DNA of 64,000 nucleotides from Naegleria gruberi. Its lineage: Eukaryota. Positions 1-64,000 of this stretch are shown in pieces. The translations under genes were made by a program, and so were the position numbers. The DNA is taken from the NCBI GenBank assembly GCA_000004985.1, contig GG738859.1, one strand, 5' to 3'. The notes under the pieces are model-generated. The model had not been told where the DNA came from and did no database searches. It saw only the letters and a list, made by a program, of their open reading frames with translations. Each line of letters begins with the position of its first letter. Position 1 is the first letter of the stretch.

Positions 1-100
1 AAATAAAATTATCATAAAACAAACCACTCGTACCGTCCTTTATTTTCAAATATTGATAATTTATTTTGGTGTGACTAGAAAATGATTTTTCAATTTCAAA

Positions 101-1049
101 GTGTCAACACCAACTTTTATTCCCCAACAACCAGTGGTCCGTCTACATGCTCTATTGAAGGAGAATCCAACTCTCTTGGATCAACAACAAACCATGCAAT
201 TGATCAAGAATATTTTACAAAATATTGTTGCTCATCCGTACGATGATAAGTTTAGATCGATTAAATTGTCAAATCCAAAACTCTCTGAGAAGATTGTTCA
301 AGTTAAAGGTGCTCTCGATATATTGTTATTGTGTGGTTTTTCTAGAGTGAGAGAAAATAATGAGGAATATATTAAATTGTATGATGCTGATGTTCAATCA
401 ATAGAGGTGATGAAGAAGATTATTGAGACCTATGTAGGTATTGAAACATTTTAATGTAATCGAAACTAAATTTGTGGAATAATTATAGGAACAACGAAGA
501 GAATTATTAACATTACCAAGTTTGGGCTCCCAACCATCAACATCTTCCAACAATTCCACAAATTCAACTCCTTCATTTGTTTTAGATGAGTCCTATACAA
601 TTATTTTGCAATTCAGAAATTCTCAACATCAAGTCATTGAAGAAATGCTTTTTGAAAAGGAGAAATATGCAGGTCATTTAACATTGGGAGAAGTTGTCTT
701 TCCACGAATGGAACAAAGACTTCGTGAACTGAACTGGCCAGGTTTCGCGTTATATGCCGAACATGAACCAGTTTATAGACATACTACTTTAGATGATTTG
801 AATTATCAGAGAAAGAATCAAAAAATAACTTTACAATGTGAAGATCATAATTGTCAATATCGTGCTGTCTTGACGCCTGTAATTGAGAGTGAGGAATGTG
901 TTGTTTGCTTTGAACCTTTAAATAATAGTAATAGAACTGGAGGATTATGTATGCATCGTTGTGCATGTAAGAATTGCTTTAAATTGTTGGATAAATGTCC
1001 AATTTGTAGAAAGACAATTGACCATAATAATAGAAGCAGACTTTTATAA
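101..1049 (+). CDS. PUB(PUG)-domain plus C-terminal RING (C3HC4) protein, putative E3 ubiquitin ligase; exons 101..433 and 489..1049
   Basis: Exon 1 carries a PUB-domain signature (HPYDDKFRSIKLSNPKL...GALDILLLCGF). Donor GTAGGT at 434 and acceptor ...ttatag at 488 join in phase to the 522..1049 ORF, which ends in CVVCFEP...CMHRCACKNCF...CPICR (RING). Confidence 0.6.
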
Positions 1050-1115
1050 ACACTCACTGTATAATATTTTCAAAAGTTGAATTCAATTGAATTTTAATTT
1101 ATTTTTTTTATTTCC

Positions 1116-1823
1116 TTATTTGCAAATGTTAACATTATTATTACCTCCAGAACAAGTATTGACCTTTCCATTGTAAGCACTTTCGAACCTAGTACATTGA
1201 GGAGCGTTATCGGTGGCTGGTTTGTATTTCAAAAAGGAATAGTCAGTAGAATTGCACTTGATAACTTCAGTACTATCAAACCAAGTCAAGCAAGTATTAA
1301 TTCTTGAAGCAAAGAAGCTGACAAGGAAATCATTACTTGTTCTTCCGCATTGATTTTCTTTTTCATTTGAATGGACTTGGTATTGCAAATTCCACAACAT
1401 GCTAACATTGAAATGATCAGAATAGAGAATAAAATCTGGCAATTTACCACATCCACTCACACTTCTATCATTGCATTGATGCAATGGATGGGTTTCATAT
1501 TCGAAACATTCAACACATCCTGGTCGACAGAGATTTTTAACATTTGCAGTAGAAGCATCACATTGATATTGAGAGTAACCGTATTGGTCTGGTGCTTTTT
1601 CAAAACATGATCCACTGAGTGGATATGAAGGATTGGCTGGTTTGACAATACTCAATCCTGACACTGACTGAATAGTACTTGGAGAACATTTAGAGTCGCC
1701 GAATGTAATGGTGTAGAAGAAGTTGCCTTCGAGTTCCCTGATACTTGTAGCACAAGCACAAAAGATAGCAAAGAATAGTACCGACAGAGTAATGGTGGCA
1801 ATGATGTTGGTGGTTGACTTCAT
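1116..1823 (-). CDS. secreted cysteine-rich protein (signal peptide), function unknown
   Basis: 235 aa ORF with an N-terminal hydrophobic signal peptide followed by many Cys residues. No family recognised. Confidence 0.45.
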   Translation of the reverse strand: MKSTTNIIATITLSVLFFAIFCACATSIRELEGNFFYTITFGDSKCSPSTIQSVSGLSIVKPANPSYPLSGSCFEKAPDQYGYSQYQCDASTANVKNLCRPGCVECFEYETHPLHQCNDRSVSGCGKLPDFILYSDHFNVSMLWNLQYQVHSNEKENQCGRTSNDFLVSFFASRINTCLTWFDSTEVIKCNSTDYSFLKYKPATDNAPQCTRFESAYNGKVNTCSGGNNNVNICK

Positions 1824-2014
1824 TTTTTTTATGAATGTTAGTGTTTGTACTGGAACGAAGGCGGTAGACTAATATGTCGATTTCGGAATGTTTAGGTAGT
1901 CCAGTAGCGAATCTTACGACTAAACAGAATCTTGTAAACATTCTCATTGAAGAAGACACATTGTAGTGGTTTTAACAATGGTTGTAAATTCATAATAATT
2001 CAAAATCAAATGAT

Positions 2015-2374
2015 TTACTCGATTTGATCTTGTTCATATTGTTCATATTTTCTCTTTCTTTGTTTTTTTCTCTTTTCCAATAACCTTCCTAATCTGAAAA
2101 GTAATCTTTCTTCTTTATCTTTTGTAAATTTAATCAATTCATCATCACTTGATGGTTCCTGTTGATCCAGCTGCGAATATTCCTTCACCATTTCTTTTAA
2201 TTTGGTAATATAATTTTCTTCTTCTTCTTGTTCCGAATTGTTTACTCCATTATTATTATTATTTACAGATTTATTATTATCATTAGCATTTGATTTATCT
2301 TCCGATGTATTTTCATCTTCTCTCACAAAATTACTGAATAAATCCCCATCTACATTTGTTGTCATTTTTTTCAA
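2015..2374 (-). CDS. small acidic/N-rich protein with basic C-terminus, unknown function
   Basis: 119 aa ORF, coding-like composition, start in A-rich context. No family recognised. Confidence 0.3.
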   Translation of the reverse strand: MKKMTTNVDGDLFSNFVREDENTSEDKSNANDNNKSVNNNNNGVNNSEQEEEENYITKLKEMVKEYSQLDQQEPSSDDELIKFTKDKEERLLFRLGRLLEKRKKQRKRKYEQYEQDQIE

Positions 2375-2564
2375 ATTTGATTTAAAAAAAGATTTAATAA
2401 TTGAAGGTGTTGTTGTAATAAGTTTACAAACAGAATACTTTCCTTAAACATATCAATGGAATGCTCACTTTTTAAAAAGTACGTCCACCCTTTCTTCAAA
2501 CTCTTACAATTGAATATCGGGAATTTAATAAGCTGATGTTTACAAAATAACAATCAAAAAAAAA

Positions 2565-3391
2565 ATGTCATCATCCACTTCATCTGTTGTTTCCATTCCA
2601 ACTTCAAACAAACTCGGAGATTGTCCAGGTTATGTTGCCAAACCACAAGAATCCACCACAATGGGTGTTATTATATTGCAAGAATGGTGGGGAGTTAACG
2701 ATCATATTAAAAGCAAGGGAATTAAAATTGCTGAAGAATTGAAGGCTATTACTATCATTCCGGATTTGTATAGAGGACAAGTTGCTACTGATCATGAACA
2801 TGCTGGACATTTAATGCACGGTTTGGATTGGCCTGGAGCAATTGCTGATATTTTGGGTGCTGCTAAATATTTGAGATCTGCTCATGGTTGTACAAAGATT
2901 GGTGTTACAGGTTTTTGTATGGGTATGTTTATAATTACTATTTAAATATTAATTAATTAATAATATTAATATTTATCATTATATATTTACTTGATATTAA
3001 AATTGATTGTAATCTTAATAATATTGGAAATAATAATCAAATATAAATAGGAGGAGCTTTAACTCTTGCAGCAACAGCATCACAAACCGATGGTACCATT
3101 AATGCAGCATCATGTTTCTATGGTATTCCACAAATGGATGTATCCAAGATTAATGTTCCTGTTATTGCTCACTTTGGTGAATTGGATGATATTAAGGGAT
3201 TTTCTGATGTTGAAGCAGCCAACAAATTGCAAGAATCATGGAAGCAAAATGGAGTTAATGGAACTGTCTACATCTATCCAGGTTGTAGCCATGCTTTCAC
3301 CAATAATACTAGACCAGAAGTTTTCAATGCTGAAGCTTATGCTCTTTCTTTTGAAAGAATGTATGATTTCTTTAGAACTAATCTCCAATAA
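2565..3391 (+). CDS. dienelactone hydrolase family protein (carboxymethylenebutenolidase-like); exons 2565..2922 and 3051..3391
   Basis: DLH-family motifs (ILQEWWGVN, GVTGFCMG nucleophile elbow, later catalytic His region). Intron GTATGT...AAATAG (2923..3050) restores the frame between the two ORFs. Confidence 0.8.
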
Positions 3392-3540
3392 TCTCATGTT
3401 TTTTCCAATGTACAATAAAGAGTAAACAATACTCTTACTTTAAAAGTTAAATACATACAACTATATTGAAATTTTCGATAGTGTATGATGCAAAATTAAA
3501 ACGAAACTCTTTTGTAAATTAAAAAAATTCATAAAAAAAA

Positions 3541-4383
3541 ATGAACAAGCAAATTTTAAGAAGGGATCAACGTAAAACCTCCAACCAACTCAGAGATATG
3601 CAAGTCGAGTTGGGAGTGTTGGGAAAAGCTGATGGAAGTGTTAAATTTTCTCAGGGAAATACCACAGTAATTTGTTCAGTTTGTGGACCGGAATCATCAA
3701 TGAAGGAAAAAGGAGATCAAGCTATTATTGATGTCATGTTTCAACCAAGAGATAAGAAGGCTTCGGAAGAGGAAAAAGAATATGAATTAATTATTAGACA
3801 AACATTGGAAAATGTGATTTTAACAAATATATATCCAAGAACTGTTATAACAATTTCGATTCAAGTGGTTCAATATGATGGATGTTTATTGAGTGCGAGT
3901 TTAAATGCTGCATCATTGGCTCTTCTTGATGCTGGAGTTGCTATGAAAACAACACTTGTTTCATCATCTTGTTCATATTTAAATAGTGGTGATTGTTTGT
4001 TGGATCCAACGAGAATTGAACAAGATTTTTCATCAATTTTACACAATGACGATTCATCATCATACATTCAATATTACAAGACATCATCAAAAGGACCAAA
4101 AGTTATTGTACCAAAAGGATTTGCCTTCTTTGTTTTTGATTCTGCTCCTCTCCGAAATCCATCTAAAACAGATTCTGATGACGATTCCTTTCTTGTCACC
4201 AGTATTACTGAAGGTTTATTAACAGATGAAGCTTTAAGAGAATGTATTTCATTAGCAAAAGAAGGAGCCTTGTCAGTTTATTCTCTCATTCGTTTAACTC
4301 TTGAAAGAAAGTCAACTACTCCTGTTTTACCTACAAATAAGGTTGTAGCTTCAAATAATTTCATAAAACCTAAGGATAATTAA
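3541..4383 (+). CDS. RNase PH-like exosome complex subunit (Rrp46/Rrp41-like) with C-terminal extension
   Basis: N-terminal RNase PH domain pattern (RRDQRK..LRDMQVELGVLGKADGSVKFSQGNTTVICSVCGP...). 280 aa single exon. Confidence 0.65.
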   Translation: MNKQILRRDQRKTSNQLRDMQVELGVLGKADGSVKFSQGNTTVICSVCGPESSMKEKGDQAIIDVMFQPRDKKASEEEKEYELIIRQTLENVILTNIYPRTVITISIQVVQYDGCLLSASLNAASLALLDAGVAMKTTLVSSSCSYLNSGDCLLDPTRIEQDFSSILHNDDSSSYIQYYKTSSKGPKVIVPKGFAFFVFDSAPLRNPSKTDSDDDSFLVTSITEGLLTDEALRECISLAKEGALSVYSLIRLTLERKSTTPVLPTNKVVASNNFIKPKDN

Positions 4384-4399
4384 GATTTTAGTAATTTAT

Positions 4400-7300
4400 T
4401 TAAAGTTCTTCTTCTTCGTCCATTGGGGTATTCTTGAAAGCGTTGGCATAAGCATAGAGGCCAATCAATTTCTTGCCTATCGTACCCATCTCACAAATAG
4501 TACACAATTCACCATCATATCTTGGTAAATAAGCAGCTCCACAATATGAGCAAGCAATCTTGTCACTTCCTTGATAAATTGGAGTGTGTGAAATATTACA
4601 AACAACAAATGGATTTCTATCGTCATAATTCAATTCAATCTTGTCGGTAGGTTTGCTTTCCTTTTGTTGGGCCACATAGGCTGCTTGCTTTTGGATCTTT
4701 TCTGGAGGTCCCATCTTAAGCAATCTATTAGCAAATGTAGCTGCTGTTACAAAGTTTTCAAGTTTGAAGCAAATAGCCATGGCAGAATTCAAACCTAACA
4801 TGATGTGATTATTTCTCAATTTACATCTAGTGAAATAAGCTGCAAGTTCGGCTGCTCTCTTTGAATCAGTGGTCATAATATCCTTTCTGTCTAATTCCAT
4901 TCTGAAAGCACTGACGTATTCACAACAAGTAGATAAAGTTTCCTTGAATTCTCTTTCATCCTTCTTTGATAAGATTGGAAGGAACAATAATTGTCTCATA
5001 ATTTCACGTAACATGTCCAAACCATTCTTGATTGTATTTTGATTCGATAAGGCATTGAGAGCGTCCTTCAACTTTAATTGCAACTCAGAAAGTGTTGGCA
5101 CTGCAAGTTTAGGAAGGGTATTCTCTCTGGATCTCTCATTTTCTGATTTACCAGCTTGAAGTGCTAATGGAATACTTGGTTGACATGATGGAGAAGGCAT
5201 TAAAAGATTAGAACCAGCATAAATAGAGAGGAATAATTCTTTGAGAGGAGCAAAATTCTTGATACCAACAGCCTTTTGGAGAATTTCAATGGCAGAATCA
5301 AATGAACCAGCTGCAATGTGATTACCTGGGAATTGAGAATTGACTGGCCACATATCCAAAACGTTTCTTCCAGCATTTGGAGGAACAAAATTGCTTGATT
5401 GAGATGTGGAAATTTGAGCATCAGCAGGAATATCAATGAGATCATAGTCATCAACATTGATTTGATCCTCACCCATTTCATCCAAGTCTGATGGTGGAGG
5501 AACAGATTTCTTGCTTGTTGTGGCTTGTTCCATTCCTGGAATTTCAATACTATCACCGAATTGGTCAAATTCAAGTTCATCAATTTCACCCAAAGATTGA
5601 CCAACATCACCATAATCAATTTCTTGAGTATGTAAAAGAGGCCAGTTACCACCAGCATTGATTGGTACAGGAGGAAGGAAGAGGGAAGGCTTAAAGTTGA
5701 ATTCTGGCATCTTGAAATCTTCTGAGAGGGATTTTTTGACTTCTTCAGCAAGAGCATCCAAACCGTGATTCTTGGCAGTCATATAAGCCAATGCACTTTG
5801 GCCAACACTTTGAAGAACCTTAACTCTTTCTTCAACGTCACCAAGGAAGAGAGCATTGTGGAATCTGGACATTACATCATTTCTGCTGTTGGCAATCTTG
5901 AGCATCAATTTGAGACTTTCTTGATTACCAGTAACACTGTGCAAGAAGGAGAGTCTTTCGACATTCTTTGTTCTTTGATAAGCCTTTTCGACAGCAGAAA
6001 CATCACCTTGGTTCAAAGCTTCCAATCCCAAACTGTTCCAACATTCCTTCTTGTCCAACTTTTGGGCAACTTCAGAGGCAGTCTTGATATCACCACATTC
6101 AAGGGCAAGATTGAATTTGGTACTTTCATCTTCAACAAATTTGAGAGCAATTTCAGGATAACCCTTTTGTTGGAGGTAAGCAATAATGGAATCTCCAAGA
6201 ATCTTGGCTTCACCAATAATCTTCTTAATGTCACCAGTTCTTCCTTGAGATAAGGCAAGTTTGAATCTGTATTCAGTTGCATCAATAGTGATAACCTTGA
6301 CAGTACCTTCTCTATCAATAATTGTAACATTATTATTTTCAATATGGGCAATATAAATTGGGAGATCCAAAGTCTTGATTGTACCAAAATCACCTGATGC
6401 CAAACAATACTTCATGTGATTCAATGTAGTATAAATGAAAACACCATCCTTATCGAAGGCACCACTCTTAATACGAATGGTTTCAACAGTTGTGCAGAAA
6501 GGCTGCAAGTTACTATCACATACAACAACCAAGTGTTTTCCGAGTAAAGCAACTTTAGAGTTATCATCAGACCAAACAACAAACTTGATACCAGCTGAAG
6601 CATGGCTGGAAACAATCTTTTGTTGTTCCAAATCATACAAATGAACTCTATCATCAGTTGTAAAGATCAATCTACCAGAAACTGCTGGGAAAATTCTCTT
6701 AATTGGTCCGACAGTAATTGGAAGTTCCTTAGATCTGTCAGATTGTGTACTGTGAATGAAAATCTTTCTATCCTTTGGATCTAAAGTAGCAAACTTTTGT
6801 AAACCAACAAAAGCAGCAAAGAGGGCCTTTCCTTTTCTAATTGGGTTTCTAATTGGAACTTCATCAGTTGGTCCCTTTTTAATTTCAAACAATTCATAAG
6901 AACCACCATCATGATCTGATGTGAGAATTCCATAAGTGTTGGTTGGGTCAATACAAAGATTTCTTGTTGATCCTGACCATGATTTTCTCAAAACAGCAGC
7001 TGGAGCATCCTTGCCACCTTTAACAACTCTCAAATTCTTTTCCTTCATATACATGAGACAATTCTTGGAAGCAGTGAAAGCTGGTCTTTCTCTTTCCAAT
7101 TTGAAAACAATAAGACCACCATCATGACCAGCAGCAATAAGATTTTGAGTTGGGTGAACATCCAAAACCCAGAATCTTTCATATTCTCTCTTATAACTTC
7201 TAATGAATTGTGATTTTCCAATATCATAAAATCGGAGAGTTTTATCCTCACTGGCAGAAATAATCATATCCTTCTTTTCATGGAAAACTGCACAAGAAAC

Positions 7301-8269
7301 ATTGTGACCATGTCCTGAGAATGTATCAACAGCCCAAGCTCTTTGATCACTAACTTTCCAAGTTCTTACAGTTCTGTCATCAGAAGCAGAAACAATCATG
7401 TCAGTTTTTGGATGGAAAACAGCATAGTTTACACCTCTATCGTGTCCATCAAGAACATATTTAACCATAGCATCTCCAGAGTTAAAGAATTCTTGATTCA
7501 ATTGTGTTAACTTGAGGAATTCATCTCCTGGGCTCATTCCAACATTAGCATTCTTTTGTTTAAGTGCTGAAATATCCCAAACTCTGATAGATTGATCCAA
7601 AGAAGCGGAAACAACAAGGTCTTGTTTTGGATGGAATGATGCACTCATAACATAGTGATTATGTCCAGGTAAGACTGAAATACAAGTACGTGATTGCCAA
7701 TTCCAAATACGAATAGTTTGGTCATCAGAAGCAGAAATAATCCAAGGCTATTTTGTTAATCCACATAATATTATTTAAATTGTATCAAATTATTATCATA
7801 CAACAATAGTAAATATGTTAATAAATAAACAATAATCAAAATGTTGATAATTACTTGTTCGCGGTGGAATTCTACAGTTCTAACGTAATCGTAATGTCCT
7901 GTGAGTGTAAATAAACATCTTCTTAATTTATAATTCCAAACTTTGATTTTATAATCATCACCACCACTGACAAAAAGTGGTTGAGTACTATGGAAGTCCA
8001 ATCCTCTAACCGGTCCTATTGTATTATCATATCAACAATTAATACACACACCATAGAGCATTAAACACAATAACAATAAAACAACTTTAGATTTTTACAT
8101 TATAAAAAATCTTACCTTCATGTTCAAGATACGAGTCAATCATGGTACCCATTCTATAATCCCACAATTGAATAGCACCAGTGTGCAAGCTGGCCAAGAT
8201 CCACGATCGCTTTGGGTGGAAACTTAAACCTTTTACACGTTGGCTCTTGGTCTCGAATTTGATGATCAT
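4400..8269 (-). CDS. COPA: coatomer subunit alpha (COPA); exons 8116..8269, 7855..8015, 4400..7747
   Basis: N-terminus [23 protein letters not shown]40 repeats, and C-terminus match coatomer alpha. Introns 8016..8115 (GTAAGA..ATAG) and 7748..7854 (GTAATT..ATAG) are phase-consistent. About 1221 aa. Confidence 0.9.
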
Positions 8270-8651
8270 TTTTTTAATAAATATTTTTTAAAGGAGTCAT
8301 CATTACGTAAGCTTTATCGTCACCACCCATATGCAAAATAATTTGTTCTTATTGCGATATGAACGAGAGTATGATGATGATAATAGTGATGATGCTAATA
8401 TGATGACATCATTTCCATACAACAATATAATATTTTAACTTTTAACATTACAATACAGATGTATTATATCTAGAAATATAGTTTGATGAGTATAAATTGA
8501 AGAAAATGCAAGTTAGGGAAAAAACTAAGAGAAAGCATGGATGCATTAATTCAATGTATCGGAATAACAATCGATTCTCTCTGGTAGTACCCTTAACTTG
8601 TCATCACTTCAACTTGTCAAACTAAACACGTAAAAAGCAGCTATCAAAAAA

Positions 8652-10022
8652 ATGTCTAGATATTCACACAGTTTATTTCTTCTACTGCTAGTTATCATTT
8701 CTAGTTGTTTACTACTATTGACAACAACAACAGTTTTTATTCAACCAACTCATGCTTTCATTCCATCTTATTATGTCACCAAAACAACAACCGATGGTCA
8801 ACTTGTTCAAGTCAATTTATTGGAAGAAGAAATTGAACGTTTCTTTAAAAAATTAGGAACCTTCCCAGGTGTGGAATTTGATGAAATACTTTCTGAATAT
8901 TTCCCATCTCCTCAATATATAACCCCTGATAACTCTACTTCTGATTCTAAGATTCTCGTGAATAATATTCATGTCACTCTTCCATTAATTGAAAAACATT
9001 CTGGACCTGAGATTTTATCTAAATTTAGAGAGTTGCAACAGATTGTATTTGTTGGAAATGTTCATGATTTGGGTAAATGGTTTAATGTTGCAATGAAGAA
9101 GGATTATGAAACATTACACGTTGAATTCAATAAGGATGACATTATTTACTCAATTGACCAAACTGAAATGCCAAATAGATTGAATGCAAATTCTGGACAA
9201 AAGAGATCAACTATTTTTGATACTTTGAATTTGGAACCAGGAGTTGAACGTTTCCATGTTGCTTTCAGAAGAAAATTCCAATACATTCACAAGAATCATC
9301 TCCGTCTCCAAGCTGATGGTTTCACCTTAATGTTATGGGAAAGAAGTTCAGATCCAAATAAGAGACCATTCATTTTGAGAATGTGGCAAGAAGTTTATGA
9401 TCGTTCTCACTTTGTTTATCAGAATTTTGGTGAAAGACTCGTCACTCCATATGAACATGAACAAGAGACCAATTCTCGTTTCTTCCACATGTTGAATAGA
9501 ATGTACTCTCTTCATGAAAATGAGAGAGGAAATCCAAATTTTGGTATTACTGAAGATATGAATATTGGCTACACTCCAAAGAGAGTTTTAGAGAAAATGT
9601 TCCCACTCACTGAAGATGATAATAAGAAGATTAGAACTGACATGTTAAAGATTATGCAAGACAAGTTGGAATTTGCATTCCCAGTCAGTACTCAACCAGT
9701 ATTTGGATTTGCTTCTGCCAAGACAATGTACTCTGCACTCATGTCAAGCTCAAATCTTGAGAGAGCTTTCTTATTCCCAATGAGTCCAGTATTTTCCTAT
9801 AATAATGATCATGCTGTCATTCAAGTTTCTTATTTGATTTATCCAAAGAAGAAACAAGATGATTCAAGAGGTGATCCAGTTTCATGCCCTGCCATCATTC
9901 ATATGAGTTTGAATCATATTGACAAATTTACCAAATTACACTTTTATTTCGATCTTAATAGTTGTATTAATAAGTTATTCACAGGAAATGCTAAGAGCAA
10001 TTGGGTAACCATTGATATGTAA
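8652..10022 (+). CDS. secreted protein of unknown function (signal peptide)
   Basis: 456 aa ORF with a long hydrophobic N-terminus (MSRYSHSLFLLLLVIISSCLLLL...). No recognisable domain. Confidence 0.5.
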   Translation: MSRYSHSLFLLLLVIISSCLLLLTTTTVFIQPTHAFIPSYYVTKTTTDGQLVQVNLLEEEIERFFKKLGTFPGVEFDEILSEYFPSPQYITPDNSTSDSKILVNNIHVTLPLIEKHSGPEILSKFRELQQIVFVGNVHDLGKWFNVAMKKDYETLHVEFNKDDIIYSIDQTEMPNRLNANSGQKRSTIFDTLNLEPGVERFHVAFRRKFQYIHKNHLRLQADGFTLMLWERSSDPNKRPFILRMWQEVYDRSHFVYQNFGERLVTPYEHEQETNSRFFHMLNRMYSLHENERGNPNFGITEDMNIGYTPKRVLEKMFPLTEDDNKKIRTDMLKIMQDKLEFAFPVSTQPVFGFASAKTMYSALMSSSNLERAFLFPMSPVFSYNNDHAVIQVSYLIYPKKKQDDSRGDPVSCPAIIHMSLNHIDKFTKLHFYFDLNSCINKLFTGNAKSNWVTIDM

Positions 10023-10135
10023 AATAGTCTAATTCTTATTTCACATCAAATCATTATAACTTGTAATAACAGCACTAGAATAGTGCTAATAATAATAATT
10101 GTGAGTGGAATAAATTAATAATTTATAGAATTATC

Positions 10136-10852
10136 ATGATGATTTACATCAGTGTGTTGTTAACCTCATCGTACTCTATTAAAAGTTTGATGTACAGCAG
10201 CGAGACAATTATTCTCAAACAGAGGATGACAAACCAATTTTGCTCAATCTTTCAAAACAAAATACATCTTAATATACCTTATACACTTGGCATAATGATC
10301 ATTCGTGATTCAACAGGAAGAAAACTACCCAGAAGATCCGAACGTATTCCCATCATTCAAGAGAGAGCAAGAAAGCAACAAGAATTCATGATGGAAATGT
10401 TCAGAAAGACAAAACATTTGTACCGACAATACAGACCCTATCCTTCCGAATTGATTGGTAAAGACAAACAAGTATTTGACACATCCACTGAGAGAAGGGA
10501 TAATATAGTAACTTTTAGAGTTGAGTATGATGAGTCTTTTAATTCAGCTACAGCAATTAATGAATCACTTATTTCGAAGCTTGACATGAATGTAGCTGAA
10601 TTAAGAGAGCTATTCCCTCAAGAAGAATCAGAAGAGACAGAGCCAAATAATGAGTCAACCATCAATGAAGTGGATTCATTCCAAATGCTGAATCAAGACT
10701 CAACAAGAATTCATTCCATTATTGAGTTGGCTCCCAATTCATTCAAGATTATTTATGAGGGAAAGGTTTCTTCGACTGAGGACTGTCTCTCATTCATTCA
10801 ACAAAGTTACGAGGCTTGTTATGATTTGAAAGATAAAATGGTGGATGACTAA
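10136..10852 (+). CDS. hypothetical protein with acidic C-terminal half
   Basis: 238 aa ORF with coding-like composition. No family recognised. Confidence 0.35.
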   Translation: MMIYISVLLTSSYSIKSLMYSSETIILKQRMTNQFCSIFQNKIHLNIPYTLGIMIIRDSTGRKLPRRSERIPIIQERARKQQEFMMEMFRKTKHLYRQYRPYPSELIGKDKQVFDTSTERRDNIVTFRVEYDESFNSATAINESLISKLDMNVAELRELFPQEESEETEPNNESTINEVDSFQMLNQDSTRIHSIIELAPNSFKIIYEGKVSSTEDCLSFIQQSYEACYDLKDKMVDD

Positions 10853-11209
10853 ATTTTTTTTAACGCGAACCACAACAATTTTCTTATTCAATGATAGTTG
10901 GAGAAGAGGGGTGAGCTTTTACAACTCAAAATTGTTTTTATGATGAATCAATAACATATTCTAACTTACCTACATTGTCCGAGCTCTTTAATGAGGATTC
11001 AGAATATCTGACCATAATGCACTTGCTGCATTTTGTTTTTTCTTGTTCATTAAGCAATAACAAAGTAAAGATGAGGAAGGAGGAGCTTTCTCAGTAAATC
11101 TTCAAGAAACCTCACTATCCAACCTCGGAGTTAAAATCTTGCCAGCTGGCTCGTTCTAAAAATTAAATAACAGGAAATTTAAATTTTCAATATTTTAAGG
11201 TTAATTTAT

Positions 11210-11884
11210 TTAGTTGAGTTCAGGCTTTTGATTAATGGCGACAACCTTATTTTGATACCACTTTTGCAAAGAACCTCTGTTGTTGATGTGCTTGGCGTGA
11301 ACACCCTTGGAGATGATATCCTTTGAAGCTTGGAGCTTGGCAATTTGTTCAGGAGTGTAGTTAGTGAAACCATACTTTCTAGAAACGAGGACCTTTTGTC
11401 TACCTGGGAACTTGAACTTAGCTCTTCTCAAAGCTTCACAAGCAGTCTTGACGTATTGTTCCTTGGTTCTGATGGAGATCAAGATTTGACCAATATCAAC
11501 TCTGGCAGTGGTACCCAATGGCTTACCGAAGGCACCTCTCATACCAGTTTGGAGACGATCCGCACCGGCACATGACAACATTTTGTTGATTCTGAGAACG
11601 TGATATGGGTGAACTCTGATTCTCAAGTGGAAACCGTCCTTGGTGGCAACCTTCAACATGTACTTGTTGGCAGCAATACGAGCAGCTTCAAGAGCTTCGT
11701 TGGTGATTTGTTCCTTTTCATCAGAGACGAGATGGACACAGTGACCGAAGAGAGTGTAGTCAGCCTTCTTTCTACCGGCATCATAAATTCTGATCTTTGG
11801 ATCAGGGACACCTCTACAGAAACGAGACTTAATGTATGGCTTACCCTTTTGCCATCTGTAACATCTAGCTGGTCTTCTACCCAT
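11210..11884 (-). CDS. RPL10: 60S ribosomal protein uL16 (RPL10/QM)
   Basis: [10 protein letters not shown]...[16 protein letters not shown]...[25 protein letters not shown] is the canonical RPL10 sequence. The true start is taken as the MGRRP methionine inside the listed ORF. Confidence 0.9.
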
Positions 11885-12349
11885 TTTTACTGTTAATGTA
11901 AGAGAGAACAATTCTCTAATAGTAATACAAACCTTTTGACTATTTTTTTTTCAACAATTTTTTTGGAGTGGATGACTGCAGTCTTTACAATGAAAATTTA
12001 TTGGCAAAAATGCAAGGTTATTTTTACTCTCATCAAATGCAAAGAAGGAATACATTTAGAAAAATATAGGTGAAAAGAAGACATGAGAGTGAGCACTATT
12101 TATTGATCAATAGGACGAAATTCCCAGAGATGAATCTATTAGTACTTCCTCTACATTGTATTACACACTCTGATTGAACGTAAAATTCAAACTTTAACTT
12201 TATTCTAGCTGAGAAGGATTTTTGTTCTTTTGGAATTAGTTGTGATAAATCATATGATGATCATCTACAATTTGATAATTTCGGAATTGTGTTTAAACAA
12301 TTAATTGGATGAGTGAGGAATTGATACGGAAATAATTGTTAAATTTTAA

Positions 12350-13012
12350 TCACTCTTTAACCTCTTGTTTTAATAATAATTGCATAATCATGGACTTGGT
12401 TGAAAATCTCTGAATTGGTCTCAACTCATAACTAGTATTATTAGCACCACCAATAATCATTGAAGTATCCAAATTATTCTCCTCACCAAAAACTTTCCAA
12501 TCCAAATGTTCATCCAAATCAGTCACACTCACATCCTTACAACACAATCTAACATTGAATGTTAATTCTTCACTATTCTCAATTTCTAAAGTGTGTAGCT
12601 CAATGAAGAAATTTCTCATTTGAATATAGAGTTGTGAAAATTCTTCATGACTGAATTTACTGACATCACTACTCGGTTGATTTAAAAACTTGAATTGAAA
12701 TATAAATTCTTTCAATAACAACGATTGATTTTTTGTTAGAATTTGAAAGAGAATCTTTTCAATCTTTCCCTGTTCCAAATACATTTTCAGAGACATGACA
12801 CATTCTCTAATATAATTCCTAACAAGTTTCGATTCACAAATAAAACATTGTTGATGTAAATAATCAGTCTTGTACTTTTTAAAGAATTTTTTCGGATAGA
12901 TTGAATAAACGTAGAGAATGGTATGGAAAATACTCTCCAAAAATTCAATCACAACCAGTATCAAATCTACATCCTGTGGTGTAATGTTATCACTTTTAAG
13001 CATTTTTTTCAA
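12350..13012 (-). CDS. HORMA-domain protein, Rev7/MAD2L2-like
   Basis: LILVVIEFLESIFHTILYVYSIYPKKFFKKYK...KIEKILFQILTKNQSLLLKEFIFQF aligns by eye with the Mad2/Rev7 HORMA core. Confidence 0.55.
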   Translation of the reverse strand: MKKMLKSDNITPQDVDLILVVIEFLESIFHTILYVYSIYPKKFFKKYKTDYLHQQCFICESKLVRNYIRECVMSLKMYLEQGKIEKILFQILTKNQSLLLKEFIFQFKFLNQPSSDVSKFSHEEFSQLYIQMRNFFIELHTLEIENSEELTFNVRLCCKDVSVTDLDEHLDWKVFGEENNLDTSMIIGGANNTSYELRPIQRFSTKSMIMQLLLKQEVKE

Positions 13013-13083
13013 TACAATTTTTGTAATTCAAGTAGTTGCTAGATCGGTGTTATTCGAAAAAGAATATTTAGCAAAATGATTTA

Positions 13084-14739
13084 TTAATCAACAGTTGGCT
13101 TTGGAGTGTAACTCAAATTGGTAATCATTAACATGTCCAAAATACCCTTGAGTTGACATAATTTTTCTTGTGCTTGAATTTCTTGATTAATCTTCTTTCT
13201 CAAAGTTCTCAAAAGATTATCAACCTTTTCACTCAACCCCACAACTTGGCCATAATGTTTAAGAACAATTTGTGTGAAAGGAATGAGGGAGGTGGAAAAT
13301 CTAGGATCTCTAATGTGCATATTGATAAATTGTAAAACATTGGACAAACGTGTTTCATCCATAGCATTGATAGCATTCAAGGTTTCATTTCTAACTTCCA
13401 ATTCGGCAATCAAACTCATAACAATGACAGGTTGCTCCTTAAACTTGGTAACGGCCTTTTGCAAAGCAAGTTTGTAATTATATTTGGAGAGTTGAGACTT
13501 GAAGTGTAATAAATTTACAGATCTTTTTCCTGGTAAGAATATTTCTTCTTGCATTTCGAAAATTTGATTTAACAAGGCACTATTGACAAAGTTCTTATAG
13601 TTTTCCTTTGTCATTTCTTCTCTATAAATATCAGCTCTTAAAACTTTTCTATCAATTCTTTGAGATTTCAAAACTCTAGCAGGTCCATTCAATCCCAAAA
13701 CAATTTGTCTTTCATCTCTTGAAATGGCATTGGCCATAACTGGTCCATCAAATGAAATGTTGTGAATTTGATTATAATTTTCATCAATCTTGAAGAAACA
13801 TGTTAAATTATCCAAACCACTGGTCATTAAATAATTTCCACCACCTGATGCAAGTGAAAGGGATGTAATTGTTTTCTGGTGAGATCCATGCATGGTTAAC
13901 ATTTCCCTTCTTTGTAAAAGATCCCAAACTTTAAAGTAATTTCCACCACAACTGTACATGATTGGAGCAGTTGGATGTTTAACAACACACTCAACTGGAG
14001 CACCATGATCGAATTGCATGACACAAGCACTATTATCTGATTCTCTTACATCCCAAACCTTAATGAGATGGTCGTAAGCACCTGTTGCAAATAAATCTGG
14101 TGAAGAAGAAATATCATTGCTGCTTTCAGTTCCATTACTAAAGATACATCCTGCCTTGATGTAATCAGAGTGTCTTGAAAACTCTCTGACCTTCTTTCCT
14201 GAAATAATGTTAAATAATCTAGCAACACCATCATCACTACCTGCTAAAATATTGTCAGAATGTTGTTGAGAGAGGAATCTAGTTAATTGTATAGCTGTAT
14301 AATCATGTTCATTCTTTGAGCTTGTGAAAATAATTTTAATTGGTTGGTTCAATCTTTGTGCTGTCAATTCCTTGTCATAGGATTGAAAAAGTTTAACAAC
14401 ACCACTATTAGTACCAACTGCAAACAATAAACCATCTCCTGGTCTATAACTTGCACTATATAATTGAGAATCTCTTTGAAATTTAGTATATCGAATAATC
14501 TTTTTATATTCTTCATCAACTATTTGTACGGAATTTTTATGTGTGATGAGGAATTGTCGATTCCTTGTCGGATGAAATTCTATATGATTAACTAATCCAA
14601 AGTTCGAGCTATCAACAGGTGAGAACTCTGTAAAATTCTTCATTACATAGTTTTCATTTTGTGTTGTGTAGTTTCTGAGTCCATGACTCTCGTCCAATTC
14701 AATATTGGTTTGTTGTCGTGAAACTTTTTGAAGGAACAT
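13084..14739 (-). CDS. UTP15: U3 snoRNP protein UTP15-like (WD40 plus UTP15 C-terminal domain)
   Basis: WD repeats with HSDYIKAGC and YDHLIKVWD, plus a C-terminal helical region resembling UTP15_C. 551 aa. Confidence 0.7.
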   Translation of the reverse strand: MFLQKVSRQQTNIELDESHGLRNYTTQNENYVMKNFTEFSPVDSSNFGLVNHIEFHPTRNRQFLITHKNSVQIVDEEYKKIIRYTKFQRDSQLYSASYRPGDGLLFAVGTNSGVVKLFQSYDKELTAQRLNQPIKIIFTSSKNEHDYTAIQLTRFLSQQHSDNILAGSDDGVARLFNIISGKKVREFSRHSDYIKAGCIFSNGTESSNDISSSPDLFATGAYDHLIKVWDVRESDNSACVMQFDHGAPVECVVKHPTAPIMYSCGGNYFKVWDLLQRREMLTMHGSHQKTITSLSLASGGGNYLMTSGLDNLTCFFKIDENYNQIHNISFDGPVMANAISRDERQIVLGLNGPARVLKSQRIDRKVLRADIYREEMTKENYKNFVNSALLNQIFEMQEEIFLPGKRSVNLLHFKSQLSKYNYKLALQKAVTKFKEQPVIVMSLIAELEVRNETLNAINAMDETRLSNVLQFINMHIRDPRFSTSLIPFTQIVLKHYGQVVGLSEKVDNLLRTLRKKINQEIQAQEKLCQLKGILDMLMITNLSYTPKPTVD

Positions 14740-15260
14740 TTTTTTTTCAATTTTTGCAAGCTTTGAAATTTAATTTCTTCAACATTTTGAATGCATAATA
14801 CTATTGTTGGTTTGGCATGACTATGAATTTAAAAACAATTGTTCTTTCACCATCCTGGATTCAAATCATAATTATTTAATAATTAAATAATTTAATAGTT
14901 TGTAATTATTCAAAGCTATTCCTTCTTTAAATTGTTTTATTGCAGATGACCAGTTTCTCTCCTGATGAGCAGAGATATTATAATATTGGTTATCATTCTT
15001 GAAAAACAAGTTCGGAGATTAACAGACGATGACACTTACTATTCCTCAAAACAGAACAAAAAAAACGTTTTAAAATCATAAGCGTTTTCAAAGAGAGGAG
15101 AGATTAATTGGATATTTGCTCAGCATTTTGCCAACTAACGAGGCAAGAGCAAAGATTGTAAATAGTGGAGTGTGTTCTTATCTAGAGAGAATATTTTGGA
15201 AACAGCAGTGTTGTTTGTTAATCTACAATTTTGGAAAGATAATTTATATCAAAAAACAAT

Positions 15261-17098
15261 TTGGATTTTATATTAAGGATGAGTGAGGATATTAATAATA
15301 GCTGTCTAGATGATACTAACAAAGCAAACAAATCGGGGTTTTTTGTGAGAAAGTATAGATTTTTGGATAATAGTTCAACTAATTCACCTCCTCATCAACA
15401 ACGATTGTCAACCTCTTTCAATGACTCTCTTTTATCTACCAATGAAAAGAGCTTGGTGGCCCTTTCAATCGAGAGTAGTATTTCGGAATGCATTCCAAAG
15501 AGTGAAGAAAACTCATCCGAGAGTGAATCATCATCAACAATGGAACCTCAATCCACTACATCACCTCAACAACAACCAACACCACCTAGAAAGACAGAGA
15601 TACCGAAATTAAAAGGTTTTCCAGCATCGGTTTTTAAACCTAGCCCAGCAAATCATCAACCTCATCATCATTTTAATTCTGCACGGGTTCAATCAGCCTC
15701 AAGTCGATCGAGTTATGCCTCAAAAGCCAATTCAAATCCCTCAACATATTTTAGCTCACTGGGGACAGCGAGAAATAATACAGAATCAAAAGCCTCTACA
15801 ACTACTGCACCCTACCCTAACAATACATCCAAACAAAGTGATCGATCCCTCGAGAGTTCACTATCTTCCACCACCTTTCAGTTTCATTCTGGGAAAAATC
15901 AGAGCCCTCCTAAAAAACCTCAATCTGCCACCACCTCGGGAAGAAAGAGTTTTAATACTGTTCAAGTTTCTTGGAAGGATGCAAGACAAACATTGAGAAA
16001 TAGTTTCAGTGCCTCCTACAACACCCCTAGGTCAACAAAGAAGTATAATAGCTTCATATCGGAGGAACCACAAGATTGTACTTATGATTCGTTCATGAGT
16101 ACGCCAAAACAAGCCACAACCATTTGTGGATCGGATTGTGATTCCTCAACAAATAGTATAGTAACAGCGAGCCCAATACCAAACATTCCTTCATATGATG
16201 ATGTTGTAAATCATATAGAGCTTGAGAATGACCTGCAGAGTGTTGAATCCTATCAGACGGGGACAACACTCAAAGAGGGAGTTTACTGGGATCAGTCAGA
16301 TTTATTGCTGAGGACTGGAATAATGGTGAGAGAACCACAGATGTCACCAAACTCTGAATACTTGTTAAATAGTACATACATGAAACTCAAAATGACTTCA
16401 CCAAGAGTTTACGAAGCTTTGGTGAAACAGATTGAAATCGAAGGACCTACAGAGAGGCTACCAAACAGTCCCATTGTGAAAGAAGTGGAGAAATTCTTTT
16501 ATCAAAAGTAAGTAGTAATTATCAATAACTTGAATCGTTAAATATTGAACCATTACTACTACTCAGAGAACAACCAAAAAAACAACTCGTTTATCCTCTT
16601 CTTCCACCTGTACAAGCAACTATTCCTGCTACCCCATCTTTTGAGAAACCTGGAGGTAAGGAAAGGAGAGAATCTAAAATGAGGCTCAGAGTGGAGAAGG
16701 AACTACTCAGATCCCAGCAAATGAATGAATTTAGAAACAAACAACGAATGCTATACAAGGAAGACTTGGAAATTTCTCGAGAACAAGAAATTGCCCAAAA
16801 CGAAATGTTTAAAAAACAAAAACTAAGGGATTTGAAGAAAAAGATGTCTGGATCACCCTTTCTCATTGATATGGAAGCTCATGCAAAAAAGACAGAGAAG
16901 GAAATAAAGAGAGCAGCTAAAATCAAGGAGAAACTAAGAGTGATGGAAAATAAGAAGAAGGAAGATTTACGAAAGTGTGAACTCATTGAACGAATAATAG
17001 AGAAGACCAAGGAGGACATTCACACCACTAGGAGAAATCTTATTGAGCACGAGAGGGAAATGAAAGTTATTATGAGTAGTACGAGATTAAACAAATGA
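15261..17098 (+). CDS. S/T-rich protein with C-terminal K/E/R-rich coiled coil; exons 15261..16507 and 16567..17098
   Basis: Donor GTAAGT at 16508 and acceptor ...ctcag at 16566 join the 15261 ORF in frame to the 16679 ORF. Low complexity, no family recognised. Confidence 0.45.
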
Positions 17099-17122
17099 TT
17101 AGCTTGCATTCAATTAAAAAAA

Positions 17123-17533
17123 ATGGAAATTCGTTCCTTATATTGCTCTCTCTTAATGGACAAGAGAAGTACTGGTCATTTCAAGAAACCAAACTCTTCT
17201 GATCTAATTCGAAAATGTTTAAAAATTGGAAAGGAATGTGGTTTGAACATTGAGATATTGCCATCCAATGAAAGAGTACACAATCATTTGAGTGGAATGA
17301 TATCCAACCGTTTCTCCCTAAAATCCATTCTAACAATTAGAGTTTTAAATGGAAATTCCTATTCACACTTTTATAAGGCACTGCTGAAACAATTCAAAGG
17401 GTTGAAGGTTATGGTTGTGTTTGATGTGAAGAATTTGAAACTCTTGCAGGAGTTTGTCTCTTGCAATAATAGCAGTGTAAAATATTGTGGATTTGCTTCT
17501 ATCACAAATAATTCAAATCGAATAGATGAATAA
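17123..17533 (+). CDS. hypothetical small protein
   Basis: 136 aa ORF in an intergenic gap. May be part of a neighbouring gene. Confidence 0.25.
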   Translation: MEIRSLYCSLLMDKRSTGHFKKPNSSDLIRKCLKIGKECGLNIEILPSNERVHNHLSGMISNRFSLKSILTIRVLNGNSYSHFYKALLKQFKGLKVMVVFDVKNLKLLQEFVSCNNSSVKYCGFASITNNSNRIDE

Positions 17534-17628
17534 ATAAGATTAATAGATCTCTATTATTTTAACTGAAATAGTTCTTAATATTTCATTGAGAATTTAGTTA
17601 TTCTATAACTATTATTGAGAATAAATTA

Positions 17629-18123
17629 TTATTGAGATAATTTATTCTTGATATCAGCTTTCCATTCATTGAGCATTTCTTCAGAATTTCCTTCAGCTTG
17701 ATCACCTTCTCTACATTCAACAAATGGACTCTTAATGGCACTCAATAACGTTTTGACATTTCTTGAAGCTTGTTGATAAGTTTCAGCATAATTTGAATTT
17801 CCATTTCCGAGAATTGAATATTCAAAATTTTCATGATTAAACAATTTACTAGCTGATGCACCAGTCATCCAATAGTGAAAATCAGTCATGGCATCTGGTG
17901 GTGATCCTTCAATTGATGTGCTAATAATGAAGAGGAACAAACTCTTCTTCTCCAATTTTTCATCATTTAAATACTTTTCAAAATTTTCGATAGAATCCAC
18001 AACACTTGATGATAATTGATCATTCAATTCAGTGGCCAAATATTCCGAAGTACCTGATTGTGAAGCATAGAGAATGTAAATAGTGTCAATATTTTGCGCC
18101 ATTTTTTTCAAGTTGACTTCCAT
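17629..18123 (-). CDS. stand-alone flavodoxin-like FMN-binding protein
   Basis: IYILYASQSGTSEYLA matches the flavodoxin T/S-x-T-G-x-T phosphate loop. 164 aa with its own stop and no reductase domain downstream. Confidence 0.55.
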   Translation of the reverse strand: MEVNLKKMAQNIDTIYILYASQSGTSEYLATELNDQLSSSVVDSIENFEKYLNDEKLEKKSLFLFIISTSIEGSPPDAMTDFHYWMTGASASKLFNHENFEYSILGNGNSNYAETYQQASRNVKTLLSAIKSPFVECREGDQAEGNSEEMLNEWKADIKNKLSQ

Positions 18124-18294
18124 TGGATTCTTATTCCAACACTATAAAGATTCTTTCAATTTTGAATTTTCTTATTACATACGTTTATCATTATTTCGAT
18201 TAATCTCTTCAATTAATAACAAGTTTTCTTTTCCGATAATTTTCTCAAACTCTGATGAAAAGAAAATCTTGATGAAAAAATCATTTTCAAAAAA

Positions 18295-20901
18295 ATGGAA
18301 AAGAATTGGAGTGAAACTTCGCTCGAGGATGGGCAGAATATAATACCATCGGATCAAGATATTCGGGTGGTGGAGAATTATTTTCAAAATGATAATAGTG
18401 CTGGTGAAGGAGCTAATCTTGTTGTTGGAGGTGCTGGAGAAGATAATAATTTGGAAATTACAAATCAGCAACAACATCATCATCATGTGATCAATCCGGG
18501 AACAACAATAACACCACCAACCTATTCAAATTTACAACATTATTTATTTCTATCACTTCCATTATGTAGTATTCAATTAAATAATTTACCAGATAATTTC
18601 GGAGGTATTTCACCAGTTACACAAAGTTTTACTAGTTCTTCCTCAGAATTTGAACAGAATAGACTCACTTTTAATGATGCTAATAGGGAAGTTGCAATTT
18701 ATAATAGCAAAAAGTTCATGTTATTTCCATTGATGAAGGGTGATATTATTACAAAAAGGTAGAGTACATTAATTTTGTAATGATTAATAATTTCTCAAGA
18801 CTTCCAACACTAGTTGACTTGAAGGGATTAATGCCAACTGCTGCAAAATCATCGAGTAAGAGAACCTTCTTTGCCATGCTGTATGAACAGAGAAGATTGG
18901 TCATATTTTCAGTTATTTCATCAGATTCTTCTAAACCACATAGCGCAGAATATTTCACTCACTTTGATTTGATGGAGAAAAAAACTAGACCAAATATTAT
19001 TTTGGATTTTCATTGGATTTCAGATTCTTATTTATTAGTTGTGTCGACATACTCAATTGATTTTATTAGTGTATGTATTTTAGTGATTGAAATATTGGAT
19101 TGATTTATAATTTGGAATTATTGGAAATAGGTTAAGGAAAAACACAAACCTGTAAAGACCTTGAAATCAATTTATGAGAATATTCGGTTCTGTAAATTCT
19201 CGCCAATTGATAACTTGTTGGTATTAGCTTTGGAGGGTAAAAATACAGCTCTCTATCCTTACATTATTACTCCAAGTGGCCAAATGAACAAATTGACAAA
19301 AGTTGAGCTAACAGAACTCAATATCGGAGATCATAAACCAATCAAGAGCTCTGAAACTTTCCTCGTTTCAATGTATGTAGTATAATTTGAGATGAATCAT
19401 TTTTGACATTCTATTTCAATACAACAGGTATGGTCGTTGCTGTCTCGTTTGCATATGCTCAGCCAATCATGAAATGCATATCTTCAAGTACAAGCCACAA
19501 AATGTTCAAGCTTTTGTACAACAAAGAATTTTCAATTTATTCTCTGGATCAAACATTGCATTGAATGTTGTTGATTCTCTCTTAATTGTTCACAACTTGG
19601 ATGATAAAACCTCAACTGCCTATGATGTTTTCACAAAACAAGATTACCCAGTCTCTCCTCCTCTTTCCATTTCTCCACATTATACTGTTAAGGATACACT
19701 GACACAGGCTGATATGCAAGTTGATGCTACTGATAGATTATGTAAGTATACGATTGGATTTATTTCCATATTGAGTCACTTTTGTAATTATATTATTAAT
19801 TTAACATTATGTTGAAATAGACAAATCCGATTCTTGGACCTACTGGTATCCAAATTATATCCTCGATAAGGAATTGGGTTATGTTTTCGAGCTTAAACTT
19901 TCCATCTCTCACATGCCAATCAATATGAGAAATAGAAAGGATTCTATAAAATTCCTATTCAGAAGAGTTAACAGTAAGGCTTTGCTCTTGACAACACTGA
20001 GAACTTTTATTGAATCTAAGAGTGAGGAGTTGAAGACTATATCAGAAATTTTAGAACTTGTTAACAAGTATTATTGGAATCAATTAGTTAAACTTGAAAC
20101 TGAAAAACAGGAAAAGTTTAGTGAAAAATTGAAACGTCTTTCCGTATTTACCAAACCTAAAGCTTTGGAATTTGTAGATATTAACATGCTCACAGAAATT
20201 GAAGAAGGTGATGAAATGCAAGAAACACAAATTAATACCATTGGTTATCCAATAATTATGCAATCAGACATGTACAAATTTGTATTTGTTCCAATTGATG
20301 AAGCAGGATCTCTATCTACCATAGAGCTAGTCTCAGTTTTGGTTGAATATGTCAGAGGACTGAAGAAGAGTAATGTGCCAGTTCACAATTTTATTCAAAA
20401 GTTGCTCATTGAACTGCTGGTGAAGGATAATAATTTTTCAATGTTGCATCAATTGATCCAATTCAAGGTCATTGGCGATAGTCAATTGACTGCATTGCAA
20501 ATGTTGCACATTTCCGAAAAGTATCCTCCAGCTTATCAAATTTCCCTTGATATTCTAAAGAGATTGAATGATTATGATTTGTTGTGTGAAGTTCTCCTTT
20601 CAAGGAAGGATGTTTCCAGAGTTTTAGAATTAATGATGGAAAATAGTGAAAAGCATCCATTCAAAATTTCCTACGCTCAAGTATTTGAAGCTGGTAAGTA
20701 GTGTTAAATAATAATTCAATAATTAATTTCACACAATTCAATACAGCTGTCTCCCAAAATAATCCAACTCTTTTCTATACCACTTATGAAATTTTGCAAA
20801 GAATTAACTTGAAACAAAGAAAAACCCTCCTCTTCTCACCTGAAGACAAATGCAAAGAGTATGATGATCTCTACGCTAAACTATTTGTCAATGTAAAATA
20901 A
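18295..20901 (+). CDS. six-exon conserved protein, possibly RMC1/Mic1-like; exons 18295..18758, 18800..19070, 19131..19372, 19428..19741, 19821..20693, 20747..20901
   Basis: Six ORF-track segments join through GT..AG introns with consistent phases, giving about 772 aa. Family assignment is weak. Confidence 0.45.
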
Positions 20902-20910
20902 AACTACTAT

Positions 20911-21924
20911 TTATACTAATACTCTGGAATGCTCTTTCGTTTCAGTATCATATTTGATCATGGCAATTTCCTTACTTTTTGGATAGTTGCCAGAGGTGAA
21001 ACTCAAACAGTTACCCACAATTGAGGAGCAGTACACACCTTTCGAGGAATCCACTGAGCTATGGAAGTGTCCATGGAATGTGGCAGCTGGTTCATGCTTT
21101 TCAATAAATCTTCTAAGTGCAATTGATCCACAATGGAAATCACTGATATTATCACAGCATGTATCTTTTGGAGGCATGTGACAGATCCATATTTGATTCT
21201 TACAATTTTCTTTAGAAAATGAATACCTCTCCTCAATTCTTTCCAATTCTCTTTCAATAGAAAAGGCCTTCACCAATTCACTATCATTTACATCAAATTT
21301 GAAATGATAAAATCCTTCCTTTCCTCTAAAATGTGAATCCTCACTTGGATTCTCCTCCAACAATTGTCGAGTATTTGCATATTCATTATTGAGAATAATA
21401 TCATGGAGTTGCTGAGCATCAAAAGTAGTATATCCTTTCGTTCTTATCACATAAGAATCAACATTCTGAGCCAAAGTATCCTTCACATCCTTTGTATCAA
21501 ATCTCTCAAAATCCTTCTTATGTCCCTTCATGAAAACAATCGATGAGTAGGCCATTATTTCCAAATCATCATTCACTCTCATCATTTCATTATACAACAC
21601 TACAATATTTGTCTCTTTTGTTTTTTCCTTCATAAACTCAACATCGGAATATAAATCAGCATTTCCAAAGCAAACATACACCTTTCCATGCTTGAATTGC
21701 TTCAATATTGGAAGTAGTTTGTCCTCAAAATAGACTCGATGCTTATCAATTCCCTTGTTACTATCGAGATGGGAATATTCATCTAAATTGGATTCCTTCT
21801 TATTCTTCAAATATAAATCACCTCCGATAATAACAGCATCCATCTGATGATCATTTGCATAATTGATCAATTTTTGATATTGGGTAAGATTGCCGTGTAG
21901 ATCTGAGGAGAAGAGTAATTTCAT
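20911..21924 (-). CDS. calcineurin-like metallophosphoesterase
   Basis: Motifs SDLHGN, GGDLY, GNAD and HGHFH. 337 aa. Lies about 97 bp downstream of the RdRP on the same strand. Confidence 0.65.
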   Translation of the reverse strand: MKLLFSSDLHGNLTQYQKLINYANDHQMDAVIIGGDLYLKNKKESNLDEYSHLDSNKGIDKHRVYFEDKLLPILKQFKHGKVYVCFGNADLYSDVEFMKEKTKETNIVVLYNEMMRVNDDLEIMAYSSIVFMKGHKKDFERFDTKDVKDTLAQNVDSYVIRTKGYTTFDAQQLHDIILNNEYANTRQLLEENPSEDSHFRGKEGFYHFKFDVNDSELVKAFSIERELERIEERYSFSKENCKNQIWICHMPPKDTCCDNISDFHCGSIALRRFIEKHEPAATFHGHFHSSVDSSKGVYCSSIVGNCLSFTSGNYPKSKEIAMIKYDTETKEHSRVLV

Positions 21925-22021
21925 TTTTTTTGAATTGATTTTTAAAATATTCTTTACAATGATTGTAATGTTCCATGTTCACAAGTTTATTAGTGACCGG
22001 TATTTAAATAGTTTGTAAATT

Positions 22022-25000
22022 TTAAATTGTAGGAGGGTTTACATTTTCGAAAGATTCAAATGCTACAATTTCATCCATAACAAGCCAATAAAATGTAATA
22101 CCAAAGAAATCTCTCATTTTCCTCTTCTTATTGTCATTTCTTACAGCAATATAGAAAACTGTGGCAACTGCTTGTCTTGGAAATACTTTACTCTCATAGT
22201 CGTCCAATACTTCAACTGCCTTGTCATGATAATATTTGGTGAAATGTTTAACAATTTCACTAATTTCCAATTTTAGTTTGTAATGGTTCTTTCCACATCT
22301 GACCTCTAATTCCTTTGTATTGAAAAATCCTCCTAATAATTCAACTTCTGATGAGACAAAGTATTGTTGCATGAGCTTTCTCAAATCTGATTTGTACTCT
22401 TCATAAATTTCTAATGCTGCATTGTAGGCGTGCATTATATTTTCATCAAAATAATCCCAGTCGTCATCTATGAGCATTGTTTTGAGATTAGGAAGTTTGA
22501 TAAAGACAGCATCTAAAATTTCAAGATGAGGATCCAGTTTTATCTCTTGAATAGAATCTAGAATGCCAAGCTTTTTTCCGTGAACTGTTTTTTCAAAAAA
22601 GACAGCCTTATCATAAATACTTCCAATAACATCTTCAGAGTGATATGTTTTCTTACCAAAAACTCTTGGCATATAGTGAGGTCTACTGTTGGAGAAAAGT
22701 TCAGTAGGAAGTGGTTTTCTGACACCAGTTTTGGCATAGTCAACTTGATAACTGTGGTGTTTGGCCAATTTCAAACAAGGTTCACTTCTTAGCCCATCCC
22801 CCTCCTTATCGTAATGTTCCAAATGCAAGAATGCAACAACACCAAGGTTGTCATTAATAATGTACTCTGTTAAGAATTCTCTAATAACTCGATAGTCACA
22901 TCCGTCGTGCTTTTCTTCAGGTGGAAGTCCCTCATAATTCATTGGGGGATATTCCTCAAAATTAACTAGGAGTGGATCCCAAAATACTTGGAAAAAGTCG
23001 CCGTCATAGTCGCCTCCACTCATTTTGTTAGCTGCAGGTCTATTGCCTTTTTGGCTGAATACAATTACATCTCTAAGGTGTGATAATTTGCTAATCTTTT
23101 CTGGATCTGTAACAGCTTTGAACTTTCTAATGTCACCAGGGTGAAGGCATGGTGATCTTGTAATTGCTACAGTTCCACTCAAAGTGCCACCATTCACAAA
23201 ACAATTGTCATCATAAAGATCAGAGTCAGAGTTTTCCAATTCAGAAAGTTGGATAAATACTTCATCCTCTTCCAACACTCCATAAAAGTCCACAACTCCC
23301 ATCAATAAAAGAGCCTTGTCAAGAATAATTCTACCATTCTTGAGATCATTCAATCTGTTTCTGATCAAACTATCCTTGATATTGCAAAATACTGGTTCTA
23401 TTTGGTAAAAGAATTTAATGTCCTCTCCCGATTGCACAACTTTAGAAAAGTCGTATTGAGAATCCAAATAGTTGAGAGAGGCCACTTTCTTCATATTCTT
23501 TCCAACGATATTATCTTGTGATTTTCTCAACACTCTCCTCATATACTTCTTATCATTAAATAACTTTTTGATTTCTTCAAGATCTCTATCGAGTAGTTGT
23601 AAAAATACCGAATCTGATACCTTATTGGAACTCAATAAAGCAATCAATTGTCTATTCAAACTAGCAAATCTATTTCTTTTCGAGTAAGTAATCAGTTCAA
23701 ACTCGCTACTGGAGGAATCTATGAACTTTTCCTGACTCTTAGATAGGAGAAGATCCAAATCTGAATATAAATGAATATCAGGATCTACAACAACAACTCC
23801 CTTCAACCCTCCCATACGAAATTGGAATGCTGATGGTATGTATTCTTTGCCAGCAAATGAGATTTGGAATTTCTTGGTTAATTCTACAGCAAATTCTAGT
23901 GATATTCTTCCTACACCATCTGTAAACACATAATTGTTTCTGGTAATGTCTGGAATAATTTCATACTCTTTTGAGATGCCTTCATACGTGTGTGAAAAGC
24001 ATTGTCCAATTCTTGCTGCATACCTTGCTTTAACTTTGATATGAGAAAAATTACCAAGAGAATTGATAATATTTCTTGGGGTGAAACTTCCATTCGAATA
24101 AACGAACCAAGAACTGGAACATTGTTAGAAATGTTTGAAATAATATAAGACGTACCTGTGGGCTCTAAGTTGACTGGTAGAATAAGCAAGCATTTCATAT
24201 TTTCTGTTAAAAACTAGAAGGCCCTTCTTTAGCACAATCTCAATTCTCTCATGCAAGTTTGTAAATTTTTCAGCACTAAGTTTATGAAGATCTTCATCGC
24301 AGAATGTGATTCTCAAAAAGTGATCTTCATTCTTTTCCTTATATTTTCTCAAAACTCTATTACCACCCTCAACTGATTTGTCAAAAAATCTCCAACCTGT
24401 TGGTGTAATCATTACTTTACGAATATTGAAAAAGTTTGTATCAAAATCAATGAATGCCGTGTCATTATGTTTCAATTTTTGATCAGCTAACCGTTGATTG
24501 AAATGTTCTAGGAATTCAGATGGATAGATGTTTTTCTCATTCAATACTTCTCTCATGGCACGGTCAACCATTTCATAGTCATGATCTTTGTTAATATATC
24601 TTGTAATAGTGTCCACTATTGCTTCCAATCTTTCTCTATTGTGTAGAATTCCTGGTATCTTAGTATCTAAGCAAAACAGCAAATATACTGTATTGAAGGA
24701 AAAATTATGAAACAATGGAAAGTCCAAGCTTTCATCATATTGGAATGTATCGATTTGCTTCCTTTTGATTTTCTTATCTCTCATTACCAAAGGATATGGA
24801 TAATTATGACCCTTCAGTAGGGAACTCACATCAGATGAAACAGTGAGCAGTAGAGATCTACCCCATCTGAAATTGTTCAACCACATGGATGATATGCTAT
24901 CTTGTTGTGAATAGTCAGGAGCTGCCATTCTTGTACGAAATGCTTCATCAGGCCTCTTACGGTAGATGAATGGCACATTTCTAAGTTCAATGGCTAATTC

Positions 25001-26068
25001 TGTGACACCAACAATAACACGTCTCACATTCTCTCGCTTAATGTCCATCCAATAGTCATGATTAGAGTTGAATGTTGCTTGTAATTTAATATCACCAGTT
25101 GCAGACCAGTATACTAATGATACCTTTCTCTCCAATAATCCATGTCCTACTTGTTCCTTATTTACACATAAAAATGTTTCATGCTTATTGTCATCAAAAT
25201 TACCAATCTCCATATTTATCCAGTTTAACTCCACTGACCCATACTCCACTAAATCATTGGGTTTTTCAGATTTGGTTGTTGATTTTGATGATGTTACACT
25301 TTCTTCAATTATTACAGGTGGTCCAATAATCTGCACAGGTTGTTTCTTCTTTTCTTTGGCCTTATCCTTCTTTTGAGTTGGTTCCTTCTTTTCCTTTGGT
25401 TTTAGACTGGGAAAGTTATTTTCATTATCAAGGGCCACAGGTTTTGGTGGCTGATTGACAATTACAGGTTGATGAATATTGGTAACTGGTGGATTGTGAA
25501 TTCTATCATTATCATTCCTCCTATAATTGTTATTTCCTCCTTTATAATTATTATTGTCTCCTCTTTGCTCTTTATATTCTCGATTATTATTATTTCCTGA
25601 ATATTCCCTATGCTTACTCGATTTATCATTGTTATCATTGAAATTATTATTATTATTGTAATTATTATTTCCTCTATATTCTCTATTGTTGTTGCCATTA
25701 CGCGAGTATCTATCATTATTATCATTGTAATTCTTCTGATAATTATTATTGTAATTGTAATTATTATTTTGATAATAGCGATTAGGAGGAGGCTTCTTGC
25801 TATTATCATAACTGCTACCATTACTCGGATTGATTAAATCACCAGTAGTATTATTAATTATATAATTTCTCGCTTTGTTTTGTTGATAAAAAGCCTTTTT
25901 CTGAGATGATTCGGAAACATGTTCCTCTGAATCATTAATTATTAATTCCTCTTCATTATGATGAGAACTACTACTACTACTACTACTTGCTCCACCATTC
26001 CTAGTACTACTTGCTCCTCTATAAATCTGATAATGTTGCTGATTTGTCTTTTGATTGGGATTAAACAT
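22022..26068 (-). CDS. eukaryotic RNA-dependent RNA polymerase (RdRP; RRF/EGO/Rdp1 family) with N-terminal prion-like low-complexity domain; exons 24156..26068 and 22022..24113
   Basis: Catalytic motif GGDYDGDFFQVFWD plus flanking RdRP blocks. One 42-nt intron (24114..24155, GTACGT..CCAG) joins the two ORFs in phase. About 1334 aa. Confidence 0.85.
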
Positions 26069-26665
26069 TTTTTTTATCTATTGAGCTTCAATTATCTTGT
26101 TGTTTCTTTGTCTTTGGATTATTGGACTAACGATATCATTTGTTTGGTTGATGTACAGTGTGGTAATTTGGATTTGTAAATCTTATAACAATGAGACAAC
26201 AAGCTGAAATAAATAATCACTCGATTTACTCCTTACCAAAGATTATTGAGTATAACAGTATAAGGGAGAGGTGGGAATGATGCAGTGTAAGTTATTTCTT
26301 CTTTGGAGTTTGGTTCTTTTTCATTCAACTTGATATTCGAATAATTGTTTGAGTCCTCAATACCATAACACATGGAAGAGAATTGCTTATTTATGTCACC
26401 AGTAACACAATGATGACAGCAAGGTGGCTTTGAACTTAATGCAATTGCTTGTTGATGTGTTTTGAAGCTATGGGAGTACTTGTAATCTCAAAATGGTACC
26501 TAACCCTAAATGGAAAAGATTGCAAAAAAGTGTTTTCTTATTTCTAAAAACAACTAATAAAGGACAACTGTTGATTATCTCCAACAATAATTGCGAGGAA
26601 GTTACGTTTGTTGCAACAATCAAGAAACATCAATCTCAAAAACAAACTAGAAAAAACAACAGAGA

Positions 26666-28390
26666 ATGTCACTCACTGTTTATTCGAAACCATCATCATT
26701 ATTCGAAATTAATGAAATACTTAATACAGTTTCCTCCCTTTATGCTTCATCTTTAAATTCTACAACTAACACCTCAATGATACCATGTGATTTGCGGATT
26801 TTTGAAATGTCATACCTCTCAACAAAACCCAACATGACAGCACAAGATTATAACAATATTTGCCCCGACACAATATTCGTTCCAATAGTTGCATGGATTG
26901 AAATTGCAATCTTCATTCCCTTATTTCTTCTCTCATTTATTGGAATTATTTGGAAGAGAAAAAGTGGACACATACAGGCGAGGAATCTCTCTTGTCTAAT
27001 TCCCATACTCATTGCTTCCTTTTTCTCAACCATCTTCCCATCATTGAGGTGGGCCTTAGGGAGAGATCTCTTTCCGTGTGGTGTTTTAATTTTTATATTA
27101 TTTCACACGTCGTGGGCAATGATTCTACCGCCAATACTTAATATGTTTTCCTTTATTGTGAGACATGCCTTGTACAGGTTATTGACTGGGAATTTTAAGG
27201 ATTTGAGTGATCAGTTGGGAATGGATAGGAATTCATTAAAATTAGATGTTAAAAAACTTTCGAATACGATGGAGGAAATGCAACACGCAGCCGAGTCGGT
27301 CATGCAAAATTCGACATCGATAGGATCTGTCAGCACTTTGCAATCAAATTCCGATCTAACAGCCACAAAAAGCAAATCAAAAAGTGCTGATTTAGTGAGT
27401 ACTATTGGCTCTTTGGATTTTACTCCAAATGAAGTGAGATTATTCAAATTTTACAAGTTTTTATTAAGTGCCAAATTTCGAGTACTGACCTATTTGATTT
27501 GTTTTGTGATTCACATATCGTTGTGGTTGATTTTGGGCTTAATTCAATTGACCAATCCTGAGTCTGCCTCTCCATATTACAATACTGGAATTAACAATTT
27601 TTTTGGAGCTTGTACGATGCATTCAGGAACAGTGGCAGTTTTCTGTGGATTATTTGCATCTTACTTGGCTGCTCTGGTTGTCCTGCTCTTGATTTCCTTC
27701 TTCTTGGAGAAGGATACATGGGGAATCAAAATAGAAACTTCAGTAATGAGCATTCTCCTCCTCATTGCTGTCATTAATTATCTTGTCTGTCCATACATTA
27801 CCATTATAAGAACTTATACTGATTATTTCTTTCCGTATGGTCAATCGATGGTTATGTATTCCATCATTCAACTCTTTGTTTTTGTAACCATTCCACTGTG
27901 CAGATCCATAAAAGGAGATGGGATATTTCCAGAGGAAATTGCTTCCACAATGTTCGAAAGAATTCTCCTCAATAAGGAAACTTTCAAAATAGCCCTCGAT
28001 TTCAGCAGGAGATCCTACTGTTCAGAACCAGTCCTATGTTTCGACAATATTGAAAATTATAAGAAAGCTCGAAGAAAATCAAACAAGCTCAAAATTGCAC
28101 TTCACATTCTCAATACCCATCTGAAGAAAGGTGCTCCACTCGAGTTGAATATTGACAAGATTGAGGAACGATTCAAATCACTCCAAGAGAACATTTCCAA
28201 TCAGGATGAGAAGAAAATTGATGAAGAAGTTGGATTGTTGAGAATTCACTGTTTACAAGACATGTCTGAAATGATGTATCGATTGATTTTGAGTGATAAG
28301 GTAGTTAAAGAGGTGGCAATGATGAATTCTGGTAAAATTCCAGTGGATTCACTAAATTCACCAGTTTCGTCTGAACTTTCTAATGTTTAA
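26666..28390 (+). CDS. seven-transmembrane receptor with C-terminal RGS domain (7TM-RGS)
   Basis: About 7 hydrophobic helices in the N-terminal 400 aa, then an RGS-like segment (IASTMFERILLNKETFKIALDFSRRSYCSEPVLCFDNIENYKKA...). Confidence 0.6.
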   Translation: MSLTVYSKPSSLFEINEILNTVSSLYASSLNSTTNTSMIPCDLRIFEMSYLSTKPNMTAQDYNNICPDTIFVPIVAWIEIAIFIPLFLLSFIGIIWKRKSGHIQARNLSCLIPILIASFFSTIFPSLRWALGRDLFPCGVLIFILFHTSWAMILPPILNMFSFIVRHALYRLLTGNFKDLSDQLGMDRNSLKLDVKKLSNTMEEMQHAAESVMQNSTSIGSVSTLQSNSDLTATKSKSKSADLVSTIGSLDFTPNEVRLFKFYKFLLSAKFRVLTYLICFVIHISLWLILGLIQLTNPESASPYYNTGINNFFGACTMHSGTVAVFCGLFASYLAALVVLLLISFFLEKDTWGIKIETSVMSILLLIAVINYLVCPYITIIRTYTDYFFPYGQSMVMYSIIQLFVFVTIPLCRSIKGDGIFPEEIASTMFERILLNKETFKIALDFSRRSYCSEPVLCFDNIENYKKARRKSNKLKIALHILNTHLKKGAPLELNIDKIEERFKSLQENISNQDEKKIDEEVGLLRIHCLQDMSEMMYRLILSDKVVKEVAMMNSGKIPVDSLNSPVSSELSNV

Positions 28391-28407
28391 TTTTGAGATT
28401 GAACAAA

Positions 28408-30807
28408 ATGTCACAAAGTGCCAACTTAAGAAAGTGTACCAGAAATGTTTCAATTTGTGGTGAATACGCGAGCGGAAAATCGACTCTCGCCCAATTACTA
28501 ATCAACCATGATTTAACAAACAATGTAAAAACACAAATTCTATTCGAAAGTACTTTCCAATCACAATTATATTCTACAAGTAAAAAATTAAATTCCTCTG
28601 ATCATCAAGAATATTCCATCAATTTATTGGATTGTCCTGGTAGGTTAGAATTAGTCTCCCAAGTCAGCACAAGTTTCAGATTGACCGATAGTTGCATAAT
28701 GTTATTCGATTCCACTTCAAAACTGGGGAAATATACAGAATTAATTACGAGACAAATTTCACAAGAGAATATTCCTCTTCTTATAATGTTAAACAAATTG
28801 GACGACTTGTTGATGGATTGCGATTTTAGTTTGGAAGAAATTTACAAATTATTATTGAAAATTATTGATTCGGTCAACTTGATGATTAGTACAAGTTGTA
28901 GTGATGTGAGTGGTGGTAAATTGAGTTTGGAAAATGTGGTGTTTGGATCTGTCAAGCAGGGATGGGCATTTACATTGAAAGATTTTGCCAAGTTTTATTC
29001 GAAACAATTAGGAATGAATCAAGAAGAATTGGTAGAGAAATTGTGGGGTGATTATTATTATGACACAGAAAATGGCCAATGGATGAATCAATCGAATGAA
29101 AATGTATTAGAAAGGGGGTTCTGTCAATTTATTTTGAAACCTATTCGAAATGTCTTATTGGCTTGTGGCGATTCACATTTTCATCAAGTAGAAGAATTGC
29201 TAAATCCTTTTGGAGTAACTCTTTCAGAATATGATGACCATTCAAAGAAAGAATTAACCAATTCAATCATCATGCAGAAATGGTTGCCAGCCAGTGATTC
29301 AATCCATGACTTGATTTGTAATAGTTTACCTTCTCCTGAAATGGCTCAACAATACAGAGCTCAAAATCTCTATTCTGGTTTACTTTCCGATAAATTTGGG
29401 TCAGCAATCAAGAATTGTGATCCAAATGGTCCTTTAATGATTCACATTTCTTCAAACAACATTGTAAATGGAAAGATTTATGCAGTGGGTAGAATATTTT
29501 CAGGATCTTTGAAATCAGACACATTAATTAGAATATTTTATTCAAAGGATGTATTTGAGGAAAAAGTGCTTGGTGGAATGGTAAATTTCAATGGTTTACT
29601 TGTTGAACCAATTGAAGAGGCAAGTTGTGAATTCAATTCGATTGTTGGACTGGTTGGAATTGAAAAGTATCTAACAAACAAGGGAGCTACCATTACTGAG
29701 AGCACAGAATTGGAAGCTAAATCATTTACTAGTGTGAATTCTCTCAATTTTCCAAAGATTAATATTTATGTGGAACCTAAAAAACAAGTTAATCTTCCTA
29801 AAATCATCAAAGGAATGGAACTGATTGCCAAATGTGATTCTTCAATTTCCCTATCTTTGGATGAAGAAACTGGAGAGAAAATACTAACAATATTGACTGA
29901 ATCTCATTTGAATTCAGTGCTAGATCAATTCCAACAACTATATCCAAATATTGAACTTGAATTGTCTGAACCAATATTAAAATATCAAGAAACTGTAACA
30001 ACTGAATCAGCCAATATAACGTTTGTGAAAACTCCAAACAAGCACAATAGATTATGGCTCACAGCTAAAACTCTCCAAGAAGAGATATCCAATTATATTG
30101 AATCAGGAAAATTACCAGAAGATTCTACGGAAAGAGCCAGAGTATTGAACGAGAGGTTTGGATGGGATCCTCTGGATGCCAGAAAGATTTGGTCATTCGG
30201 TAGAGATACTACTAGAAATATTGGAGCCAATGCAAATGCATTCGTCGATCAGACAAAAGGAGTTCAATACTTGAATGAGATTAGGGATTCGATTTGTCTT
30301 GGTTTCCATATTGCTGCACAAGAAGGTCCTTTATGCAATGAATTAATGCGAGGTGTTCGTTTCAATCTCAAAGATGTGACCCTGCATTGTGATGCTCTTC
30401 GTAGATCAACTGGGCAAATATCATCAGTAGCAAAGAGAGGTTGTTACGCCTCCATGTTAGATGCACAACCAACCCTAATGGAACCAACATTATTAATGGA
30501 ATTTAAATGTGGACAATCTCAATTGGGAACTCTCTTTTCAATTCTCAATGAAAGGAGAGGAATTGTGTTGGAACAGGAAAATTTCAAATCTTCAACCTTT
30601 GGAAAAGCTTATTTACCAGTTTCGGAATCGTTCGGAGTTGTGGACCATTTGAATAAGCTAAATATTTCTTCTCAATTCATTTTCGATCATTGGAAACCAA
30701 TTACTGCAAACTCAACTCGATTATTAGAAATTGTGAATAGAATTCGTCTCAGAAAAGGACTGCCCGAACAAGTTCCCACCTACACCGAACTAGTAGATAA
30801 ATTATAA
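28408..30807 (+). CDS. divergent eEF2-family paralogue lacking the G3 catalytic His and the diphthamide His
   Basis: Strong eEF2 blocks (WAFTLKDFAKFY...KLWGDYYYD, GPLMIHISS...YAVGRIFSG, FDHWKPI...RKGLPEQVP). G1 reads SGKST, G3 reads DCPGR and G4 reads NKLD. ATG at 28408. Confidence 0.8.
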   Translation: MSQSANLRKCTRNVSICGEYASGKSTLAQLLINHDLTNNVKTQILFESTFQSQLYSTSKKLNSSDHQEYSINLLDCPGRLELVSQVSTSFRLTDSCIMLFDSTSKLGKYTELITRQISQENIPLLIMLNKLDDLLMDCDFSLEEIYKLLLKIIDSVNLMISTSCSDVSGGKLSLENVVFGSVKQGWAFTLKDFAKFYSKQLGMNQEELVEKLWGDYYYDTENGQWMNQSNENVLERGFCQFILKPIRNVLLACGDSHFHQVEELLNPFGVTLSEYDDHSKKELTNSIIMQKWLPASDSIHDLICNSLPSPEMAQQYRAQNLYSGLLSDKFGSAIKNCDPNGPLMIHISSNNIVNGKIYAVGRIFSGSLKSDTLIRIFYSKDVFEEKVLGGMVNFNGLLVEPIEEASCEFNSIVGLVGIEKYLTNKGATITESTELEAKSFTSVNSLNFPKINIYVEPKKQVNLPKIIKGMELIAKCDSSISLSLDEETGEKILTILTESHLNSVLDQFQQLYPNIELELSEPILKYQETVTTESANITFVKTPNKHNRLWLTAKTLQEEISNYIESGKLPEDSTERARVLNERFGWDPLDARKIWSFGRDTTRNIGANANAFVDQTKGVQYLNEIRDSICLGFHIAAQEGPLCNELMRGVRFNLKDVTLHCDALRRSTGQISSVAKRGCYASMLDAQPTLMEPTLLMEFKCGQSQLGTLFSILNERRGIVLEQENFKSSTFGKAYLPVSESFGVVDHLNKLNISSQFIFDHWKPITANSTRLLEIVNRIRLRKGLPEQVPTYTELVDKL

Positions 30808-30935
30808 CTCTGCCTACAGTTTCATCACAGGAATCTAGGAATGGACAAAGCCACAACAAACAAGAAACACTTTTTTATTCACTAAGACCAAATATTAAGG
30901 ATAATTAAACTGTGAATTGTCTCACTAATCATGCG

Positions 30936-32099
30936 TTAAAATTGATTCCTATTGGGTGTTTCCCAAAGTGGAATTTCTGTAAATTCGTTTGTGGGATCAA
31001 TCAGGATTGGAGTTTCGTTTCTAATAGATGGAGTCCAGTGAGAAATTTCAGATTTTATAGAATCTACTCTGAATTCCTCCTTTCGAACAATATCTACAGT
31101 ATTCACAGCTGCTTGAGATTTGGCATCTCTTTTAATGGTTTCAACAGTATCATTTGAGCTAGCTCTAATTTCTATCATGATATTATCCAAAGGACCAAAT
31201 GAAAACGTTACAAAAACACAAAATGATAACAAGGTTATTTTGTGGAAAAGAATGCATACGGGATAAATCTGAATAAATATTCCAAATGCAGCAGATCCTA
31301 CTATCAATGAAATCAAATTGAAAATTGCCATATAAAGTTGGCCAAATGTTAATAAAAGCAAATTTCTACATGATTTCTTACGTTGCTCTGTGATTGGAAA
31401 CTTTTGATTGAGTAATAACTTTCTGATAAGCAACACAACAATAGCCATATTTAGTAATGAGTAATAAATTGTTACTAAACTTGTAATTGAAATGTAAAGT
31501 CCAAACATGGCTTCACCAACTTGTTTGAAAATAAGAAAATCCGTTTCAGACAATAGCTTCCTGTCAGCGTCATAATATCTGAATATATTTGAAGAGATTA
31601 CAAAACCAACAATTATTACGAAAATCAAGTTGACTGTTACAATCAGCGAAATGCTCAATATTGTGATAAATCGTGAAATATAGTGTCTCTTCTTATTCAT
31701 TCTCATCCATTCATGTGATTTGTTAAAGAATAATTGATTTAAAATCTTTGTAATAAAACATTGGCAATTGACACAAGCAGCAATTGACAAGTAAAAGATA
31801 GATTGTTCCAATGATGAACTGACTACTATATAAATTACTTCCAAATCAAGTAGTAAACAAATACAAGTACCCAATCCAACAATTTGAAAAATTTCTTCCA
31901 ATATAAATAATGATAGAATTACTGAATAAAGTATTTTCTTATTGGAAACCATTTTCTTATAATTTAAAATAAAAATTGAAAGCATAAACAATGTTATGAT
32001 AAGGAATATGAAGAATCCGATTCCATCGAATATAATTTTAAAGCTGCACGTCACTGTTCTCACTAAATGAGGTGTCGTCGCATTCACATCAGTTGACAT
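30936..32099 (-). CDS. multipass (about 7TM) membrane protein, receptor-like, with hydrophilic C-terminal tail
   Basis: 387 aa ORF with seven hydrophobic segments and no recognisable family motif. Confidence 0.45.
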   Translation of the reverse strand: MSTDVNATTPHLVRTVTCSFKIIFDGIGFFIFLIITLFMLSIFILNYKKMVSNKKILYSVILSLFILEEIFQIVGLGTCICLLLDLEVIYIVVSSSLEQSIFYLSIAACVNCQCFITKILNQLFFNKSHEWMRMNKKRHYISRFITILSISLIVTVNLIFVIIVGFVISSNIFRYYDADRKLLSETDFLIFKQVGEAMFGLYISITSLVTIYYSLLNMAIVVLLIRKLLLNQKFPITEQRKKSCRNLLLLTFGQLYMAIFNLISLIVGSAAFGIFIQIYPVCILFHKITLLSFCVFVTFSFGPLDNIMIEIRASSNDTVETIKRDAKSQAAVNTVDIVRKEEFRVDSIKSEISHWTPSIRNETPILIDPTNEFTEIPLWETPNRNQF

Positions 32100-32170
32100 T
32101 TTTTAAAAACCTTGATTATCTCTGTAAATTCTTTATGGCAATAAAAAAGTCCAATAAAAAATTACTTGTA

Positions 32171-33019
32171 CTATTTATTCGATATAACTTCCAATTTGAT
32201 AAACCATCCTCCATCTACAGCTTGTTTTTCATCAGCAGCTCCAACAGGACATGTCCAACCACAATATCCACCCCCAGTCAATGAAATAATTTGGTCATCC
32301 TTTGAGAAATTCCAAGTTCCATAACTACAATAACCGTTATGTAAAAAGCTAACACTGAATTTGAAAGGAGTACCACTCAGATCACACATTGCTCTTCCGT
32401 CATCGACTGAACCCCCTTCACAACCAAAACAAGTTGCATACGAAACTTCCTTTGTTTTCCAATTATGATGATTACATACGCCAGTTGACTTGGAAAATGT
32501 ATGATCTCCTGTATGAATCATTAAAGTTTCTGGATTAATTCTCAATCGATACCAACGAGTTATAATATCAGCATCATTCCAACTCCAGGGTTTTCTTCTA
32601 GGAACAGTATAGGTTGAGTAATTATTAGTTGGAGAAGGCAAAATTAAATAGTAACAATTCTTGGCTCCTTGATAGAATGTATATGTTCCATAATTTGGTA
32701 TTTCAAATTCTTGATATCTGTACGAACAAGAAACCAAATACCAATTCCAACAAGTCAACTGAAAACTCAAACAAGTCTCCTCATCATTCTCAATAAACCC
32801 AAAAATCTCCCTCAATAAATCATCAGGAATTACAAATGTTTCCATCACTGATTTTTTATATTGTGATTCAACACTTTGGAATAATAAATCATTAATATTG
32901 GAGAGGAATTGGTGGGATGATGAGGTTGTGGACGTTTCATCAGAATGATGATCCTTCTTGTTGTGATGAGAAGAGGAATTTGATGATGAATTTTTAGAGA
33001 AGAGTTTGCGAAGGACCAT
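32171..33019 (-). CDS. F-box-like protein with Cys/Trp-rich C-terminal domain
   Basis: IPDDLLREIFGFI resembles the F-box core. N-terminal S-rich tract. 282 aa. Confidence 0.45.
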   Translation of the reverse strand: MVLRKLFSKNSSSNSSSHHNKKDHHSDETSTTSSSHQFLSNINDLLFQSVESQYKKSVMETFVIPDDLLREIFGFIENDEETCLSFQLTCWNWYLVSCSYRYQEFEIPNYGTYTFYQGAKNCYYLILPSPTNNYSTYTVPRRKPWSWNDADIITRWYRLRINPETLMIHTGDHTFSKSTGVCNHHNWKTKEVSYATCFGCEGGSVDDGRAMCDLSGTPFKFSVSFLHNGYCSYGTWNFSKDDQIISLTGGGYCGWTCPVGAADEKQAVDGGWFIKLEVISNK

Positions 33020-33116
33020 GTTGGGGCAATTTTTTTAAAGTTTTCTTGATGAAACCTTGATGAACTTTATTACAATGAGTGTTCAATCAATCATTTTGAA
33101 TTCTGTTTGACAATAT

Positions 33117-33791
33117 TTAATTAGCGAATTGATCATACTGAGCTCTCACAGCAACCATTTGATCAGGATACAACAATCCAACAAATCCCAAAATACCATA
33201 ATAGGAAGCAGATAAAGCTGCAATAATCAAAGCCATCACTAATGGTTTCTTCAATTTATATCCAAGAGCAATATTCAATCCATAAATAGTATGATACAAT
33301 CCACATGCCAATAAGAATCCAAAGAATCCCAAAGCACCTACCATACCCATTTCCTTCTCAGCCACAAAAGCAATTGAAGCAAATGAAGCATTAAATGAAT
33401 TTTTAAATCTATTACCAAAAATGTGCATTGGAATAAGGAATGAAAGAATATATCCAGTAATACTGTGTAATTTCTTTGATAATGAAGCTGTTGCTGCTTC
33501 GACTTCTGCTGCCTTCTTTTGAGTGAATGAGAGAAGTGAATTGACAAACATGTGAACAGCAAGTGGAGCGAATACGACCAAACCCTCAACAATCATATTT
33601 GGTCTATAAATTCCTCTAGTTGTTTCCAGAACAGAATCATATTTCAATGGAGATAAGGCTGCAGAAATAGTTGTAGCCACGTGTAAGGTTACAAAAACTG
33701 AGAAGGTAATTCCCGACCAACGTTGCAATTGCTTCAACATTTTAGGAGGTGGTGATGGTGGAACGGACATTGACTTGGCGCTTTGAGACAT
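33117..33791 (-). CDS. multipass membrane protein of unknown function
   Basis: 224 aa ORF with 5-6 hydrophobic helices and a Pro-rich N-terminus. Confidence 0.45.
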   Translation of the reverse strand: MSQSAKSMSVPPSPPPKMLKQLQRWSGITFSVFVTLHVATTISAALSPLKYDSVLETTRGIYRPNMIVEGLVVFAPLAVHMFVNSLLSFTQKKAAEVEAATASLSKKLHSITGYILSFLIPMHIFGNRFKNSFNASFASIAFVAEKEMGMVGALGFFGFLLACGLYHTIYGLNIALGYKLKKPLVMALIIAALSASYYGILGFVGLLYPDQMVAVRAQYDQFAN

Positions 33792-34299
33792 TTTTTTTAA
33801 GGGTTTTTGTTGTTGAATGTGTTTGTTGAGTGGATGAGAGTGTTTGGAGAATTTTAAATGCTAATTGGAGTTTTATCAATTTAAATTCTACTGTAAAGAG
33901 GTGTGGGTGTATTAAATGGAGAGGGGTTATGTCAGGTAAATGTTGAAAAGGCCTCAAACACGTGTTTTGAATAGTATATTAAGAGAGTGTTTGCTTAATA
34001 TTGTCCATGAAAGTTCACTTTATGAATTCACAAATTTTTACAATGTTAACCATTTCACAATATCAATGGAAGCCTTATCAAAGTAAAAACTTGAAAAACA
34101 ACCATTTTCCATAACAACATTATTGTTGTAAACTATTTAAATAAATGCAAATAAAATCAAAAAAAAATGCAAACTTCAACTGATAACCCCACACAAATCA
34201 ATCAACTCTCAGAACAATTTCTGTTTGCACTTTCTCTTGAAGAATCCAATCCACATCAAATGTTTTCCATGGTGCTAGCCTAAGAGTGGATGTAGTTGG

Positions 34300-34352
34300 T
34301 GGTGTAGCCGGTAGCCGGTTACAGCCGGATGGTAGTGCGGGTAGTCGGAAGC
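34300..34352. repeat. left subterminal repeat array (GTAGCCGG / CAGCCGG / GTAGTCGG units)
   Basis: ggtgtagccggtagccggttacagccggatggtagtgcgggtagtcgg lies directly inside the left TIR. Confidence 0.5.
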
Positions 34353-34400
34353 TGTTGAATACACCTTCAAAGCCAAAAATTAATAATAAAAGTTCTATTT

Positions 34401-36341
34401 TTAAAATTTAACTTTATGAAAATTCATGAAAAACGAGTATTGGTTGAACATTTCTTTGCCAGCAATATTATGAATCAAACATTTACCAATTATTTGATTT
34501 AGTGCAACATAGCCTGTTGTTACATGAATGTTTGAATCAATTAATCTATATCCAATAATTGGATGAACCGAAGAGAGACACTTTTTGATGTTGGTGAAAT
34601 ATACTTTTTGCTCTTTAACCTCAACAAATTGACCAACAAGTAAGGAACCATCCTTTGCCTTAAATAAAATAAATTCTTTGTTTTGTACAATTGGAATCCA
34701 TTTCTTGTTTTCAGATTGATTTCTTACCCAAGGATAATTGATGTTAATTTGTCTTTGAAGTTTTTCAAAATTCGCTCCTCGTTGTTCTAAATTTTTGTGA
34801 TTGGAAGAGTCATTAAATTGTTTGAAAACTTTGTGTTTCAATTCAAAAAGCAATGCCCAGAAGAACCTGGCATTTCCCCACTTCAAACAATCTTCAAAAA
34901 TATGAGAATTCCAATGAAAATTAGGATTTGTAAAATTACCATTACCATATAGGGAAATGACTTGTTTCCTGAAATTGAAATGTTTCAATTTTGCAATTTC
35001 AATGTTTGAAGGTGAAACCAAATCTTGAATCAAAGAAAGTACGTATTCTACGTGATTTGACCAACATATAATATGTTTCTTCTTCAAACTGAATGAAACA
35101 TCACAGTGATTCTTATTATTAATAAGAAAATCATAGATAATTGGGCAACTAAAAACCACGAATTCCAAAAAATGATCTGCTGAACAATCATTGTAATCTT
35201 TTGCAATCATTTTCAAAGGTTTACCATGATTGTTTGTATACTTGTCCATAACAGACTGAAAATCACTTAAAATGTTGGTGTAATTGAAATATTTGAAAAA
35301 TTTTTTAAGGTGTCTCCTTAAATCACCTTGAATAGAACCATGCATTAATTCAACAGTTGAATTTTCAAAAATATCACAATCCTTAATTTGTAAAAACGGA
35401 CACTTCATTTGAGTATTGTTACTTTGTCGAACTTTTTCTTTTACCTGTTTGGATTTTTTGGACTTGGAATCAATCTGCATATCTTTGATTTGAATATCAG
35501 CGACTGTAATAAACTTGTAGCCATTACATGAGGTACCAATTGATAATTTTTGTTGCATTTCAATTGCTTCAGTAACAGTTCTTAAAGGATAGACTAAAGG
35601 TGTTGAAATGTCATTAGGACATTTACAATAATCTCCTTTTGGGCATTTACATTTAGAACATGTATAGCTTTCAAGAAATAATGATAGCCATCTTTGTACA
35701 GAATCCCAAATCCAAGGACCTATTAGAATTCGAATCTTTTCAATTGAATCAGTGTAAGAGTTATAAACATCAATTGATTTTCCATTAATTTCATTCAACT
35801 CTTCAACTAGTTTTGTTGCTAATTTGAATTGGGAAATATTTGTTTTTGAATTTCCTAGTAATGAAATTGATTCCATATTCGAAGTAAGAAAGCTTCGATT
35901 AAAATTCAATAAGGTGAAATATAATCCTGCTGTTTTGTCTGTACCTGTTCTATGTTTTCTAAATTCATCAATATAATACATAATGACAATTGGTGTTTCG
36001 TCTGGTGAACATTTCTTTTTCAATTCTTGAAATCCTTTTGATGCGTATGGTTCATAATTGAATAATGGTTCTTTTGTTAAATCCTCTGGCTTATTACCAT
36101 TATGTATCTTTTTTGCAATAAACGGATCTGCATATAAATATTTGATACAATTTACAACACCATAGTATACATATTGGTCCTGTTCAGTATCATTTTCATC
36201 AATTATTGGTTGTTGAGTTTTGAAATATTTACATCTGGTTTGAATTTGATCGTATGAAAGACATTCTTGACCACATAATTTCAGTATTTCAGTTGTATAA
36301 TTGTATTGTTCTTTTGTAAACTGTTTGGATTTCAACATCAT
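34401..36341 (-). CDS. transposase-like protein with CxC zinc-chelating motif (CSKCKCPKGDYCKCPND); possible KDZ/EnSpm-like transposase
   Basis: 646 aa ORF inside the TIR-bounded element. The CxC cluster resembles zinc-chelating modules associated with KDZ transposases. The family assignment is an inference. Confidence 0.45.
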   Translation of the reverse strand: MMLKSKQFTKEQYNYTTEILKLCGQECLSYDQIQTRCKYFKTQQPIIDENDTEQDQYVYYGVVNCIKYLYADPFIAKKIHNGNKPEDLTKEPLFNYEPYASKGFQELKKKCSPDETPIVIMYYIDEFRKHRTGTDKTAGLYFTLLNFNRSFLTSNMESISLLGNSKTNISQFKLATKLVEELNEINGKSIDVYNSYTDSIEKIRILIGPWIWDSVQRWLSLFLESYTCSKCKCPKGDYCKCPNDISTPLVYPLRTVTEAIEMQQKLSIGTSCNGYKFITVADIQIKDMQIDSKSKKSKQVKEKVRQSNNTQMKCPFLQIKDCDIFENSTVELMHGSIQGDLRRHLKKFFKYFNYTNILSDFQSVMDKYTNNHGKPLKMIAKDYNDCSADHFLEFVVFSCPIIYDFLINNKNHCDVSFSLKKKHIICWSNHVEYVLSLIQDLVSPSNIEIAKLKHFNFRKQVISLYGNGNFTNPNFHWNSHIFEDCLKWGNARFFWALLFELKHKVFKQFNDSSNHKNLEQRGANFEKLQRQININYPWVRNQSENKKWIPIVQNKEFILFKAKDGSLLVGQFVEVKEQKVYFTNIKKCLSSVHPIIGYRLIDSNIHVTTGYVALNQIIGKCLIHNIAGKEMFNQYSFFMNFHKVKF

Positions 36342-36393
36342 GAAACTATGCCATTCTAATTCATTAGCGAATGGAGCAAACTTATTTGAAGGA

Positions 36394-36705
36394 TCAGTGT
36401 TCTTTTGTAATATGTTTCAACAACGTTTCAGATTTGACACAACTATAATCACATAAACAACATCCAAGTTTTTCCTTAGTAAAATTTTTACACTCAGAGT
36501 TTTCACAGTTACATTTAATTTGAATCTTGAATTTTGCACTTGAAATTGGTTGGTAAAATACTGTGTGTAAAGATTTCTTGCAAGAATCACAGCGTCTTTC
36601 AAAATAGATACCTTGTTCCTTGTTATTTTGTAAAGACATTTTTTTTCGTCTAAAAACTGGCTTTCGACTGAAAATTCGAATCAAAAAAAACACAATAAAA
36701 AACAC
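36394..36705 (-). CDS. C2H2-type zinc-finger ORF just upstream of the transposase-like ORF; possibly its 5' exon
   Basis: CDSCKKSLH...CLCDYSCVKSETLLKHITKEH, same strand, 50 bp upstream of the 34401..36341 ORF. Confidence 0.3.
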   Translation of the reverse strand: MFFIVFFLIRIFSRKPVFRRKKMSLQNNKEQGIYFERRCDSCKKSLHTVFYQPISSAKFKIQIKCNCENSECKNFTKEKLGCCLCDYSCVKSETLLKHITKEH

Positions 36706-36711
36706 AATAAA

Positions 36712-37648
36712 TGCCAGGTAAGTAATTCAACATCAACCTTGTAACTTTTCCATCAACTGCCAATTTTACATCATTTCAGCATCATCACCATCAGTAAAAG
36801 TAAGTAGTTTAGCACCATTTATTCAACATAAATTATTCTAATAACAAAGAAGAAGACTAAATTAACCATAACATGTTTACCAGAAGCCACATATGAAAAG
36901 TTGGCTGACTGTTATCCCAAGGCTGCAGTGGGATGGAAGGATACTTAACGAGCGTAAGTAAGCAAATTGTTAGTTATTTATTTGATTTTATATAGACTAA
37001 AAAGAGAAGTTATGCAATGTATTCGAATTTACTGTAAGCGAAAAGGGATTCCCCAAAATGATACTGCCATGAGTTCATGTAAAGATTGTCTGCAATTAAC
37101 TTTTGGTGAAACATTGTTCAGAAAACATGTTAATGGATTGTCAACGGATACATATAAATACGTGCAAAGTATTGTAAGTGAAGTTTATCCTTAAATTATT
37201 TATTAATTATTTTCCAACAATTAATTAGAGCTATTGTTATGTCAGTAAGATATTCAGCAATCTGTGGAGTTCTTTTAAAAGAAAGAGTCTAATAGAATTA
37301 AAGAAAAAAGAGAAGCCAAAAAGAAAGAAGAATTCCAATGTAGAAGTTTCTAATATAGAAGGGGTTCCATCCTCAATTCAAGCAACAGATATTCAACCTT
37401 CTACCTCTTCACCAACAAGAGAACATGTCAGAGCCAACAATGGTCAATTCTCTTCATTGCAGAGCTATGTTGCAGAAGATGAACAAGTTGTTTTTTTAAC
37501 ACTTGTTAAAGATTGGATCAAAAAACCTGACACAAGAGCAACACAACCTTCAGCAGACGCAATTAATTTGCTTGATATGGAATCAGATGGTGCAGATCTT
37601 TATTCAGATAATGGTCAATCAGACTCAGAAGAAGCACAACAATTGTAA
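36712..37648 (+). CDS. small multi-exon gene of uncertain structure inside the element (ATG at 36712, micro-exons, terminal exon about 37457..37648)
   Basis: ATGCCAG followed by GTAAGT, then several short open segments bounded by GTAAGT donors and AG acceptors. Exon model not resolved. Confidence 0.25.
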
Positions 37649-37739
37649 ATAAATAAATCAGTTTTACTCAAATTATGAAAATTGTAATGGTCAACAGAGT
37701 AAATTAAGGGAAACTTTCAGTCTAATACCAACACACTAA

Positions 37740-37990
37740 AAGCCGCATAGAAACTGAATGTTCACCGAATAGTCACTGAATGTTTACCATATAATAACCG
37801 AATGGTTACTGAATATTTATTGAATAGTTACCCACCAATTTCATTCCTTTACCCAACAATCAACCGACTACCAACCAACTAACACTGAACTAAAACGGTC
37901 AGGCGATTATGGGCTGATATTCGATTAATTTCTGGAAAATCGTTCAGTTATTTTCGGAAACAAGTTGGGGGAAATTAGGGTTGTAGTAGG
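37740..37990. repeat. right subterminal repeat array (YYGAATRGTYAC units plus CCGACTACC)
   Basis: ctgaatgttcaccgaatagtcactgaatgtttacc...ccgaatggttactgaatatttattgaatagttacc, with ccgactacc in inverted orientation relative to the left array. Confidence 0.45.
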
Positions 37991-38077
37991 GTTGTGGATG
38001 GGGTTTAGACGGAACATAGCCAACTAAAAACCAACTATAACACTGTCTATTACCCAAGTACTCCACTCTTAGGAGAG

Positions 38078-39181
38078 TTGGCCACTGTTAAGAATTATCC
38101 ACAAGCATTCAACATCATTTCGGAATGTTATCGAAATCAAGTGGGTGTTCAATATAATGAAGATAAGGTTTTCGAATATGCCATGATGGGATCAGAAAGG
38201 GGTGATTTGATTTCCACATTCTATGTTGGAAATTGTTATAATTTTGGAGTGGGAAGGGAGGTTAATGTAGAACTAGCTATGGAGTGGTATGAAAAGGCAG
38301 CTAATGCTGGTCATGGAATGTCATGCTTTCTTGTGGCAGATAAATGTCATCAGGAAAAGGATTTTGATAATGCAATGAAATGGTATTCGAAAGGAGCAGA
38401 ATTGGGATTGGATTTGTGTTTTCATAGATTAGGATACATGATTGAAAGAGGAGAAGGTTGTGAACGTGATCTAGGAAAGGCATTTGAATGGTTTCATAAA
38501 GCTGCCAATTGTGGAATACCTGTATCCATGTACAGTTTGGGAGTTTGTTACGAAAGAGGAATTGGATGTGAGATTAATGAAAAGAAATCAATGGAGTGGT
38601 ATGTAAAGGCTGCCAGGAAGGGTAATCAACAAGCCAATGCCAAAGTAACATTGAGATGTACAACTGGAATTCGAGGAGATTATGATTTCAAACTTGCATA
38701 CGAATTGTTTTTATTGGATGCAACAGTTAAGAAGACTTTCATTGAATTCTGCTCTTGTTTTGACATGCCCATCTCCAAATTCTACATTGCACAGGAGTTA
38801 TATTATGAAAATGCAAGAAATGATTCTTACAATTCTTTGGAAATTATTGAAATGCTAGAATCAACTCAACAATTATATCAAAGCCAGAATTTGCTAGGGC
38901 TTATTTATTTGGAAGGAAAGATTGTAGAGCAGAATTTTGATTGTGCTTTCAAATTAATTGAGAAAGCAGCAGAATCAAAGAAGGGAAAATGTCTCTTTGA
39001 TTTGGCCATCATGTACCTGTATGGTTATGGTTGTAAAAAGGATTCACTCGAAGCCAGATATCGATTAAAACAATTGGCAATAGAAGAATATCAACCAGCT
39101 ATTGATTTACTTGAAAGGAGTTTCCACTCTGATTTATTGAAGAATCGGCAATATTCTGATTTGATTATTGTTATGAAATGA
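38078..39181 (+). CDS. Sel1-like repeat (SLR/TPR-like) protein
   Basis: Repeated motifs of the form G.G...D...A..WY.KAA..G. Confidence 0.7.
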   Translation: MATVKNYPQAFNIISECYRNQVGVQYNEDKVFEYAMMGSERGDLISTFYVGNCYNFGVGREVNVELAMEWYEKAANAGHGMSCFLVADKCHQEKDFDNAMKWYSKGAELGLDLCFHRLGYMIERGEGCERDLGKAFEWFHKAANCGIPVSMYSLGVCYERGIGCEINEKKSMEWYVKAARKGNQQANAKVTLRCTTGIRGDYDFKLAYELFLLDATVKKTFIEFCSCFDMPISKFYIAQELYYENARNDSYNSLEIIEMLESTQQLYQSQNLLGLIYLEGKIVEQNFDCAFKLIEKAAESKKGKCLFDLAIMYLYGYGCKKDSLEARYRLKQLAIEEYQPAIDLLERSFHSDLLKNRQYSDLIIVMK

Positions 39182-39415
39182 TACTTTTTTTTATTAAGGA
39201 ATTAGTTATATATTCAACATGGTGTTTGTTTCATAACTGAAATATTTTCAAGGTATTTAGAAAGATAACAATTTTACAATTTATTGAAAACTTCTTACAG
39301 AACTGGTTTCATTACTGTAATGACATTTATCACATTTCTGAGAAATAGGGCTTATGCAATAAATCCGATTTAATCTGCAATTCAATAGCATTCATCATCC
39401 ATCATTAAAAAAAAT

Positions 39416-39678
39416 TTAAACGTTTATTAATCGTATGAACCCGACGGGTTCGTCTTGATGATATTACGAATATTAAATAATAAATTCTTTCTTGTTGGGA
39501 TTGCTTTGTTCATTTCTTGTAACTCTGTGGACACAAATACTTGGCTTGAACACCCTATGCTGGAACCCCGGGTAGTATAGGGTACGGTGACTTAACCCGA
39601 CGTAAGTATTGCGGCAACACACTGTGGTCTCAGGGTCAACAGTGTAGTTACTGGGTGGTACGACATTTTTTTTGAGAC
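39416..39678 (+). mobile_element. SINE-like or Pol III-type structured ncRNA insertion flanked by a 17 bp direct repeat
   Basis: Perfect direct repeat ccatcattaaaaaaaat at 39399..39415 and 39679..39695. The 263 bp GC-rich insert has hairpins (ACACTGT...ACAGTGT, ACCCTAT...ATAGGGT) and ends in T8. Confidence 0.45.
39666..39673 (+). terminator. T8 run, candidate RNA polymerase III terminator at the 3' end of the SINE-like insert
   Basis: cgacattttttttgag. Confidence 0.35.
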
Positions 39679-39693
39679 CCATCATTAAAAAAA

Positions 39694-40740
39694 ATGCAAA
39701 AATCAACACTTTTAACCGCCACATGTCTGTTGATGTGTGTATTACTGTCAATTTTGACAGCCTTCTCTGATGCCTCCTTGAGTGGAACATCATCTGAAGC
39801 TTACGCACTTGCTCACGCATCAGCCAGTAAGAATGAAGTTAAAATTGCCTCTTTCAATATTCAAATTTTTGGTTCTTCCAAAATGGAAAAGAAGAATGTT
39901 TTGGCTGTCATTTTGAAAATTCTCTCCAGATATGATTTAGTATTAATTCAAGAAGTTCGTGATTCTTCCGATACTGCCTTTGCTAATCTTGTAAAAGAAT
40001 TGTCAAATTACAATAAGAATGTCAAGTATGGCTCAGCAATTAGTGAAAGACTTGGAAGAAGTAATTCAAAGGAACAATATGGATTTATTTACAATACTGA
40101 TAAGGTAAAAATGATCAAGACTGTTCAATTTAAGGATACAAAAGGATGGTTTGAAAGACCGCCTTTTGCATTTGTTTTTGAATTGAATGCTGCCAAGTTG
40201 AAAGGTCAACAATTTGCAATTCTTGGATGTCATATTAAACCAGGTGATGTTGTCAATGAATTGAATCATCTTGTTGAAGTTTATGATTCATTCAAGAGTG
40301 AACCATTCTATAAGAATATTATTTTGACTGGTGATTTCAATGCTGATTGTTCTTACTTGTCTGATACTGAAATGAAGAAACTCAAATTGTCCACTGATGC
40401 TAGATTCAAGTGGTTGATTGATATGGACTCAACTGTTGCTGATTCTGAATGTTCATATGATAGATATATTGTTCCAGTTGAACTTTCAGCAAAGAAGCTT
40501 TCCAGTGGAGCTCTCTATGAACTCGGTCAAGCTACCGTTTATAGATATGATAAGGATATGAAGATTACTGATGAAGAATTGGTTGAAGATGTCAGTGATC
40601 ACTATCCAATCGAAATGACAATTACTAGCTCTCAAAACATTGGTCTTTCTTCCAAGACTTTGGCTGATTTGGTCTTTGATGATTTGGTTAAGGAAGAAGG
40701 TGAAGACGATTGGAGAAGAATAAACATGAATCCATACTAA
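39694..40740 (+). CDS. secreted DNase I-family deoxyribonuclease
   Basis: Signal peptide, then FNIQIFG, DLVLIQEVRD, LGR.S.KEQYGFIY, GDFNADCSY and SDHYPIE, all hallmark DNase I blocks. Confidence 0.8.
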   Translation: MQKSTLLTATCLLMCVLLSILTAFSDASLSGTSSEAYALAHASASKNEVKIASFNIQIFGSSKMEKKNVLAVILKILSRYDLVLIQEVRDSSDTAFANLVKELSNYNKNVKYGSAISERLGRSNSKEQYGFIYNTDKVKMIKTVQFKDTKGWFERPPFAFVFELNAAKLKGQQFAILGCHIKPGDVVNELNHLVEVYDSFKSEPFYKNIILTGDFNADCSYLSDTEMKKLKLSTDARFKWLIDMDSTVADSECSYDRYIVPVELSAKKLSSGALYELGQATVYRYDKDMKITDEELVEDVSDHYPIEMTITSSQNIGLSSKTLADLVFDDLVKEEGEDDWRRINMNPY

Positions 40741-40800
40741 CTGAATTGTTAATCAATTCGATTGGATTCGAAAATGTTTATTATACACGAATTAGTTTTA

Positions 40801-41400
40801 TTAATAATCAGTTAAATCTGTTAGAATTGAATCATTATCCAATTCGTCATCTGAATCGTCGTCTTGATTCATTTGTGTTTTACCCAATCTAGATGAAGAC
40901 CTAGTAGATGTATTATTAGCGGAATTGAATGAAACATTATTCATTGATTGAGATAATGGTTGTGAAAATGGATTGGAATAATTGAATGTACCAGTTTGAT
41001 AATATGAATTATTGACTCTACAATTAATATTGAAAATTATACTTGGTTGTTGATGTGCTTGTCCATTCCACAGAGATGAAGAACTCATTTCATTAGAGGA
41101 AGTTGAGGATGTGTTACTACTATTGGAGAATGAGGAAGATTGCACAGAGGATGAATCATTAGAATAATGAGGAACATTACCAGTTCCAGAATTAAAGTAC
41201 ACATGAGCCTCTCTCAGTTCTGGACTCCTCTTTACTTGTTTAGTTTGACTCTTTTCAATACCATCATATTGATTCTCACCTCTCTTTCTCTTATTATTGA
41301 ATGAGGAGGAGTCTTGATCTGTGTCCTTACTTTTGGTCATTTGATTGGTTGTTTTTTTTGATGAAATTCTTAATGAAATTGCTCTCATTAAAAAGTGCAT
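40801..41400 (-). CDS. S/N-rich low-complexity protein, unknown function
   Basis: 199 aa ORF with a basic N-terminus, an S/N-rich middle and an acidic C-terminus. Confidence 0.35.
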   Translation of the reverse strand: MHFLMRAISLRISSKKTTNQMTKSKDTDQDSSSFNNKRKRGENQYDGIEKSQTKQVKRSPELREAHVYFNSGTGNVPHYSNDSSSVQSSSFSNSSNTSSTSSNEMSSSSLWNGQAHQQPSIIFNINCRVNNSYYQTGTFNYSNPFSQPLSQSMNNVSFNSANNTSTRSSSRLGKTQMNQDDDSDDELDNDSILTDLTDY

Positions 41401-41675
41401 TGTGTGAAATGTCTTAAAATAACCTTACATCACCAATGAAGATTTACATCAATATCGACCATTGAACAACATCCATACAATTCTAAGATGATTGATTCAA
41501 ATTTATATTCAATACAATCTCCACACAGTTCAAGTTCTTGATTTCCCATTACCACTTGTTTCTCTCAAATTCATTTAAAAGTAATCTTTGGAAGTTTATG
41601 GTCGCATGTTCAATTCTTCCATTTATTCGCTAATTTTTTATTCAATTAAAAATTTCAAAAAAAATGTGAAAAAAA

Positions 41676-42818
41676 ATGTCCTCATCTGTCGGCGCTACTC
41701 TTGAAGCTATCAAATATACTCGTGGATCTTTGGAAATTCTTGACCAATTGCTCATTCCGAAGTCATTTATCTATGAAGTTGTTGATACAACTGAAAAGGC
41801 TTTCCATGCCATTAGAGATATGAAAGTTAGAGGTGCTCCAGCTATTGCCATTGTTGCCGTTTTGACCTTGGCTGTTGAAGCTAACCAACTTTTGCAAAGT
41901 AATGATGCTCTCTTGGCTGATGCTTCTGCTATTGCTAAATTATTTAATGAAAAATTGGATAGATTGGCTGAAAGTAGACCAACCGCTGTCAATTTGTTCC
42001 AAGCTGTTGGTGATTTTAAGAATAAGATTGCTCAATCACTTGAAACTAACAAGACTGGTACCGAAATTGTTCAACTCATCATTGATGAAGCTGAAGCCTT
42101 GATGAATAGAGATATTGAAGAAAATGCTAAAATTAGTGAATGTGGTAGTGATCATATCATTTCAACCAATCCATCGAGCACTACTTTGAAAGTTTTGACT
42201 CACTGTAATACTGGTGCTTTGGCTACTATGAAGTATGGTACCGCATTGGGTGTTATTCGTTTCTTGCAAAAGAAGAATGTTTTGGAACATGCCTTCTGTA
42301 CTGAAACTAGACCATACAATCAAGGTGCTAGACTCACTGCTTTCGAATTGGTCTATGAAAAGATTCCATCTACATTGATTTGTGATTCTGCTGTTAGTTA
42401 CTTGTTCAAGACTAAGAAGATTGATGCTATCATTGTTGGTGCTGATAGAGTTTGTAATAATGGTGATACTGCCAACAAGATTGGTACTTATCATATTGCT
42501 GTTAGTGCTAAACATCACGGAATTCCATTCTATGTTGCTGCTCCATTCACATCTATTGATTTGACTCTTGCTTCTGGTGATTTGATTACCATTGAAGAAA
42601 GAAGTGAAAAGGAAATTACTCACTATAGAAATAATGATGAACGTGCTGTTGTTGAAAATATTGGTGTTTGGAATCCAGGTTTTGATGTCACAACTGCTGA
42701 TTTAATTTCTGGTTTCTTTACTGATATTGGTGTTTTCACTCCATTGACCTGTGCCACTACTGGTAAGAAGTATTACGATTTAAAGACTCAACAAGCTGAA
42801 AAGTTGAAACAACAATAA
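41676..42818 (+). CDS. MRI1: methylthioribose-1-phosphate isomerase (MTNA/MRI1; eIF2B-like family)
   Basis: The full 380 aa length shows the eIF2B-related/MTNA pattern (RGAPAIAIVA..., GADRV.NGDTANKIGTY). Confidence 0.85.
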   Translation: MSSSVGATLEAIKYTRGSLEILDQLLIPKSFIYEVVDTTEKAFHAIRDMKVRGAPAIAIVAVLTLAVEANQLLQSNDALLADASAIAKLFNEKLDRLAESRPTAVNLFQAVGDFKNKIAQSLETNKTGTEIVQLIIDEAEALMNRDIEENAKISECGSDHIISTNPSSTTLKVLTHCNTGALATMKYGTALGVIRFLQKKNVLEHAFCTETRPYNQGARLTAFELVYEKIPSTLICDSAVSYLFKTKKIDAIIVGADRVCNNGDTANKIGTYHIAVSAKHHGIPFYVAAPFTSIDLTLASGDLITIEERSEKEITHYRNNDERAVVENIGVWNPGFDVTTADLISGFFTDIGVFTPLTCATTGKKYYDLKTQQAEKLKQQ

Positions 42819-42987
42819 ATTATTTTCCTATTTCTTTTTTAATATTCATTCCATTACTTATTATCACTTATTATCACTTATTATCATGATGATGACAAAT
42901 AATTATTAATAATAAAACCGATCATCATTATTTTCTTCATGTTCAATTAATCACCATTAATTTGTTAATAATAATAAATTAAAAAAA

Positions 42988-44799
42988 ATGAATTTTCTTC
43001 AATCCTATGGCAGTGATGATGAAGATAATGTAAATAATCAACCAATACAACAACCTAAGCCATTATCATCAAATAGTAATAACAATAATACTTTTACAGC
43101 AGCACCTAATGTTCCTCTTTCCGATAAGAAACAATACATTCTCCCTAAGGATTCAACATCACTTGTATTTAATCCAAAGTATGATGAATTATATGCACCT
43201 AAAGTAGGACCTAAAAATCCATTTGCCACAAGTGATACAAAATTTGATTCGGGATTCATGTTGAATGGCGAGATTAATTCACATAATATGAATACTTATT
43301 TATTTAATAGTCAATATTATAATTACGATGTTTCAAGACAAGGTAATTTATTACCTGGAGGAAGTGCTGAAAGACCTAATTCATCATCAATTCATGTTGG
43401 ATCATCAGCAAATAAAAATAAGAAGAGGAAACAAGATCAACTGGCATCATATTCATCATCAACAAGTAATAATAAGAATGAAAAATACATTGAATTGAAC
43501 GAGAGTGAAGATGCGGAAATTATTTCTGCTTTTGGTGAGGATGCATTCATAGAGGATGAAACAGCTGAGGAACAACATGAAAATATGATTAATGAAATCA
43601 AGTCTCAACACGAGGAACAAATGGCTAGAAGAAAGGAACAAATTAAAGCCCTTAAAGATCAACAATCTGAAGAACAGGATAAAAAGAAAAAGAAGGAAGA
43701 TTTTGGAAAATTACCTGAAATTGCATTCAATGAGGAAACTGAAAAGAAAACATCAACTGAAGGAAAGGATGGATACAGTATTTACCACTTGTCAACTGAT
43801 GTGGATTATCAAGGAAGATCATTCATTTCACCTCCATCTCATCTCAAACCATGTGAATATACTGAGAAGAAATCAGTTCTTCCAAAGAAGTGTATTCATA
43901 CCTATCGTGGACATCAAGATGGTAAAATGGTCACCTCCATTGAATTTTTTCCAGAATATGGTCATCTCTTATTGAGCGGTTCTATGGATTGTACAGTAAA
44001 GATTTGGGATGTTCTAGGCAATAGGGATTGTGTGAGAACCTACGTAGGTCACACCAAAGCTGTCAGAGCATCATCATTCTCCCACGATGGAGCTCAATTT
44101 GCTTCATGTGCCTATGATAAGAGAGTTAATATTTGGGATACCGAAACTGGTAACATACTTCAAACTTTCACCTCTGGTTCGACACCATACTGTGTCAAGT
44201 GGAGTCCTCTCGAAGGCAGACAACATGAAGTTATTGTAGGGTATTCGAATAATAGAATTGTACAATGGGATACTAGGTCAGGAAAGATTGTTCGTAAATA
44301 TGATAGACATACAGGTTCAGTGAATTCTTTGTGTTTCCTTGATGGTGGTAAAAAGTTTGTTTCTAGCAGTGATGATAAATCAATAAGATTATGGGAATAT
44401 GGTGTACCAACTGAGGTTAAGAAAATTGCAGATCCAGAACAACATCCAATGCCATTCTTGGAAGCTCATCCAAATGGAAAGTGGATGATTGCTCAATCTC
44501 TTGATAATCAAATTTTGACATTTGACGCTCAATCAAGATTGAAACAACAACAAAATAAGATATTCAAGGGACATCAAATTGCTGGTTATTCATGTCAAGC
44601 TGGTTTTTCAAATGATGGAAAGTTTGTTTTCAGTGGAGATTACACAGGAAATGTTTGGTTTTGGGATTGGAAAGAGGCAAAACAAATCAAAAAGATGCAA
44701 TGTCATGAAGGAATTGTCATTGGTAGTATTTGGCATCCACTCGATCGATCTCTATTTGCAACCTGTGGTAGTGATAGTACTATTAAACTCTTCCAATAA
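42988..44799 (+). CDS. CDC40: pre-mRNA-processing factor 17 (PRP17/CDC40): low-complexity N-terminus plus 7 WD40 repeats
   Basis: The C-terminal half aligns closely with PRP17 (LLLSGSMDCTVKIWDV, PYCVKWSP, KFVSSSDDKSIRLWE, NGKWMIAQSLDNQILTF). Confidence 0.85.
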   Translation: MNFLQSYGSDDEDNVNNQPIQQPKPLSSNSNNNNTFTAAPNVPLSDKKQYILPKDSTSLVFNPKYDELYAPKVGPKNPFATSDTKFDSGFMLNGEINSHNMNTYLFNSQYYNYDVSRQGNLLPGGSAERPNSSSIHVGSSANKNKKRKQDQLASYSSSTSNNKNEKYIELNESEDAEIISAFGEDAFIEDETAEEQHENMINEIKSQHEEQMARRKEQIKALKDQQSEEQDKKKKKEDFGKLPEIAFNEETEKKTSTEGKDGYSIYHLSTDVDYQGRSFISPPSHLKPCEYTEKKSVLPKKCIHTYRGHQDGKMVTSIEFFPEYGHLLLSGSMDCTVKIWDVLGNRDCVRTYVGHTKAVRASSFSHDGAQFASCAYDKRVNIWDTETGNILQTFTSGSTPYCVKWSPLEGRQHEVIVGYSNNRIVQWDTRSGKIVRKYDRHTGSVNSLCFLDGGKKFVSSSDDKSIRLWEYGVPTEVKKIADPEQHPMPFLEAHPNGKWMIAQSLDNQILTFDAQSRLKQQQNKIFKGHQIAGYSCQAGFSNDGKFVFSGDYTGNVWFWDWKEAKQIKKMQCHEGIVIGSIWHPLDRSLFATCGSDSTIKLFQ

Positions 44800-45327
44800 A
44801 CTCGAACAAAATAATTTCAATCTTAATTTATTCTAAACAGAAATATTATAATTCATCTTTCTAATAATATTTAATGAACAGGAAAGAGGGCTATTTTAAC
44901 ATGTTTTGGGAAGGTGTTTAAGTAACTTGTAAACTGTAAGGTGATTAAGGTATCTCACAATAGTTGTCAAGATCCAAAAGAGGATCATGTAGTTGTTATT
45001 TGTAACTTTACAAAAATTATCAGTCAGCACATTTAAGGTCTCCACACGAGGAGTTGGAGATGATTACAATCTAATGTGATAGTTCCTTTAATGAAACTTC
45101 CCAACATGATTTCAAATAATTTCAAATTACATGCCAAAGTGAATTAAAGTCAAAAGACAATACCATTCCAACAACATAAACACTATAATCCACTTTCTCC
45201 TTCGCCTCTTCCTTCAAGTCCTTCCTAATTGACCTCTCCAATATCTTCATTATCTTCAAAAATTAAACTCCTTAGGAAATTTCAATCACCTCAAGGATAT
45301 TTTTACATTTCCAAAACTATTAAAAAA

Positions 45328-45980
45328 ATGAACAAAATTCTTGTTGGTTTGGTTGTTGTGTTGATGATTGCTGTTGCTTCAGTTAGCGCATTGCGTCCTC
45401 TCAAGTTTGCTCCGGTTGCTCCTGCCAGAGCATTGCCAGCTAATGTATTGGCTTTTATTGAAGGCTTTGCTTTGGGTGTTGAAGCTGATAGTATGTAGAT
45501 CTTTGATTCGGATTTTTAAATAATGATATTATTCTGTTACTGATATCTCCATCTCGATTTCATATATTTTCACTACAACTTGTAGTTGGTAATGTTACCC
45601 TCTGTACTCAAGATGCTAATATTGCTTTGGGTGATTTTGAAAATGCCTTCTACTCATTGGAAAATGGTATGAAGAGATTGTCACCAAAGTTGATTGAAAC
45701 TGGTTTGAAGGAATTCGGTGCTGGTGTTCAAGAAGTTGCTATTGCTTTGAAGGCATGTAATGTTAATGAAATTGTTGCTAGAATTGAAGAAATTGCCAAG
45801 GAACTCCAATCAGGTCCTGGAGGAATTGTTAAGGTTATTGTCCATGAAATTGTCAACATTTTCCATAATGGTCGTGATATTGCTAGTGAATTCAAGAAGG
45901 CTATTTCTTTCTGGAAGCTCCAAAAGTGGGAATTGTGCGGTGTTCAAGTTGGTAAGATTGTTGGTATTTTGTTGGAATAA
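45328..45980 (+). CDS. small secreted alpha-helical protein, unknown family; exons 45328..45490 and 45586..45980
   Basis: Signal peptide MNKILVGLVVVLMIAVASVSA. Intron GTATGT..TGTAG joins the two ORFs in phase. Confidence 0.45.
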
Positions 45981-46126
45981 ATTGAACTCAGTTCAGTAAA
46001 TATTTTTTAAATTATTAATAGTTAATATGATTTTTACTGAAAATTGGAGAAATTGAATAAGGTCAATATCTTTTCAAACTTCATAAAGTGAGCAGCTCAA
46101 TCTCAATACTTCACATCACGAATTCT

Positions 46127-47738
46127 CTATTGCTTGTTAACTCTTCTGAAACAGACTACAAAGAACCCATCTATTATCATAATGTTAAACCACATATGTT
46201 ACAACTACAATACTTACTTGTCTTATCTCTCTTTGGATCAACTCTGACACACTTGTCGCCTACAGGTGAGCTTTCCAATCCTCTATGTTCCCATTCTGGG
46301 AAGGTATGAACAACTTCAAATGCTCCATTCGATGCCTTTAATCCCATCTCTGTGACACATTCATTTTCTTCCTCACAAACTGAGCAGGTAGAGTATGAAA
46401 TAAATTGAACATTAGGGACTGTTTTTGAAATTGTGAATCAATAATTATTACTCATAGAGAAACTTACAATTAAAGCAATGAGTAAGCAATTTGAGCTGGA
46501 ATTGTTGCAAACTGAGAAGACGTTCCTTCTTGATTGAATTTCCGTGACCAATACCACTACCAGAGCATGATGGATCCAACATGATAGCCTTGACATTCTT
46601 GAATTTTGGATCTGATGGATTTGTTTGTAAAAAGTCATCCAATTTACATTCTACGTTGCTAGCTCCAGCCAAAACCATTCTATTCTTCAATGTTTCGTAT
46701 CTATTCTTATTTCTCTCATATGCATAAATTTGATTAGAAGGGAAAAGAGCTGCCAAATAACATGTCTTATTTCCAGGAGCAGAACATGCATCAATTAAAC
46801 AATCATTCTTTCCAAGCTTTCCTCCCAATTCTTTATGAATCAAAAATGGTGGGAAACACGACGATTTATCTTGAGCAATGATTTCATAAGATTTTATCAT
46901 TTCCAAATCATGAAGTGTAACATTGGAAGGATATAATGCAAGTACATCATTAGTCAAGTGGTTATCTTCAACAATTGATTTTTCATTCTTATCAAAATCA
47001 TCAGTTTTATCCAATCCAACTGGTCTATATTCATATCCGAGTTCAGAGAATTTGTTAATTACTTCTTCCTTTGTTGTTTTAAGGGTATTCACTCTAACAT
47101 ATCTAATAAGTTCAATTTCTGGATTATCATGTTGATGTGTCTTTGATTTGGCATATTTTGGATCAACAAAACCTTCATTTGTGGTATATCCTAATTTCTT
47201 CTTTTCCTTATCCAAGAGTGATTTCCAAGTTGCATATTCAGTTCTTCCAAGTTTAAACAAATCACTATTCTAATTTAGCACACTACTAATAACACAATTT
47301 AAAACATACAAATTAATCTTATCATAACGTTTCCACAATTCCTCAATACTAGTAGAGTCACCACTCTTTTCTCCAAACAAGGCTTCAAACATGATAATTC
47401 TGAGCATTCCTTGATCCTTCTTTAAACTTGGTTTCTTTTTAAACAATCCACTCTCAGCAATAATCTTGTCAATAATTTTATGGTCTATTCCGATCATGTG
47501 ATGATATCATATTCAATTATATCAAACAATTATTATTAAAATTAAAACCAATCAGACACTCACATTTTAAAACTTCAATTCCCAAAGCAAAGGTCATTCC
47601 TTTCGACATGATAGAATTATTATTAAATGTTAAAGTTTGAATATTTCCATGTCCGGCCAGACATTTCTGAGTAATTCCCTCAACCTGACGATAGACTTTG
47701 AACAATTGTCCAGGCGACATGCGATTCTTCTTTGGCAT
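46127..47738 (-). CDS. NSUN5: NOL1/NOP2/Sun family rRNA m5C methyltransferase NSUN5 (Rcm1)-like; five exons, approximately 47565..47738, 47310..47484, 46468..47264, 46218..46418, 46127..46170
   Basis: RYVRVNTLKT, DACSAPGNKT, LDPSCSGSG, YSTCSVCEEENE and C-terminal GFFVV all match NSUN5. Introns of 45-80 nt have phase-consistent GT..AG boundaries. The 47264/47310 junction is ambiguous. Confidence 0.75.
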
Positions 47739-48097
47739 TTTGTTTTTTTTCTCAAAGTTTTATTTTACCTTTTTATTTGAACATCATCATGACGAATATT
47801 GAATTCAGTTGATGATTATTTATTATATTTAATTATGAATTGGGAATGGCATAATATTGAGTTGTAATATGGATAATTATTGATAACAATTACTATTATT
47901 AAAAACAAGCTTGTTTAATTTTTCTAATAATTAGATAGCTTTCGGACAACAAGAATGGACATGAATATACCTTTTATTCATCCTCCTAGTCCTCCTTTAT
48001 TCGAACAATCACGTCATTATCACATACAAACCCTTCACCACCATCATCAAATTCTTCCATCACACATATCTTCTTGTTATCAAGAAAAAGAATAAAA

Positions 48098-49353
48098 ATG
48101 AGTGGAACACCAACATTGAGTGAGCTGACGAGAAGTTTAAAATCAACCTCACTCTCTCAACACACCACTCCAAATAATAATGGCAATTTGGACTCTTCAA
48201 CACTATCAACAACATCATCGACCACTTCCATGATGAATGGTAGAGAGGAACATAAATTTCAGAGAATAATTATTATTCATTCAAAGACTGGTGTTTCGAT
48301 ATTTGATTATTGTTTTCCGGGAGCTTGGAATGCCAAGAAGGCAGATATTGGAGGTTTTTTGGCATCTTGTTATCAATTTGATGCAACTGTTAAAGGTGGA
48401 GGTAAGTTTTCATTGTAGTAATAGATCTCTCTTATTTATTATTATCATTAACTACAATCCATTATCATACTTACTTTTAATCACATCTATTATTAACTAT
48501 TATCATTATGAAATTAATTCATAATGTTGGATAATATATATTGTATAATGATGATCTTTTCCATCAATTAGGAATTAGAAAAATAGTATTTCAACCACCA
48601 AGTGAAAGTCAAACATCTTCCCAATCAACAAGTGGTAGAATCATTCGTCAAGCTTCGGGTACATCAACAACAACACCTGGGCTCAATCTTATAGGAGCTA
48701 GTGGAGGAAGCAAATTTAGAACCATTACACCAACACCAACTCTAGGTAATCAAACTGTTACAACTTCAAATCCAACCACACCAACATCACATCATTCAAA
48801 AACAAACAGTGCCAGTAGCATGAATATTCTATCAGGATTTAATACAATTAGAAGACGAAGTGTTCATCATCGTTCAAAACGTAATAGAAGAGCATGTCTG
48901 AATTTAAGTGATCCTATGGGTTCTAATTCTTCGAATTTAATGTACATAGTTTTTGGTCATCCAAATGATCCCATCTCTCCAACTCTCTCCAGTAGTAATT
49001 CATCAAGCCATGTAAATAATTCACAAACTTCTATAGATCCAGTGTGTCTGTGTGCAGTTTGTTTTGAAGGAGGTTCAGATGAATTGTGGACAGAAATTAC
49101 TAAAGCATTTGCTTGTGAATGTGTGAGAGAATTCTGTACACTTTACAAGGATATATTGGAAAAGCACAAGAAGAATTTTGAAAAACTCAAATCAGAAGCT
49201 AACAGAGATGATGAACTCGAAAGACAAATTGTGGAGGAATTTCAAATATATGAAGTAATAATGAACAAGACCAAACAAAAAGTATTGGATGCCTTCTCAT
49301 CTCGTATTGCAGAATCAGTCAAATTACAAAATAGCAAATTTAGTGACATGTAA
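48098..49353 (+). CDS. hypothetical S/T-rich protein with Cys-rich C-terminal region; exons 48098..48401 and 48572..49353
   Basis: Donor GTAAGT at 48402 and acceptor ...caattag at 48571 join the two ORFs in phase. No family recognised. Confidence 0.45.
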
Positions 49354-49365
49354 CTTATATTTAAT

Positions 49366-50988
49366 TTATTTAACACTATGGTATTTCAAGATGAATTGAG
49401 AAACTCTAGCTTTGTTTTCCAACTTTTTACGGTAGGCAATTAACAAATCTACCAAATCTTCAGCATCAGTATCAGATTGATCAGGCAGTAGTTTTCTCTT
49501 CTCTTTCTCGTAAAATCTAATTTCCCTTTCTGTATATTCCTTCATTATCAAACTGCTGAAATTTGAATAAATCTGATTAATGCTTTGTGCGTCATTCAAT
49601 GCAATTATTCCATAAATTCTATTAATGATATTATTGTCAGATCCACAGGAAAGATACATTTCACTATTGCTCTTTTTGATTTCTAAAAGGGTTTGTTTGG
49701 GAATGAGTTGTGAGATTGGATAATCCTTCATTTTCGAATTGAATAATAACCATGGAAAGAGTAAATTCTTTCTATCAATAGGAGGTGTATATTTCGTACT
49801 AGTGTTCGAATAATCAAGCCATGGAATAAAATAGTGGCGAGACAAATGGCCAATACTTTCGAGAGTGAGAGGAATATTTGGTGGGTTTGTTACAATTTTG
49901 GGATAGGTTGCATGCCTTATTCGAGATGGAATTTCACTGAATTGATCCAGATTATCTATTTCTTGTTGAACGATGACATAGTCAACTGCTCTAAGATATT
50001 TTAAATATTGCTCTTTGAAAGTTTGGGAAAATAGAGGATGAAATTCTTTTTTCACTTTCTTCTTTTTTTCCTTAAGGCTGAGGAGTCTCCTTATTTCATA
50101 CAGAACCATGTCAATGGTGAGTGTAATTTGTTCATCCTCTCCGCATAATTGTCTATAGAAATCATTGGCTTGTTCCTCTGTTTGAATATATCCAAACGTC
50201 GCCTCTTTTAAATTATCGGAAAGAGATTTTTCATTGAGAAACGGTCTCAATGGCCCTTGGAGTAGATTCTGAACGAATGGTTTTACATCCTCCTGAATTC
50301 TCAAATGAAAAGAAGATATCATTGCCTTACTTCTTGCAATATTTCGTTCTCTCCTCAACGGGTCAATATGCTCAGAATTTTCCACTCGGAGTGGTAACTC
50401 TGTATCCTCACTCGAAAAACATTCAAATCCCTCATCATCCTTTTCAATGTGTAAATTTTCATTCTTATGTTTGTAAAATGTGTTAAATTTTGGCAAATAG
50501 AGAGGGACATATTCAGAGGAATTTTCGTCATTCATCGAAATTTGATTAGAATCAACATTAGATTTTCCCTTCCTCGTTTTCTTTCCCTTGAATGGTTCTA
50601 CAAATTCCTGATTAAATATAAAATCTTCCAATTCTTCCCAATTATTCTTCTCATTCCCTCCTCCCAAATTATAATTTCCATTATTATTCATTACATTTGT
50701 TTGTTCCGAGAAAATTCTACTTTGAAACTTGGCAATCCGTTCATCATACAAAAACGAAATTAAATTATCAATTCTCTCCTCTTGCAACTTTTCCATTTCA
50801 TCACTATTATTTACTTTATTTGCCTTATCATTATTACTAATATTATTATCATTATTAATATCGAAAAGAGAATCAACGAGAAATTTCGGAAGAATTTGTT
50901 CTAATCGTAATCTGTGTGCAGAAGACAACGTTCCGGATATCATTTCATTTTTTCTTATTGTTTTTTGTAATCTAATCCAAAAACTCAA
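49366..50988 (-). CDS. hypothetical 540 aa protein
   Basis: Long single ORF with coding-like composition. No family recognised. Confidence 0.45.
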   Translation of the reverse strand: MSFWIRLQKTIRKNEMISGTLSSAHRLRLEQILPKFLVDSLFDINNDNNISNNDKANKVNNSDEMEKLQEERIDNLISFLYDERIAKFQSRIFSEQTNVMNNNGNYNLGGGNEKNNWEELEDFIFNQEFVEPFKGKKTRKGKSNVDSNQISMNDENSSEYVPLYLPKFNTFYKHKNENLHIEKDDEGFECFSSEDTELPLRVENSEHIDPLRRERNIARSKAMISSFHLRIQEDVKPFVQNLLQGPLRPFLNEKSLSDNLKEATFGYIQTEEQANDFYRQLCGEDEQITLTIDMVLYEIRRLLSLKEKKKKVKKEFHPLFSQTFKEQYLKYLRAVDYVIVQQEIDNLDQFSEIPSRIRHATYPKIVTNPPNIPLTLESIGHLSRHYFIPWLDYSNTSTKYTPPIDRKNLLFPWLLFNSKMKDYPISQLIPKQTLLEIKKSNSEMYLSCGSDNNIINRIYGIIALNDAQSINQIYSNFSSLIMKEYTEREIRFYEKEKRKLLPDQSDTDAEDLVDLLIAYRKKLENKARVSQFILKYHSVK

Positions 50989-51032
50989 ACAACCATATGA
51001 TATTCTTTTCTCTCAAATAATACTAACAACTA

Positions 51033-52219
51033 TTGAAATATGATGAAGTTGGAACACAAACGAATTCTCAACCAATTGAAAACAAATATCCTAAAAAAAT
51101 GTTACAATGCTTTACTGATTGCGCTCAAAATAATTCATCATCATCAAATAATAATTCGGTGGACAAGAACAGTAAATATCAAGAGGATATTGAATTTTCC
51201 AAACAAGAGCTGAATCATGGAATTGAAGTTCTTGCAGAGAAGATTCGGAATATTGATGATCATTCGATTGTGGTTTTGACTGGAGCTGGTAGGTATTATT
51301 TATGATTTTAAATTGTTTCATGTTGGCTGACAATGGATGATTGGATTAGGATTGTCGACTGCTAGTGGAATTCCAGATTTTAGGTAAGTTTCGGGTAATT
51401 GTTTTTGAAATAATTAAGAAATGTAGAACTCCTGGAAAGGGATTGTTTGTGAATGGAAGTTTAGAGAAATTTAATCTTCCTGATCCAATGGCTATATTCG
51501 ATTCTGATTATTTTCAAACTAATCCTGAACCATTCTTTGAATTAACCAGAGATTTCGTCACCACAGGATATAAACCATCCAAAGCTCACTATTTCCTCAA
51601 GTTATTAGAAAAGAAAAACAAGTTACTGAGATTATACACTCAAAATATCGATGGATTAGAAACTAAATCAGGAATATCTAAAGAATTACTTGTGAATTGT
51701 CATGGCATGTATGATACAGCCAAATGCCAACATTGTAAAAAGGAATATCTTCTTCCAACAGTGATTGAAAAACTGGGAACTGACAAGGATGTCAAAATTC
51801 CAAAATGTGACGATTGTGGAAATGTAATCAAGCCAGATATTGTGATGTATTCAGATGATTTACCAGAAAAATACTTTTCATGTTTAAAAGATGATTTGAA
51901 AACAACTCCTAAATGTCAACTCTTCATTTGTATTGGAACTAGTTTATCTGTCATGCCAGTCTGTCGAATGCCATACTTTATACCAGAAGGAGCCACTCGA
52001 GTTTTAATCAATCGTGAAAGATGTGGTGTTTTTACACATATCAAATCACCAGTGAGAGAAATTCATGAAAAGCACAAACATTTAGATTTATTTCTTGGTG
52101 GGAAAACAATGACAATTGACCAGGCTATTGAAAAATTAGCAAAAGCTTTGGGGTGGAAATCTGAATTGAATGCTCTTGTAAAGAAAGGACCTATCGATTT
52201 ATTAAAACAATCTCAATAG
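51033..52219 (+). CDS. NAD-dependent deacetylase, SIRT2-like sirtuin; exons 51033..51288, 51350..51383 (34-nt micro-exon) and 51427..52219
   Basis: GAG|GLSTASGIPDFR is split over a 34-nt micro-exon. Further matches are TQNIDGLE, a CxxC...CxxC zinc module, GTSLSV and a C-terminal AKALGWKSELNALV resembling SIRT2. The start may instead be the internal Met at about 51099. Confidence 0.8.
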
Positions 52220-52431
52220 ATTTTATTGTAAACATCAAACTCTAAGAAACCAAGCAATAAAAATCTCTCTCTTTTCAAAAACATTCACAACAATACATGT
52301 CGAAAAGCAGAAAAGGTCTTGATAAGCAGAAAACTTCATTCGAGAGACAATATTAACTCCACTTCATCATCATCAGTAACAATTTTTTATTAAGAAGAAT
52401 TTCAATGATGGAAATTTACAGTTAGAAAAAA

Positions 52432-54648
52432 ATGTCTCGAAAGACACCCAACAGTAAACAACAACAGAAGAAGGTTACGTTCAAGGTTGATGAACATAAT
52501 ACTCCCGAGTCTGTTTTGGTTGAATATATTAAAGTGGGGCAAACTGAGGATATTGAGCAATTGTTTAAGGACTTTTTGATTGATCCTAACTTGCCAATCT
52601 ATGATAAGAATGCTCCTCCTCCATCGGAAAATGATGAACAACAGCCACCGACTAAGGTTGTTAGTGATTATCCATTCCTGTTGGCTACAAGGTTGGGATT
52701 TGTTGATGTTGTTAATATACTTGTAAAGAATAGGGCAAATATAAATATTAGATTGAATGGAGATAATGCCTTCCACATTGCAGTTTTAAATAATGATGAA
52801 CCAATGCTAAAGGCTTTGTTTGAAGTGGAGGCACCCCATCAAATCAAAAAGGGAGCTATGAAAAGAATTGACATTGATTGTGAGAATGATAAGGGATTCA
52901 GACCAATTGATATTGCAATTCAAAACAATAATGCTAGTGTAGTGAGGATTCTGTTGGAAGCAGGGGCTGATTTTGATTTTGATGAGTTAGGGCATGATGA
53001 TCACACTCTCCTCCATCAATCGGCAATAGATGGTGATATTAAGAGATTTAACTTTTTATTGGAATTGAAACAATCACCATACAAGAAGGATGTTAAAAAT
53101 GGAAAGAACATTTTGCACTATGCTGTACTGCATAACAGGAAGGAATTTATTGAGCATTATTCAAAATTGAAATTGGACGAAAACTTAATTTATGGAGAGG
53201 ATATGATGAGAATGACTGCTGTACATGAAGCATGTTTAGCTGATAATTGGGATATTGTCAAGCTATTGACAACAAAATTCAACTTTGACATTAATATGAT
53301 ATTCACTGATAGTATGGCTCTATTGCACAGATTTACCTATTTAAAGAAGCTCGATATTTGTGAAAAAATTATTGGTTTGAAAGCTAAAGTAAACGGAGTG
53401 GACAAGTACGGTAATACACCATTGCATTGGGCTTGTAGTTCAGGTTCTTTGGAAATGGTCAAGTATTATATTGATAAGAAGCTGCCTATCACTGATGTCA
53501 ACAATTTGGGAAATACACCTCTTCATATTGTGTCTCATCTAGGATTTTTTGAGATTGCTGAATTCTTAGCAACTGACAAAAAGATCAATGTGAATGTACT
53601 TAATAAGGAAAATAGAACGCCTCTAATGGAGGCTGTTTCAAAGGGTCACATCAAAGTTGCAGAGCTATTGATGATGAAGGGAGCAAATATTACATTAGAA
53701 GATTCAAAAGGTATGACTCCCCTTCAACTAGCCCTCAATGACAGACAAGAGTCTTGTTGTATCCTTCTCGTTACCAAAGGCGCAGTTGTAAATAGAAAAT
53801 TCGTTCCGTTCATGAGGGAGGCAAGTTTGAGCGACATTAAACAGTACATGTTCCACAACACTGAAGAATGTGCGACTCTATCCAATTACGAGCAAACAAT
53901 GGAGAAACTGAAGCAAGCAGATCCAGGTTTCAAAACAATTTTCCAACAAGCTGTTGCTTACAATATGACCTCCCTTGTTAGAGAAATGGTTAAGAAACAT
54001 GAATGTCCTCTAGACGAAATTGATGTGAATGGCTATACACCACTCATGAATGCTGTCAGAAATCAGAATAGAGAAATTGTAAAAATACTCACAGCTGCAG
54101 GAGCTAATGTACATTATCATGAACCAGTGTGTGGAATTACACCACTGATTCTCTCTACCAAGCTAGGAAATTTAGATATTTGCTCTCACTTAATTCACGA
54201 CTGCAAGGTTCCAACAACTGATGTTGATGAATGCTCTAAGAAAACAGCTCTTCATTATGCATGTAAAGTTGGCAATACAGAAATAGCGAGATTGCTCCTT
54301 ATTAATGGCTCTAAGGTGGACCAAGCTGATTCCCATTCTAGAACTCCTCTCTTTGAGGCTTGTGAGAGTGGTTATCCATCCGTTTGTGAATTGCTATTGA
54401 ATAATGATTCAGATATTGAACATAGAGACAAGGAAGGATTCACCTGTGTTCACATGTGTTGTTTCAGTGGACAAGTCGAATGCTTACAGGTCCTTATTGA
54501 TTATGGAGCCAATTTAAATTCTAAAGACAATGCAGGAAGAACTCCGTTAATAGTGTCTTCTCAAAGTGGGCATACCCTATGTGGCAGATCACTGGTGCAA
54601 GCTACAGCAAGAAAAAACATGATCCAACAACAAGCTTTTTTTGATTAA
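52432..54648 (+). CDS. ankyrin-repeat protein (about 20 ANK repeats)
   Basis: Repeated G.TPLH.A...G/H....LL..GA motifs throughout the 738 aa ORF. Confidence 0.8.
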   Translation: MSRKTPNSKQQQKKVTFKVDEHNTPESVLVEYIKVGQTEDIEQLFKDFLIDPNLPIYDKNAPPPSENDEQQPPTKVVSDYPFLLATRLGFVDVVNILVKNRANINIRLNGDNAFHIAVLNNDEPMLKALFEVEAPHQIKKGAMKRIDIDCENDKGFRPIDIAIQNNNASVVRILLEAGADFDFDELGHDDHTLLHQSAIDGDIKRFNFLLELKQSPYKKDVKNGKNILHYAVLHNRKEFIEHYSKLKLDENLIYGEDMMRMTAVHEACLADNWDIVKLLTTKFNFDINMIFTDSMALLHRFTYLKKLDICEKIIGLKAKVNGVDKYGNTPLHWACSSGSLEMVKYYIDKKLPITDVNNLGNTPLHIVSHLGFFEIAEFLATDKKINVNVLNKENRTPLMEAVSKGHIKVAELLMMKGANITLEDSKGMTPLQLALNDRQESCCILLVTKGAVVNRKFVPFMREASLSDIKQYMFHNTEECATLSNYEQTMEKLKQADPGFKTIFQQAVAYNMTSLVREMVKKHECPLDEIDVNGYTPLMNAVRNQNREIVKILTAAGANVHYHEPVCGITPLILSTKLGNLDICSHLIHDCKVPTTDVDECSKKTALHYACKVGNTEIARLLLINGSKVDQADSHSRTPLFEACESGYPSVCELLLNNDSDIEHRDKEGFTCVHMCCFSGQVECLQVLIDYGANLNSKDNAGRTPLIVSSQSGHTLCGRSLVQATARKNMIQQQAFFD

Positions 54649-54939
54649 AGAGTAACATTTTTAAATAAGGAAATGACTTGGATTTTAACCTTAAAGATAA
54701 AAAAATTTACAGTCACATATAATTTTTTCAATTCACACTTATCGACTGCAAGGTTCCAACAACTGGAATGATGAATGCTCTTCCCCATATGCAACACCAC
54801 ATATCAACATGTAGCTTTTCCTTCACAAATCACCGACATTCATTTGTCTTCGCGTTTCCAAGTTCACCTCAAGTCCGCCTTTGGGACGGTTTAATCCTAC
54901 ATCACTGATAAAAATAAAAATAAAATTAATAAAAAAAAT

Positions 54940-56687
54940 ATGTCTAACACTACCCAACGTTTAAAGTCTAGAGGAACTTCATTCCTTAGACAAATGAAGG
55001 ATATTGGAACGCTAGCCGTTTCATCATTTGATGATGTAAAGAAGAGTTTAGCAAAAGCAACAAATCAAGACCCTGTACCACCAAAGGAAAAACACGTAAA
55101 GAGTAAGTAGTATAGTAAAATCCTTGCTAACAACATGATGATTTTACAATGATGGTGGTTTATTGTGGTTGTTTAACTAAAATCAATGTAATGATGATGA
55201 TAATAATGAATATTTGTTGGATCTTTAGAATTGATTATTGCTACGGAAACAAATCGTGAACTTAATATGGCGGAATTTGCAAAGGCAGTTTGTAGAGTTT
55301 ATAGAAAGAGTAGTGATTGGCTTACTGCATCAAAAGGATTGCAATTACTTCATAGAATTATTCAAGATGGTTCTGCAGAATTCTGTGATGCAATTGTTCA
55401 AAACGATCCTGAAAAACGTTTCAACATGAGTAAATTCAAGGACAGAAACACTAGTGAAGCAATGGACCAAACTCCATTGGTTAAACAATATTGTAGATAC
55501 TTAGAAGAAAGACTTATCATATATCGTATTTATCAACTCAAGTCACTCCTCCCAGATATGACATTGGATGCCTATGTTACTACGGGTGACATTACTGGAT
55601 GGTTGGATTTGACAGAAAGTTTACTGAGAGCAAGCAATGAACTTGTGGAGTGTTTCGAAATTGTTAGAGCTAAAAAGTCTGTGCTCGGCAATGGAGCTGC
55701 CATTGGATGTTTTACTTTGTGTTTGGATGACAGTTTCGTTTTATACAAATTGTTGGGTGTTTGTGCTACTAAAATTTTGGGTATGTTTTATTTTTGTAAA
55801 TGGATAACGGTTAATTAACATTTTTAGATGAATTTTACAAGGTCTCCATAGTTGATGCTAAGAGAGCTCTCAAAGTTTATGAAAAGTATTGTGAAAGTGC
55901 CAAGCGTCTCGAAAGTATGTTTGAATTCAGTAAGAGTGTACCACAAATCTTCCTCAAGGCTAAACCACCATCCCTCAAATTCAAACCAGAGAGTGTTATT
56001 GAACCAATGAGAGAATATCTTCAATCTAATGGAGGATCTAAAAAGAAACTTGCAATGGAGGATGTTCCAGTAACAGAATTATCATCAATTCTTTCAAAGA
56101 ATGAAATTGATCTCATCAAGGTTTCTTCAGATTTTGACGAAGCACCAAACGGGGGAAGAACAAGTCGTTCATCTAGCATTAAACAAAGAAAGTCTTCAAT
56201 TCTCAGCTCTGAAGAAAAGCCAAAGCCTTCACCATCTAAACCTGCCGTTGATTTGGATGATTTACTTTCATTTGATGCTCCCCCTGCCACCAATATTCCT
56301 CATTCTAACAATGGATTCAATCAACCTACAATCAATCAACCTTCCCGTCAAGATGCTGCCCTTAACATTTTGAGTCAATTCGATCAACCAACCAACAACA
56401 ATTATGGATATGGAAATAATAATCAAATGTGGAACAATAATCAATATGGTGCTAACAACAATCAATATGGAAACCAACCACAATACGGAAATAATCAATG
56501 GAACAATGGAAACCAACAACAATACGGTAACAATCAATATGGAAATCAACCATATGGTAACAATAATGGCTACCAAAATAATAATCCATACTCAAATCCA
56601 TACGGAAACAATCCTTATGGAAATAGTAATCCTTATTCTCAACAGCAACAACCTAACAATAATAACAGCAATAATCCATACTTCTAA
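54940..56687 (+). CDS. ANTH-domain clathrin assembly protein (AP180/CALM/Yap180-like) with Q/N/Y-rich C-terminal tail; exons 54940..55102, 55229..55780 and 55828..56687
   Basis: KATNQDPVPPKEKHVK|LIIATE...AKAVCRVYR...LLHRIIQDGS matches the ANTH N-terminus. The two introns (GTAAGT..TTTAG and GTATGT..TTTAG) are in phase. Confidence 0.8.
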
Positions 56688-56743
56688 GAAACCAACAAAA
56701 TAAAATAATTTTTTGATTAGATAATGATTCCAATAAGAATTAT

Positions 56744-57955
56744 TTACTGATTAGACATGTAAAAATTTACAAAATCCATAGTGTACAGACTAGTTCTGTA
56801 TGCAAAAACACTGAGATTATCAGGATTTTCAATCCTCAATTTTTTGAAATCCTCATCCTTTAAGAAAAGTTGTCCATCTCCTTCGCCTTGCTCTTTGTAC
56901 AGAGCTATCATCTTTTTCAGTTTGTACTTGTCTTCAAAGGCCCGTGCTAGTACAAATGTATTTCCATTATAATTTACACAATCGGCTGGTTTGAGTTTGA
57001 ACACAGTTTTGGATCTAGATTTTACAATTGGGCGAGGAGAGGCTCCACTGTCACTAGGCGTACCTGGAGGAGTTGGAGTACCTGTTGGATCTGATTGGTC
57101 TGATGAGCTAGAGGCTGTTGATTCTGAGGATTTTCTCTTCTTGGCCTTATTTGGTCTGTCTATTACTTGAGGAGAGTCCATCTCAGGTCGCTTGATCAAC
57201 TTGGTTTGTAGTGGTGGTGGAGGTGTTGCTGGAGGTGTCATTTGTGGATTAGTTTGTCTATTTGGTCTTGGACTAGCCTGTTGTTGTTCAACATAGGTTG
57301 AGGAAGTCGAAGGGTTTTGTTGGGCAAATGCATTGGAGGATAAATGTGGCGACATTCGTTGTCTGAGAGTATGTTCATACCTCTCAATTTGTTTCACCAT
57401 TTCTGAGAGTTGGAGTTGTAATTTGGTAATTTTTTCATTCTTCTTATTTACAATTTCTTGCAATTTCTTGTTTGATTTGGTTAATGTTTCAATTCTTTCC
57501 TCATGTCTGACTACTTGAGCGTATAAAATCTTTCCAAAACTATCCATACTCTTAGAGAATGCACTAGTTGTCTGCTCACTAGCTAATTGAATATCCTCAT
57601 CATTAACTGTGTTTTCTGATGATTCACCCTCAAAAAATGATTTAATTTCCTCATTGTACTTTTGCTCCATTTCTTCAATTTCTTGTTGAGTGAGTATTTT
57701 ATGTTGTTGAGATTGTTCTGTTTGTTGTTGATCCAATCCTTCTTGCTGTTCTTCGATTTCTTCTTGTTCCTCTTCAGAGTTTAGTTTCTCTTGTTCCAAA
57801 CTTCGCATATAATAACTATTATCCTCCAGTGAATTCTTAGCACTTAGATGACTAATGGCTGAAATGTTCAAATCGTCCTCATCATCAGCCATCATTTCAT
57901 CATTGTTATCATCATTTTCCGCATCAGACATTTCATCCTCAATAACTTCTCCCAA
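56744..57955 (-). CDS. acidic coiled-coil protein with conserved-looking C-terminal domain; exon probably extends 5' to 58111
   Basis: 403 aa ORF. The frame stays open upstream of the Met to an AG acceptor at 58112. The first exon was not found. Confidence 0.45.
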   Translation of the reverse strand: MGEVIEDEMSDAENDDNNDEMMADDEDDLNISAISHLSAKNSLEDNSYYMRSLEQEKLNSEEEQEEIEEQQEGLDQQQTEQSQQHKILTQQEIEEMEQKYNEEIKSFFEGESSENTVNDEDIQLASEQTTSAFSKSMDSFGKILYAQVVRHEERIETLTKSNKKLQEIVNKKNEKITKLQLQLSEMVKQIERYEHTLRQRMSPHLSSNAFAQQNPSTSSTYVEQQQASPRPNRQTNPQMTPPATPPPPLQTKLIKRPEMDSPQVIDRPNKAKKRKSSESTASSSSDQSDPTGTPTPPGTPSDSGASPRPIVKSRSKTVFKLKPADCVNYNGNTFVLARAFEDKYKLKKMIALYKEQGEGDGQLFLKDEDFKKLRIENPDNLSVFAYRTSLYTMDFVNFYMSNQ

Positions 57956-58682
57956 TTCTCCTCCATCTTGTTGCTTCTCGGAGGCTTCTTCAACTTTATC
58001 AACAATATTTTGTATTGCTGTTGTTATTTCCTCCTTACTTTCTATTTGTCCATTCGGATTCTCTTCGTCTTGTGGTTGAGTAGGAATAATACTTTCATGA
58101 TCAGAGGAATTCTATTCATCAACACACCAATATCAATTCATACATTAAATATCAACGTAGTAATTATTAAAATCGAACAACATTTTCCAATTTTGTTAAT
58201 TTTTTCTTCTGTAAAATACAAACCTCCATTTTGGCGGGAAAGTTTTCAAGTTCTTGCAAATTGCAGAGAAAAGTATTCAGATGTGATGATTAATTTCGGA
58301 TAGAGTGGTATAATTGTAATAAAAAGTATGAAAATGGCTAATGATGATTTCAAGTTGTTGATGATGATAAGTTTCGGAAAGTTCGTGAAATGTTATTAGA
58401 AAGTAAATTAAATTACTTGCTTGATGCCTCTAAAACTTACCCTAGTAGTAATTTTACAAGTAGTGTTAATAAAGCAGAAGTGTATGTGCAAGGTTTCTCC
58501 CACTTTATTTTTAAACAGCCTTGATGATGTAAAGGTTGTCAAAAGTCTTATTTTTTTAATTTTTTTTTAACCACCCCAAACAATGTAAATCTACTTCCGC
58601 ATGGTGCTTGTGAATCCCTTGCAATGACGACAATAAGACTAAAATCAGATCCTCCATTCAAATGAAGATGTGTTATTGTCTT

Positions 58683-59897
58683 TTATTCATCATCAGAAAT
58701 AATGATTGAAGGTTTAAAACGAAGTAAATTGACAGATTCCAATAGGAATGGTTTGTTTTCGAGTTGAGATTGTCTTTCCAATTGAATAACAGCAAAATTA
58801 CCTTCCATTAAGGATCCTATTTCCAAATTAACAACCATTAACAATTTAAAAATAGTGTAATTTGTTAAATATTAAAGATAGATAGTAACACCTTACCTGG
58901 ATTAACAATTGGTAAAGTTCCAACAAGTGATGATCCAGCTCTAAACAAATGAGTATGACCATGAATATGACAAAGACACTTGTTTTGTACTTCATCTTGT
59001 TCAACGAATGCTCTGAGAGTTTCAGATCCTGATGTAATTCCTGGACTGTGAATATTTACCTTTTTGAAGAAGGTAGTATCACATGAGAATGGTCCATTGT
59101 GAGTCATGAAAATGATTTGTTGATTATTGTTGACCTCCTTCATGGATGAAATGATTGATTCCAATTCCTTACCAAATGATTCATCAGATGTGAATGGATA
59201 ACCTTTCCATGCTCCTGAACCTGCAATTTCAGGTGGAGAGACGTGGAATGATGGCACACTTCCTCCGAATCCAGCCAAAACTAATCCATCACATAATTTT
59301 ACAATGGAATTGTGAATAATTGAAACTCCTTCAATTGGACCATTAGAAAATTCATTCTTGAAAAGTGCATCAGGATCGTGCTGTTATTTTTCATTCCAAT
59401 TATTTGTAAATCATTTCATATAATTAATATTCAATTAATATTCGAGTCCATTGAATGGAGTGGATAATGATTATCTCCATTTTGAAATTATCAATAAAAC
59501 ATACATTTCCAGGAATGAGATAAACTTTTGGAGCAAAATTTAACATTTGCTTGGCCATTTCTTCAACATCCTTCAATGATTTCAATTGATATTCCTCACT
59601 TTGATATTGTTCCTTTGTTTTAATATTAACAATATCTCCAGGACAAAGTACAATATCAATCTTTAATTGATTCTTTTCAATAATTTCCTTTACAATACTA
59701 AAATATTGACTATAATTATGTATATCACTCATAATCAAAATATTCAAATGATCCACAACAGATTGTTCCGATTCATCATTCTTTTGTTTTTTACTTTCAC
59801 TTTCCACAATAGTATCCTCTTGTTTTCTCTTGAGTGGATTTTCCGATAGTGTTGATGAAAAAGTTTCTTCGTGATTGCTGGTACTAGGTGAGGACAT
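58683..59897 (-). CDS. calcineurin-like metallophosphoesterase (MPPED/ADPRM-like); exons 59505..59897, 58897..59380 and 58683..58816
   Basis: Motifs DIH, GDIV, IPGN|HD (GNHD split by a 124-nt intron), MTHNGP and HIHGHTH. Phases are consistent. About 336 aa. Confidence 0.75.
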
Positions 59898-60058
59898 TTT
59901 TTATTGTGATTGTTACAATTAACAATTAGCTAAGTAATTCCACTTGCGATAGTGACATCCATCTCAGGTAATATGCTCTTGTTGTGATGACATACAAGTT
60001 CTCTATTCATTAACTCTCCAATTCCGATCAAAAAGTTAAAAAAGATAAGAGGAGTATC

Positions 60059-61099
60059 TTATTGTTCTGAATTTGTTGTAGATTGATTCTTTTTGGTATT
60101 GTCAAACTTAATCTTCTTTCCCATGAATTGGATATCTTTGAGTGGCATCTTTTTCAATTGTTCTCTGTACATTTTTTGTTGTTTTTGAATGGCTTTCTTT
60201 CCTCCCTTCGTCTTGGGATTTGAAAAGTTATTGTTTTTCTTGTTATTCTTATTATTGTGTTTGGATGAATTATTGAGAACTGTATTCATTTGTTGCTTTC
60301 TTTGGTGTTTTTTGGATTGATTGAGTTCTTTGAGAGCTTGTTTGTATTCGTTCATATCTTGGCCCTTAATGACAATTTCTTTCTTTTCTTCTTCTTCTTC
60401 ACTGGATGAATCATCTTCACTACTACTGCTTGAAGATGAGTCAGAATCATCTTCACTGCCACTACTACTGCTTGAAGAATCGTCCACAATCTTTTTAACT
60501 GTCTCCTTCTTTTCCTCAATTTCGTCCACATTCGATTTTGCAATTATTACTTTATCCTCATTCTGCATCGACTGCTCAACTTGTGGTTTGGTGAATTTGA
60601 TAGATTTTGCCTTGCCATTGAATTTCTCTTTAAATTTTTCCAATTTTTGTTGTTCTATCGATCGATTAATGATTGAATTCTTCCAAGAAGGATGAATAGT
60701 ATCAATTGGAACCTGAATATTACTCTTTGTCAATTCGAATGGTGTATGTGAAGGTGTAATGAAAATGATGGATGGTGTTGAATCTTGCATAATGACATCC
60801 TCCTTTTCGACAATTAAATTAGATGGTGTATCATCAACAACTTGCTCTTCCTCTATAACAGGTGTGTCCTCCTTTTCATCGTTTTCGACATTGTCATCTC
60901 CCATGGAGGTCATGAAAAAGTTATCATTTTCTTCCTCTTCTGATTTTTCCGATTTTGGACTTGATATGAAAAAATCATCTTCATCCTGTTGTGCTTGTTG
61001 ATTTTTCTTTTCTTCCTCCTCATCAATAAATTGTATCTTTTCCTCTTCTTCCTCTTCCGATGAATAATCATCTCCCAAACTAGTAATAAATGAACTCAT
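60059..61099 (-). CDS. acidic Ser/Glu-rich protein with basic C-terminus (nucleolar-type composition)
   Basis: 346 aa ORF with poly-E and poly-S tracts and a K-rich C-terminus. Confidence 0.45.
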   Translation of the reverse strand: MSSFITSLGDDYSSEEEEEEKIQFIDEEEEKKNQQAQQDEDDFFISSPKSEKSEEEENDNFFMTSMGDDNVENDEKEDTPVIEEEQVVDDTPSNLIVEKEDVIMQDSTPSIIFITPSHTPFELTKSNIQVPIDTIHPSWKNSIINRSIEQQKLEKFKEKFNGKAKSIKFTKPQVEQSMQNEDKVIIAKSNVDEIEEKKETVKKIVDDSSSSSSGSEDDSDSSSSSSSEDDSSSEEEEEKKEIVIKGQDMNEYKQALKELNQSKKHQRKQQMNTVLNNSSKHNNKNNKKNNNFSNPKTKGGKKAIQKQQKMYREQLKKMPLKDIQFMGKKIKFDNTKKNQSTTNSEQ

Positions 61100-61246
61100 T
61101 TTTTTTGAAGTTTTCTAATTGCAATATTTAATTTTATTTACAAATTTAATATTAATTTAAATAATAATAAATAATCATAATATTGTAGGAATAGATGTAA
61201 AATAAATTATATTTTCCTAGAATTAAATCTTAGATTAATTTTTCTC

Positions 61247-61972
61247 TTATTTAGTTTGAGCATTTGCCTTTTTAGCAGCAATTTTAGCTTGTAATTTTTG
61301 TTTGACATCGTCAGCTGTTGCTTTAACAGCTCTATTGGAGACTCCCATCCTTGATAAGTGAGATTTTGTGTTGCAATGATCGATATAGGCATGTGAATCT
61401 CTAAAATTCCTGTCACATACTTTGCAATAAAAGCCAGCCATCTTGGTTGGATCTACAGATTCTTCCTTTTGTTTTGATTTTACCTTTGTTTTGGAATTTG
61501 GTAATAATTGTTTTCCATCGGAAGTAACATCAACAATACCCTTCTTTCCCACTTGGTTATCAGTTAGCAGTTTACCTTCTCTAGCTTCGAGTGGCTTTCT
61601 TTGAAGTGCCTCCGATCTAGAAATGCTAGGCTTTCTCTTCTCATCCGAATCAAAATTGGCTCCTCTATTCATTCTATCCATTGCTCTTTGTTCATAGGTA
61701 TGATCATCCCATGCTCTTCTTCCGAACATGCCTTTTTTAATTCCATTATTATTATCATCATCACTTGATACTTGATCGGAAACTACATGTTGTTTTGTCC
61801 TATTATTATTAGTATTTTCGTCCACTTCTTCCGAATATTCCTGTTGTTCTTCTTGTTGCTCCAAAATTGTTTGTAAATTATTTTCTCGATCAATTGATTC
61901 TTCCTCCTTCATAATCAAATTATTGTCATGGTGTTGGTGTGATGATTGCTCTTTATCATTTTGTTCAGTCAT
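61247..61972 (-). CDS. ZMAT2: U1/matrin-type C2H2 zinc-finger protein ZMAT2/Snu23-like (tri-snRNP component)
   Basis: RRAWDDHTYEQRA...GFYCKVCDRNFRDSHAYIDHCNTKSHLSRMG matches the Snu23/ZMAT2 zinc finger and its flanks. Confidence 0.7.
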   Translation of the reverse strand: MTEQNDKEQSSHQHHDNNLIMKEEESIDRENNLQTILEQQEEQQEYSEEVDENTNNNRTKQHVVSDQVSSDDDNNNGIKKGMFGRRAWDDHTYEQRAMDRMNRGANFDSDEKRKPSISRSEALQRKPLEAREGKLLTDNQVGKKGIVDVTSDGKQLLPNSKTKVKSKQKEESVDPTKMAGFYCKVCDRNFRDSHAYIDHCNTKSHLSRMGVSNRAVKATADDVKQKLQAKIAAKKANAQTK

Positions 61973-62665
61973 TTTTTTCTGGTTATTAATAAGTCAATTA
62001 AGAAACATGGATTGAGACACCATGCTGTAGATTGAATCTTGTACTACTAAATTGGATTTGATACCAACAAACTTCCAGATATTGAGCTGGGATCGACTGA
62101 AAATCTTCAAAGTCTATGGTCGTCTAGAGCTAGGTTTGATACAGAATGATAAACTTCTGTAAATGTATTTAGCAGGAGTGTATTTTCTTGACTATTCAAT
62201 GTTGTGATTCGAGGAAATAAGTTCATTGAGCCATTTATTGAGGAGTTGTTATTTACTGTCATTTTTCTCTCCAATGGAAAACTAACCATTTCTTAATGTG
62301 AATCAGCAGTATTATCCAACAACTCTGGTTCTATAACTGGACAACTATCATTTGGTTTTCAATAACCTCGAAGCACCAAAAACAGGACTCTGAGAACTAA
62401 GGAAGGTTAATGACATGTCCATCTACAACATACTTCATCGCTTGTACTTGATCATTTTATGATTGTTATTGTCTGTTTTCTTCACATTTTTTCTTGTTCC
62501 AATAACTTTTAATAAGGTTCATTAATGAATCTCACGCCTGAGATTACTTTTACATAATTGAAAAATGCCATCGACCATATTAGTTCACTGTTTAAACTGT
62601 TTTGGAATTTTTGAGATCCATACAGCATCTTAATTGCTTCAAAAAACAAACACAAGAAGAAGAGA

Positions 62666-64000
62666 ATGAAAGCCAAACCCTCCTTAAAATCGCAAAAATC
62701 TCCCAATTCATCATCATTCCCCTTATTAACATTTACCAACACAATTAACAATAGAAATAAGCTTAATAACTTGTTTATTGAAGAGGAGGAATTACAGGAT
62801 ATCACCCCTTCAATGTTAAAAAACAAACCTCCAATCTCGAATGAATACAATGACTCATCTAAATATGATAATACTAGTACTTGTAGTAGTAGTATTAGTA
62901 GTGTAATAACAACAAATTCAACATTGGCCAAAAAACCAACCTCACCCTCATTCGCTAAGAGATTTCTCAATCAATTCTCCCTCCCGAATTTATTATCCAC
63001 CCCAACAAAAACCAATGAAAAATCAATAAGAACACCTCCTCCCAATTTTCCTCGACATTATGCTCACTTTGATTCACCAGATATTGTCGATTCAATGGAA
63101 GTGAGACCTTCATCTGTTAGAGGTTCAAAAGATAACAGAAACCCTCAGCAAAATACCCCTACCATTGCTGGGGATGAGAAGAACTTCTCCACTATCACAC
63201 ACGAAGAGACACTGAAAAGAAAAATCAACAATTCTTCACCACTCTCATCATCAATAATTGATAGCATTGGTATTGGTCAATTAAATTCTGATCGCTCACT
63301 TCTTCCTCTTGAAAGCCAACGAGCCAAGAGTAATAGTCGGACACACGAAATACCAATAAGCAAAAAACAATCATTACAATCATCATTGTCAAATTTGAAG
63401 GAAGCTCTTTTAAAGGTTGATGATTGTTGTGAAAGGGATTGTAATCATAAAACATCATCAAATCACCAAGAAGAAGAAACAAAACAATATCAACCATTAG
63501 ATTCTTCCTATTGTTGGTGTGATAGGTCAAATCTATTAAATTGTAGTTGTGGTAGCACTGGTAGTCATCATCACAACATCAACAATTCAACTAGTATTGA
63601 CAATAATATTATTAATATTAGTAATACTTTAGGAACAACAAATACTACTGCTTTTATTTTCTCTCCGTCAAGAGAAGCATTATTTCATCAATTTAAACAC
63701 TACAATATTAAATCACTCTTGAATACTCCTTCTTCACTAGCATCAAAATCGGTAGATAATTTAATTAATTTAATGACTGAAAGTGAAGCACATTCAAGTA
63801 GTAGTACCACCACAAATAACAATTCAACAAGTGGCAGTACTGCCACTCAACAGCAGCAACAACAGGATAATCAATCATCATCAGTGCTTTTGGAAAATTT
63901 ATGTAGTAGATATAGACGAATAATAGAAGATGTTTGCATTCTTTCATTGAACACTACACAGATAAACGAAATAATACAAACCAAGTTTGGTGAATGTTTA
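62666..64000 (+). CDS. S/T/N-rich protein with small Cys clusters, 3'-truncated by the window edge
   Basis: An open frame from the ATG at about 62666 runs to the window end (1335 nt without a stop in AT-rich DNA). It is absent from the ORF track only because no stop lies in the window. Confidence 0.45.
   Translation, partial: MKAKPSLKSQKSPNSSSFPLLTFTNTINNRNKLNNLFIEEEELQDITPSMLKNKPPISNEYNDSSKYDNTSTCSSSISSVITTNSTLAKKPTSPSFAKRFLNQFSLPNLLSTPTKTNEKSIRTPPPNFPRHYAHFDSPDIVDSMEVRPSSVRGSKDNRNPQQNTPTIAGDEKNFSTITHEETLKRKINNSSPLSSSIIDSIGIGQLNSDRSLLPLESQRAKSNSRTHEIPISKKQSLQSSLSNLKEALLKVDDCCERDCNHKTSSNHQEEETKQYQPLDSSYCWCDRSNLLNCSCGSTGSHHHNINNSTSIDNNIINISNTLGTTNTTAFIFSPSREALFHQFKHYNIKSLLNTPSSLASKSVDNLINLMTESEAHSSSSTTTNNNSTSGSTATQQQQQQDNQSSSVLLENLCSRYRRIIEDVCILSLNTTQINEIIQTKFGECL

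What the first reader, a model, noticed from the sequence alone, without database searches (positions are those of the whole stretch)
25490..25870. Prion-like N/Y/R/G low-complexity domain at the N-terminus of the RdRP
Residues about 70-190 of the RdRP are almost pure N, Y, R, G, D and K (…NNNYNYNNNYQKNYNDNNDRYSRNGNNNREYRGNNNYNNNNNFNDNN…GDNNNYKGGNNNYRRNDNDR). This RGG/YN composition is typical of phase-separating RNA-binding proteins. It is followed by a KKE-rich basic stretch before the conserved RdRP fold. RdRPs are not usually drawn with such a domain. It could target the enzyme to RNA granules.
Basis: partly seen in the sequence, partly recalled or inferred. Interest (0 to 1): 0.5.

Follow-up and report, generated by a model that had tools for sequence, protein, structure and literature searches.

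The report
Asparagine-rich disordered tail on Naegleria RdRP
A Naegleria RNA-silencing polymerase carries a real, translated stretch of about 95 residues made mostly of asparagine, tyrosine and arginine in its floppy N-terminal tail, but related species lack this composition, so it is most likely an ordinary species-specific low-complexity expansion.

Summary
A minus-strand, two-exon gene (26068..22022) encodes a 1334-aa cellular RdRP: Pfam RdRP E 1e-154, intact DYDGD motif, fold closest to plant RDR2. Residues 96-190 (25499-25783) are 41% N, 14% Y and 12% R, with 37 Q/N in 80 residues. None of 265 sampled RdRP relatives exceeds 22.

The tract is very probably coding. It lies between the only possible start codon and the conserved fold, in one open frame, with no strong splice donor. 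AlphaFold gives pLDDT below 50 for residues 1-276.

- There are no RGG or [G/S]Y[G/S] motifs.
- 28% of residues are charged, against 3-11% in Sup35, Ure2 and FUS.
- A PAPA-like score is negative.
- The orthologues in N. lovaniensis and N. fowleri have a shorter tail (about 190 aa) that is S/T/H-rich, has 0-2 tyrosines and is not Q/N-rich.

What the three species share is a disordered tail with net charge +11 to +12, the MF start and perhaps a short FP[A/S]L island.

Best reading: an AT-driven, slippage-type N-rich expansion (GC 23.5%, 90% AAT codons, degenerate 9-21-nt repeats) inside a genus-conserved basic tail. A role in condensates is possible but untested. Interest is low.

The parts
24156..26068 (-). 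RdRP exon 1 (residues 1-637 plus 2 nt of codon 638). The ATG is at 26068-26066.
   Evidence: ORF and splice junction read from the sequence. An in-frame stop lies 3 codons upstream of the ATG. Residues 1-286 contain no other Met.
24114..24155 (-). 42-nt intron: GTACGT ... TTCTAAC ... CAG
   Evidence: Removing it restores the frame and yields the conserved block HSSWFVYSNG...GNFSHIKV. N. lovaniensis is collinear across this point.
22022..24113 (-). RdRP exon 2 (residues 638-1334 plus stop)
   Evidence: phmmer to solved RDR2 chains 7w82/7eu0 gives E 4e-70 to 2e-68.
25241..26068 (-). Predicted disordered N-terminal tail, residues 1-276, net charge +11
   Evidence: AlphaFold2 with a 60-sequence alignment gives pLDDT below 50 for residues 1-276 and 90 or more from about residue 281.
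25499..25783 (-). N/Y/R low-complexity core, residues 96-190. This is the finding.
   Evidence: N 41%, Y 14%, R 12%, 28% charged. GC 23.5% against 34.6-34.8% for the rest of the gene. AAT is used for 35 of 39 Asn codons. Degenerate tandem periods of 3, 9, 12, 18 and 21 nt. Repeated peptides: NNNREY twice, GNNN four times, NNNY five times.
25967..25987 (-). (AGT)7 encoding Ser7 (residues 28-34) in the same tail
   Evidence: TRF reports 7 perfect copies. It is the longest perfect trinucleotide run in the 64-kb window.
25397..25438 (-). Candidate conserved short island ALDNENNFPSLKPK (residues 211-224)
   Evidence: It matches TLDLEKDFPALGKS in N. lovaniensis and FDLDKDFPALGQK in N. fowleri. The local alignment to N. 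lovaniensis is reached by only 2-6 of 500 shuffles. It is not significant against N. fowleri alone.
25334..25399 (-). K/E-rich basic stretch, residues 224-245 (possible bipartite NLS; inference only)
   Evidence: Read from the sequence. The post-motif segment is 29% K with net charge +7. It is not conserved in sequence in the orthologues.
22607..24409 (-). Pfam RdRP domain PF05183, residues 554-1140 (spans the intron)
   Evidence: hmmscan E 1.1e-154, 516.7 bits, profile positions 1-581 of 582.
22997..23011 (-). Catalytic D-x-D-G-D motif (DYDGD, residues 1006-1010)
   Evidence: Read from the sequence. The columns D1006, D1008, G1009 and D1010 are nearly invariant in the 60-sequence alignment.

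Best explanation
The tract is a translated, intrinsically disordered, asparagine-rich low-complexity expansion. It arose in this Naegleria lineage (probably N. gruberi or a close relative), most likely by slippage-type duplication of AAT-rich codons in an AT-rich genome. It sits inside an N-terminal tail that the orthologous RdRPs of the genus share.

Shown:
- The tail precedes a complete RDR2-like fold.
- It is predicted to be disordered.
- The N/Y/R composition is confined to this species.
- Tail length is 188-270 aa, and the net charge of +11 to +12 is similar in all three species.

Inferred:
- The tail as a whole acts as a flexible, basic appendage for non-specific RNA contact, partner binding through the FP[A/S]L island, or localisation through the K-rich stretch.
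- The N/Y/R insertion is not needed for polymerase function.
- Its roughly 13 Tyr and 11 Arg, scattered among Asn spacers, would add weak multivalent self- and RNA-association. This could bias the enzyme towards RNP condensates, but as a by-product and not as a conserved, selected function.
For: Identity of the protein:
- Pfam RdRP E 1e-154.
- DYDGD motif present.
- Foldseek best hits are RDR2 chains 7eu0_M and 7w82, E 1e-57, about 950 aligned columns.

The tract is coding:
- One open frame runs from the only available ATG to the fold, with an in-frame stop 3 codons upstream.
- The conserved block VE[FY]G..L.W...EIGNF starts upstream of the next Met.
- There is no GT[AT]NGT donor in the first 810 nt.
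- The start MF- is shared with both orthologues.

Disorder: pLDDT is about 28 for residues 1-276 and 90 or more afterwards.

Lineage specificity:
- The orthologues P0001 and P0002 (57% and 52% identity over the fold) have tails of 192 and 188 aa. These are 21% S and 10-12% T, with 2 and 0 Tyr, and at most 16 Q/N per 80.
- tblastx and phmmer similarity begins only around residue 254-270.
- Paralogues P0003 and P0005 lack the tail.

Slippage signature:
- GC 23.5% against about 35%.
- AAT 35 of 39 against 46 of 63 elsewhere in the gene, Fisher p = 0.047.
- Degenerate 9-21-nt periods and repeated NNNREY, GNNNY and NDNND units.

Conserved property: net charge +11, +12 and +12.

Precedent: the Plasmodium literature debates whether species-specific N-rich low-complexity regions in AT-rich genomes have any function or evolve neutrally (PMC3749963, PMC5762703).
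Against: - The genome is not saturated with such tracts. Only 2 of 46 long ORFs in the window are Q/N-rich, so this is not mere proteome background.
- The repeats are degenerate, with at most 5 perfect AAT units. The tract is therefore not a fresh microsatellite and has been kept in frame for some time, which is compatible with some selective retention.
- Tyr and Arg are also enriched (p = 4e-5 and 1e-3). AT bias alone explains Asn and perhaps Tyr (TAT), but not Arg or Gly.
- Only two orthologues were available, and both are distant (52-57% identity). Conservation within the N. gruberi clade is unknown.
- No transcript or protein data were available.
Confidence: 0.65

Rival explanations
1. The tract is a functional prion-like or phase-separating domain. 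Tyr/Arg 'stickers' spaced by Asn drive self-association and RNA-dependent condensation. This concentrates the RdRP in silencing bodies, doing in cis what SGS3 does for RDR6 and MUT-16 does for RRF-1 in trans.
For: - 37 Q/N per 80 residues.
- +49.7 bits of yeast-PrD-like composition, unique among the homologues.
- 13 Tyr and 11 Arg evenly interspersed.
- Predicted disorder.
- Rarity among RdRPs, 0 of 265, and relative rarity in the local genome, 2 of 46 ORFs.
- In other systems RdRPs do work in condensates scaffolded by disordered Q/N- or PrLD-containing partners (10.64898/2026.01.02.697351; PMC6072111).
Against: - The composition is not conserved in the two available orthologues, which lack Tyr almost entirely.
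- 28% of residues are charged, and the PAPA-like maximum is 0.006 against at least 0.10 for real PrDs.
- There are no RGG or [G/S]Y[G/S] motifs.
- Even for SGS3, the PrLD and siRNA bodies are reported as dispensable for basal siRNA production (10.64898/2026.01.02.697351).
Confidence: 0.2
2. The tract is a strain-level polymorphic repeat or an assembly artefact of an AT-rich repeat. Its length here would then not be representative of the species.
For: - The DNA is repetitive and AT-rich.
- No second strain or close relative could be found for comparison. No exact-match gene is on record, and there was no metagenome relative.
Against: - The repeats are imperfect: 61-87% matches, and the longest perfect AAT run is 5 units. 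Such repeats are fairly stable and easy to assemble.
- The frame is intact on both sides.
- The (AGT)7 run at 25967-25987 is a better candidate for length polymorphism than the N-rich core.
Confidence: 0.1
3. The tract is not part of the protein. It would be an unrecognised in-frame intron, or translation would start downstream.
For: - AT-rich low-complexity DNA can resemble intron sequence.
- One other frame is also nearly open (2 stops), so the open frame alone is weaker evidence than usual.
Against: - There is no Met between residue 1 and residue 287, and residue 287 lies inside the conserved fold.
- There is no strong donor in the first 810 nt, whereas the one real intron has GTACGT and TTCTAAC.
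- The tract is in phase with both flanks, and the third frame has 46 stops.
- The orthologues also carry a tail of about 190 aa in the same exon as the start of the fold.
Confidence: 0.03

Closest known systems
Asparagine-rich low-complexity regions of AT-rich protist proteomes (Plasmodium falciparum, Dictyostelium discoideum)
   Same: - N-dominated, AAT-biased and locally more AT-rich than the rest of the gene.
- Degenerate short tandem periodicity.
- Lies outside the conserved fold and is absent from or different in orthologues.
- Passes the 30-per-80 Q/N census used for those proteomes (PMC8409284, PMC3749963, PMC5762703).
   Different: - This genome is only moderately AT-rich (33.5% GC) and such tracts are uncommon, 2 of 46 long ORFs. 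About 24% of proteins are reported to carry them in P. falciparum and D. discoideum (PMC8409284, PMC11537047).
- The tract is not homopolymeric. It is strongly mixed with Tyr, Arg and Asp.
Yeast-type prion domains (Sup35 N, Ure2 N) and FUS-family low-complexity domains
   Same: - Q/N content of 44%, similar to Sup35N (44%) and Ure2N (48%).
- Tyr 14%, similar to Sup35N (15%) and FUS (13%).
- Predicted disorder.
   Different: - 28% charged residues against 3-11%.
- R 12% against 0-4%, and G 6% against 16-25% in Sup35N and FUS.
- PAPA-like score below threshold.
- No [G/S]Y[G/S] motifs and no oligopeptide repeats of the Sup35 type.
Condensate scaffolds that recruit RdRPs: plant SGS3 (PrLD, siRNA bodies, RDR6) and C. 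elegans MUT-16 (Q/P-rich IDR, Mutator foci, RRF-1)
   Same: A disordered Q/N-type region is associated with an RNAi-amplifying RdRP.
   Different: - In those systems the disordered region is on a separate scaffold protein, and its composition pattern is conserved among orthologues (stated for MUT-16 in PMC6072111).
- Here the region is fused to the polymerase and is not conserved.
- No localisation data exist for Naegleria.
Plant RDR2/RDR1-type and fungal QDE-1-type cellular RdRPs
   Same: - The folded part (residues 277-1334) has the family's Pfam domain, the DxDGD motif and the overall fold.
- Foldseek to 7eu0_M and 7w82 gives E 1e-57. phmmer gives E 4e-70 to RDR2 and 8e-25 to QDE-1.
   Different: - It carries an extra 276-residue disordered tail in front of the whole RDR architecture.
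- The N-terminal folded domain (residues 277 to about 540) has detectable sequence relatives only in Naegleria at E of 1e-30 or better.

Membership tests
Eukaryotic cellular RdRP (Pfam PF05183; RDR/QDE-1 family) | Full-length match to the RdRP profile above the gathering score | tested here: met
   516.7 bits against a cut-off of 23.8, profile positions 1-581 of 582, E 1.1e-154.
Eukaryotic cellular RdRP (Pfam PF05183; RDR/QDE-1 family) | Catalytic D-x-D-G-D loop | tested here: met
   DYDGD at residues 1006-1010 (22997-23011). The columns are nearly invariant in 60 homologues.
Eukaryotic cellular RdRP (Pfam PF05183; RDR/QDE-1 family) | RDR/QDE-1 fold | tested here: met
   AlphaFold pTM 0.74, with 618 residues at pLDDT 90 or more. 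Foldseek to RDR2 gives E 1e-57, and to QDE-1 E 1e-33.
Q/N-rich 'prion-like' region (census definition) | At least 30 Q+N in 80 consecutive residues (definition quoted in PMC8409284) | tested here: met
   37 of 80, starting at residue 101-102.
Yeast-type prion domain (PLAAC/PAPA sense) | Composition resembling experimentally defined yeast PrDs (PLAAC-type log-odds) | tested here: inconclusive
   PLAAC itself was not available.
Yeast-type prion domain (PLAAC/PAPA sense) | Positive prion propensity (PAPA at or above about 0.05) and depletion of charged residues | tested here: not met
   The simplified PAPA-like maximum is 0.006 for residues 96-190 and -0.024 for residues 1-270, against 0.10-0.107 for Sup35N, Ure2N and FUS LC. 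Charged residues are 28% against 3-11%. The propensity table and threshold were recalled from memory, and the FoldIndex step was omitted.
Yeast-type prion domain (PLAAC/PAPA sense) | Intrinsic disorder | tested here: met
   pLDDT 24-34 across residues 1-270 in a model whose fold reaches 90 or more.
RGG/RG-box RNA-binding region | Clustered RGG or RG repeats in a Gly-rich context | tested here: not met
   0 RGG, 3 isolated RG (residues 17, 132, 169), 0 GR, and G is 6%.
FUS-family low-complexity domain | Repeated [G/S]Y[G/S] motifs in an S/G/Q-rich, nearly uncharged context | tested here: not met
   0 [G/S]Y[G/S] motifs and 28% charged residues.
Neutral AT-driven N-rich low-complexity region (Plasmodium/Dictyostelium type) | AAT-biased, locally AT-enriched DNA with a degenerate tandem structure | tested here: met
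   GC 23.5% against about 35%. AAT 90% against 73%, p = 0.047. TRF periods 3-21.
Neutral AT-driven N-rich low-complexity region (Plasmodium/Dictyostelium type) | Not conserved in orthologues; lies outside the folded domains | tested here: met
   The orthologous tails are S/T/H-rich, and no alignment exists upstream of about residue 254. The tract lies in the segment with pLDDT below 50.
Neutral AT-driven N-rich low-complexity region (Plasmodium/Dictyostelium type) | Length polymorphism between strains, or neutral substitution pattern | not testable with these tools
   No sequence closer than 57% identity was found in the protein, metagenome or exact-match searches.
Condensate-forming domain | Demixing in vitro, or foci in vivo that depend on the region | not testable with these tools
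   This needs an experiment.

The most novel reading that the evidence does not exclude
This Naegleria lineage may have fused a condensate-forming Tyr/Arg/Asn-rich module directly to its RDR-type polymerase. The enzyme would then scaffold its own small-RNA amplification bodies, without needing a separate SGS3- or MUT-16-like partner. The genus-wide basic tail with its FP[A/S]L island would be the ancestral docking or RNA-binding appendage from which the module grew.
Probability: 0.12. Interest if true: 0.55.

Novelty: new member of a known kind. Interest (0 to 1): 0.2.

Why it matters
If the tract is only a neutral expansion, its value is practical. It confirms the gene model: start at 26068, one 42-nt intron, and a 276-residue tail. 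It also warns that 'prion-like' calls based on Q/N content alone over-predict in AT-rich protists.

If the tract does promote condensation, it would be a natural case of an RdRP carrying its own scaffold. Naegleria would then be a simple system for asking whether condensates matter for siRNA amplification, a question that recent SGS3 work has reopened.

The more robust and possibly more useful observation is the part that is conserved across the genus. This is a disordered tail of +11 to +12 net charge with a short FP[A/S]L island in front of a complete RDR2-like fold.

Tried and rejected
- The neighbouring unspliced gene, 26666-28390, is not on record. The source species is therefore absent from the collection, and the species (probably N. 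gruberi, from 33.5% GC against 37.3-37.5% for the N. lovaniensis and N. fowleri loci) could not be confirmed.
- A metagenome scan with residues 191-637 found no relative.
- An exhaustive HMMER search with residues 200-637 found only Naegleria proteins at E of 1e-30 or better. No other heterolobosean orthologue could be used to test conservation of the tail.
- Synteny could not support orthology. The flanks of the N. lovaniensis and N. fowleri loci share nothing with the window. Orthology rests on best-hit identity and the shared architecture.
- MAFFT did not align the FP[A/S]L island. A local alignment with shuffles gave only marginal support.
- A full-text search for DFPSL, DFPAL, EFPSL and EFPAL returned nothing relevant.
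- Searches for papers on Naegleria RdRPs or Naegleria low-complexity regions returned nothing specific.
- PLAAC, PrionW and a proper PAPA with FoldIndex were not available. Home-made surrogates were used and are labelled as such.
- The intron hypothesis was rejected. See the rival explanations.

Full report
**What is there**

The finding lies in a minus-strand gene. Exon 1 runs from the ATG at 26068 down to 24156. A 42-nt intron (24155-24114; GTACGT ... TTCTAAC ... CAG) follows. Exon 2 runs from 24113 to the stop codon at 22024-22022.

The spliced product is 1334 aa. It matches Pfam RdRP (PF05183) end to end at residues 554-1140, E 1.1e-154. It keeps the catalytic DYDGD loop at residues 1006-1010. 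Its closest solved relatives are plant RDR2 (phmmer E 4e-70) and fungal QDE-1 (E 8e-25).

The window is from a Naegleria species.
- The best database relatives are RdRPs of N. lovaniensis (P0001, 57% identity, 100% coverage of the fold) and N. fowleri (P0002, 52%).
- The source species itself is not in the searchable collections.
- The window's 33.5% GC, against 37.3-37.5% for the two other species' loci, fits N. gruberi from my own knowledge. That was not confirmed.

**Checking the observation**

The compositional core is residues 96-190 (25499-25783):
- 39 N, 13 Y, 11 R, 7 D, 6 G and 5 K out of 95 residues, so 85% comes from these six residue types.
- 28% of residues are charged, and the net charge is +5.

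Measured against the amino-acid composition of the window's 46 long open frames (N 7.0%, Y 3.6%, R 3.9%), the excesses have binomial tails of 1e-20 for N, 4e-5 for Y and 1e-3 for R.

The best 80-residue window contains 37 Q/N. The K/E-rich stretch that follows (residues 224-245) is also real.

The description errs on one point. There is no RGG motif at all, only three isolated RG dipeptides, no [G/S]Y[G/S] motif, and little glycine. 'RGG/YN composition' should therefore read 'N/Y/R/D composition'.

**Is it translated?**

Several things say yes.
- The stop-free stretch begins only three codons upstream of the ATG at 26068.
- Residues 1-286 contain no other methionine.
- The block that is conserved with all Naegleria paralogues, VE[FY]G..L.W...E[IF]GNF, begins at about residue 274, upstream of the next Met. 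The fold cannot be made without translating from 26068 through the tract.
- The tract is in phase with both flanks.
- The first 810 nt of the CDS contain no GT[AT]NGT donor, whereas the one real intron has GTACGT and a TTCTAAC branch site.
- Both orthologues start with MF-, like this protein. They carry their own tails of about 190 residues in the same exon as the beginning of the fold.

The open frame by itself is weaker evidence than usual. AAT repeats also stay open in the ATA/ATT frame (2 stops), while the third frame has 46 stops. No transcript data were available.

**Structure**

I ran AlphaFold2 on residues 1-1149 with a 60-sequence alignment. It gives pLDDT 24-34 for residues 1-270 and below 50 up to residue 276. 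From about residue 281 onward pLDDT is 90 or more, and pTM is 0.74.

Foldseek aligns about 950 columns of the model to RDR2 (7eu0_M, 7w82; E 1e-57). The 276-residue tail is therefore an addition in front of a complete RDR architecture. It is not a linker within that architecture.

**Comparison with relatives**

This is the decisive part.

| Feature | This window | N. lovaniensis orthologue | N. fowleri orthologue |
|---|---|---|---|
| Tail length (aa) | 270 | 192 | 188 |
| Main composition | 21% N | 21% S, 10% T, 6% H | 21% S, 12% T, 6% H |
| Tyrosines in tail | 18 | 2 | 0 |
| Net charge of tail | +11 | +12 | +12 |

- The largest Q/N count per 80 residues in either orthologue is 16.
- Sequence similarity to the window begins only at about residue 254-270, by tblastx and by phmmer.
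- The N. lovaniensis paralogues P0003 and P0005 have no tail.

Three things are shared by the three orthologues:
- the MF start;
- the presence and rough length of a polar, hydrophobic-poor tail with the net charges shown in the table;
- a short island: ALDNENNFPSLKPK here, TLDLEKDFPALGKS in N. lovaniensis and FDLDKDFPALGQK in N. fowleri.

Statistical support for the island is modest. Only 2-6 of 500 shuffles reach the observed local-alignment score against N. lovaniensis, and the score against N. fowleri alone is not significant.

Relative to that island, the segment upstream of it is 211 residues here and 83 and 75 residues in the other two species. The N/Y/R tract therefore looks like an expansion of that upstream segment.

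Across a wider sample, none of the 120 best RdRP homologues exceeds 17 Q/N per 80 residues. None of 265 RdRP-family proteins collected in two searches exceeds 22. The tract is thus unusual for the family, and it is also specific to one lineage.

**DNA signature**

- The core is 23.5% GC, against 34.6-34.8% for the rest of the gene.
- 35 of its 39 Asn codons are AAT, against 46 of 63 elsewhere in the gene (Fisher p = 0.047).
- Tandem Repeats Finder reports overlapping degenerate periods of 3, 9, 12, 18 and 21 nt with 61-87% matches.
- At the peptide level NNNREY occurs twice, GNNN four times and NNNY five times.
- Perfect AAT runs reach only five units.

This is the signature of an older slippage or duplication-derived low-complexity region that has since diverged. 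It is not a fresh microsatellite.

In this window only one other long ORF is Q/N-rich: the C-terminal tail of an ANTH-domain protein at 55917-56687, with 46 Q/N per 80 residues. Such tracts are therefore present but not pervasive in this genome.

**Is it prion-like?**

- **Q/N census criterion** (at least 30 Q/N in 80 residues; PMC8409284): yes.
- **Compositional log-odds.** The best 60-residue core scores +49.7 bits. The Naegleria orthologues and paralogues score about -20, and the best of 120 homologues scores +24. The real PLAAC would probably flag the tract.
- **Charge.** Experimentally defined prion domains and FUS-type domains are depleted in charged residues (PMC8409284). This tract has 28% charged residues, against 6%, 11% and 3% for Sup35N, Ure2N and FUS LC.
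- **Prion propensity.** A simplified PAPA scan (propensity table recalled from memory, no FoldIndex step) peaks at 0.006, against 0.10-0.107 for the three controls.

The label 'prion-like' therefore holds for Q/N content only. An amyloid-prion prediction is not supported.

The tract does contain about 13 Tyr and 11 Arg spread evenly among Asn spacers. In the sticker-and-spacer view of FUS-family proteins (my own knowledge), this would favour weak multivalent association, especially with RNA. That is an inference and not a result.

**Explanation**

The best-supported reading (confidence 0.65) is a species- or clade-specific, AT-driven asparagine-rich expansion inside a genus-conserved, disordered, basic N-terminal tail of an RDR2-like polymerase.

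The conserved properties of the tail are its charge, its disorder, the possible FP[A/S]L island and the lysines that follow it. These are the candidates for function: RNA contact, partner docking or nuclear import. The N/Y/R composition is not required in the genus.

It has an attractive analogy. Plant RDR6 works in siRNA bodies scaffolded by the PrLD of SGS3, and C. elegans RRF-1 is recruited to Mutator foci by the disordered Q/P-rich MUT-16 (10.64898/2026.01.02.697351; PMC6072111). But in those systems the disordered module sits on a separate, conserved scaffold. Even for SGS3, the PrLD and the bodies are reported to be dispensable for basal siRNA production.

Strain-level polymorphism or an assembly artefact (0.1) could not be tested. 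An intron or a downstream start (0.03) is unlikely.

**Verdict**

The feature is real and the coordinates are right. It is a new example of a well-known kind of sequence, a lineage-specific N-rich low-complexity region, in an unusual host protein. The functional claim is unproven, and the lack of conservation weakens it. Interest is low (0.2). The most novel reading not excluded, a self-scaffolding RdRP, has about 0.12 probability.

Noticed in passing
window 55231-55818 and 55917-56687 (+): An ANTH-domain protein (PF07651, E 2e-15) continues into a Q/N/Y/G-rich C-terminal tail (NNQYGANNNQYGNQPQYGNN...), with 46 Q/N in 80 residues. It is the only other Q/N-rich long ORF of 46 in the window. Being almost uncharged, it is compositionally much closer to canonical prion-like domains than the RdRP tract is.
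   Followed up: partly
window 25967-25987 (-), RdRP residues 28-34: A perfect (AGT)7 repeat encodes Ser7. It is the longest perfect trinucleotide repeat in the 64-kb window, so it is the likeliest site of length polymorphism in this gene.
   Followed up: partly
window 25397-25438 (-), RdRP residues 211-224; L001 and L002 orthologues at residues about 82-96: A short island [LF]D-x-[ED]-x-[DN]-F-P-[AS]-L followed by lysines is the only alignable piece of the disordered tails of the three Naegleria orthologues. It is a possible docking motif. Support is marginal: 2-6 of 500 shuffles reach the score against N. lovaniensis, and the match to N. fowleri alone is not significant. No literature match was found.
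   Followed up: partly
window 24114-24155 (-): A very short (42-nt) intron with a yeast-like branch sequence TTCTAAC. The N. lovaniensis gene is collinear across this point and has its intron elsewhere, near L001 6900-6940.
   Followed up: partly
window 20900-28400 compared with L001 and L002: The genes flanking the RdRP differ completely between species. Here they are a metallophosphoesterase downstream, and a divergently transcribed RGS-domain membrane protein followed by an EF-G/EF-2-like GTPase upstream. In N. lovaniensis and N. fowleri they are CRAL_TRIO and Ank/hemerythrin genes. tblastx found no shared flank.
   Followed up: partly
window 24410-25240 (-), RdRP residues 277-553: The folded domain in front of the Pfam RdRP region (a beta-rich part at residues 279-440, then a helical part) has sequence relatives only in Naegleria at E of 1e-30 or better among 1.84 billion representative proteins. 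The model as a whole nevertheless superposes on RDR2 over about 950 columns.
   Followed up: partly
window 32171-33019 (-): A 282-aa ORF has a weak GON-domain match (PF08685, E 3.6e-5, just above the gathering score) and an S-rich, H-rich N-terminus.
   Followed up: no

Follow-up and report, generated by a model that had tools for sequence, protein, structure and literature searches.

NAEGRDRAFT_32442 of Naegleria gruberi encodes, near certainly as judged from its sequence, an eEF2 paralogue that is incompetent for GTP hydrolysis. As a rule, eEF2 is a single, essential motor protein of extreme conservation, and the product of this gene represents a natural 'dead-motor' variant of it, which keeps the eEF2 shape and the A-site tip, has lost all elements that link the ribosome to GTP hydrolysis and is nonetheless under purifying selection. 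We consider the chances about even that this lineage-specific, fast-evolving and selectively maintained paralogue with its disabled GTPase centre acts as a static mimic that occupies ribosomes.

Gene model and family membership

The stretch of contig GG738859.1 that was analysed (the window; 64,000 nucleotides) carries an intact gene of 799 codons, NAEGRDRAFT_32442 (XP_002679015.1, UniProt D2VAA0), on its plus strand at positions 28408–30807. According to the list of open reading frames, the coding sequence is complete and intronless, running from the ATG at 28408 through 799 amino acids to the stop codon at 30805–30807. The public model is 753 amino acids long, an in-frame GT..AG segment of 138 nucleotides (28788–28925) having been spliced out as an 'intron', and protein P0001 is identical to the window product across a 126-residue prefix and a 626-residue suffix. 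Since the segment encodes the NKLD motif and a conserved eEF2 helix, we read it as coding; the intron is almost certainly spurious, which makes the public model of the locus wrong, and the name 'Elongation factor 2' given in UniProt misleads. This intron was the only artefact found at the locus. Exact-product look-ups for P0001, for the 799-residue protein and for the second N. gruberi paralogue described below (P0003) returned no record, and the literature on the locus tag, the accessions and Naegleria EF-2 biology yielded no functional data.

Neither the Rfam scan nor the tRNA scan of the window gave any match. A functional linkage to the neighbouring genes was dropped, as these encode an RdRP, a metallophosphatase and other unrelated products. 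We also rejected a fusion or co-translation with the 7TM-RGS gene upstream, which terminates 17 nucleotides before the ATG, because the two genes are in different frames, no plausible intron was seen and the environmental orthologue described below (P0002) starts independently, with its adjoining neighbour in divergent orientation.

Pfam recognised a five-domain architecture in the product (GTP_EFTU, GTP_EFTU_D2, EFG_III, EFG_IV and EFG_C). The best PDB matches with phmmer were eEF2 (516 bits, E = 1e-153), compared with 304 bits (1e-89) for Snu114 and 215 bits (1e-62, fragmentary) for EFL1, and the split from Snu114 in the tree received 100% bootstrap; the assignment to the eEF2 family made in the earlier note is therefore upheld over Snu114 and EFL1. 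The protein is closest to eEF2 by sequence and by phylogeny and carries the eEF2-type G' insertion. It has neither the acidic N-terminal extension nor the GHxHHGKT P-loop and DTPGHVNF switch II of Snu114, and at 799 residues, with a best match other than EFL1, it is without the large domain II insertion of EFL1/Ria1. The AF2 model (mean pLDDT 81.6, with low confidence essentially limited to the remnant of switch I) gave full-length Foldseek matches to eEF2, while in its inter-domain arrangement the model fitted Snu114 conformers (TM 0.75) more closely than those of eEF2 (TM 0.65), which is weak evidence.

Conservation was scored at near-invariant positions, meaning those at least 97% conserved among about 227 eEF2 sequences, and 111 of the 233 are changed in NAEGRDRAFT_32442. 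The G domain (GTP_EFTU, residues 11–189; 28438–28974, on the plus strand like every feature given here) is degenerate and keeps 37% of them, domain III (EFG_III, 29752–29943) is strongly diverged at 39%, and across domains G, II and III only about 40% are kept. Clade-specific deletions of two and six residues lie near domain II (GTP_EFTU_D2, 29482–29697). Domains II, III and V (the last being EFG_C in Pfam, 30475–30660) also contact the ribosome and are heavily altered. The best-preserved part is the eEF2-type G' (G'') insertion (about residues 179–310; 28942–29337), where 89% of the near-invariant positions are kept; the figures are 76% for domain IV (EFG_IV, 30121–30468) and 100% for the C-terminal helix. 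No N-terminal or other partner-binding extension has been added. Canonical eEF2 (for instance yeast EFT1/2, PDB 1N0U) is the closest match in sequence as well as in fold, at 34–39% identity. The protein has the same five domains and G' insertion and keeps NKxD, a loop of the SPNKHN type and domain IV for the most part, but differs in its changed P-loop, its deleted switch I/G2, Arg in place of both His108 and His699, and small deletions of its own clade.

GTPase centre and domain IV tip

Residue-level alignments confirmed what the earlier note had read in the G domain, namely GEYASGKST at G1 and DCPGR at G3 with the catalytic His replaced by Arg. In G1, the P-loop (residues 18–26, 28459–28485; canonical AHVDHGKST), the GxxxxGK[ST] pattern is kept and AHVDH is lost, with the Asp changed to Ala; this P-loop Asp binds the monovalent cation (Atkinson 2015, section 12). 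G3/switch II reads DCPGRLELV (residues 75–83, 28630–28656; canonical DSPGHVDFS), so that the catalytic His, eEF2 His108, is Arg79, encoded by AGG at 28642–28644. We took the role of this His from the EF-G and Snu114 literature. The remnant of switch I/G2 (residues 34–64, 28507–28599) is devoid of RGITIKST and of the region of the eEF2-kinase Thr; relative to canonical eEF2, the alignments show about 21 residues missing between G1 and G3 and no RFTDTRxDEQxRGITIKST, and AF2 confidence is low here, with pLDDT below 50 at residues 35–48, 56–60 and 62–64. The guanine-specificity motif G4, NKLD (residues 129–132, 28792–28803), is retained.

The motifs for phosphate, Mg and guanine contacts (GKS/T, DxxG, NKxD and the G5 Ser) are all kept, whereas the P-loop Asp, switch I with the G2 Thr and the catalytic His, the three elements through which ribosome binding triggers GTP hydrolysis, are all lost. 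Such retention of nucleotide motifs alongside loss of catalytic elements fits the sequence pattern of a pseudo-GTPase. The previous description of the protein as 'impaired in GTP hydrolysis' captured real damage to the G centre and understated its extent, as switch I and the P-loop Asp have gone as well. Given that 63% of the near-invariant positions of the G domain are changed, the protein would not be a working translocase.

At the tip of domain IV, the first loop, TPNKHN (30031–30048; canonical SPNKHN), is essentially retained. The diphthamide loop reads HCDALRRSTGQ (residues 660–670, 30385–30417; canonical HADAIHRGGGQ), which preserves the D..xR..GQ pattern of this second loop and places Arg665 at the equivalent of His699. 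The alignments and the CGT codon at 30400–30402 bear out the His-to-Arg change proposed earlier. The orthologue has CAT (His) at this position, and the diphthamide His was lost through a single CAT-to-CGT transition, seen in NAEGRDRAFT_32442 alone among the three members of its clade; nearby Gly-to-Ser and Pro-to-Ser changes are specific to it too. As the His is absent, the protein cannot be ADP-ribosylated on diphthamide.

Relatives, history and selection

Two relatives were found: the second N. gruberi paralogue, P0003 (XP_002682387.1; 51% identity), whose model of 718 residues is partial and misses the N-terminus, and the environmental orthologue, P0002, on ENA contig ERZ929261 k127_177344 (64% identity). 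Together with NAEGRDRAFT_32442 they form one clade (100% bootstrap), which falls with eEF2 and apart from Snu114 (100%), and they have small indels in common. All three members carry Arg at the position of the catalytic His, within the motif DC(P/I)GRLE, and the degenerate switch I also occurs in P0002; at G4, P0003 has NKLE as against NKLD. Within the clade the switch II sequence GRLE does not vary, nor do about 20 further replacements that are specific to these three proteins. Both relatives match the canonical pattern of the domain IV loops (SPNKHN and HxDxxHRGxGQ), and their diphthamide loops (DAIHRGTGQ and DSIHRGAGQ) still have the His and the Gly residues. On these alignments the two His losses differ in history, the catalytic His-to-Arg change being old and clade-wide and the diphthamide loss being confined to NAEGRDRAFT_32442.

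Searches of 5.8 billion proteins, of 1.84 billion cluster representatives and of the JGI metagenome contigs brought up no further orthologue. In the exhaustive HMM search of the cluster representatives, a gap separated the clade's own cluster (1472 bits) from canonical eEF2 (631 bits). A single-protein scan of the JGI contigs gave no relatives, a scan with the clade profile gave only matches at the canonical level (about 35% identity), and the other sequenced Naegleria species yielded no orthologue. In a neighbour-joining tree the clade fell beside paralogues of Archamoebae; we rejected this sister group as long-branch attraction, since no sister reached a bootstrap above 18% and the diagnostic indels were not shared.

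That a canonical eEF2 must lie elsewhere in the genome, as the earlier note had supposed, is very likely, because nine eEF2-class proteins are listed for N. gruberi, along with 12 of the eEF1A class (Atkinson 2015). Several divergent eEF2 copies of this species had already been noted in the same work. A profile search with the G' domain for the canonical N. gruberi protein returned short fragments of unrelated eEF2s and left the query itself unreturned.

Within the clade dN/dS is 0.16–0.35 overall and below 0.4 in every domain, the G domain included, and the reading frames are intact and stop-free over 718–799 codons in all three lineages. With dN/dS at this level NAEGRDRAFT_32442 is not a pseudogene, and the fixation of derived residues across the clade, GRLE among them, points to a new constraint rather than to drift. 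The gene evolves much faster than eEF2 and its family is very narrow; by these sequence measures it is fast-evolving yet selectively maintained.

Possible roles and parallel cases

Occupancy of the ribosome is the most likely role suggested by this pattern. NAEGRDRAFT_32442 would still bind guanine nucleotide and dock in the factor-binding site of the ribosome, its domain IV pointing to the A site, and the sarcin-ricin loop would be unable to activate it, so that it would neither cycle nor translocate. It would then compete with eEF2 as a static mimic, and idle ribosomes might be parked or protected, or elongation damped, for example during encystment or differentiation. The preferential preservation of the ribosome-facing parts (89% in G' and 76% in domain IV, against 37% in G and 39% in domain III) counts for such a role. 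There are two precedents, the many PDB entries in which eEF2 sits on 80S ribosomes that are dormant or hibernating and the hydrolysis-free, GTP-bound state of Snu114. If the protein does bind ribosomes, the cell would encode its own static occupant for the factor site, which would be of relevance to hibernation in cyst-forming amoebae and to the throttling of elongation. Several features count against occupancy: with domains II, III and V heavily altered, ribosome binding could be lost; with switch I absent, nucleotide binding could be weak or absent; and the domain IV tip of NAEGRDRAFT_32442 is itself decaying (His-to-Arg, Gly-to-Ser and Pro-to-Ser). Fast evolution within a very narrow family would fit a role that is dispensable or changes rapidly as well.

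Known proteins resemble this case in part. Snu114, a GTPase of the U5 snRNP and an ancient eEF2 paralogue, is permanently GTP-bound and does not need hydrolysis; mutating its catalytic His gives no phenotype, and it works as a platform, not a motor. Like Snu114, NAEGRDRAFT_32442 is a five-domain protein derived from eEF2, but Snu114 has canonical G1–G3 motifs (GHxHHGKT, DTPGH) and an acidic N-terminal extension of about 125 residues, and the Naegleria protein lies outside its group in the tree. Ski7, a pseudo-GTPase of the Hbs1/eRF3 family in yeasts, binds GTP without hydrolytic activity and has an adaptor role, its function with the exosome and the Ski complex being established. It too is a lineage-restricted paralogue of a translational GTPase, although it belongs to the EF1-like family and has another architecture; it is a recent paralogue of Hbs1 (Atkinson 2015). 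The second archaeal EF-2 copy, aEF-2p, is devoid of the diphthamide His and, in the judgement of Narrowe et al. (2018, PMC6143161), does not serve as a translocase. Its pattern is the opposite, as it keeps G1–G5 and has lost both domain IV loops (PMC6143161), whereas the Naegleria protein has lost catalytic elements of the G domain and retains the loops of domain IV for the most part.

The Snu114 example, in which an eEF2-derived protein works off the ribosome and without hydrolysis, raises the possibility that the paralogue has likewise left the ribosome and, locked in a nucleotide-bound state, serves another RNP or protein complex as a scaffold or platform. We regard this as rather unlikely. 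The strong divergence of domains II, III and V and the closer superposition of the AF2 model on Snu114, itself weak evidence, would agree with it, but the PNKHN and D..xR..GQ loops and G' are the best-preserved parts, which is hard to explain off the ribosome, and the protein has no partner-binding extension, N-terminal or other, in a family that is very young and narrow. It is likewise improbable, and marginally more so, that the gene is a redundant duplicate under relaxed constraint, heading for loss and without a distinct function. Such an origin would suit a genome with nine eEF2-class and 12 eEF1A-class genes, a dN/dS of 0.16–0.35 that is high for a translation factor, the recent damage to the diphthamide loop and the undetected orthologue in other sequenced Naegleria species. 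Yet all three diverged lineages keep stop-free frames of 718–799 codons, every domain is under purifying selection, and many derived residues, GRLE included, are fixed across the clade.

A decoy that soaks up eEF2-targeting bacterial toxins, or other binders of eEF2 such as eEF2 kinase and the diphthamide enzymes, in this bacterivorous amoeba seems very unlikely, even though both relatives keep the diphthamide His and loop and, circumstantially, degenerate eEF2 paralogues recur in organisms that are phagotrophic or live in soil (dictyostelids, Archamoebae, a rotifer and a nematode-trapping fungus); NAEGRDRAFT_32442 has no diphthamide His and so offers no site for ADP-ribosylation, the region of the eEF2-kinase site is deleted, and no supporting literature was found. 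Practically negligible is the chance that the gene is the sole working eEF2 of N. gruberi, for which its UniProt label speaks, or that its odd motifs are sequencing or annotation artefacts: 111 of 233 near-invariant positions are changed, all catalytic elements included, the genome is listed with nine eEF2-class genes (Atkinson 2015), the independent metagenomic orthologue has the same changes, and the spurious intron is the only artefact that came to light.

Beyond the static mimic proposed for Naegleria, comparably degenerate eEF2 paralogues were seen among dictyostelids and Archamoebae, among fungi and oomycetes, and in a rotifer. The taxa are Dictyostelium discoideum, D. purpureum, Tieghemostelium, Pelomyxa, Entamoeba marina, Adineta vaga, Dactylellina haptotyla, Cunninghamella, Cladochytrium, Aspergillus lucknowensis, Aphanomyces and Nonionella. 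The distribution suggests that similar degenerate copies, so far unstudied, arose repeatedly across eukaryotes. We consider it improbable that the Naegleria genes are one case of a recurrent, convergent class, as yet without a name, of eEF2 mimics with a dead GTPase, spread over free-living protists, fungi, oomycetes and rotifers and marked by repeated His-to-Arg changes at the catalytic and diphthamide sites; its members would occupy the eEF2 site without turnover, as ribosome-parking (hibernation), translation-damping or anti-toxin factors. Some of these paralogues may be faulty gene models. As in the Naegleria clade, they are full-length and eEF2-like, with damage to G1, switch I or G3, but they do not have the clade's indels and group with it at a bootstrap of at most 18%; by sequence they probably arose independently. 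Dactylellina shows the same catalytic replacement (DTPGR), and the diphthamide His is Arg in Tieghemostelium, Cunninghamella and D. discoideum as well.

A divergent eEF2 with a degraded G domain

An uninterrupted ORF of 799 codons at 28408-30807 on the plus strand encodes a protein carrying the full EF-G/eEF2 set of Pfam domains (GTP_EFTU, GTP_EFTU_D2, EFG_III, EFG_IV and EFG_C). Its top match among solved structures was eukaryotic eEF2 (E 1e-153, 516 bits), above Snu114 (304 bits) and EFL1 (215 bits), and with its two close relatives it formed a clade (100% bootstrap) lying on the eEF2 side of Snu114 (likewise 100%), so that the eEF2-family identification made in the earlier note is right. 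The public entry for this gene (NAEGRDRAFT_32442; XP_002679015.1 / D2VAA0) matches the ORF exactly over 126 aa at the N-terminal end and 626 aa at the C-terminal end, and its 753-aa model splices out an in-frame GT..AG intron of 138 nt at 28788-28925 (+). Because this stretch keeps the reading frame and codes for NKLD (the G4 motif) and for a helix conserved across every eEF2 and both relatives, the annotated intron is probably spurious and the real product 799 aa long.

Residue-level alignments bore out the motif losses that had been read from the sequence: G1 is GEYASGKST instead of AHVDHGKST, G3 is DCPGRLELV instead of DSPGHVDFS, which puts Arg79 at the catalytic His position, and in the diphthamide loop HCDALRRSTGQ replaces HADAIHRGGGQ, with Arg665 at the equivalent of His699. 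The damage to the G domain exceeds that account, as G1 and G3 are separated by about 21 fewer residues than in eEF2 and the switch I/G2 motif RxTDxRxDEQxRGITIKST is missing. Moreover, Ala stands in place of the P-loop Asp, the residue through which translational GTPases bind a monovalent cation (Atkinson 2015). The protein retains the eEF2 fold and its nucleotide-contact motifs (GKS/T, Asp and Gly in DxxG, NKLD, the G5 Ser), together with the G' insertion typical of eEF2 and most of the domain IV tip, where the second loop reads TPNKHN. Across 233 alignment columns with conservation of 97% or more among about 227 eEF2 sequences, the canonical residue was kept in 37% of cases in the G domain, 39% in domain III, 46% in domain II, 58% in domain V, 76% in domain IV, 89% in G' and 100% in the C-terminal helix. 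The A-site loops and G', which face the ribosome, were thus preferentially preserved.

An AlphaFold2 model, built from an alignment of 56 sequences, was confident (mean pLDDT 81.6) except for residues 35-64 and a short loop at 601-605, and Foldseek ranked eEF2 chains highest, many taken from structures of 80S ribosomes that were dormant or bound by SERBP1. The model's inter-domain arrangement fits spliceosomal Snu114 conformers better (TM about 0.75) than ribosome-bound or crystal conformers of eEF2 (TM 0.53-0.66), despite lower identity to Snu114 (25%, versus 34-36% to eEF2); this is probably just the conformation that the model favours rather than a functional signal.

Relatives, selection and the age of the two histidine losses

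Among 5.8 billion proteins, only two close relatives were found: a second N. gruberi gene (P0003, XP_002682387.1; partial model, 51% identity) and an intronless orthologue on a 2961-nt environmental contig (P0002, locus L001; 64% identity). When 1.84 billion cluster representatives were searched exhaustively with a profile, nothing scored between the protein's own cluster (1472 bits) and canonical eEF2 (631 bits), and metagenome scans returned no further relatives of the clade. In all three members Arg replaces the catalytic His and switch II reads GRLE, and the degenerate P-loop and switch I deletion are common to the window protein and P0002, the P0003 model having no N-terminus. The diphthamide His and the loop glycines are still present in both relatives (DAIHRGTGQ and DSIHRGAGQ), and the Arg665 codon, CGT, is one transition away from the orthologue's CAT and unlike the AGA that encodes most other Arg residues of the gene. 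Since the catalytic Arg is shared by all three and the diphthamide His is lost in the window copy only, the two losses differ in age: on these alignments, the predicted GTPase inactivation dates back to the ancestor of the clade, and the diphthamide-site loss is recent and confined to this copy.

The gene is not a pseudogene and is under purifying selection. All three ORFs are intact (P0003 as a partial model), dN/dS against the orthologue was 0.25 (NG86), 0.16 (YN00) or 0.35 (LWL85), and it stayed below 0.4 in each domain, G included. Evolution has been much faster than in eEF2, with only 64% protein identity at a dS of about 0.9-1.3.

A possible role at the ribosomal factor site

In translational GTPases the sarcin-ricin loop puts the catalytic His in place and switch I supplies the Mg-coordinating Thr; from this mechanism, a protein without both would not undergo ribosome-activated GTP hydrolysis and so could not cycle as a translocase. 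In the EF2 of archaea and eukaryotes, G' contributes to the groove where the P-stalk docks. As ribosome-facing parts are preserved and hydrolysis elements lost, the most economical reading would be a static eEF2 mimic occupying the factor site, which could compete with eEF2 or shield idle ribosomes. This reading is backed by two precedents: eEF2 itself is found on dormant 80S ribosomes, and Snu114, an eEF2-family member, is permanently GTP-bound and non-hydrolysing. The archaeal paralogue aEF-2p reverses the pattern, its own G domain being intact and its domain IV loops lost (Narrowe et al. 2018). Alternatively, the protein might serve as a scaffold off the ribosome or as a decoy for a toxin or modifier, or it might be a redundant duplicate that is drifting. 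Drift is disfavoured by about 20 positions, near-invariant in eEF2, at which a different residue is fixed within the clade, which points to a new constraint.

Divergent eEF2 copies in N. gruberi were already known, as a supplementary table lists 9 eEF2-class, 12 eEF1A-class, 2 Snu114 and 1 Ria1 proteins for this species (Atkinson 2015); our literature search found no description of the motif states or function of these copies. Given nine eEF2-class proteins, a canonical eEF2 elsewhere in the genome, which the earlier note had taken as certain, is very likely. By its motifs, the window protein is a hydrolysis-incompetent eEF2 derivative in a species whose divergent eEF2 duplicates had been pointed out before. 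The function that the earlier note predicted, a ribosome-binding factor impaired in GTP hydrolysis, is reasonable as a prediction.

Degenerate copies in other eukaryotes and the genomic neighbourhood

Many full-length eEF2-like proteins among the best 150 cluster representatives also had damaged G motifs. In many members of this set (P0232-P0379; for example P0234, P0236, P0237, P0238, P0247, P0249, P0254, P0258, P0279, P0289, P0294 and P0311), G1, switch I or G3 is degenerate or the diphthamide loop altered. Sources include dictyostelids (Dictyostelium discoideum, D. purpureum, Tieghemostelium), Archamoebae (Pelomyxa, Entamoeba marina), fungi (Dactylellina haptotyla, Cunninghamella, Cladochytrium, Aspergillus lucknowensis) and Adineta vaga, Aphanomyces and Nonionella, with rotifer, oomycete and foraminiferan among the groups. 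Dactylellina has the same catalytic His-to-Arg change (DTPGR), and Arg replaces the diphthamide His in Tieghemostelium, Cunninghamella and D. discoideum. Because none shares the indels of the Naegleria clade and bootstrap support for any sister of that clade was at most 18%, these copies are probably of independent origin. Some may be faulty gene models; judged by their motifs, degenerate eEF2 copies look like a recurrent, unstudied class.

The neighbours of the window gene appear unrelated to it. Directly upstream, a multi-pass (7TM) membrane protein with an RGS domain (26666-28390, +) has its stop only 17 nt ahead of the paralogue's ATG (28388-28410); with a gap too small to hold distinct 3' and 5' UTRs or a promoter, the transcripts of the two genes must either overlap or arise by co-transcription. 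On L001 the gene upstream of the orthologue is another one, lying 158 nt away in divergent orientation. ORFs at 30936-32099 (a multi-pass membrane protein) and 33117-33791 had no Pfam match, and tRNA and Rfam scans of the window gave no matches. A 282-aa protein with a Ser/His-rich N-terminus (32171-33019, -) matched the GON domain weakly (E 3.5e-5). The neighbours also include a metallophosphatase gene and, further away, there are housekeeping-type genes for COPI alpha (4400-7648, -), UTP15 (13084-14739, -), an eIF2B-family (IF-2B) protein (41676-42818, +) and a large ankyrin-repeat protein (52432-54648, +). Two adjacent minus-strand ORFs (22022-23929 and 24125-26068) match the Pfam profile of eukaryotic RNA-dependent RNA polymerase, one covering profile positions 162-581 and the other 1-91, and presumably belong to a single RNAi-type gene that an intron of about 195 nt interrupts.

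What the first reader, a model, noticed from the sequence alone, without database searches (positions are those of the whole stretch)
34279..38073. About 3.8 kb TIR-bounded DNA-transposon-like element with a CxC-motif transposase-like ORF
A 20 bp terminal inverted repeat (left cctaagagtggatgtagttgg; right reverse complement cctaagagtggagtacttgg; 12/12 plus 7/8 matches) brackets the region. The region contains arrays of short subterminal repeats at both ends, with ccgactacc present in inverted orientation. It also contains a 646 aa ORF with a CSKCKCPKGDYCKCPND CxC cluster, an upstream C2H2 finger ORF and a small multi-exon ORF. This layout is what CACTA/EnSpm- or KDZ-type DNA transposons look like. 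The ORF does not resemble common Tc1, hAT or piggyBac transposases by eye. The Sel1-repeat gene starts 5 bp outside the right TIR.
Basis: partly seen in the sequence, partly recalled or inferred. Interest (0 to 1): 0.8.

Follow-up and report, generated by a model that had tools for sequence, protein, structure and literature searches.

The report
RAG1-like cut-and-paste transposon in Naegleria
The 3.8 kb segment is a real DNA transposon of the EnSpm/CACTA-Plavaka-Transib (RAG1-like) group that has jumped into a Sel1-repeat gene of Naegleria gruberi; it is a well-supported but fairly ordinary mobile element.

The parts
34277..34278 (.). Left copy of the 2-bp target-site duplication 'AG'
   Evidence: The empty-site contig L013 has a single AG here. 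The two L013-window alignments overlap by exactly these 2 nt.
34279..34290 (+). Left terminal inverted repeat CCTAAGAGTGGA
   Evidence: Exact inverted 12-mer, found only twice in the window. It is 9/12 identical to the N. lovaniensis TIR CCTAGGAGCAGA. The insertion boundary is fixed by L013.
34291..34350 (+). Left subterminal repeat cluster (TAGTTGG, TAGCCGG x2, CAGCCGG, TAGTCGG)
   Evidence: Four TAGYYGG motifs on the + strand at 34293-34342. The 9-mer TACAGCCGG is shared with the subterminal repeats of the N. lovaniensis element.
34401..36341 (-). Transposase catalytic core ORF, 646 aa (NAEGRDRAFT_65790): D125, D213, C228xxC231, H334, H476xxxH480, E500, plus a C-terminal beta-barrel (about residues 557-632)
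36394..36639 (-). N-terminal zinc-finger ORF (81 aa, MSLQNNK...HITKEH), now out of frame with the core
   Evidence: Homologous to residues 1-84 of Willaertia magna P0008 (36% identity, E 2e-8), where finger and core form one ORF. The intact 870-aa ORF in N. lovaniensis also has N-terminal fingers.
36397..36398 (-). Internal deletion and frameshift junction (about 130-aa linker lost)
   Evidence: The two tblastn HSPs abut here in different frames. The paralogue P0116 carries the linker, and identity to the window starts at TDPSNKF.
36711..37648 (+). Second, divergently transcribed gene. Proposed 5 exons (36711-36717, 36780-36799, 36884-36957, 36996-37173, 37229-37648), 232 aa, basic middle, acidic C-terminus
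   Evidence: Exon model from GTAAG donors and AG acceptors gives an open 232-codon CDS. A small divergent multi-piece gene sits at the same position in five related contigs/elements (L001, the P0078 contig, the N. lovaniensis element L004/L005, L009, L011) and probably a sixth (L008, whose ends were not found). No sequence similarity to them and no Pfam hit. The model is not an annotated protein.
37743..38061 (-). Right subterminal repeat region (three 22-nt CCGAATAGTCACTGAATGTT-like units; CCAACTA/CCGACTA units)
   Evidence: Direct-repeat families D2 and D3. Four TAGYYGG motifs on the - strand at 37870-38037.
38062..38073 (-). Right terminal inverted repeat (TCCACTCTTAGG on the + strand)
38074..38075 (.). 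Right copy of the 2-bp target-site duplication 'AG'
34167..34278 (+). 5' part of the interrupted host Sel1-repeat gene (codons 1-37 plus 1 nt)
   Evidence: Removing the element and one AG gives a continuous 405-aa ORF. The uninterrupted 413-aa allele P0118 is encoded on L013.
38076..39181 (+). 3' part of the interrupted Sel1-repeat gene (the annotated model NAEGRDRAFT_65792 starts at an internal Met, 331 aa)
   Evidence: Pfam Sel1 1.7e-42. P0089 covers only 82% of the reconstructed protein.

Best explanation
Window 34279-38073 is one copy of a class II (cut-and-paste) DNA transposon of Naegleria. It is inserted in the coding sequence of a Sel1-repeat gene.

Family features:
- 12-bp terminal inverted repeats beginning 5'-CCTARG.
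- Oriented subterminal repeats (TA[CG]NNCGG-like).
- A 2-bp target-site duplication.
- Two divergent genes.

Gene 1 is the transposase. It has N-terminal C2H2-type zinc fingers (inferred to recognise the ends). Its RAG1/Transib/EnSpm-type RNase-H-like core carries the catalytic residues D125, D213 and E500 and a zinc site C228/C231/H476/H480 (numbering of the 646-aa ORF). It ends in a small Sm/Tudor-like beta-barrel. Gene 2 is a small intron-containing gene of unknown role. By analogy with TnpA of En/Spm it may be an accessory end-binding or regulatory protein; this is a low-confidence inference.

Shown: the insertion, the TSD, the family, the motif conservation and the fold. Inferred: the transposase binds the ends and excises the element (probably by the nick-and-hairpin chemistry of RAG/Transib), then integrates it with a 2-bp stagger.

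The window copy has lost the roughly 130-aa linker between the fingers and the core, and the two parts are frameshifted. It probably cannot make full-length transposase and would depend on a full-length copy such as the NAEGRDRAFT_51042 locus. Phylogenetically it belongs to the CMC/CMCT assemblage (EnSpm/CACTA, Mirage, Chapaev, Transib, Plavaka), as a divergent lineage.
For: Insertion and target-site duplication:
- L013 (ENA ERZ929261 k127_123340) aligns to window 32835-34278 and 38074-39313 with a 2-nt overlap 'AG'. It encodes the uninterrupted Sel1 protein P0118.
- 2-bp TSDs are seen in 6/6 N. lovaniensis copies (AT, AA, TT, TT, AA, TT), in L011 (TT) and in L009 (AA).

Family and mobility:
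- Six N. lovaniensis copies of 4.39 kb at 99.6-99.9% identity lie in six different gene neighbourhoods, with termini CCTAGGAGCAGA.
- L001 has CCTAGG at both ends.
- Three more N. gruberi proteins are about 99.2% identical and sit on other scaffolds.
- The subterminal motif is in inverted orientation in the window and in N. lovaniensis, with a shared TACAGCCGG.

Transposase:
- 76 phmmer hits.
- Conservation among relatives covering each column: D125 26/26, D213 25/27, C228 and C231 27/27, H476 and H480 28/28, E500 27/27.
- The C(2)C plus H(3-4)H signature is the one given for EnSpm, Mirage, Chapaev, Transib, Plavaka and RAG1 in PMC12730594.
- Relative P0030 hits Pfam Plavaka at 3.4e-10. P0053, P0067 and P0069 hit Transposase_21 at 2e-11 to 5e-13, with DUF4218.
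- AF2 pLDDT 87.8, pTM 0.87.

Defective copy: abutting HSPs in two frames, while the linker is present in P0116.
Against: - The 646-aa ORF itself hits no Pfam family at E<0.1, and only 2 of 31 relatives hit Plavaka. Assignment to CMC rests on transitive homology, motifs and a predicted fold.
- The termini are CCTARG, not the CACTA / CA..TG usual in the group.
- L001 flanks (TA / AT) do not show a TSD.
- The catalytic roles of D125, D213 and E500 come from alignment, not from inspected coordinates or experiment.
- The gene 2 model has no transcript support, is not an annotated protein, and shows no similarity between elements.
- The frameshift could in principle be an assembly error. The copy still has an intact 646-codon core ORF.
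- No copy of this element's terminus was found in JGI metagenome contigs.
Confidence: 0.93

Rival explanations
1. It is specifically a member of the Plavaka lineage rather than an EnSpm-like or separate CMCT lineage.
For: Relatives P0030 and P0079 pass the Pfam Plavaka gathering score (3.4e-10). PlavakaA also makes 2-bp TSDs (PMC12730594).
Against: The query and 29 of 31 relatives do not hit Plavaka. Other distant hits carry Transposase_21/DUF4218 instead. Plavaka termini are TGT..ACA or CATCA..TGATG, whereas here they are CCTARG. Plavaka has been described from fungi.
Confidence: 0.2
2. The window copy is still autonomous. The zinc-finger peptide and the 646-aa core would be made separately, or the frameshift would be an assembly error or bypassed during translation.
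For: Both ORFs are intact. The core is 99.2% identical to the other copies. The catalytic residues are all present. The TIRs are perfect over 12 bp.
Against: In Willaertia, N. lovaniensis and the N. gruberi paralogue P0116 the fingers, linker and core are one ORF. The window lacks about 130 codons, including the second finger and a basic KKRK-like stretch, and the two parts are in different frames.
Confidence: 0.2
3. It is a KDZ (Kyakuja/Dileera/Zisupton) transposon, as the cysteine cluster suggested.
For: The cysteine-rich stretch CSKCKCPKGDYCKCPND resembles the CxC clusters associated with KDZ elements.
Against: No KDZ or CxC Pfam family was hit by the query or by 31 relatives. The TSD is 2 bp, against 7-8 bp for Kyakuja/Zisupton/Dileera. 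The fold is RAG1-like and the CxxC is the CMC/Transib zinc motif.
Confidence: 0.02
4. It is a chance inverted repeat around ordinary orphan host genes, or a domesticated transposase gene that is no longer mobile.
For: The 12-bp inverted repeat is not above chance on its own. There is no Pfam hit, and the first word-indexed search found only the protein itself.
Against: An empty-site allele exists with an exact 2-bp TSD. Near-identical copies lie on other scaffolds. A homologous element with the same termini is present in six places in N. lovaniensis.
Confidence: 0.01

Closest known systems
EnSpm/CACTA (CMC superfamily; Pfam Transposase_21 / tnp2 + DUF4218)
   Same: [quoted passage not shown]
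- The C-terminal block 'PNFH...H.F...GPP..W..FE.KH' parallels the DUF4218 region.
- Distant relatives of the query carry Transposase_21 and DUF4218.
- Short TSD, oriented subterminal repeats, two genes per element.
- RepeatModeler reported 'CMC-EnSpm' repeats in N. lovaniensis (PMC6125883).
   Different: - Termini are CCTARG, not CACTA.
- The TSD is 2 bp, not the canonical 3 bp.
- The query itself is below Pfam detection.
- The second gene shows no similarity to TnpA.
- The element is compact (3.8-4.4 kb).
Plavaka (fungal CMCT lineage; Pfam PF18759)
   Same: One branch of the family (P0030/P0079) passes the Plavaka model. The TSD is 2 bp, as in PlavakaA. The C(2)C / H(3-4)H signature is the same.
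   Different: Plavaka termini are TGT..ACA or CATCA..TGATG. Most members, including the window ORF, do not match the Plavaka model. The host is a heterolobosean amoeba, not a fungus.
Transib transposase / RAG1 and RAG1-like (ProtoRAG)
   Different: About 10% sequence identity. The TSD is 2 bp, not 5 bp. There is no RSS-like heptamer CACAGTG terminus and no RAG2-like partner. The N-terminus has C2H2 fingers rather than an NBD.
Mirage (CMC lineage with 2-bp TSD)
   Same: 2-bp TSD and membership of the CMC motif group. The Mirage TSD length is from my own knowledge, not tested here. DUF1258, which co-hits with Transposase_21 in distant relatives, is a nematode family.
   Different: No Mirage reference sequence was available, so the relationship is untested.
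KDZ (Kyakuja-Dileera-Zisupton)
   Same: Cysteine-rich motifs and a large transposase with N-terminal zinc-binding modules.
   Different: No sequence or profile match. KDZ TSDs are 7-8 bp. The fold matches RAG1.

Membership tests
Class II TIR (cut-and-paste) transposon | Insertion absent from an otherwise collinear allele (empty site) | tested here: met
   L013 joins window 34278 to 38074 with a single AG.
Class II TIR (cut-and-paste) transposon | Target-site duplication of fixed length | tested here: met
   2 bp in the window (AG), in 6/6 N. lovaniensis copies, in L011 and in L009. L001 is the one exception.
Class II TIR (cut-and-paste) transposon | Terminal inverted repeats conserved in the family | tested here: met
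   Window CCTAAGAGTGGA, N. lovaniensis CCTAGGAGCAGA, L001 CCTAGGAAGGTCAAAAC.
Class II TIR (cut-and-paste) transposon | Multiple dispersed copies | tested here: met
   Four N. gruberi scaffolds carry proteins about 99% identical. Six N. lovaniensis loci. DNA copy number in N. gruberi was not countable with these tools.
CMC / CMCT (EnSpm-Mirage-Chapaev-Transib-Plavaka) | [quoted passage not shown] | tested here: met
   D125, D213, C228xxC231, H476xxxH480 and E500 are conserved in 25-28 of the 26-28 sequences covering each column. The criterion comes from PMC12730594.
CMC / CMCT (EnSpm-Mirage-Chapaev-Transib-Plavaka) | Sequence homology to reference transposase families (Transposase_21, DUF4218, Plavaka) | tested here: inconclusive
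   The query has no Pfam hit. The link is transitive only: phmmer hits P0030 (Plavaka 3.4e-10) and P0053/P0067/P0069 (Transposase_21 at 2e-11 to 5e-13).
CMC / CMCT (EnSpm-Mirage-Chapaev-Transib-Plavaka) | RAG1/Transib-like catalytic fold | tested here: met
   [not shown]
CMC / CMCT (EnSpm-Mirage-Chapaev-Transib-Plavaka) | TSD of 2-5 bp | tested here: met
   2 bp.
CMC / CMCT (EnSpm-Mirage-Chapaev-Transib-Plavaka) | Termini 5'-CA..TG-3' ('in most cases'; CACTA for EnSpm) | tested here: not met
   Termini are CCTAAG..CTTAGG in the window, CCTAGG in N. lovaniensis and L001, CTTAGC in L011 and CTTATG in L009.
Plavaka | Match to Pfam PF18759 above the gathering score | tested here: not met
   Not met for the window ORF. 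Met only by P0030/P0079 among 31 relatives.
Plavaka | Termini TGT..ACA (A) or CATCA..TGATG (B) | tested here: not met
KDZ (Kyakuja/Dileera/Zisupton) | KDZ transposase or CxC Pfam domains | tested here: not met
   None in the query or in 31 relatives.
KDZ (Kyakuja/Dileera/Zisupton) | 7-8 bp TSD | tested here: not met
   2 bp here.
Transib proper | 5-bp TSD and CACNGTG-like termini | tested here: not met
   2-bp TSD and CCTARG termini. The Transib features are from my own knowledge.
Autonomous element | Uninterrupted full-length transposase ORF (fingers + linker + core, about 840-930 aa in relatives) | tested here: not met
   The finger ORF and the core ORF are in different frames and the linker is missing.
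Repbase/Dfam named family | Match to a deposited consensus (e.g. an EnSpm entry for N. gruberi) | not testable with these tools
   No Repbase or Dfam library was available. The only literature hint is 'CMC-EnSpm' in the N. lovaniensis repeat table.

The most novel reading that the evidence does not exclude
The Naegleria/Willaertia elements and their metagenomic relatives form a distinct, so far undescribed lineage of the RAG1/Transib/EnSpm assemblage. Its distinguishing features would be:
- its own terminal signature (5'-CYTARG, often the palindrome CCTAGG) and a 2-bp TSD;
- N-terminal C2H2 fingers, a C-terminal Sm/Tudor-like barrel and a conserved second gene;

Such a lineage would be a useful deep outgroup for reconstructing how the RAG1 architecture arose. 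It is recently active in N. lovaniensis and N. gruberi.
Probability: 0.3. Interest if true: 0.5.

Novelty: new member of a known kind. Interest (0 to 1): 0.3.

Why it matters
- Annotation: it shows that a 'predicted protein' (NAEGRDRAFT_65790) is a transposase and that the neighbouring Sel1 gene model (NAEGRDRAFT_65792) is truncated because a transposon sits in its coding sequence.
- Activity: it documents a young, probably still mobile DNA transposon family in Naegleria. There is a presence/absence polymorphism, copies at about 99% protein identity in N. gruberi, and six copies at 99.6-99.9% in N. lovaniensis. Mobile elements are poorly described in this genus.
- Wider interest: the family is invisible to Pfam yet folds like the RAG1 core. 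That adds a heterolobosean branch to the EnSpm/Transib/RAG1 assemblage. None of this overturns current understanding.

Tried and rejected
- Pfam on the 646-aa ORF: no hit.
- phmmer and profile searches against PDB sequences: nothing meaningful.
- Single-sequence AlphaFold: useless, pLDDT 33.
- Word-indexed homologue search: it returned only the protein itself, both with the single sequence and with a 31-sequence profile. It missed 90%-cluster members that an exact look-up later revealed. My interim idea that the element is single-copy in N. gruberi was therefore wrong and was dropped.
- TIR significance by length: not significant. The other high-scoring inverted pairs in the window are AT-rich chance matches.
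- Generic inverted k-mer sharing between the two ends: not significant.
- Other copies in the 64 kb window: none.
- The look-up of encoding contigs for N. gruberi proteins P0001 and P0077: not on record. The full-length N. gruberi copy could therefore not be read.
- P0078 contig: no DNA available.
- L008 and L012: no clear termini found.
- Metagenome scans for the terminus CCTAAGAGTGGA(N)GTASTTGG and for conserved peptide patterns: no hits. Viral contigs: none (one search failed for lack of conserved columns).
- afdb50 fold library: unavailable.
- Yuan & Wessler 2011: not held.
- Gene 2: no similarity between elements and no Pfam hit.


Full report
**Source and observation**

The window is Naegleria gruberi NEG-M. 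The 646-aa ORF at 34401-36341 (-) is 100% identical to XP_002679140.1 / NAEGRDRAFT_65790, a 'predicted protein' on a 530 kb scaffold.

- CCTAAGAGTGGA occurs at 34279-34290 and, inverted, at 38062-38073. These are the only two occurrences in 64 kb.
- The ORF contains the cysteine-rich stretch, and an upstream C2H2 ORF is present.
- A + strand gene can be assembled from five exons with GTAAG donors and AG acceptors.
- Short repeats lie at both ends.

The inverted repeat by itself is not evidence. The window contains 114 exact 12-mer inverted pairs 0.5-6 kb apart, against about 95 in shuffles, and several AT-rich pairs score as well. A generic k-mer test of the two ends was also not significant.

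What is non-random in the window is the oriented subterminal motif. TAGYYGG occurs 18 times on both strands of the window. Four are on the + strand within 65 bp of the left end, and four on the - strand within 205 bp of the right end.

**Proof that it is an insertion**

Removing 34279-38073 and one 'AG' joins an ATG-initiated reading frame (34167-34278) in phase with the Sel1 ORF. The result is a continuous 405-aa protein.

An exact-cluster look-up then found a 413-aa protein, P0118, in the same 90% cluster as the annotated, N-terminally truncated Sel1 model P0089. P0118 reads straight through the junction (..MFSMMLELATVKNYPQAF..).

Its contig is L013 (ENA ERZ929261, 2,681 bp). It aligns to window 32835-34278 (93.4% overall; 97-99% in coding parts, 75-88% in intergenic parts) and to 38074-39313 (99.2%). 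The two alignments overlap by exactly the dinucleotide AG. This is an empty site with a 2-bp target-site duplication.

**The family**

The word-indexed search saw only the protein itself. Exhaustive phmmer against 1.84 billion representatives found 76 relatives, 33 of them at E<=1e-10. They include N. gruberi paralogues, N. lovaniensis, N. fowleri and Willaertia magna proteins, and 830-930 aa proteins on 3-6 kb metagenomic contigs.

In N. lovaniensis one protein (P0083) is encoded at six loci:
- The six loci share a 4.39 kb unit at 99.6-99.9% identity, in six unrelated gene neighbourhoods.
- The unit is bounded by 5'-CCTAGGAGCAGA...TCTGCTCCTAGG-3'.
- It is flanked by identical dinucleotides in all six cases: AT, AA, TT, TT, AA, TT.

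The window TIR CCTAAGAGTGGA is 9/12 identical to this one. Other relatives behave similarly:
- L001 (23% GC metagenome contig) has CCTAGG only at its two element ends, inside a 16/17 TIR, but without a matching TSD.
- L011 has CTTAGCAGATA termini and a TT duplication.
- L009 has CTTATG/CTTTGG termini and an AA duplication. Its right end was fixed by comparison with L010.

The N. lovaniensis ends carry AATAC[TC]G[TC]CGG repeats in inverted orientation. They share the 9-mer TACAGCCGG with the window's left end.

In N. gruberi itself, three further annotated proteins on other scaffolds are 99.2% identical to the window ORF. The family is therefore multi-copy and young there too.

**The transposase**

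The ORF and 29 of 31 aligned relatives have no significant Pfam match. The alignment shows the following conservation among the sequences that cover each column:

| Residue(s) | Conserved in |
|---|---|
| D125 | 26/26 |
| D213 | 25/27 |
| C228, C231 | 27/27 |
| H334 | 28/28 |
| H476, H480 | 28/28 |
| E500 | 27/27 |

Homology is also transitive. P0030 (E 1.5e-13 to the query) passes Pfam Plavaka at 3.4e-10. P0053, P0067 and P0069 (E 1e-5 to 4e-4 to the query's H(3)H-E region) pass Transposase_21 (tnp2, the CACTA family) and hit DUF4218.

With the 31-sequence alignment, AlphaFold2 gives pLDDT 87.8 and pTM 0.87. Structure searches gave:
- Foldseek: 25 RAG1 chains first (E down to 7.5e-11, about 620 columns), then HzTransib.

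No KDZ or CxC family was hit anywhere, and the TSD is 2 bp rather than 7-8 bp. The KDZ alternative is rejected.

**State of this copy**

Intact relatives have one ORF containing fingers, linker and core. Examples are the 870 aa ORF in N. lovaniensis and the Willaertia P0008 N-terminus.

In the window, Willaertia residues 1-84 align to the finger ORF in one frame and residues 214-381 to the core in another. The two HSPs abut at about 36397/36398, and the 129-aa linker is missing. The N. gruberi paralogue P0116 still has the linker, and its identity to the window begins exactly at TDPSNKF.

The window copy is therefore an internal-deletion, frameshifted derivative and is probably non-autonomous. 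Its 12-bp TIRs and core ORF remain intact.

**Second gene**

A small, divergently transcribed, multi-piece gene lies between one end and the transposase gene in the window. The same layout is seen in L001, the P0078 contig, the N. lovaniensis element, L009 and L011, and probably L008, whose ends were not found.

The products show no detectable similarity to each other and no Pfam domain. My exon model is not an annotated protein. Its role is unknown. An accessory function like TnpA of En/Spm is only an analogy.

**Mechanism**

Shown:
- insertion with a 2-bp duplication;
- conserved termini and oriented subterminal repeats;
- a RAG1-like DDE core with a zinc site;
- N-terminal fingers.

Inferred:
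- the fingers (or the gene 2 product) bind the subterminal repeats;
- the core cleaves at the CCTARG ends and integrates with a 2-bp stagger;
- excision may use the hairpin chemistry of RAG/Transib;
- this copy needs transposase supplied in trans.

**Comparison, novelty and score**

It works like, and by motif, transitive homology and fold belongs to, the CMC/CMCT assemblage. It departs from canonical EnSpm/CACTA in its termini (CCTARG, not CACTA), its 2-bp TSD and its lack of a direct Pfam match. It departs from Plavaka in termini and host.

The N. lovaniensis genome paper already lists 'CMC-EnSpm' repeats from RepeatModeler (38 copies, 69.8 kb; PMC6125883). Elements of this general kind have therefore been seen automatically in the genus. 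I could not check Repbase or Dfam.

I rate it a new member of a known kind, with about a 30% chance that it represents a distinct lineage worth naming. Interest is 0.3: a clean, fully documented transposon insertion and two corrected gene models, but not a surprise to a specialist.

Noticed in passing
window 34167-34278 + 38076-39181: The host Sel1-repeat gene (NAEGRDRAFT_65792) is annotated as 331 aa starting at an internal Met. The transposon splits the real gene at about codon 38. An uninterrupted 413-aa allele exists on ENA contig L013.
   Followed up: yes
window 32835-34278 versus L013 1-1443: The left flank is only 93.4% identical to the empty-site contig (75-88% in the intergenic stretches 32985-33135 and 33885-34185), while the right flank is 99.2% identical. 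The contig comes from a related but not identical Naegleria. The uneven divergence was not explained.
   Followed up: partly
[not shown]
   Followed up: no
L002-L007, 4328-8718 (N. lovaniensis GCA_003324165.2): Six 4.39 kb copies at 99.6-99.9% identity indicate very recent transposition. The annotated 742-aa gene model is truncated, because the ORF is 870 aa from L004:5617 and includes N-terminal zinc fingers. A 187-aa gene on the opposite strand is annotated in only two of the six identical copies.
   Followed up: partly
L001 1-14 and 5380-5476: This 23% GC metagenomic element has CCTAGG termini and a 16/17 TIR, but its flanking dinucleotides (TA / AT) do not form a TSD. It is the only exception among ten ends examined. 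The cause could be mutation or chimeric assembly.
   Followed up: no
L012 about 4590-4708: The contig end downstream of a related transposase gene consists of an 18-nt tandem repeat (GTTTTGTCAAAAGCTTTC-like). No termini could be defined on this contig.
   Followed up: no
window 32171-33019 (-): The neighbouring 282-aa ORF has a weak F-box match and a GON-domain match (Pfam GON 3.6e-5, just above the cut-off). This is an unusual combination and was not pursued.
   Followed up: no
tool behaviour (versus 28, 89): The word-indexed homologue search returned only the query itself. Meanwhile 99%-identical N. gruberi paralogues and 75 other relatives exist in the same collection. Negative results from that tool should not be read as 'orphan'.
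   Followed up: yes

Follow-up and report, generated by a model that had tools for sequence, protein, structure and literature searches.

The window analysed here is a stretch of 64,000 nt of Naegleria gruberi DNA (contig GG738859.1 of assembly GCA_000004985.1), and the features of interest lie at the start of a DNase I-like gene (39694..40740, plus strand). This gene is intact and encodes a 348 aa Exo_endo_phos protein (Pfam PF03372) with a hydrophobic N-terminus, which matches a predicted protein of Naegleria gruberi at 100 % identity and whose homologues are named deoxyribonuclease-1-like. Two copies of the 17-mer CCATCATTAAAAAAAAT, at 39399..39415 and 39679..39695 on the plus strand, bracket 263 bp (39416..39678). 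The original prediction interpreted this arrangement as a SINE-like insertion with a perfect target-site duplication (TSD), and both copies are indeed exact. The downstream copy overlaps the DNase I start codon, as had been claimed, contributing the first two bases of the ATG (39694–39696), and serves as the working leader of the gene, with TCATT followed by A8, the last A of which starts the ATG. In the upstream copy the next base is T, not G, and no ATG is formed; hence, this copy is a harmless decoy leader. The duplicated unit amounts to the whole conserved proximal leader, namely the initiator-like TCATT, the A-run and the AT that begins the start codon, and, because the downstream copy restores the native start-codon context, the gene stays intact.

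The bases flanking the two copies differ, so that the exact repeat is 17 nt long, and stretching it to 22 nt costs two mismatches. These are the sole two matches to the 17-mer in the window with up to two mismatches allowed. The repeat is also the sole intergenic exact direct repeat of at least 17 nt at a spacing of 30–1000 nt, the four other such repeats in the window all lying within internally repetitive coding sequence. Two A-run leaders might share 17 bases by coincidence, and a TT-A8-T run of the type common at gene starts does account for 9–10 of them. Such a coincidence is extremely improbable, as only 2.5 % of third-order Markov simulations of the window (n=200) contained any exact repeat of at least 17 nt within 1 kb, shuffles gave 0.24 matches to the 17-mer per window even with two mismatches, and the upstream copy is not a gene start. 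The 17-nt repeat thus exceeds chance expectation.

The original prediction suggested looking for the orthologous empty site, and this comparison, run here on related species, supports an insertion with target-site duplication in the DNase I 5′ leader. In the Naegleria lovaniensis orthologue the leader (gtcaagCATCATCTTTAAAAAAATG) occurs once, directly at the start codon and without the insert, and the same holds for the leader of the Naegleria fowleri orthologue (gtcaagtgTCATCGTTAAAAAAAATGCACAAAAAC). The form common to both is CATCAT..TT-A(7–8)-ATG, and the empty site reconstructed for N. gruberi is ttcatcatcCATCATTAAAAAAAATGCAAAAATC. A leader of this form was not found in the paralogue, the Willaertia homologue or the metagenomic homologue. 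The single leader in the N. lovaniensis and N. fowleri orthologues indicates that the insertion is specific to the N. gruberi lineage and that it produced a 17-bp TSD. A blastn comparison (word size 7) of the insert with the sequence after the second copy and before the first revealed no residual similarity, making a decayed tandem duplication unlikely, and the perfection of the duplication implies that the event is young.

With respect to composition, the insert was said to be much more GC-rich than its surroundings, which is correct overall (41 % GC compared to 25 % in the upstream intergenic DNA and 33.5 % in the window), but the rise is restricted to the 148 nt at the 3′ end (39531–39678), which have 48 % GC and fall in the top 0.3 % of the window's 148-nt windows. 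The 5′ 115 nt (39416–39530) have 32 % GC. Likewise, the two hairpins that had been described as stable, ACCCTAT/ATAGGGT (39552..39583) and ACACTGT/ACAGTGT (39619..39645), both exist but are unexceptional against shuffled sequences, and the insert folds no better than its shuffles (z = −0.28 and −0.58 on the two strands for the complete 263 bp; +0.08 and +0.67 when the GC-rich part is folded separately). A further hairpin, GAACCC-GAC-GGGTTC (39437..39451), has a 6-bp stem, is present in both the MFE and centroid folds and lies approximately 20 nt from the left end. The repeated 9-mer motif AACCCGACG was found where predicted, at 39438 and 39594. A structured non-coding RNA gene was considered and rejected, as the Rfam search was negative and the fold z-scores ranged from −0.58 to +0.67. 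Readings as an H/ACA or C/D snoRNA, a U1-like RNA or an Sm site each came down, by eye, to one short motif, the remaining boxes that define such RNAs being absent.

Identification of the insert as a retroposed small RNA or SINE is not supported, as no Rfam or tRNA match, B box, tail or unusual folding was found, nor a second copy in the window, the orthologous loci or the collections searched. ARAGORN detected no tRNA in the window, no Rfam family reached its gathering score there, and none had an E value below 0.6 in 39200–39900, so the suggested search for a 7SL, 5S or tRNA origin yielded no match of any kind. For an internal Pol III promoter we looked for an A box (TRGCNNAGTGG) and a B box (GGTTCGANNCC) about 30–60 nt apart. 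The insert contains no match to the B box within two mismatches and one 2-mismatch match to the A box (39520–39530), which is at chance level, the window containing 146 such matches compared to the 131 expected. No A-rich, simple-repeat or LINE-derived tail adjoins the downstream duplication on either strand, the plus strand of the insert ending CATTTTTTTTGAGAC and the minus strand AATAAACGTTTAAA, with only three A, directly before the TSD. Of the features that define a SINE, therefore, the flanking TSD is present and the Pol III-derived head, the internal promoter and the abutting tail are absent. Nor does the insert end in the T8 run, as had been stated, since this run occupies 39666–39673 and is followed by GAGAC. 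Nothing that was tested marks the insert as a SINE, so an ordinary, single insertion event is the probable reading. The reported transposon content of N. gruberi is low, at 0.28 % (preprint 10.64898/2026.06.24.734286), and total repeats amount to 5.1 % (PMC6125883). Our literature search found no paper describing a Naegleria SINE or the 263-bp element.

The T8 run takes on a different appearance when read on the minus strand, where CA and T8 become a gene-start-like module, TC-A8-TG followed by TCG (Ser), at 39664..39675. Sixteen of the 27 A/T runs of at least 8 nt in the window are A-runs that lead into the ATG of a gene start, with TC directly before the run in six of these 16, and the second codon is TCN in eight of the 24 likely starts of the window. 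Sites consisting of at least six A followed by TG open ORFs of at least 100 codons in 21 of 33 cases. Hence, a Pol III terminator, as had been proposed for the T8, is less likely, the minus strand giving TC-A8-TG-TCG, the commonest form of gene start here. The minus-strand boundary of the insert lies 5 nt before TC-A8-ATG-TCG, and the TC-A8-TG module and AAAAAAAATG (39687–39696, 13 nt away) make up a perfect inverted repeat of 10 nt. The ATG of the module and that of the DNase I-like gene diverge and are 27 nt apart, compared to approximately 190–380 nt for the other divergent starts in the window, and this atypical head-to-head spacing fits arrival by insertion.

The module ATG opens a short minus-strand ORF of 24 codons (MSYHPVTTLLTLRPQCVAAILTSG; 39592..39666) followed by TAA, beyond which the frame is open to TAA TAA at 39424–39429, giving a single internal stop in 78 codons. 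A second open minus-strand frame of 67 codons, LKKNVVPP...KKEFII (39473..39676, with TAA at 39473–39475), crosses the GC-rich part. The codon-usage scores of the minus-strand frames are near zero, compared to +18.8±8.9 for real 67-codon coding stretches, an ambiguous result that neither resembles coding sequence nor clearly marks the frames as non-coding. Towards the other end of the insert, AATAAA overlaps the double stop TAATAA (39423..39428, minus strand) with the 7 nt CGTTTAA between AATAAA and the left end of the insert; the minus strand ends TAATAAACGTTTAA, with TAATAAA 8 nt from the boundary. An AATAAA within 110 nt of the stop was found in 11 of 30 long ORFs in the window, approximately 2.7 times background, and it overlaps the stop in four. 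A scan for bacterial-type promoters and terminators returned nothing, and this approach is not applicable to a eukaryote.

Searches for relatives of the insert were negative throughout, and we regard it as an orphan. No second copy was detected within the 64-kb window (blastn, word size 7) and no copies in 18 kb of orthologous loci. Two metagenome scans found no environmental relatives, pattern and translated scans of IMG/VR found none of viral origin, and the search for a bacterial, plasmid or phage origin gave only chance 30-nt matches. No protein sharing words with the 67-codon minus-strand frame was found among 5.8 billion proteins, including the N. gruberi proteome, the other five reading frames joined as one query had no match at E≤10 in the same set, and phmmer with the 67-codon frame returned 0 matches among 1.84 billion representatives. 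A Pfam search for a coding origin was also negative. An unannotated small parent gene is possible.

Comparison with known classes of element gave partial likenesses. Target-primed reverse transcription typically produces TSDs of 5 to 20 bp or more. The insert resembles the products of LINE-mediated retroposition in its length of 263 bp, its perfect 17-bp TSD and its A/T-rich target, and its minus-strand ends may trace the outline of a transcript from the gene-start module to TAATAAA. It differs from them in lacking a Pol III head, A and B boxes and any tail of the poly(A), A-rich or simple-repeat kind; no parent gene or partner LINE was found, and the cut sites are unlike the TTTT/AA preferred by L1. 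As a processed retrocopy it would have neither a poly(A) tail, only AAA preceding the duplication on the minus strand, nor a parent gene among the sequences searched. The tails of stringent-type SINEs and LINEs, for example the L2, CR1 and RTE partners, consist of a stem-loop and a short tail with no poly(A). In the minus orientation the insert may be similar, as the 6-bp stem-loop at 39437–39451 lies about 20 nt from the 3′ end with no poly(A). The insert is like MITEs and non-autonomous DNA transposons in being small, non-coding, flanked by a direct duplication and beside a gene, but it lacks terminal inverted repeats, no inverted repeat joining its two ends, and 17 bp exceeds the duplications of 2–11 bp that the known eukaryotic DDE transposase superfamilies make. 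A Helitron, which would make no duplication, insert between A and T, start with 5′ TC and end with 3′ CTRR with a subterminal hairpin, was rejected, as the 17-bp duplication is present and the ends are TTAAAC...GAGAC or, on the other strand, GTCTC...TTTAAA.

Introner-type elements were also compared, as the insert lies in a transcribed leader, has a TSD and contains splice-like sequences, namely GTATGA at 39434, the consensus-like 5′ splice site GTAAGTAT (39602..39609, plus strand) and T8-GAG at 39666–39676. Unlike introners, the whole element cannot be excised, there being no GT at its left boundary, and the GAG is a poor acceptor when compared with the likely introns in the window, which are 42–95 nt long with GTAAGT or GTATGT donors and mostly YAG or AAG ends. 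Speculatively, GTAAGTAT and T8-GAG would define a 75-nt 5′-UTR intron (39602–39676), but the GAG acceptor and the GC-rich body are unlike those of the likely introns. The median intron in N. lovaniensis is 80 bp (PMC6125883). Our search of the literature found no paper connecting introners with Naegleria genomes.

The explanation that we tentatively favour, and to which we give somewhat less than an even chance, is a staggered-cut, probably RNA-mediated event that inserted a short orphan transcription unit in antisense orientation. In the N. gruberi lineage, 263 bp of unrelated DNA would have entered the very short leader ahead of the DNase I-like ORF via cuts staggered by 17 bp, with fill-in of the overhangs doubling CCATCATTAAAAAAAAT. 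Read on its minus strand, the insert resembles in outline a short N. gruberi transcription unit of Pol II type, running from a TC-A8-ATG-TCG start through approximately 135 nt of coding-like GC to an AT-rich tail with a stem-loop and TAATAAA. We infer that it came either from a copy of a short transcript or from a mini-gene that is now degenerate or was never coding, and that it landed in antisense orientation. An RNA-mediated mechanism of the kind seen in target-primed reverse transcription is probable, since the known cut-and-paste transposases make duplications shorter than 17 bp. Several observations go against this explanation. There is no tail in either orientation although the event is young, the cut sites are unlike those that L1 prefers, the 24-codon ATG frame has a premature stop, the minus-strand codon-usage scores are near zero, and no parent gene was found in the protein collections searched. 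In addition, a single copy cannot show mobility, and the resemblance to a transcript outline is one of short motifs.

An unlikely, though not negligible, alternative is that no mobile element was involved and that a genomic fragment of 263 bp, such as 5′ sequence from an unannotated gene, was captured at a staggered break or via a template switch that resumed 17 bp upstream. Capture at the DNA level would account for the perfect duplication, for ends that have neither inverted repeats nor an A-tail and for an insert that is single-copy in the 64-kb window and in the 18 kb of orthologous loci. The gene-start module looks genuine, and random fragments sometimes carry one (16 per 128 kb of strand, approximately 0.07 expected at the size of the insert). 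Against capture, the ends of the insert coincide with a transcript-like outline, which is unexpected for a random fragment, no donor gene was found in the annotated proteome in any frame, and 17-bp fill-in duplications are uncommon at the sites of captured fragments. The original reading as a SINE, or as a retroposed small RNA made by Pol III, in the plus orientation and with the T8 as terminator, we consider decidedly unlikely. Though the size, the long TSD, the GC-rich hairpin segment and a T8 near the 3′ end speak for it, and lineage-specific SINEs with unknown heads exist, the head and promoter searches described above were negative with the one A box at chance level, the T8 stops five non-T bases short of the duplication, no A-rich tail is present, and folding equals that of shuffles. 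Moreover, in this orientation the GC-rich part lies 3′ and not in the head, the first 115 nt being AT-rich, most A/T runs of at least 8 nt are sense or antisense gene-start leaders, with the T8 here having the full TC-A8-TG-TCG form, no copy was found in the 64 kb or in the metagenome and viral collections, and the transposon content reported for N. gruberi is low.

It is a little less probable again that there was no insertion and that a native minus-strand small gene or ncRNA lies between the Sel1-repeat and DNase I-like genes, the 17-mer having been doubled, or kept twice because it acts as a core promoter or leader. The start module on the minus strand does have the normal form, local doubling of a leader does exist in the window (e.g. 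41654–41680), and within the 17-mer there is a motif that is conserved across species. These points are countered by the unusually close divergent ATGs, by an ORF of only 24 codons with no protein relative even in other Naegleria, and by the orthologous loci, which have no such minus-strand unit and in N. lovaniensis only approximately 100 nt upstream; 17 of 17 identical bases around unrelated sequence are the footprint of one event rather than of convergence. There is also a slight chance, smaller than that of a native gene, that the insert belongs to a hitherto undescribed Naegleria family of short retroposons that land in A-run gene leaders. Members of such a family would have no tRNA, 7SL or 5S head and would carry their own initiator/A-run gene-start module, and they could give rise to leader introns (GTAAGTAT ... 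T8-GAG) or to promoters arranged head to head.

If the favoured explanation, an antisense insertion at a staggered cut, is right, the locus records a clean, young insertion in a transposon-poor protist genome, with the gene surviving because the TSD regenerates the whole 17-bp leader and start-codon context. It would suggest recent staggered-cut, possibly reverse-transcriptase-based, insertion activity in N. gruberi, and bears modestly on how very short leaders tolerate insertions. As it stands, the insert is a single structural mutation, which would gain greater weight only as part of a genome-wide family. As a separate observation, most long A/T runs in the N. gruberi genome are leaders of gene starts, so a T-run should be taken for a Pol III terminator only once the other strand has been checked.

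The window (33.5 % GC overall) comes from the nuclear genome of the amoeboflagellate Naegleria gruberi, and the gene at issue is a plus-strand ORF of 348 aa (39694-40740) that is 100 % identical to the NCBI entry "predicted protein [Naegleria gruberi]", contains Pfam PF03372, is full length against its orthologues and has homologues named deoxyribonuclease-1-like. Before it, the 17-mer CCATCATTAAAAAAAAT is found at 39399-39415 and 39679-39695, bracketing an insert of 263 bp (39416-39678), and does not recur in the window even when two mismatches are allowed. The bases flanking the copies differ, hence the exact repeat is 17 nt, and the original prediction of a perfect duplication whose second copy overlaps the ATG was correct, the A and T of the DNase I-like start codon coming from that copy. 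The window includes five exact direct repeats of at least 17 nt spaced by 30-1000 nt, four within internally repetitive coding sequence, and this pair is the sole intergenic one. The repeat exceeds chance; when the window was simulated 200 times with a third-order Markov model, any repeat of this length and spacing arose in just 2.5 % of the runs, making a fortuitous origin very improbable. A CATCATCCATCATT tract (39393-39406) lies just 5′ of, and overlaps, the first copy, and on the minus strand forms two C-box-like UGAUGA motifs with weak Rfam snoRNA matches (E 0.6-5.5) that are most likely due to chance.

An A-run running into ATG is the normal start context in N. gruberi. In the window, 21 of 33 sites with six or more A followed by TG begin an ORF of 100 or more codons, and TG directly follows 16 of the 27 A/T runs of at least 8 (59 %). 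TC(A) or TCAT, which may resemble an initiator, frequently precedes the A-run at gene starts (TC in 6 of the 16 long runs with TG next), and 8 of 24 likely starts have Ser (TCN) as their second codon. This signature, seen for example at 1823(-), 3541(+), 21924(-), 33791(-), 41676(+) and 61099(-), suggests that leaders are very short and A-rich and carry an initiator-like TCA. The duplicated 17 bp contain TCATT, the A-run and AT, so that the complete proximal start-codon context is rebuilt by the downstream copy, and the DNase I-like gene most likely tolerates the insert because its leader is rebuilt; no additional ATG arises at the upstream copy, whose end reads ATT. A doubled leader, TTTCAAAAAAAATGTGAAAAAAAATGTCC (41654-41680), is found at the methylthioribose-1-phosphate-isomerase-like gene (41676-42818), where the first copy holds a one-codon upstream ATG.

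The homologous genes of relatives were retrieved in order to compare the sequence preceding the ATG, which is ...gtcaagCATCATCTTTAAAAAAATG in Naegleria lovaniensis, ...gtcaagtgTCATCGTTAAAAAAAATGCACAAAAAC in the closest Naegleria fowleri gene and ...ttcatcatcCATCATTAAAAAAAATGCAAAAATC in N. gruberi once the insert and one repeat copy are removed. The CATCAT motif is absent from the second N. fowleri paralogue, from Willaertia magna and from a metagenomic homologue. Hence, judged from these sequences, the leader is orthologue-specific and was ancestrally a single copy abutting the ATG, in support of the predicted insertion with duplication. The insert shows no trace of similarity to the DNA that follows the second copy or that precedes the first, which disfavours a decayed tandem duplication. 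The N. gruberi arrangement is thus probably a lineage-specific insertion with a 17 bp target-site duplication, though the relatives compared, at 55-56 % protein identity, are distant and have different genes around the locus, so that the comparison is not with a strain-level empty site. In N. lovaniensis, no more than ~100 nt separate the gene from the one upstream. Gene order around the DNase I-like gene is rearranged between species: in N. gruberi (38078-42818) it is flanked by a Sel1-repeat and an MtnA-like gene and in N. lovaniensis by a GST-like and a DUF547 gene, while N. fowleri has DUF547 downstream, a gene lacking any Pfam match and then a GST-like remnant upstream, and a Sel1 gene a few kb downstream.

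The insert had been described as a GC-rich SINE or retroposed small RNA whose final T8 run resembles a Pol III terminator. Its right-hand 148 nt are indeed GC-rich (48 %, top 0.3 % of windows), but the left 115 nt are not (32 %; upstream spacer, 25 %). The hairpins and the repeated AACCCGACG motif are present, yet folding of the insert, whole or as its GC-rich core alone, is no better than that of dinucleotide shuffles on either strand (z -0.58 to +0.67). T8 exists (39666-39673), but GAGAC separates it from the duplication. Every testable hallmark of a SINE failed: no tRNA was found, no Rfam family reached gathering score anywhere in the window or E <0.6 around the insertion site, no B box matched within two mismatches, the single A box match is at chance level, and the insert has no A-rich or repeat tail next to the duplication. 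SINE identity is therefore not supported, and an element of SINE or Pol III type on the plus strand is unlikely. The insert also lacks terminal inverted repeats and a second copy, either in the window or across orthologous loci totalling 18 kb. It has no relatives in plasmid and phage collections, in IMG/VR, in JGI metagenomes, among the 5.8 billion sequences covered by six-frame protein searches or among the 1.84 billion representatives scanned in full with phmmer. The plus strand could carry a leader intron from the 5′ splice-site consensus GTAAGTAT (39602) to T8-GAG 75 nt further on, and Naegleria introns are short (N. lovaniensis median 80 bp; PMC6125883); its acceptor and composition are unlike those of the window's likely introns, which makes such an intron speculative.

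The T8 run makes better sense on the minus strand. CATTTTTTTT (39664-39673) and AAAAAAAATG (39687-39696), 13 nt apart, are perfect reverse complements, and the insert begins on the minus strand with GTC-TC-AAAAAAAATG-TCG, which matches the window's genuine gene starts in three features (TG next, TC before, Ser (TCN) as second codon) and makes a Pol III terminator the less likely meaning. On this strand the insert ends with ...GAT TAA TAA ACG TTT AAA, with TAATAAA 8 nt from its boundary; AATAAA is ~2.7-fold enriched in the 110 nt after the stops of long ORFs in the window and overlaps the stop four times. The ATG frame runs for 24 codons to one TAA and is then open up to the double stop, a second frame has no stop for 67 codons over the GC-rich part, and a 6 bp stem-loop (39437-39451) lies ~20 nt from the minus-strand end.

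These features suggest that the insert may have been copied from a short transcription unit of Pol II type, either an orphan mini-gene or a non-coding transcript, that would be degenerate by now or never coding. It would have entered in antisense orientation relative to the DNase I-like gene, where two staggered cuts lay 17 bp apart. Duplications as long as 17 bp point to target-primed reverse transcription rather than a DDE transposase, and an event of that type would be envisaged here. Counting against a transcript copy are the lack of a poly(A) tail, although the duplication is perfect and the insertion thus young, cut sites that are not L1-like, the failure of protein searches to reveal a parent gene in any frame, codon-usage scores near zero (+18.8±8.9 for real coding stretches) and the premature stop in the ATG frame. 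A genomic fragment placed by DNA-level capture or template switch is a less favoured but real contender. A small native gene, divergent and with its leader doubled, is improbable, slightly more so than the SINE, since the two ATGs point apart with only 27 nt between them, compared to ~190-380 nt for other divergent starts in the window, a spacing that fits arrival by insertion. Most likely, the insert is an ordinary, single, young insertion of orphan source that is tolerated by the gene; as such it has little wider import, and would have more if a genome-wide family existed.

Published estimates of N. gruberi transposon content are low (0.28 %, preprint 10.64898/2026.06.24.734286; total repeats 5.1 %, PMC6125883), and most repeats are unclassified, with DNA transposons and retrotransposons both present (PMC12344493). 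Elsewhere in the window, a minus-strand ORF of 646 aa (34401-36341) with no Pfam match whatever and an adjoining one of 103 aa (36394-36705, minus strand) with only faint C2H2 zinc-finger matches may form a gene pair that is orphan or derived from a mobile element. Beside the 3′ end of the former, 34167-34380 holds a 38-codon ORF opened by a TC-A9-TG gene start, then a stretch with GTAGCCGGTAGCCGGTTACAGCCGG-type repeats that is among the most GC-rich spots of the window. A 34 nt inverted match (88 % identity; 5507-5540 and 30834-30867, 25 kb apart), by a rough estimate too good for chance, has one arm inside a WD40-repeat ORF of 1082 aa (4400-7648, minus strand) and the other in the short spacer between convergent ORFs ending at 30807 and 30936.
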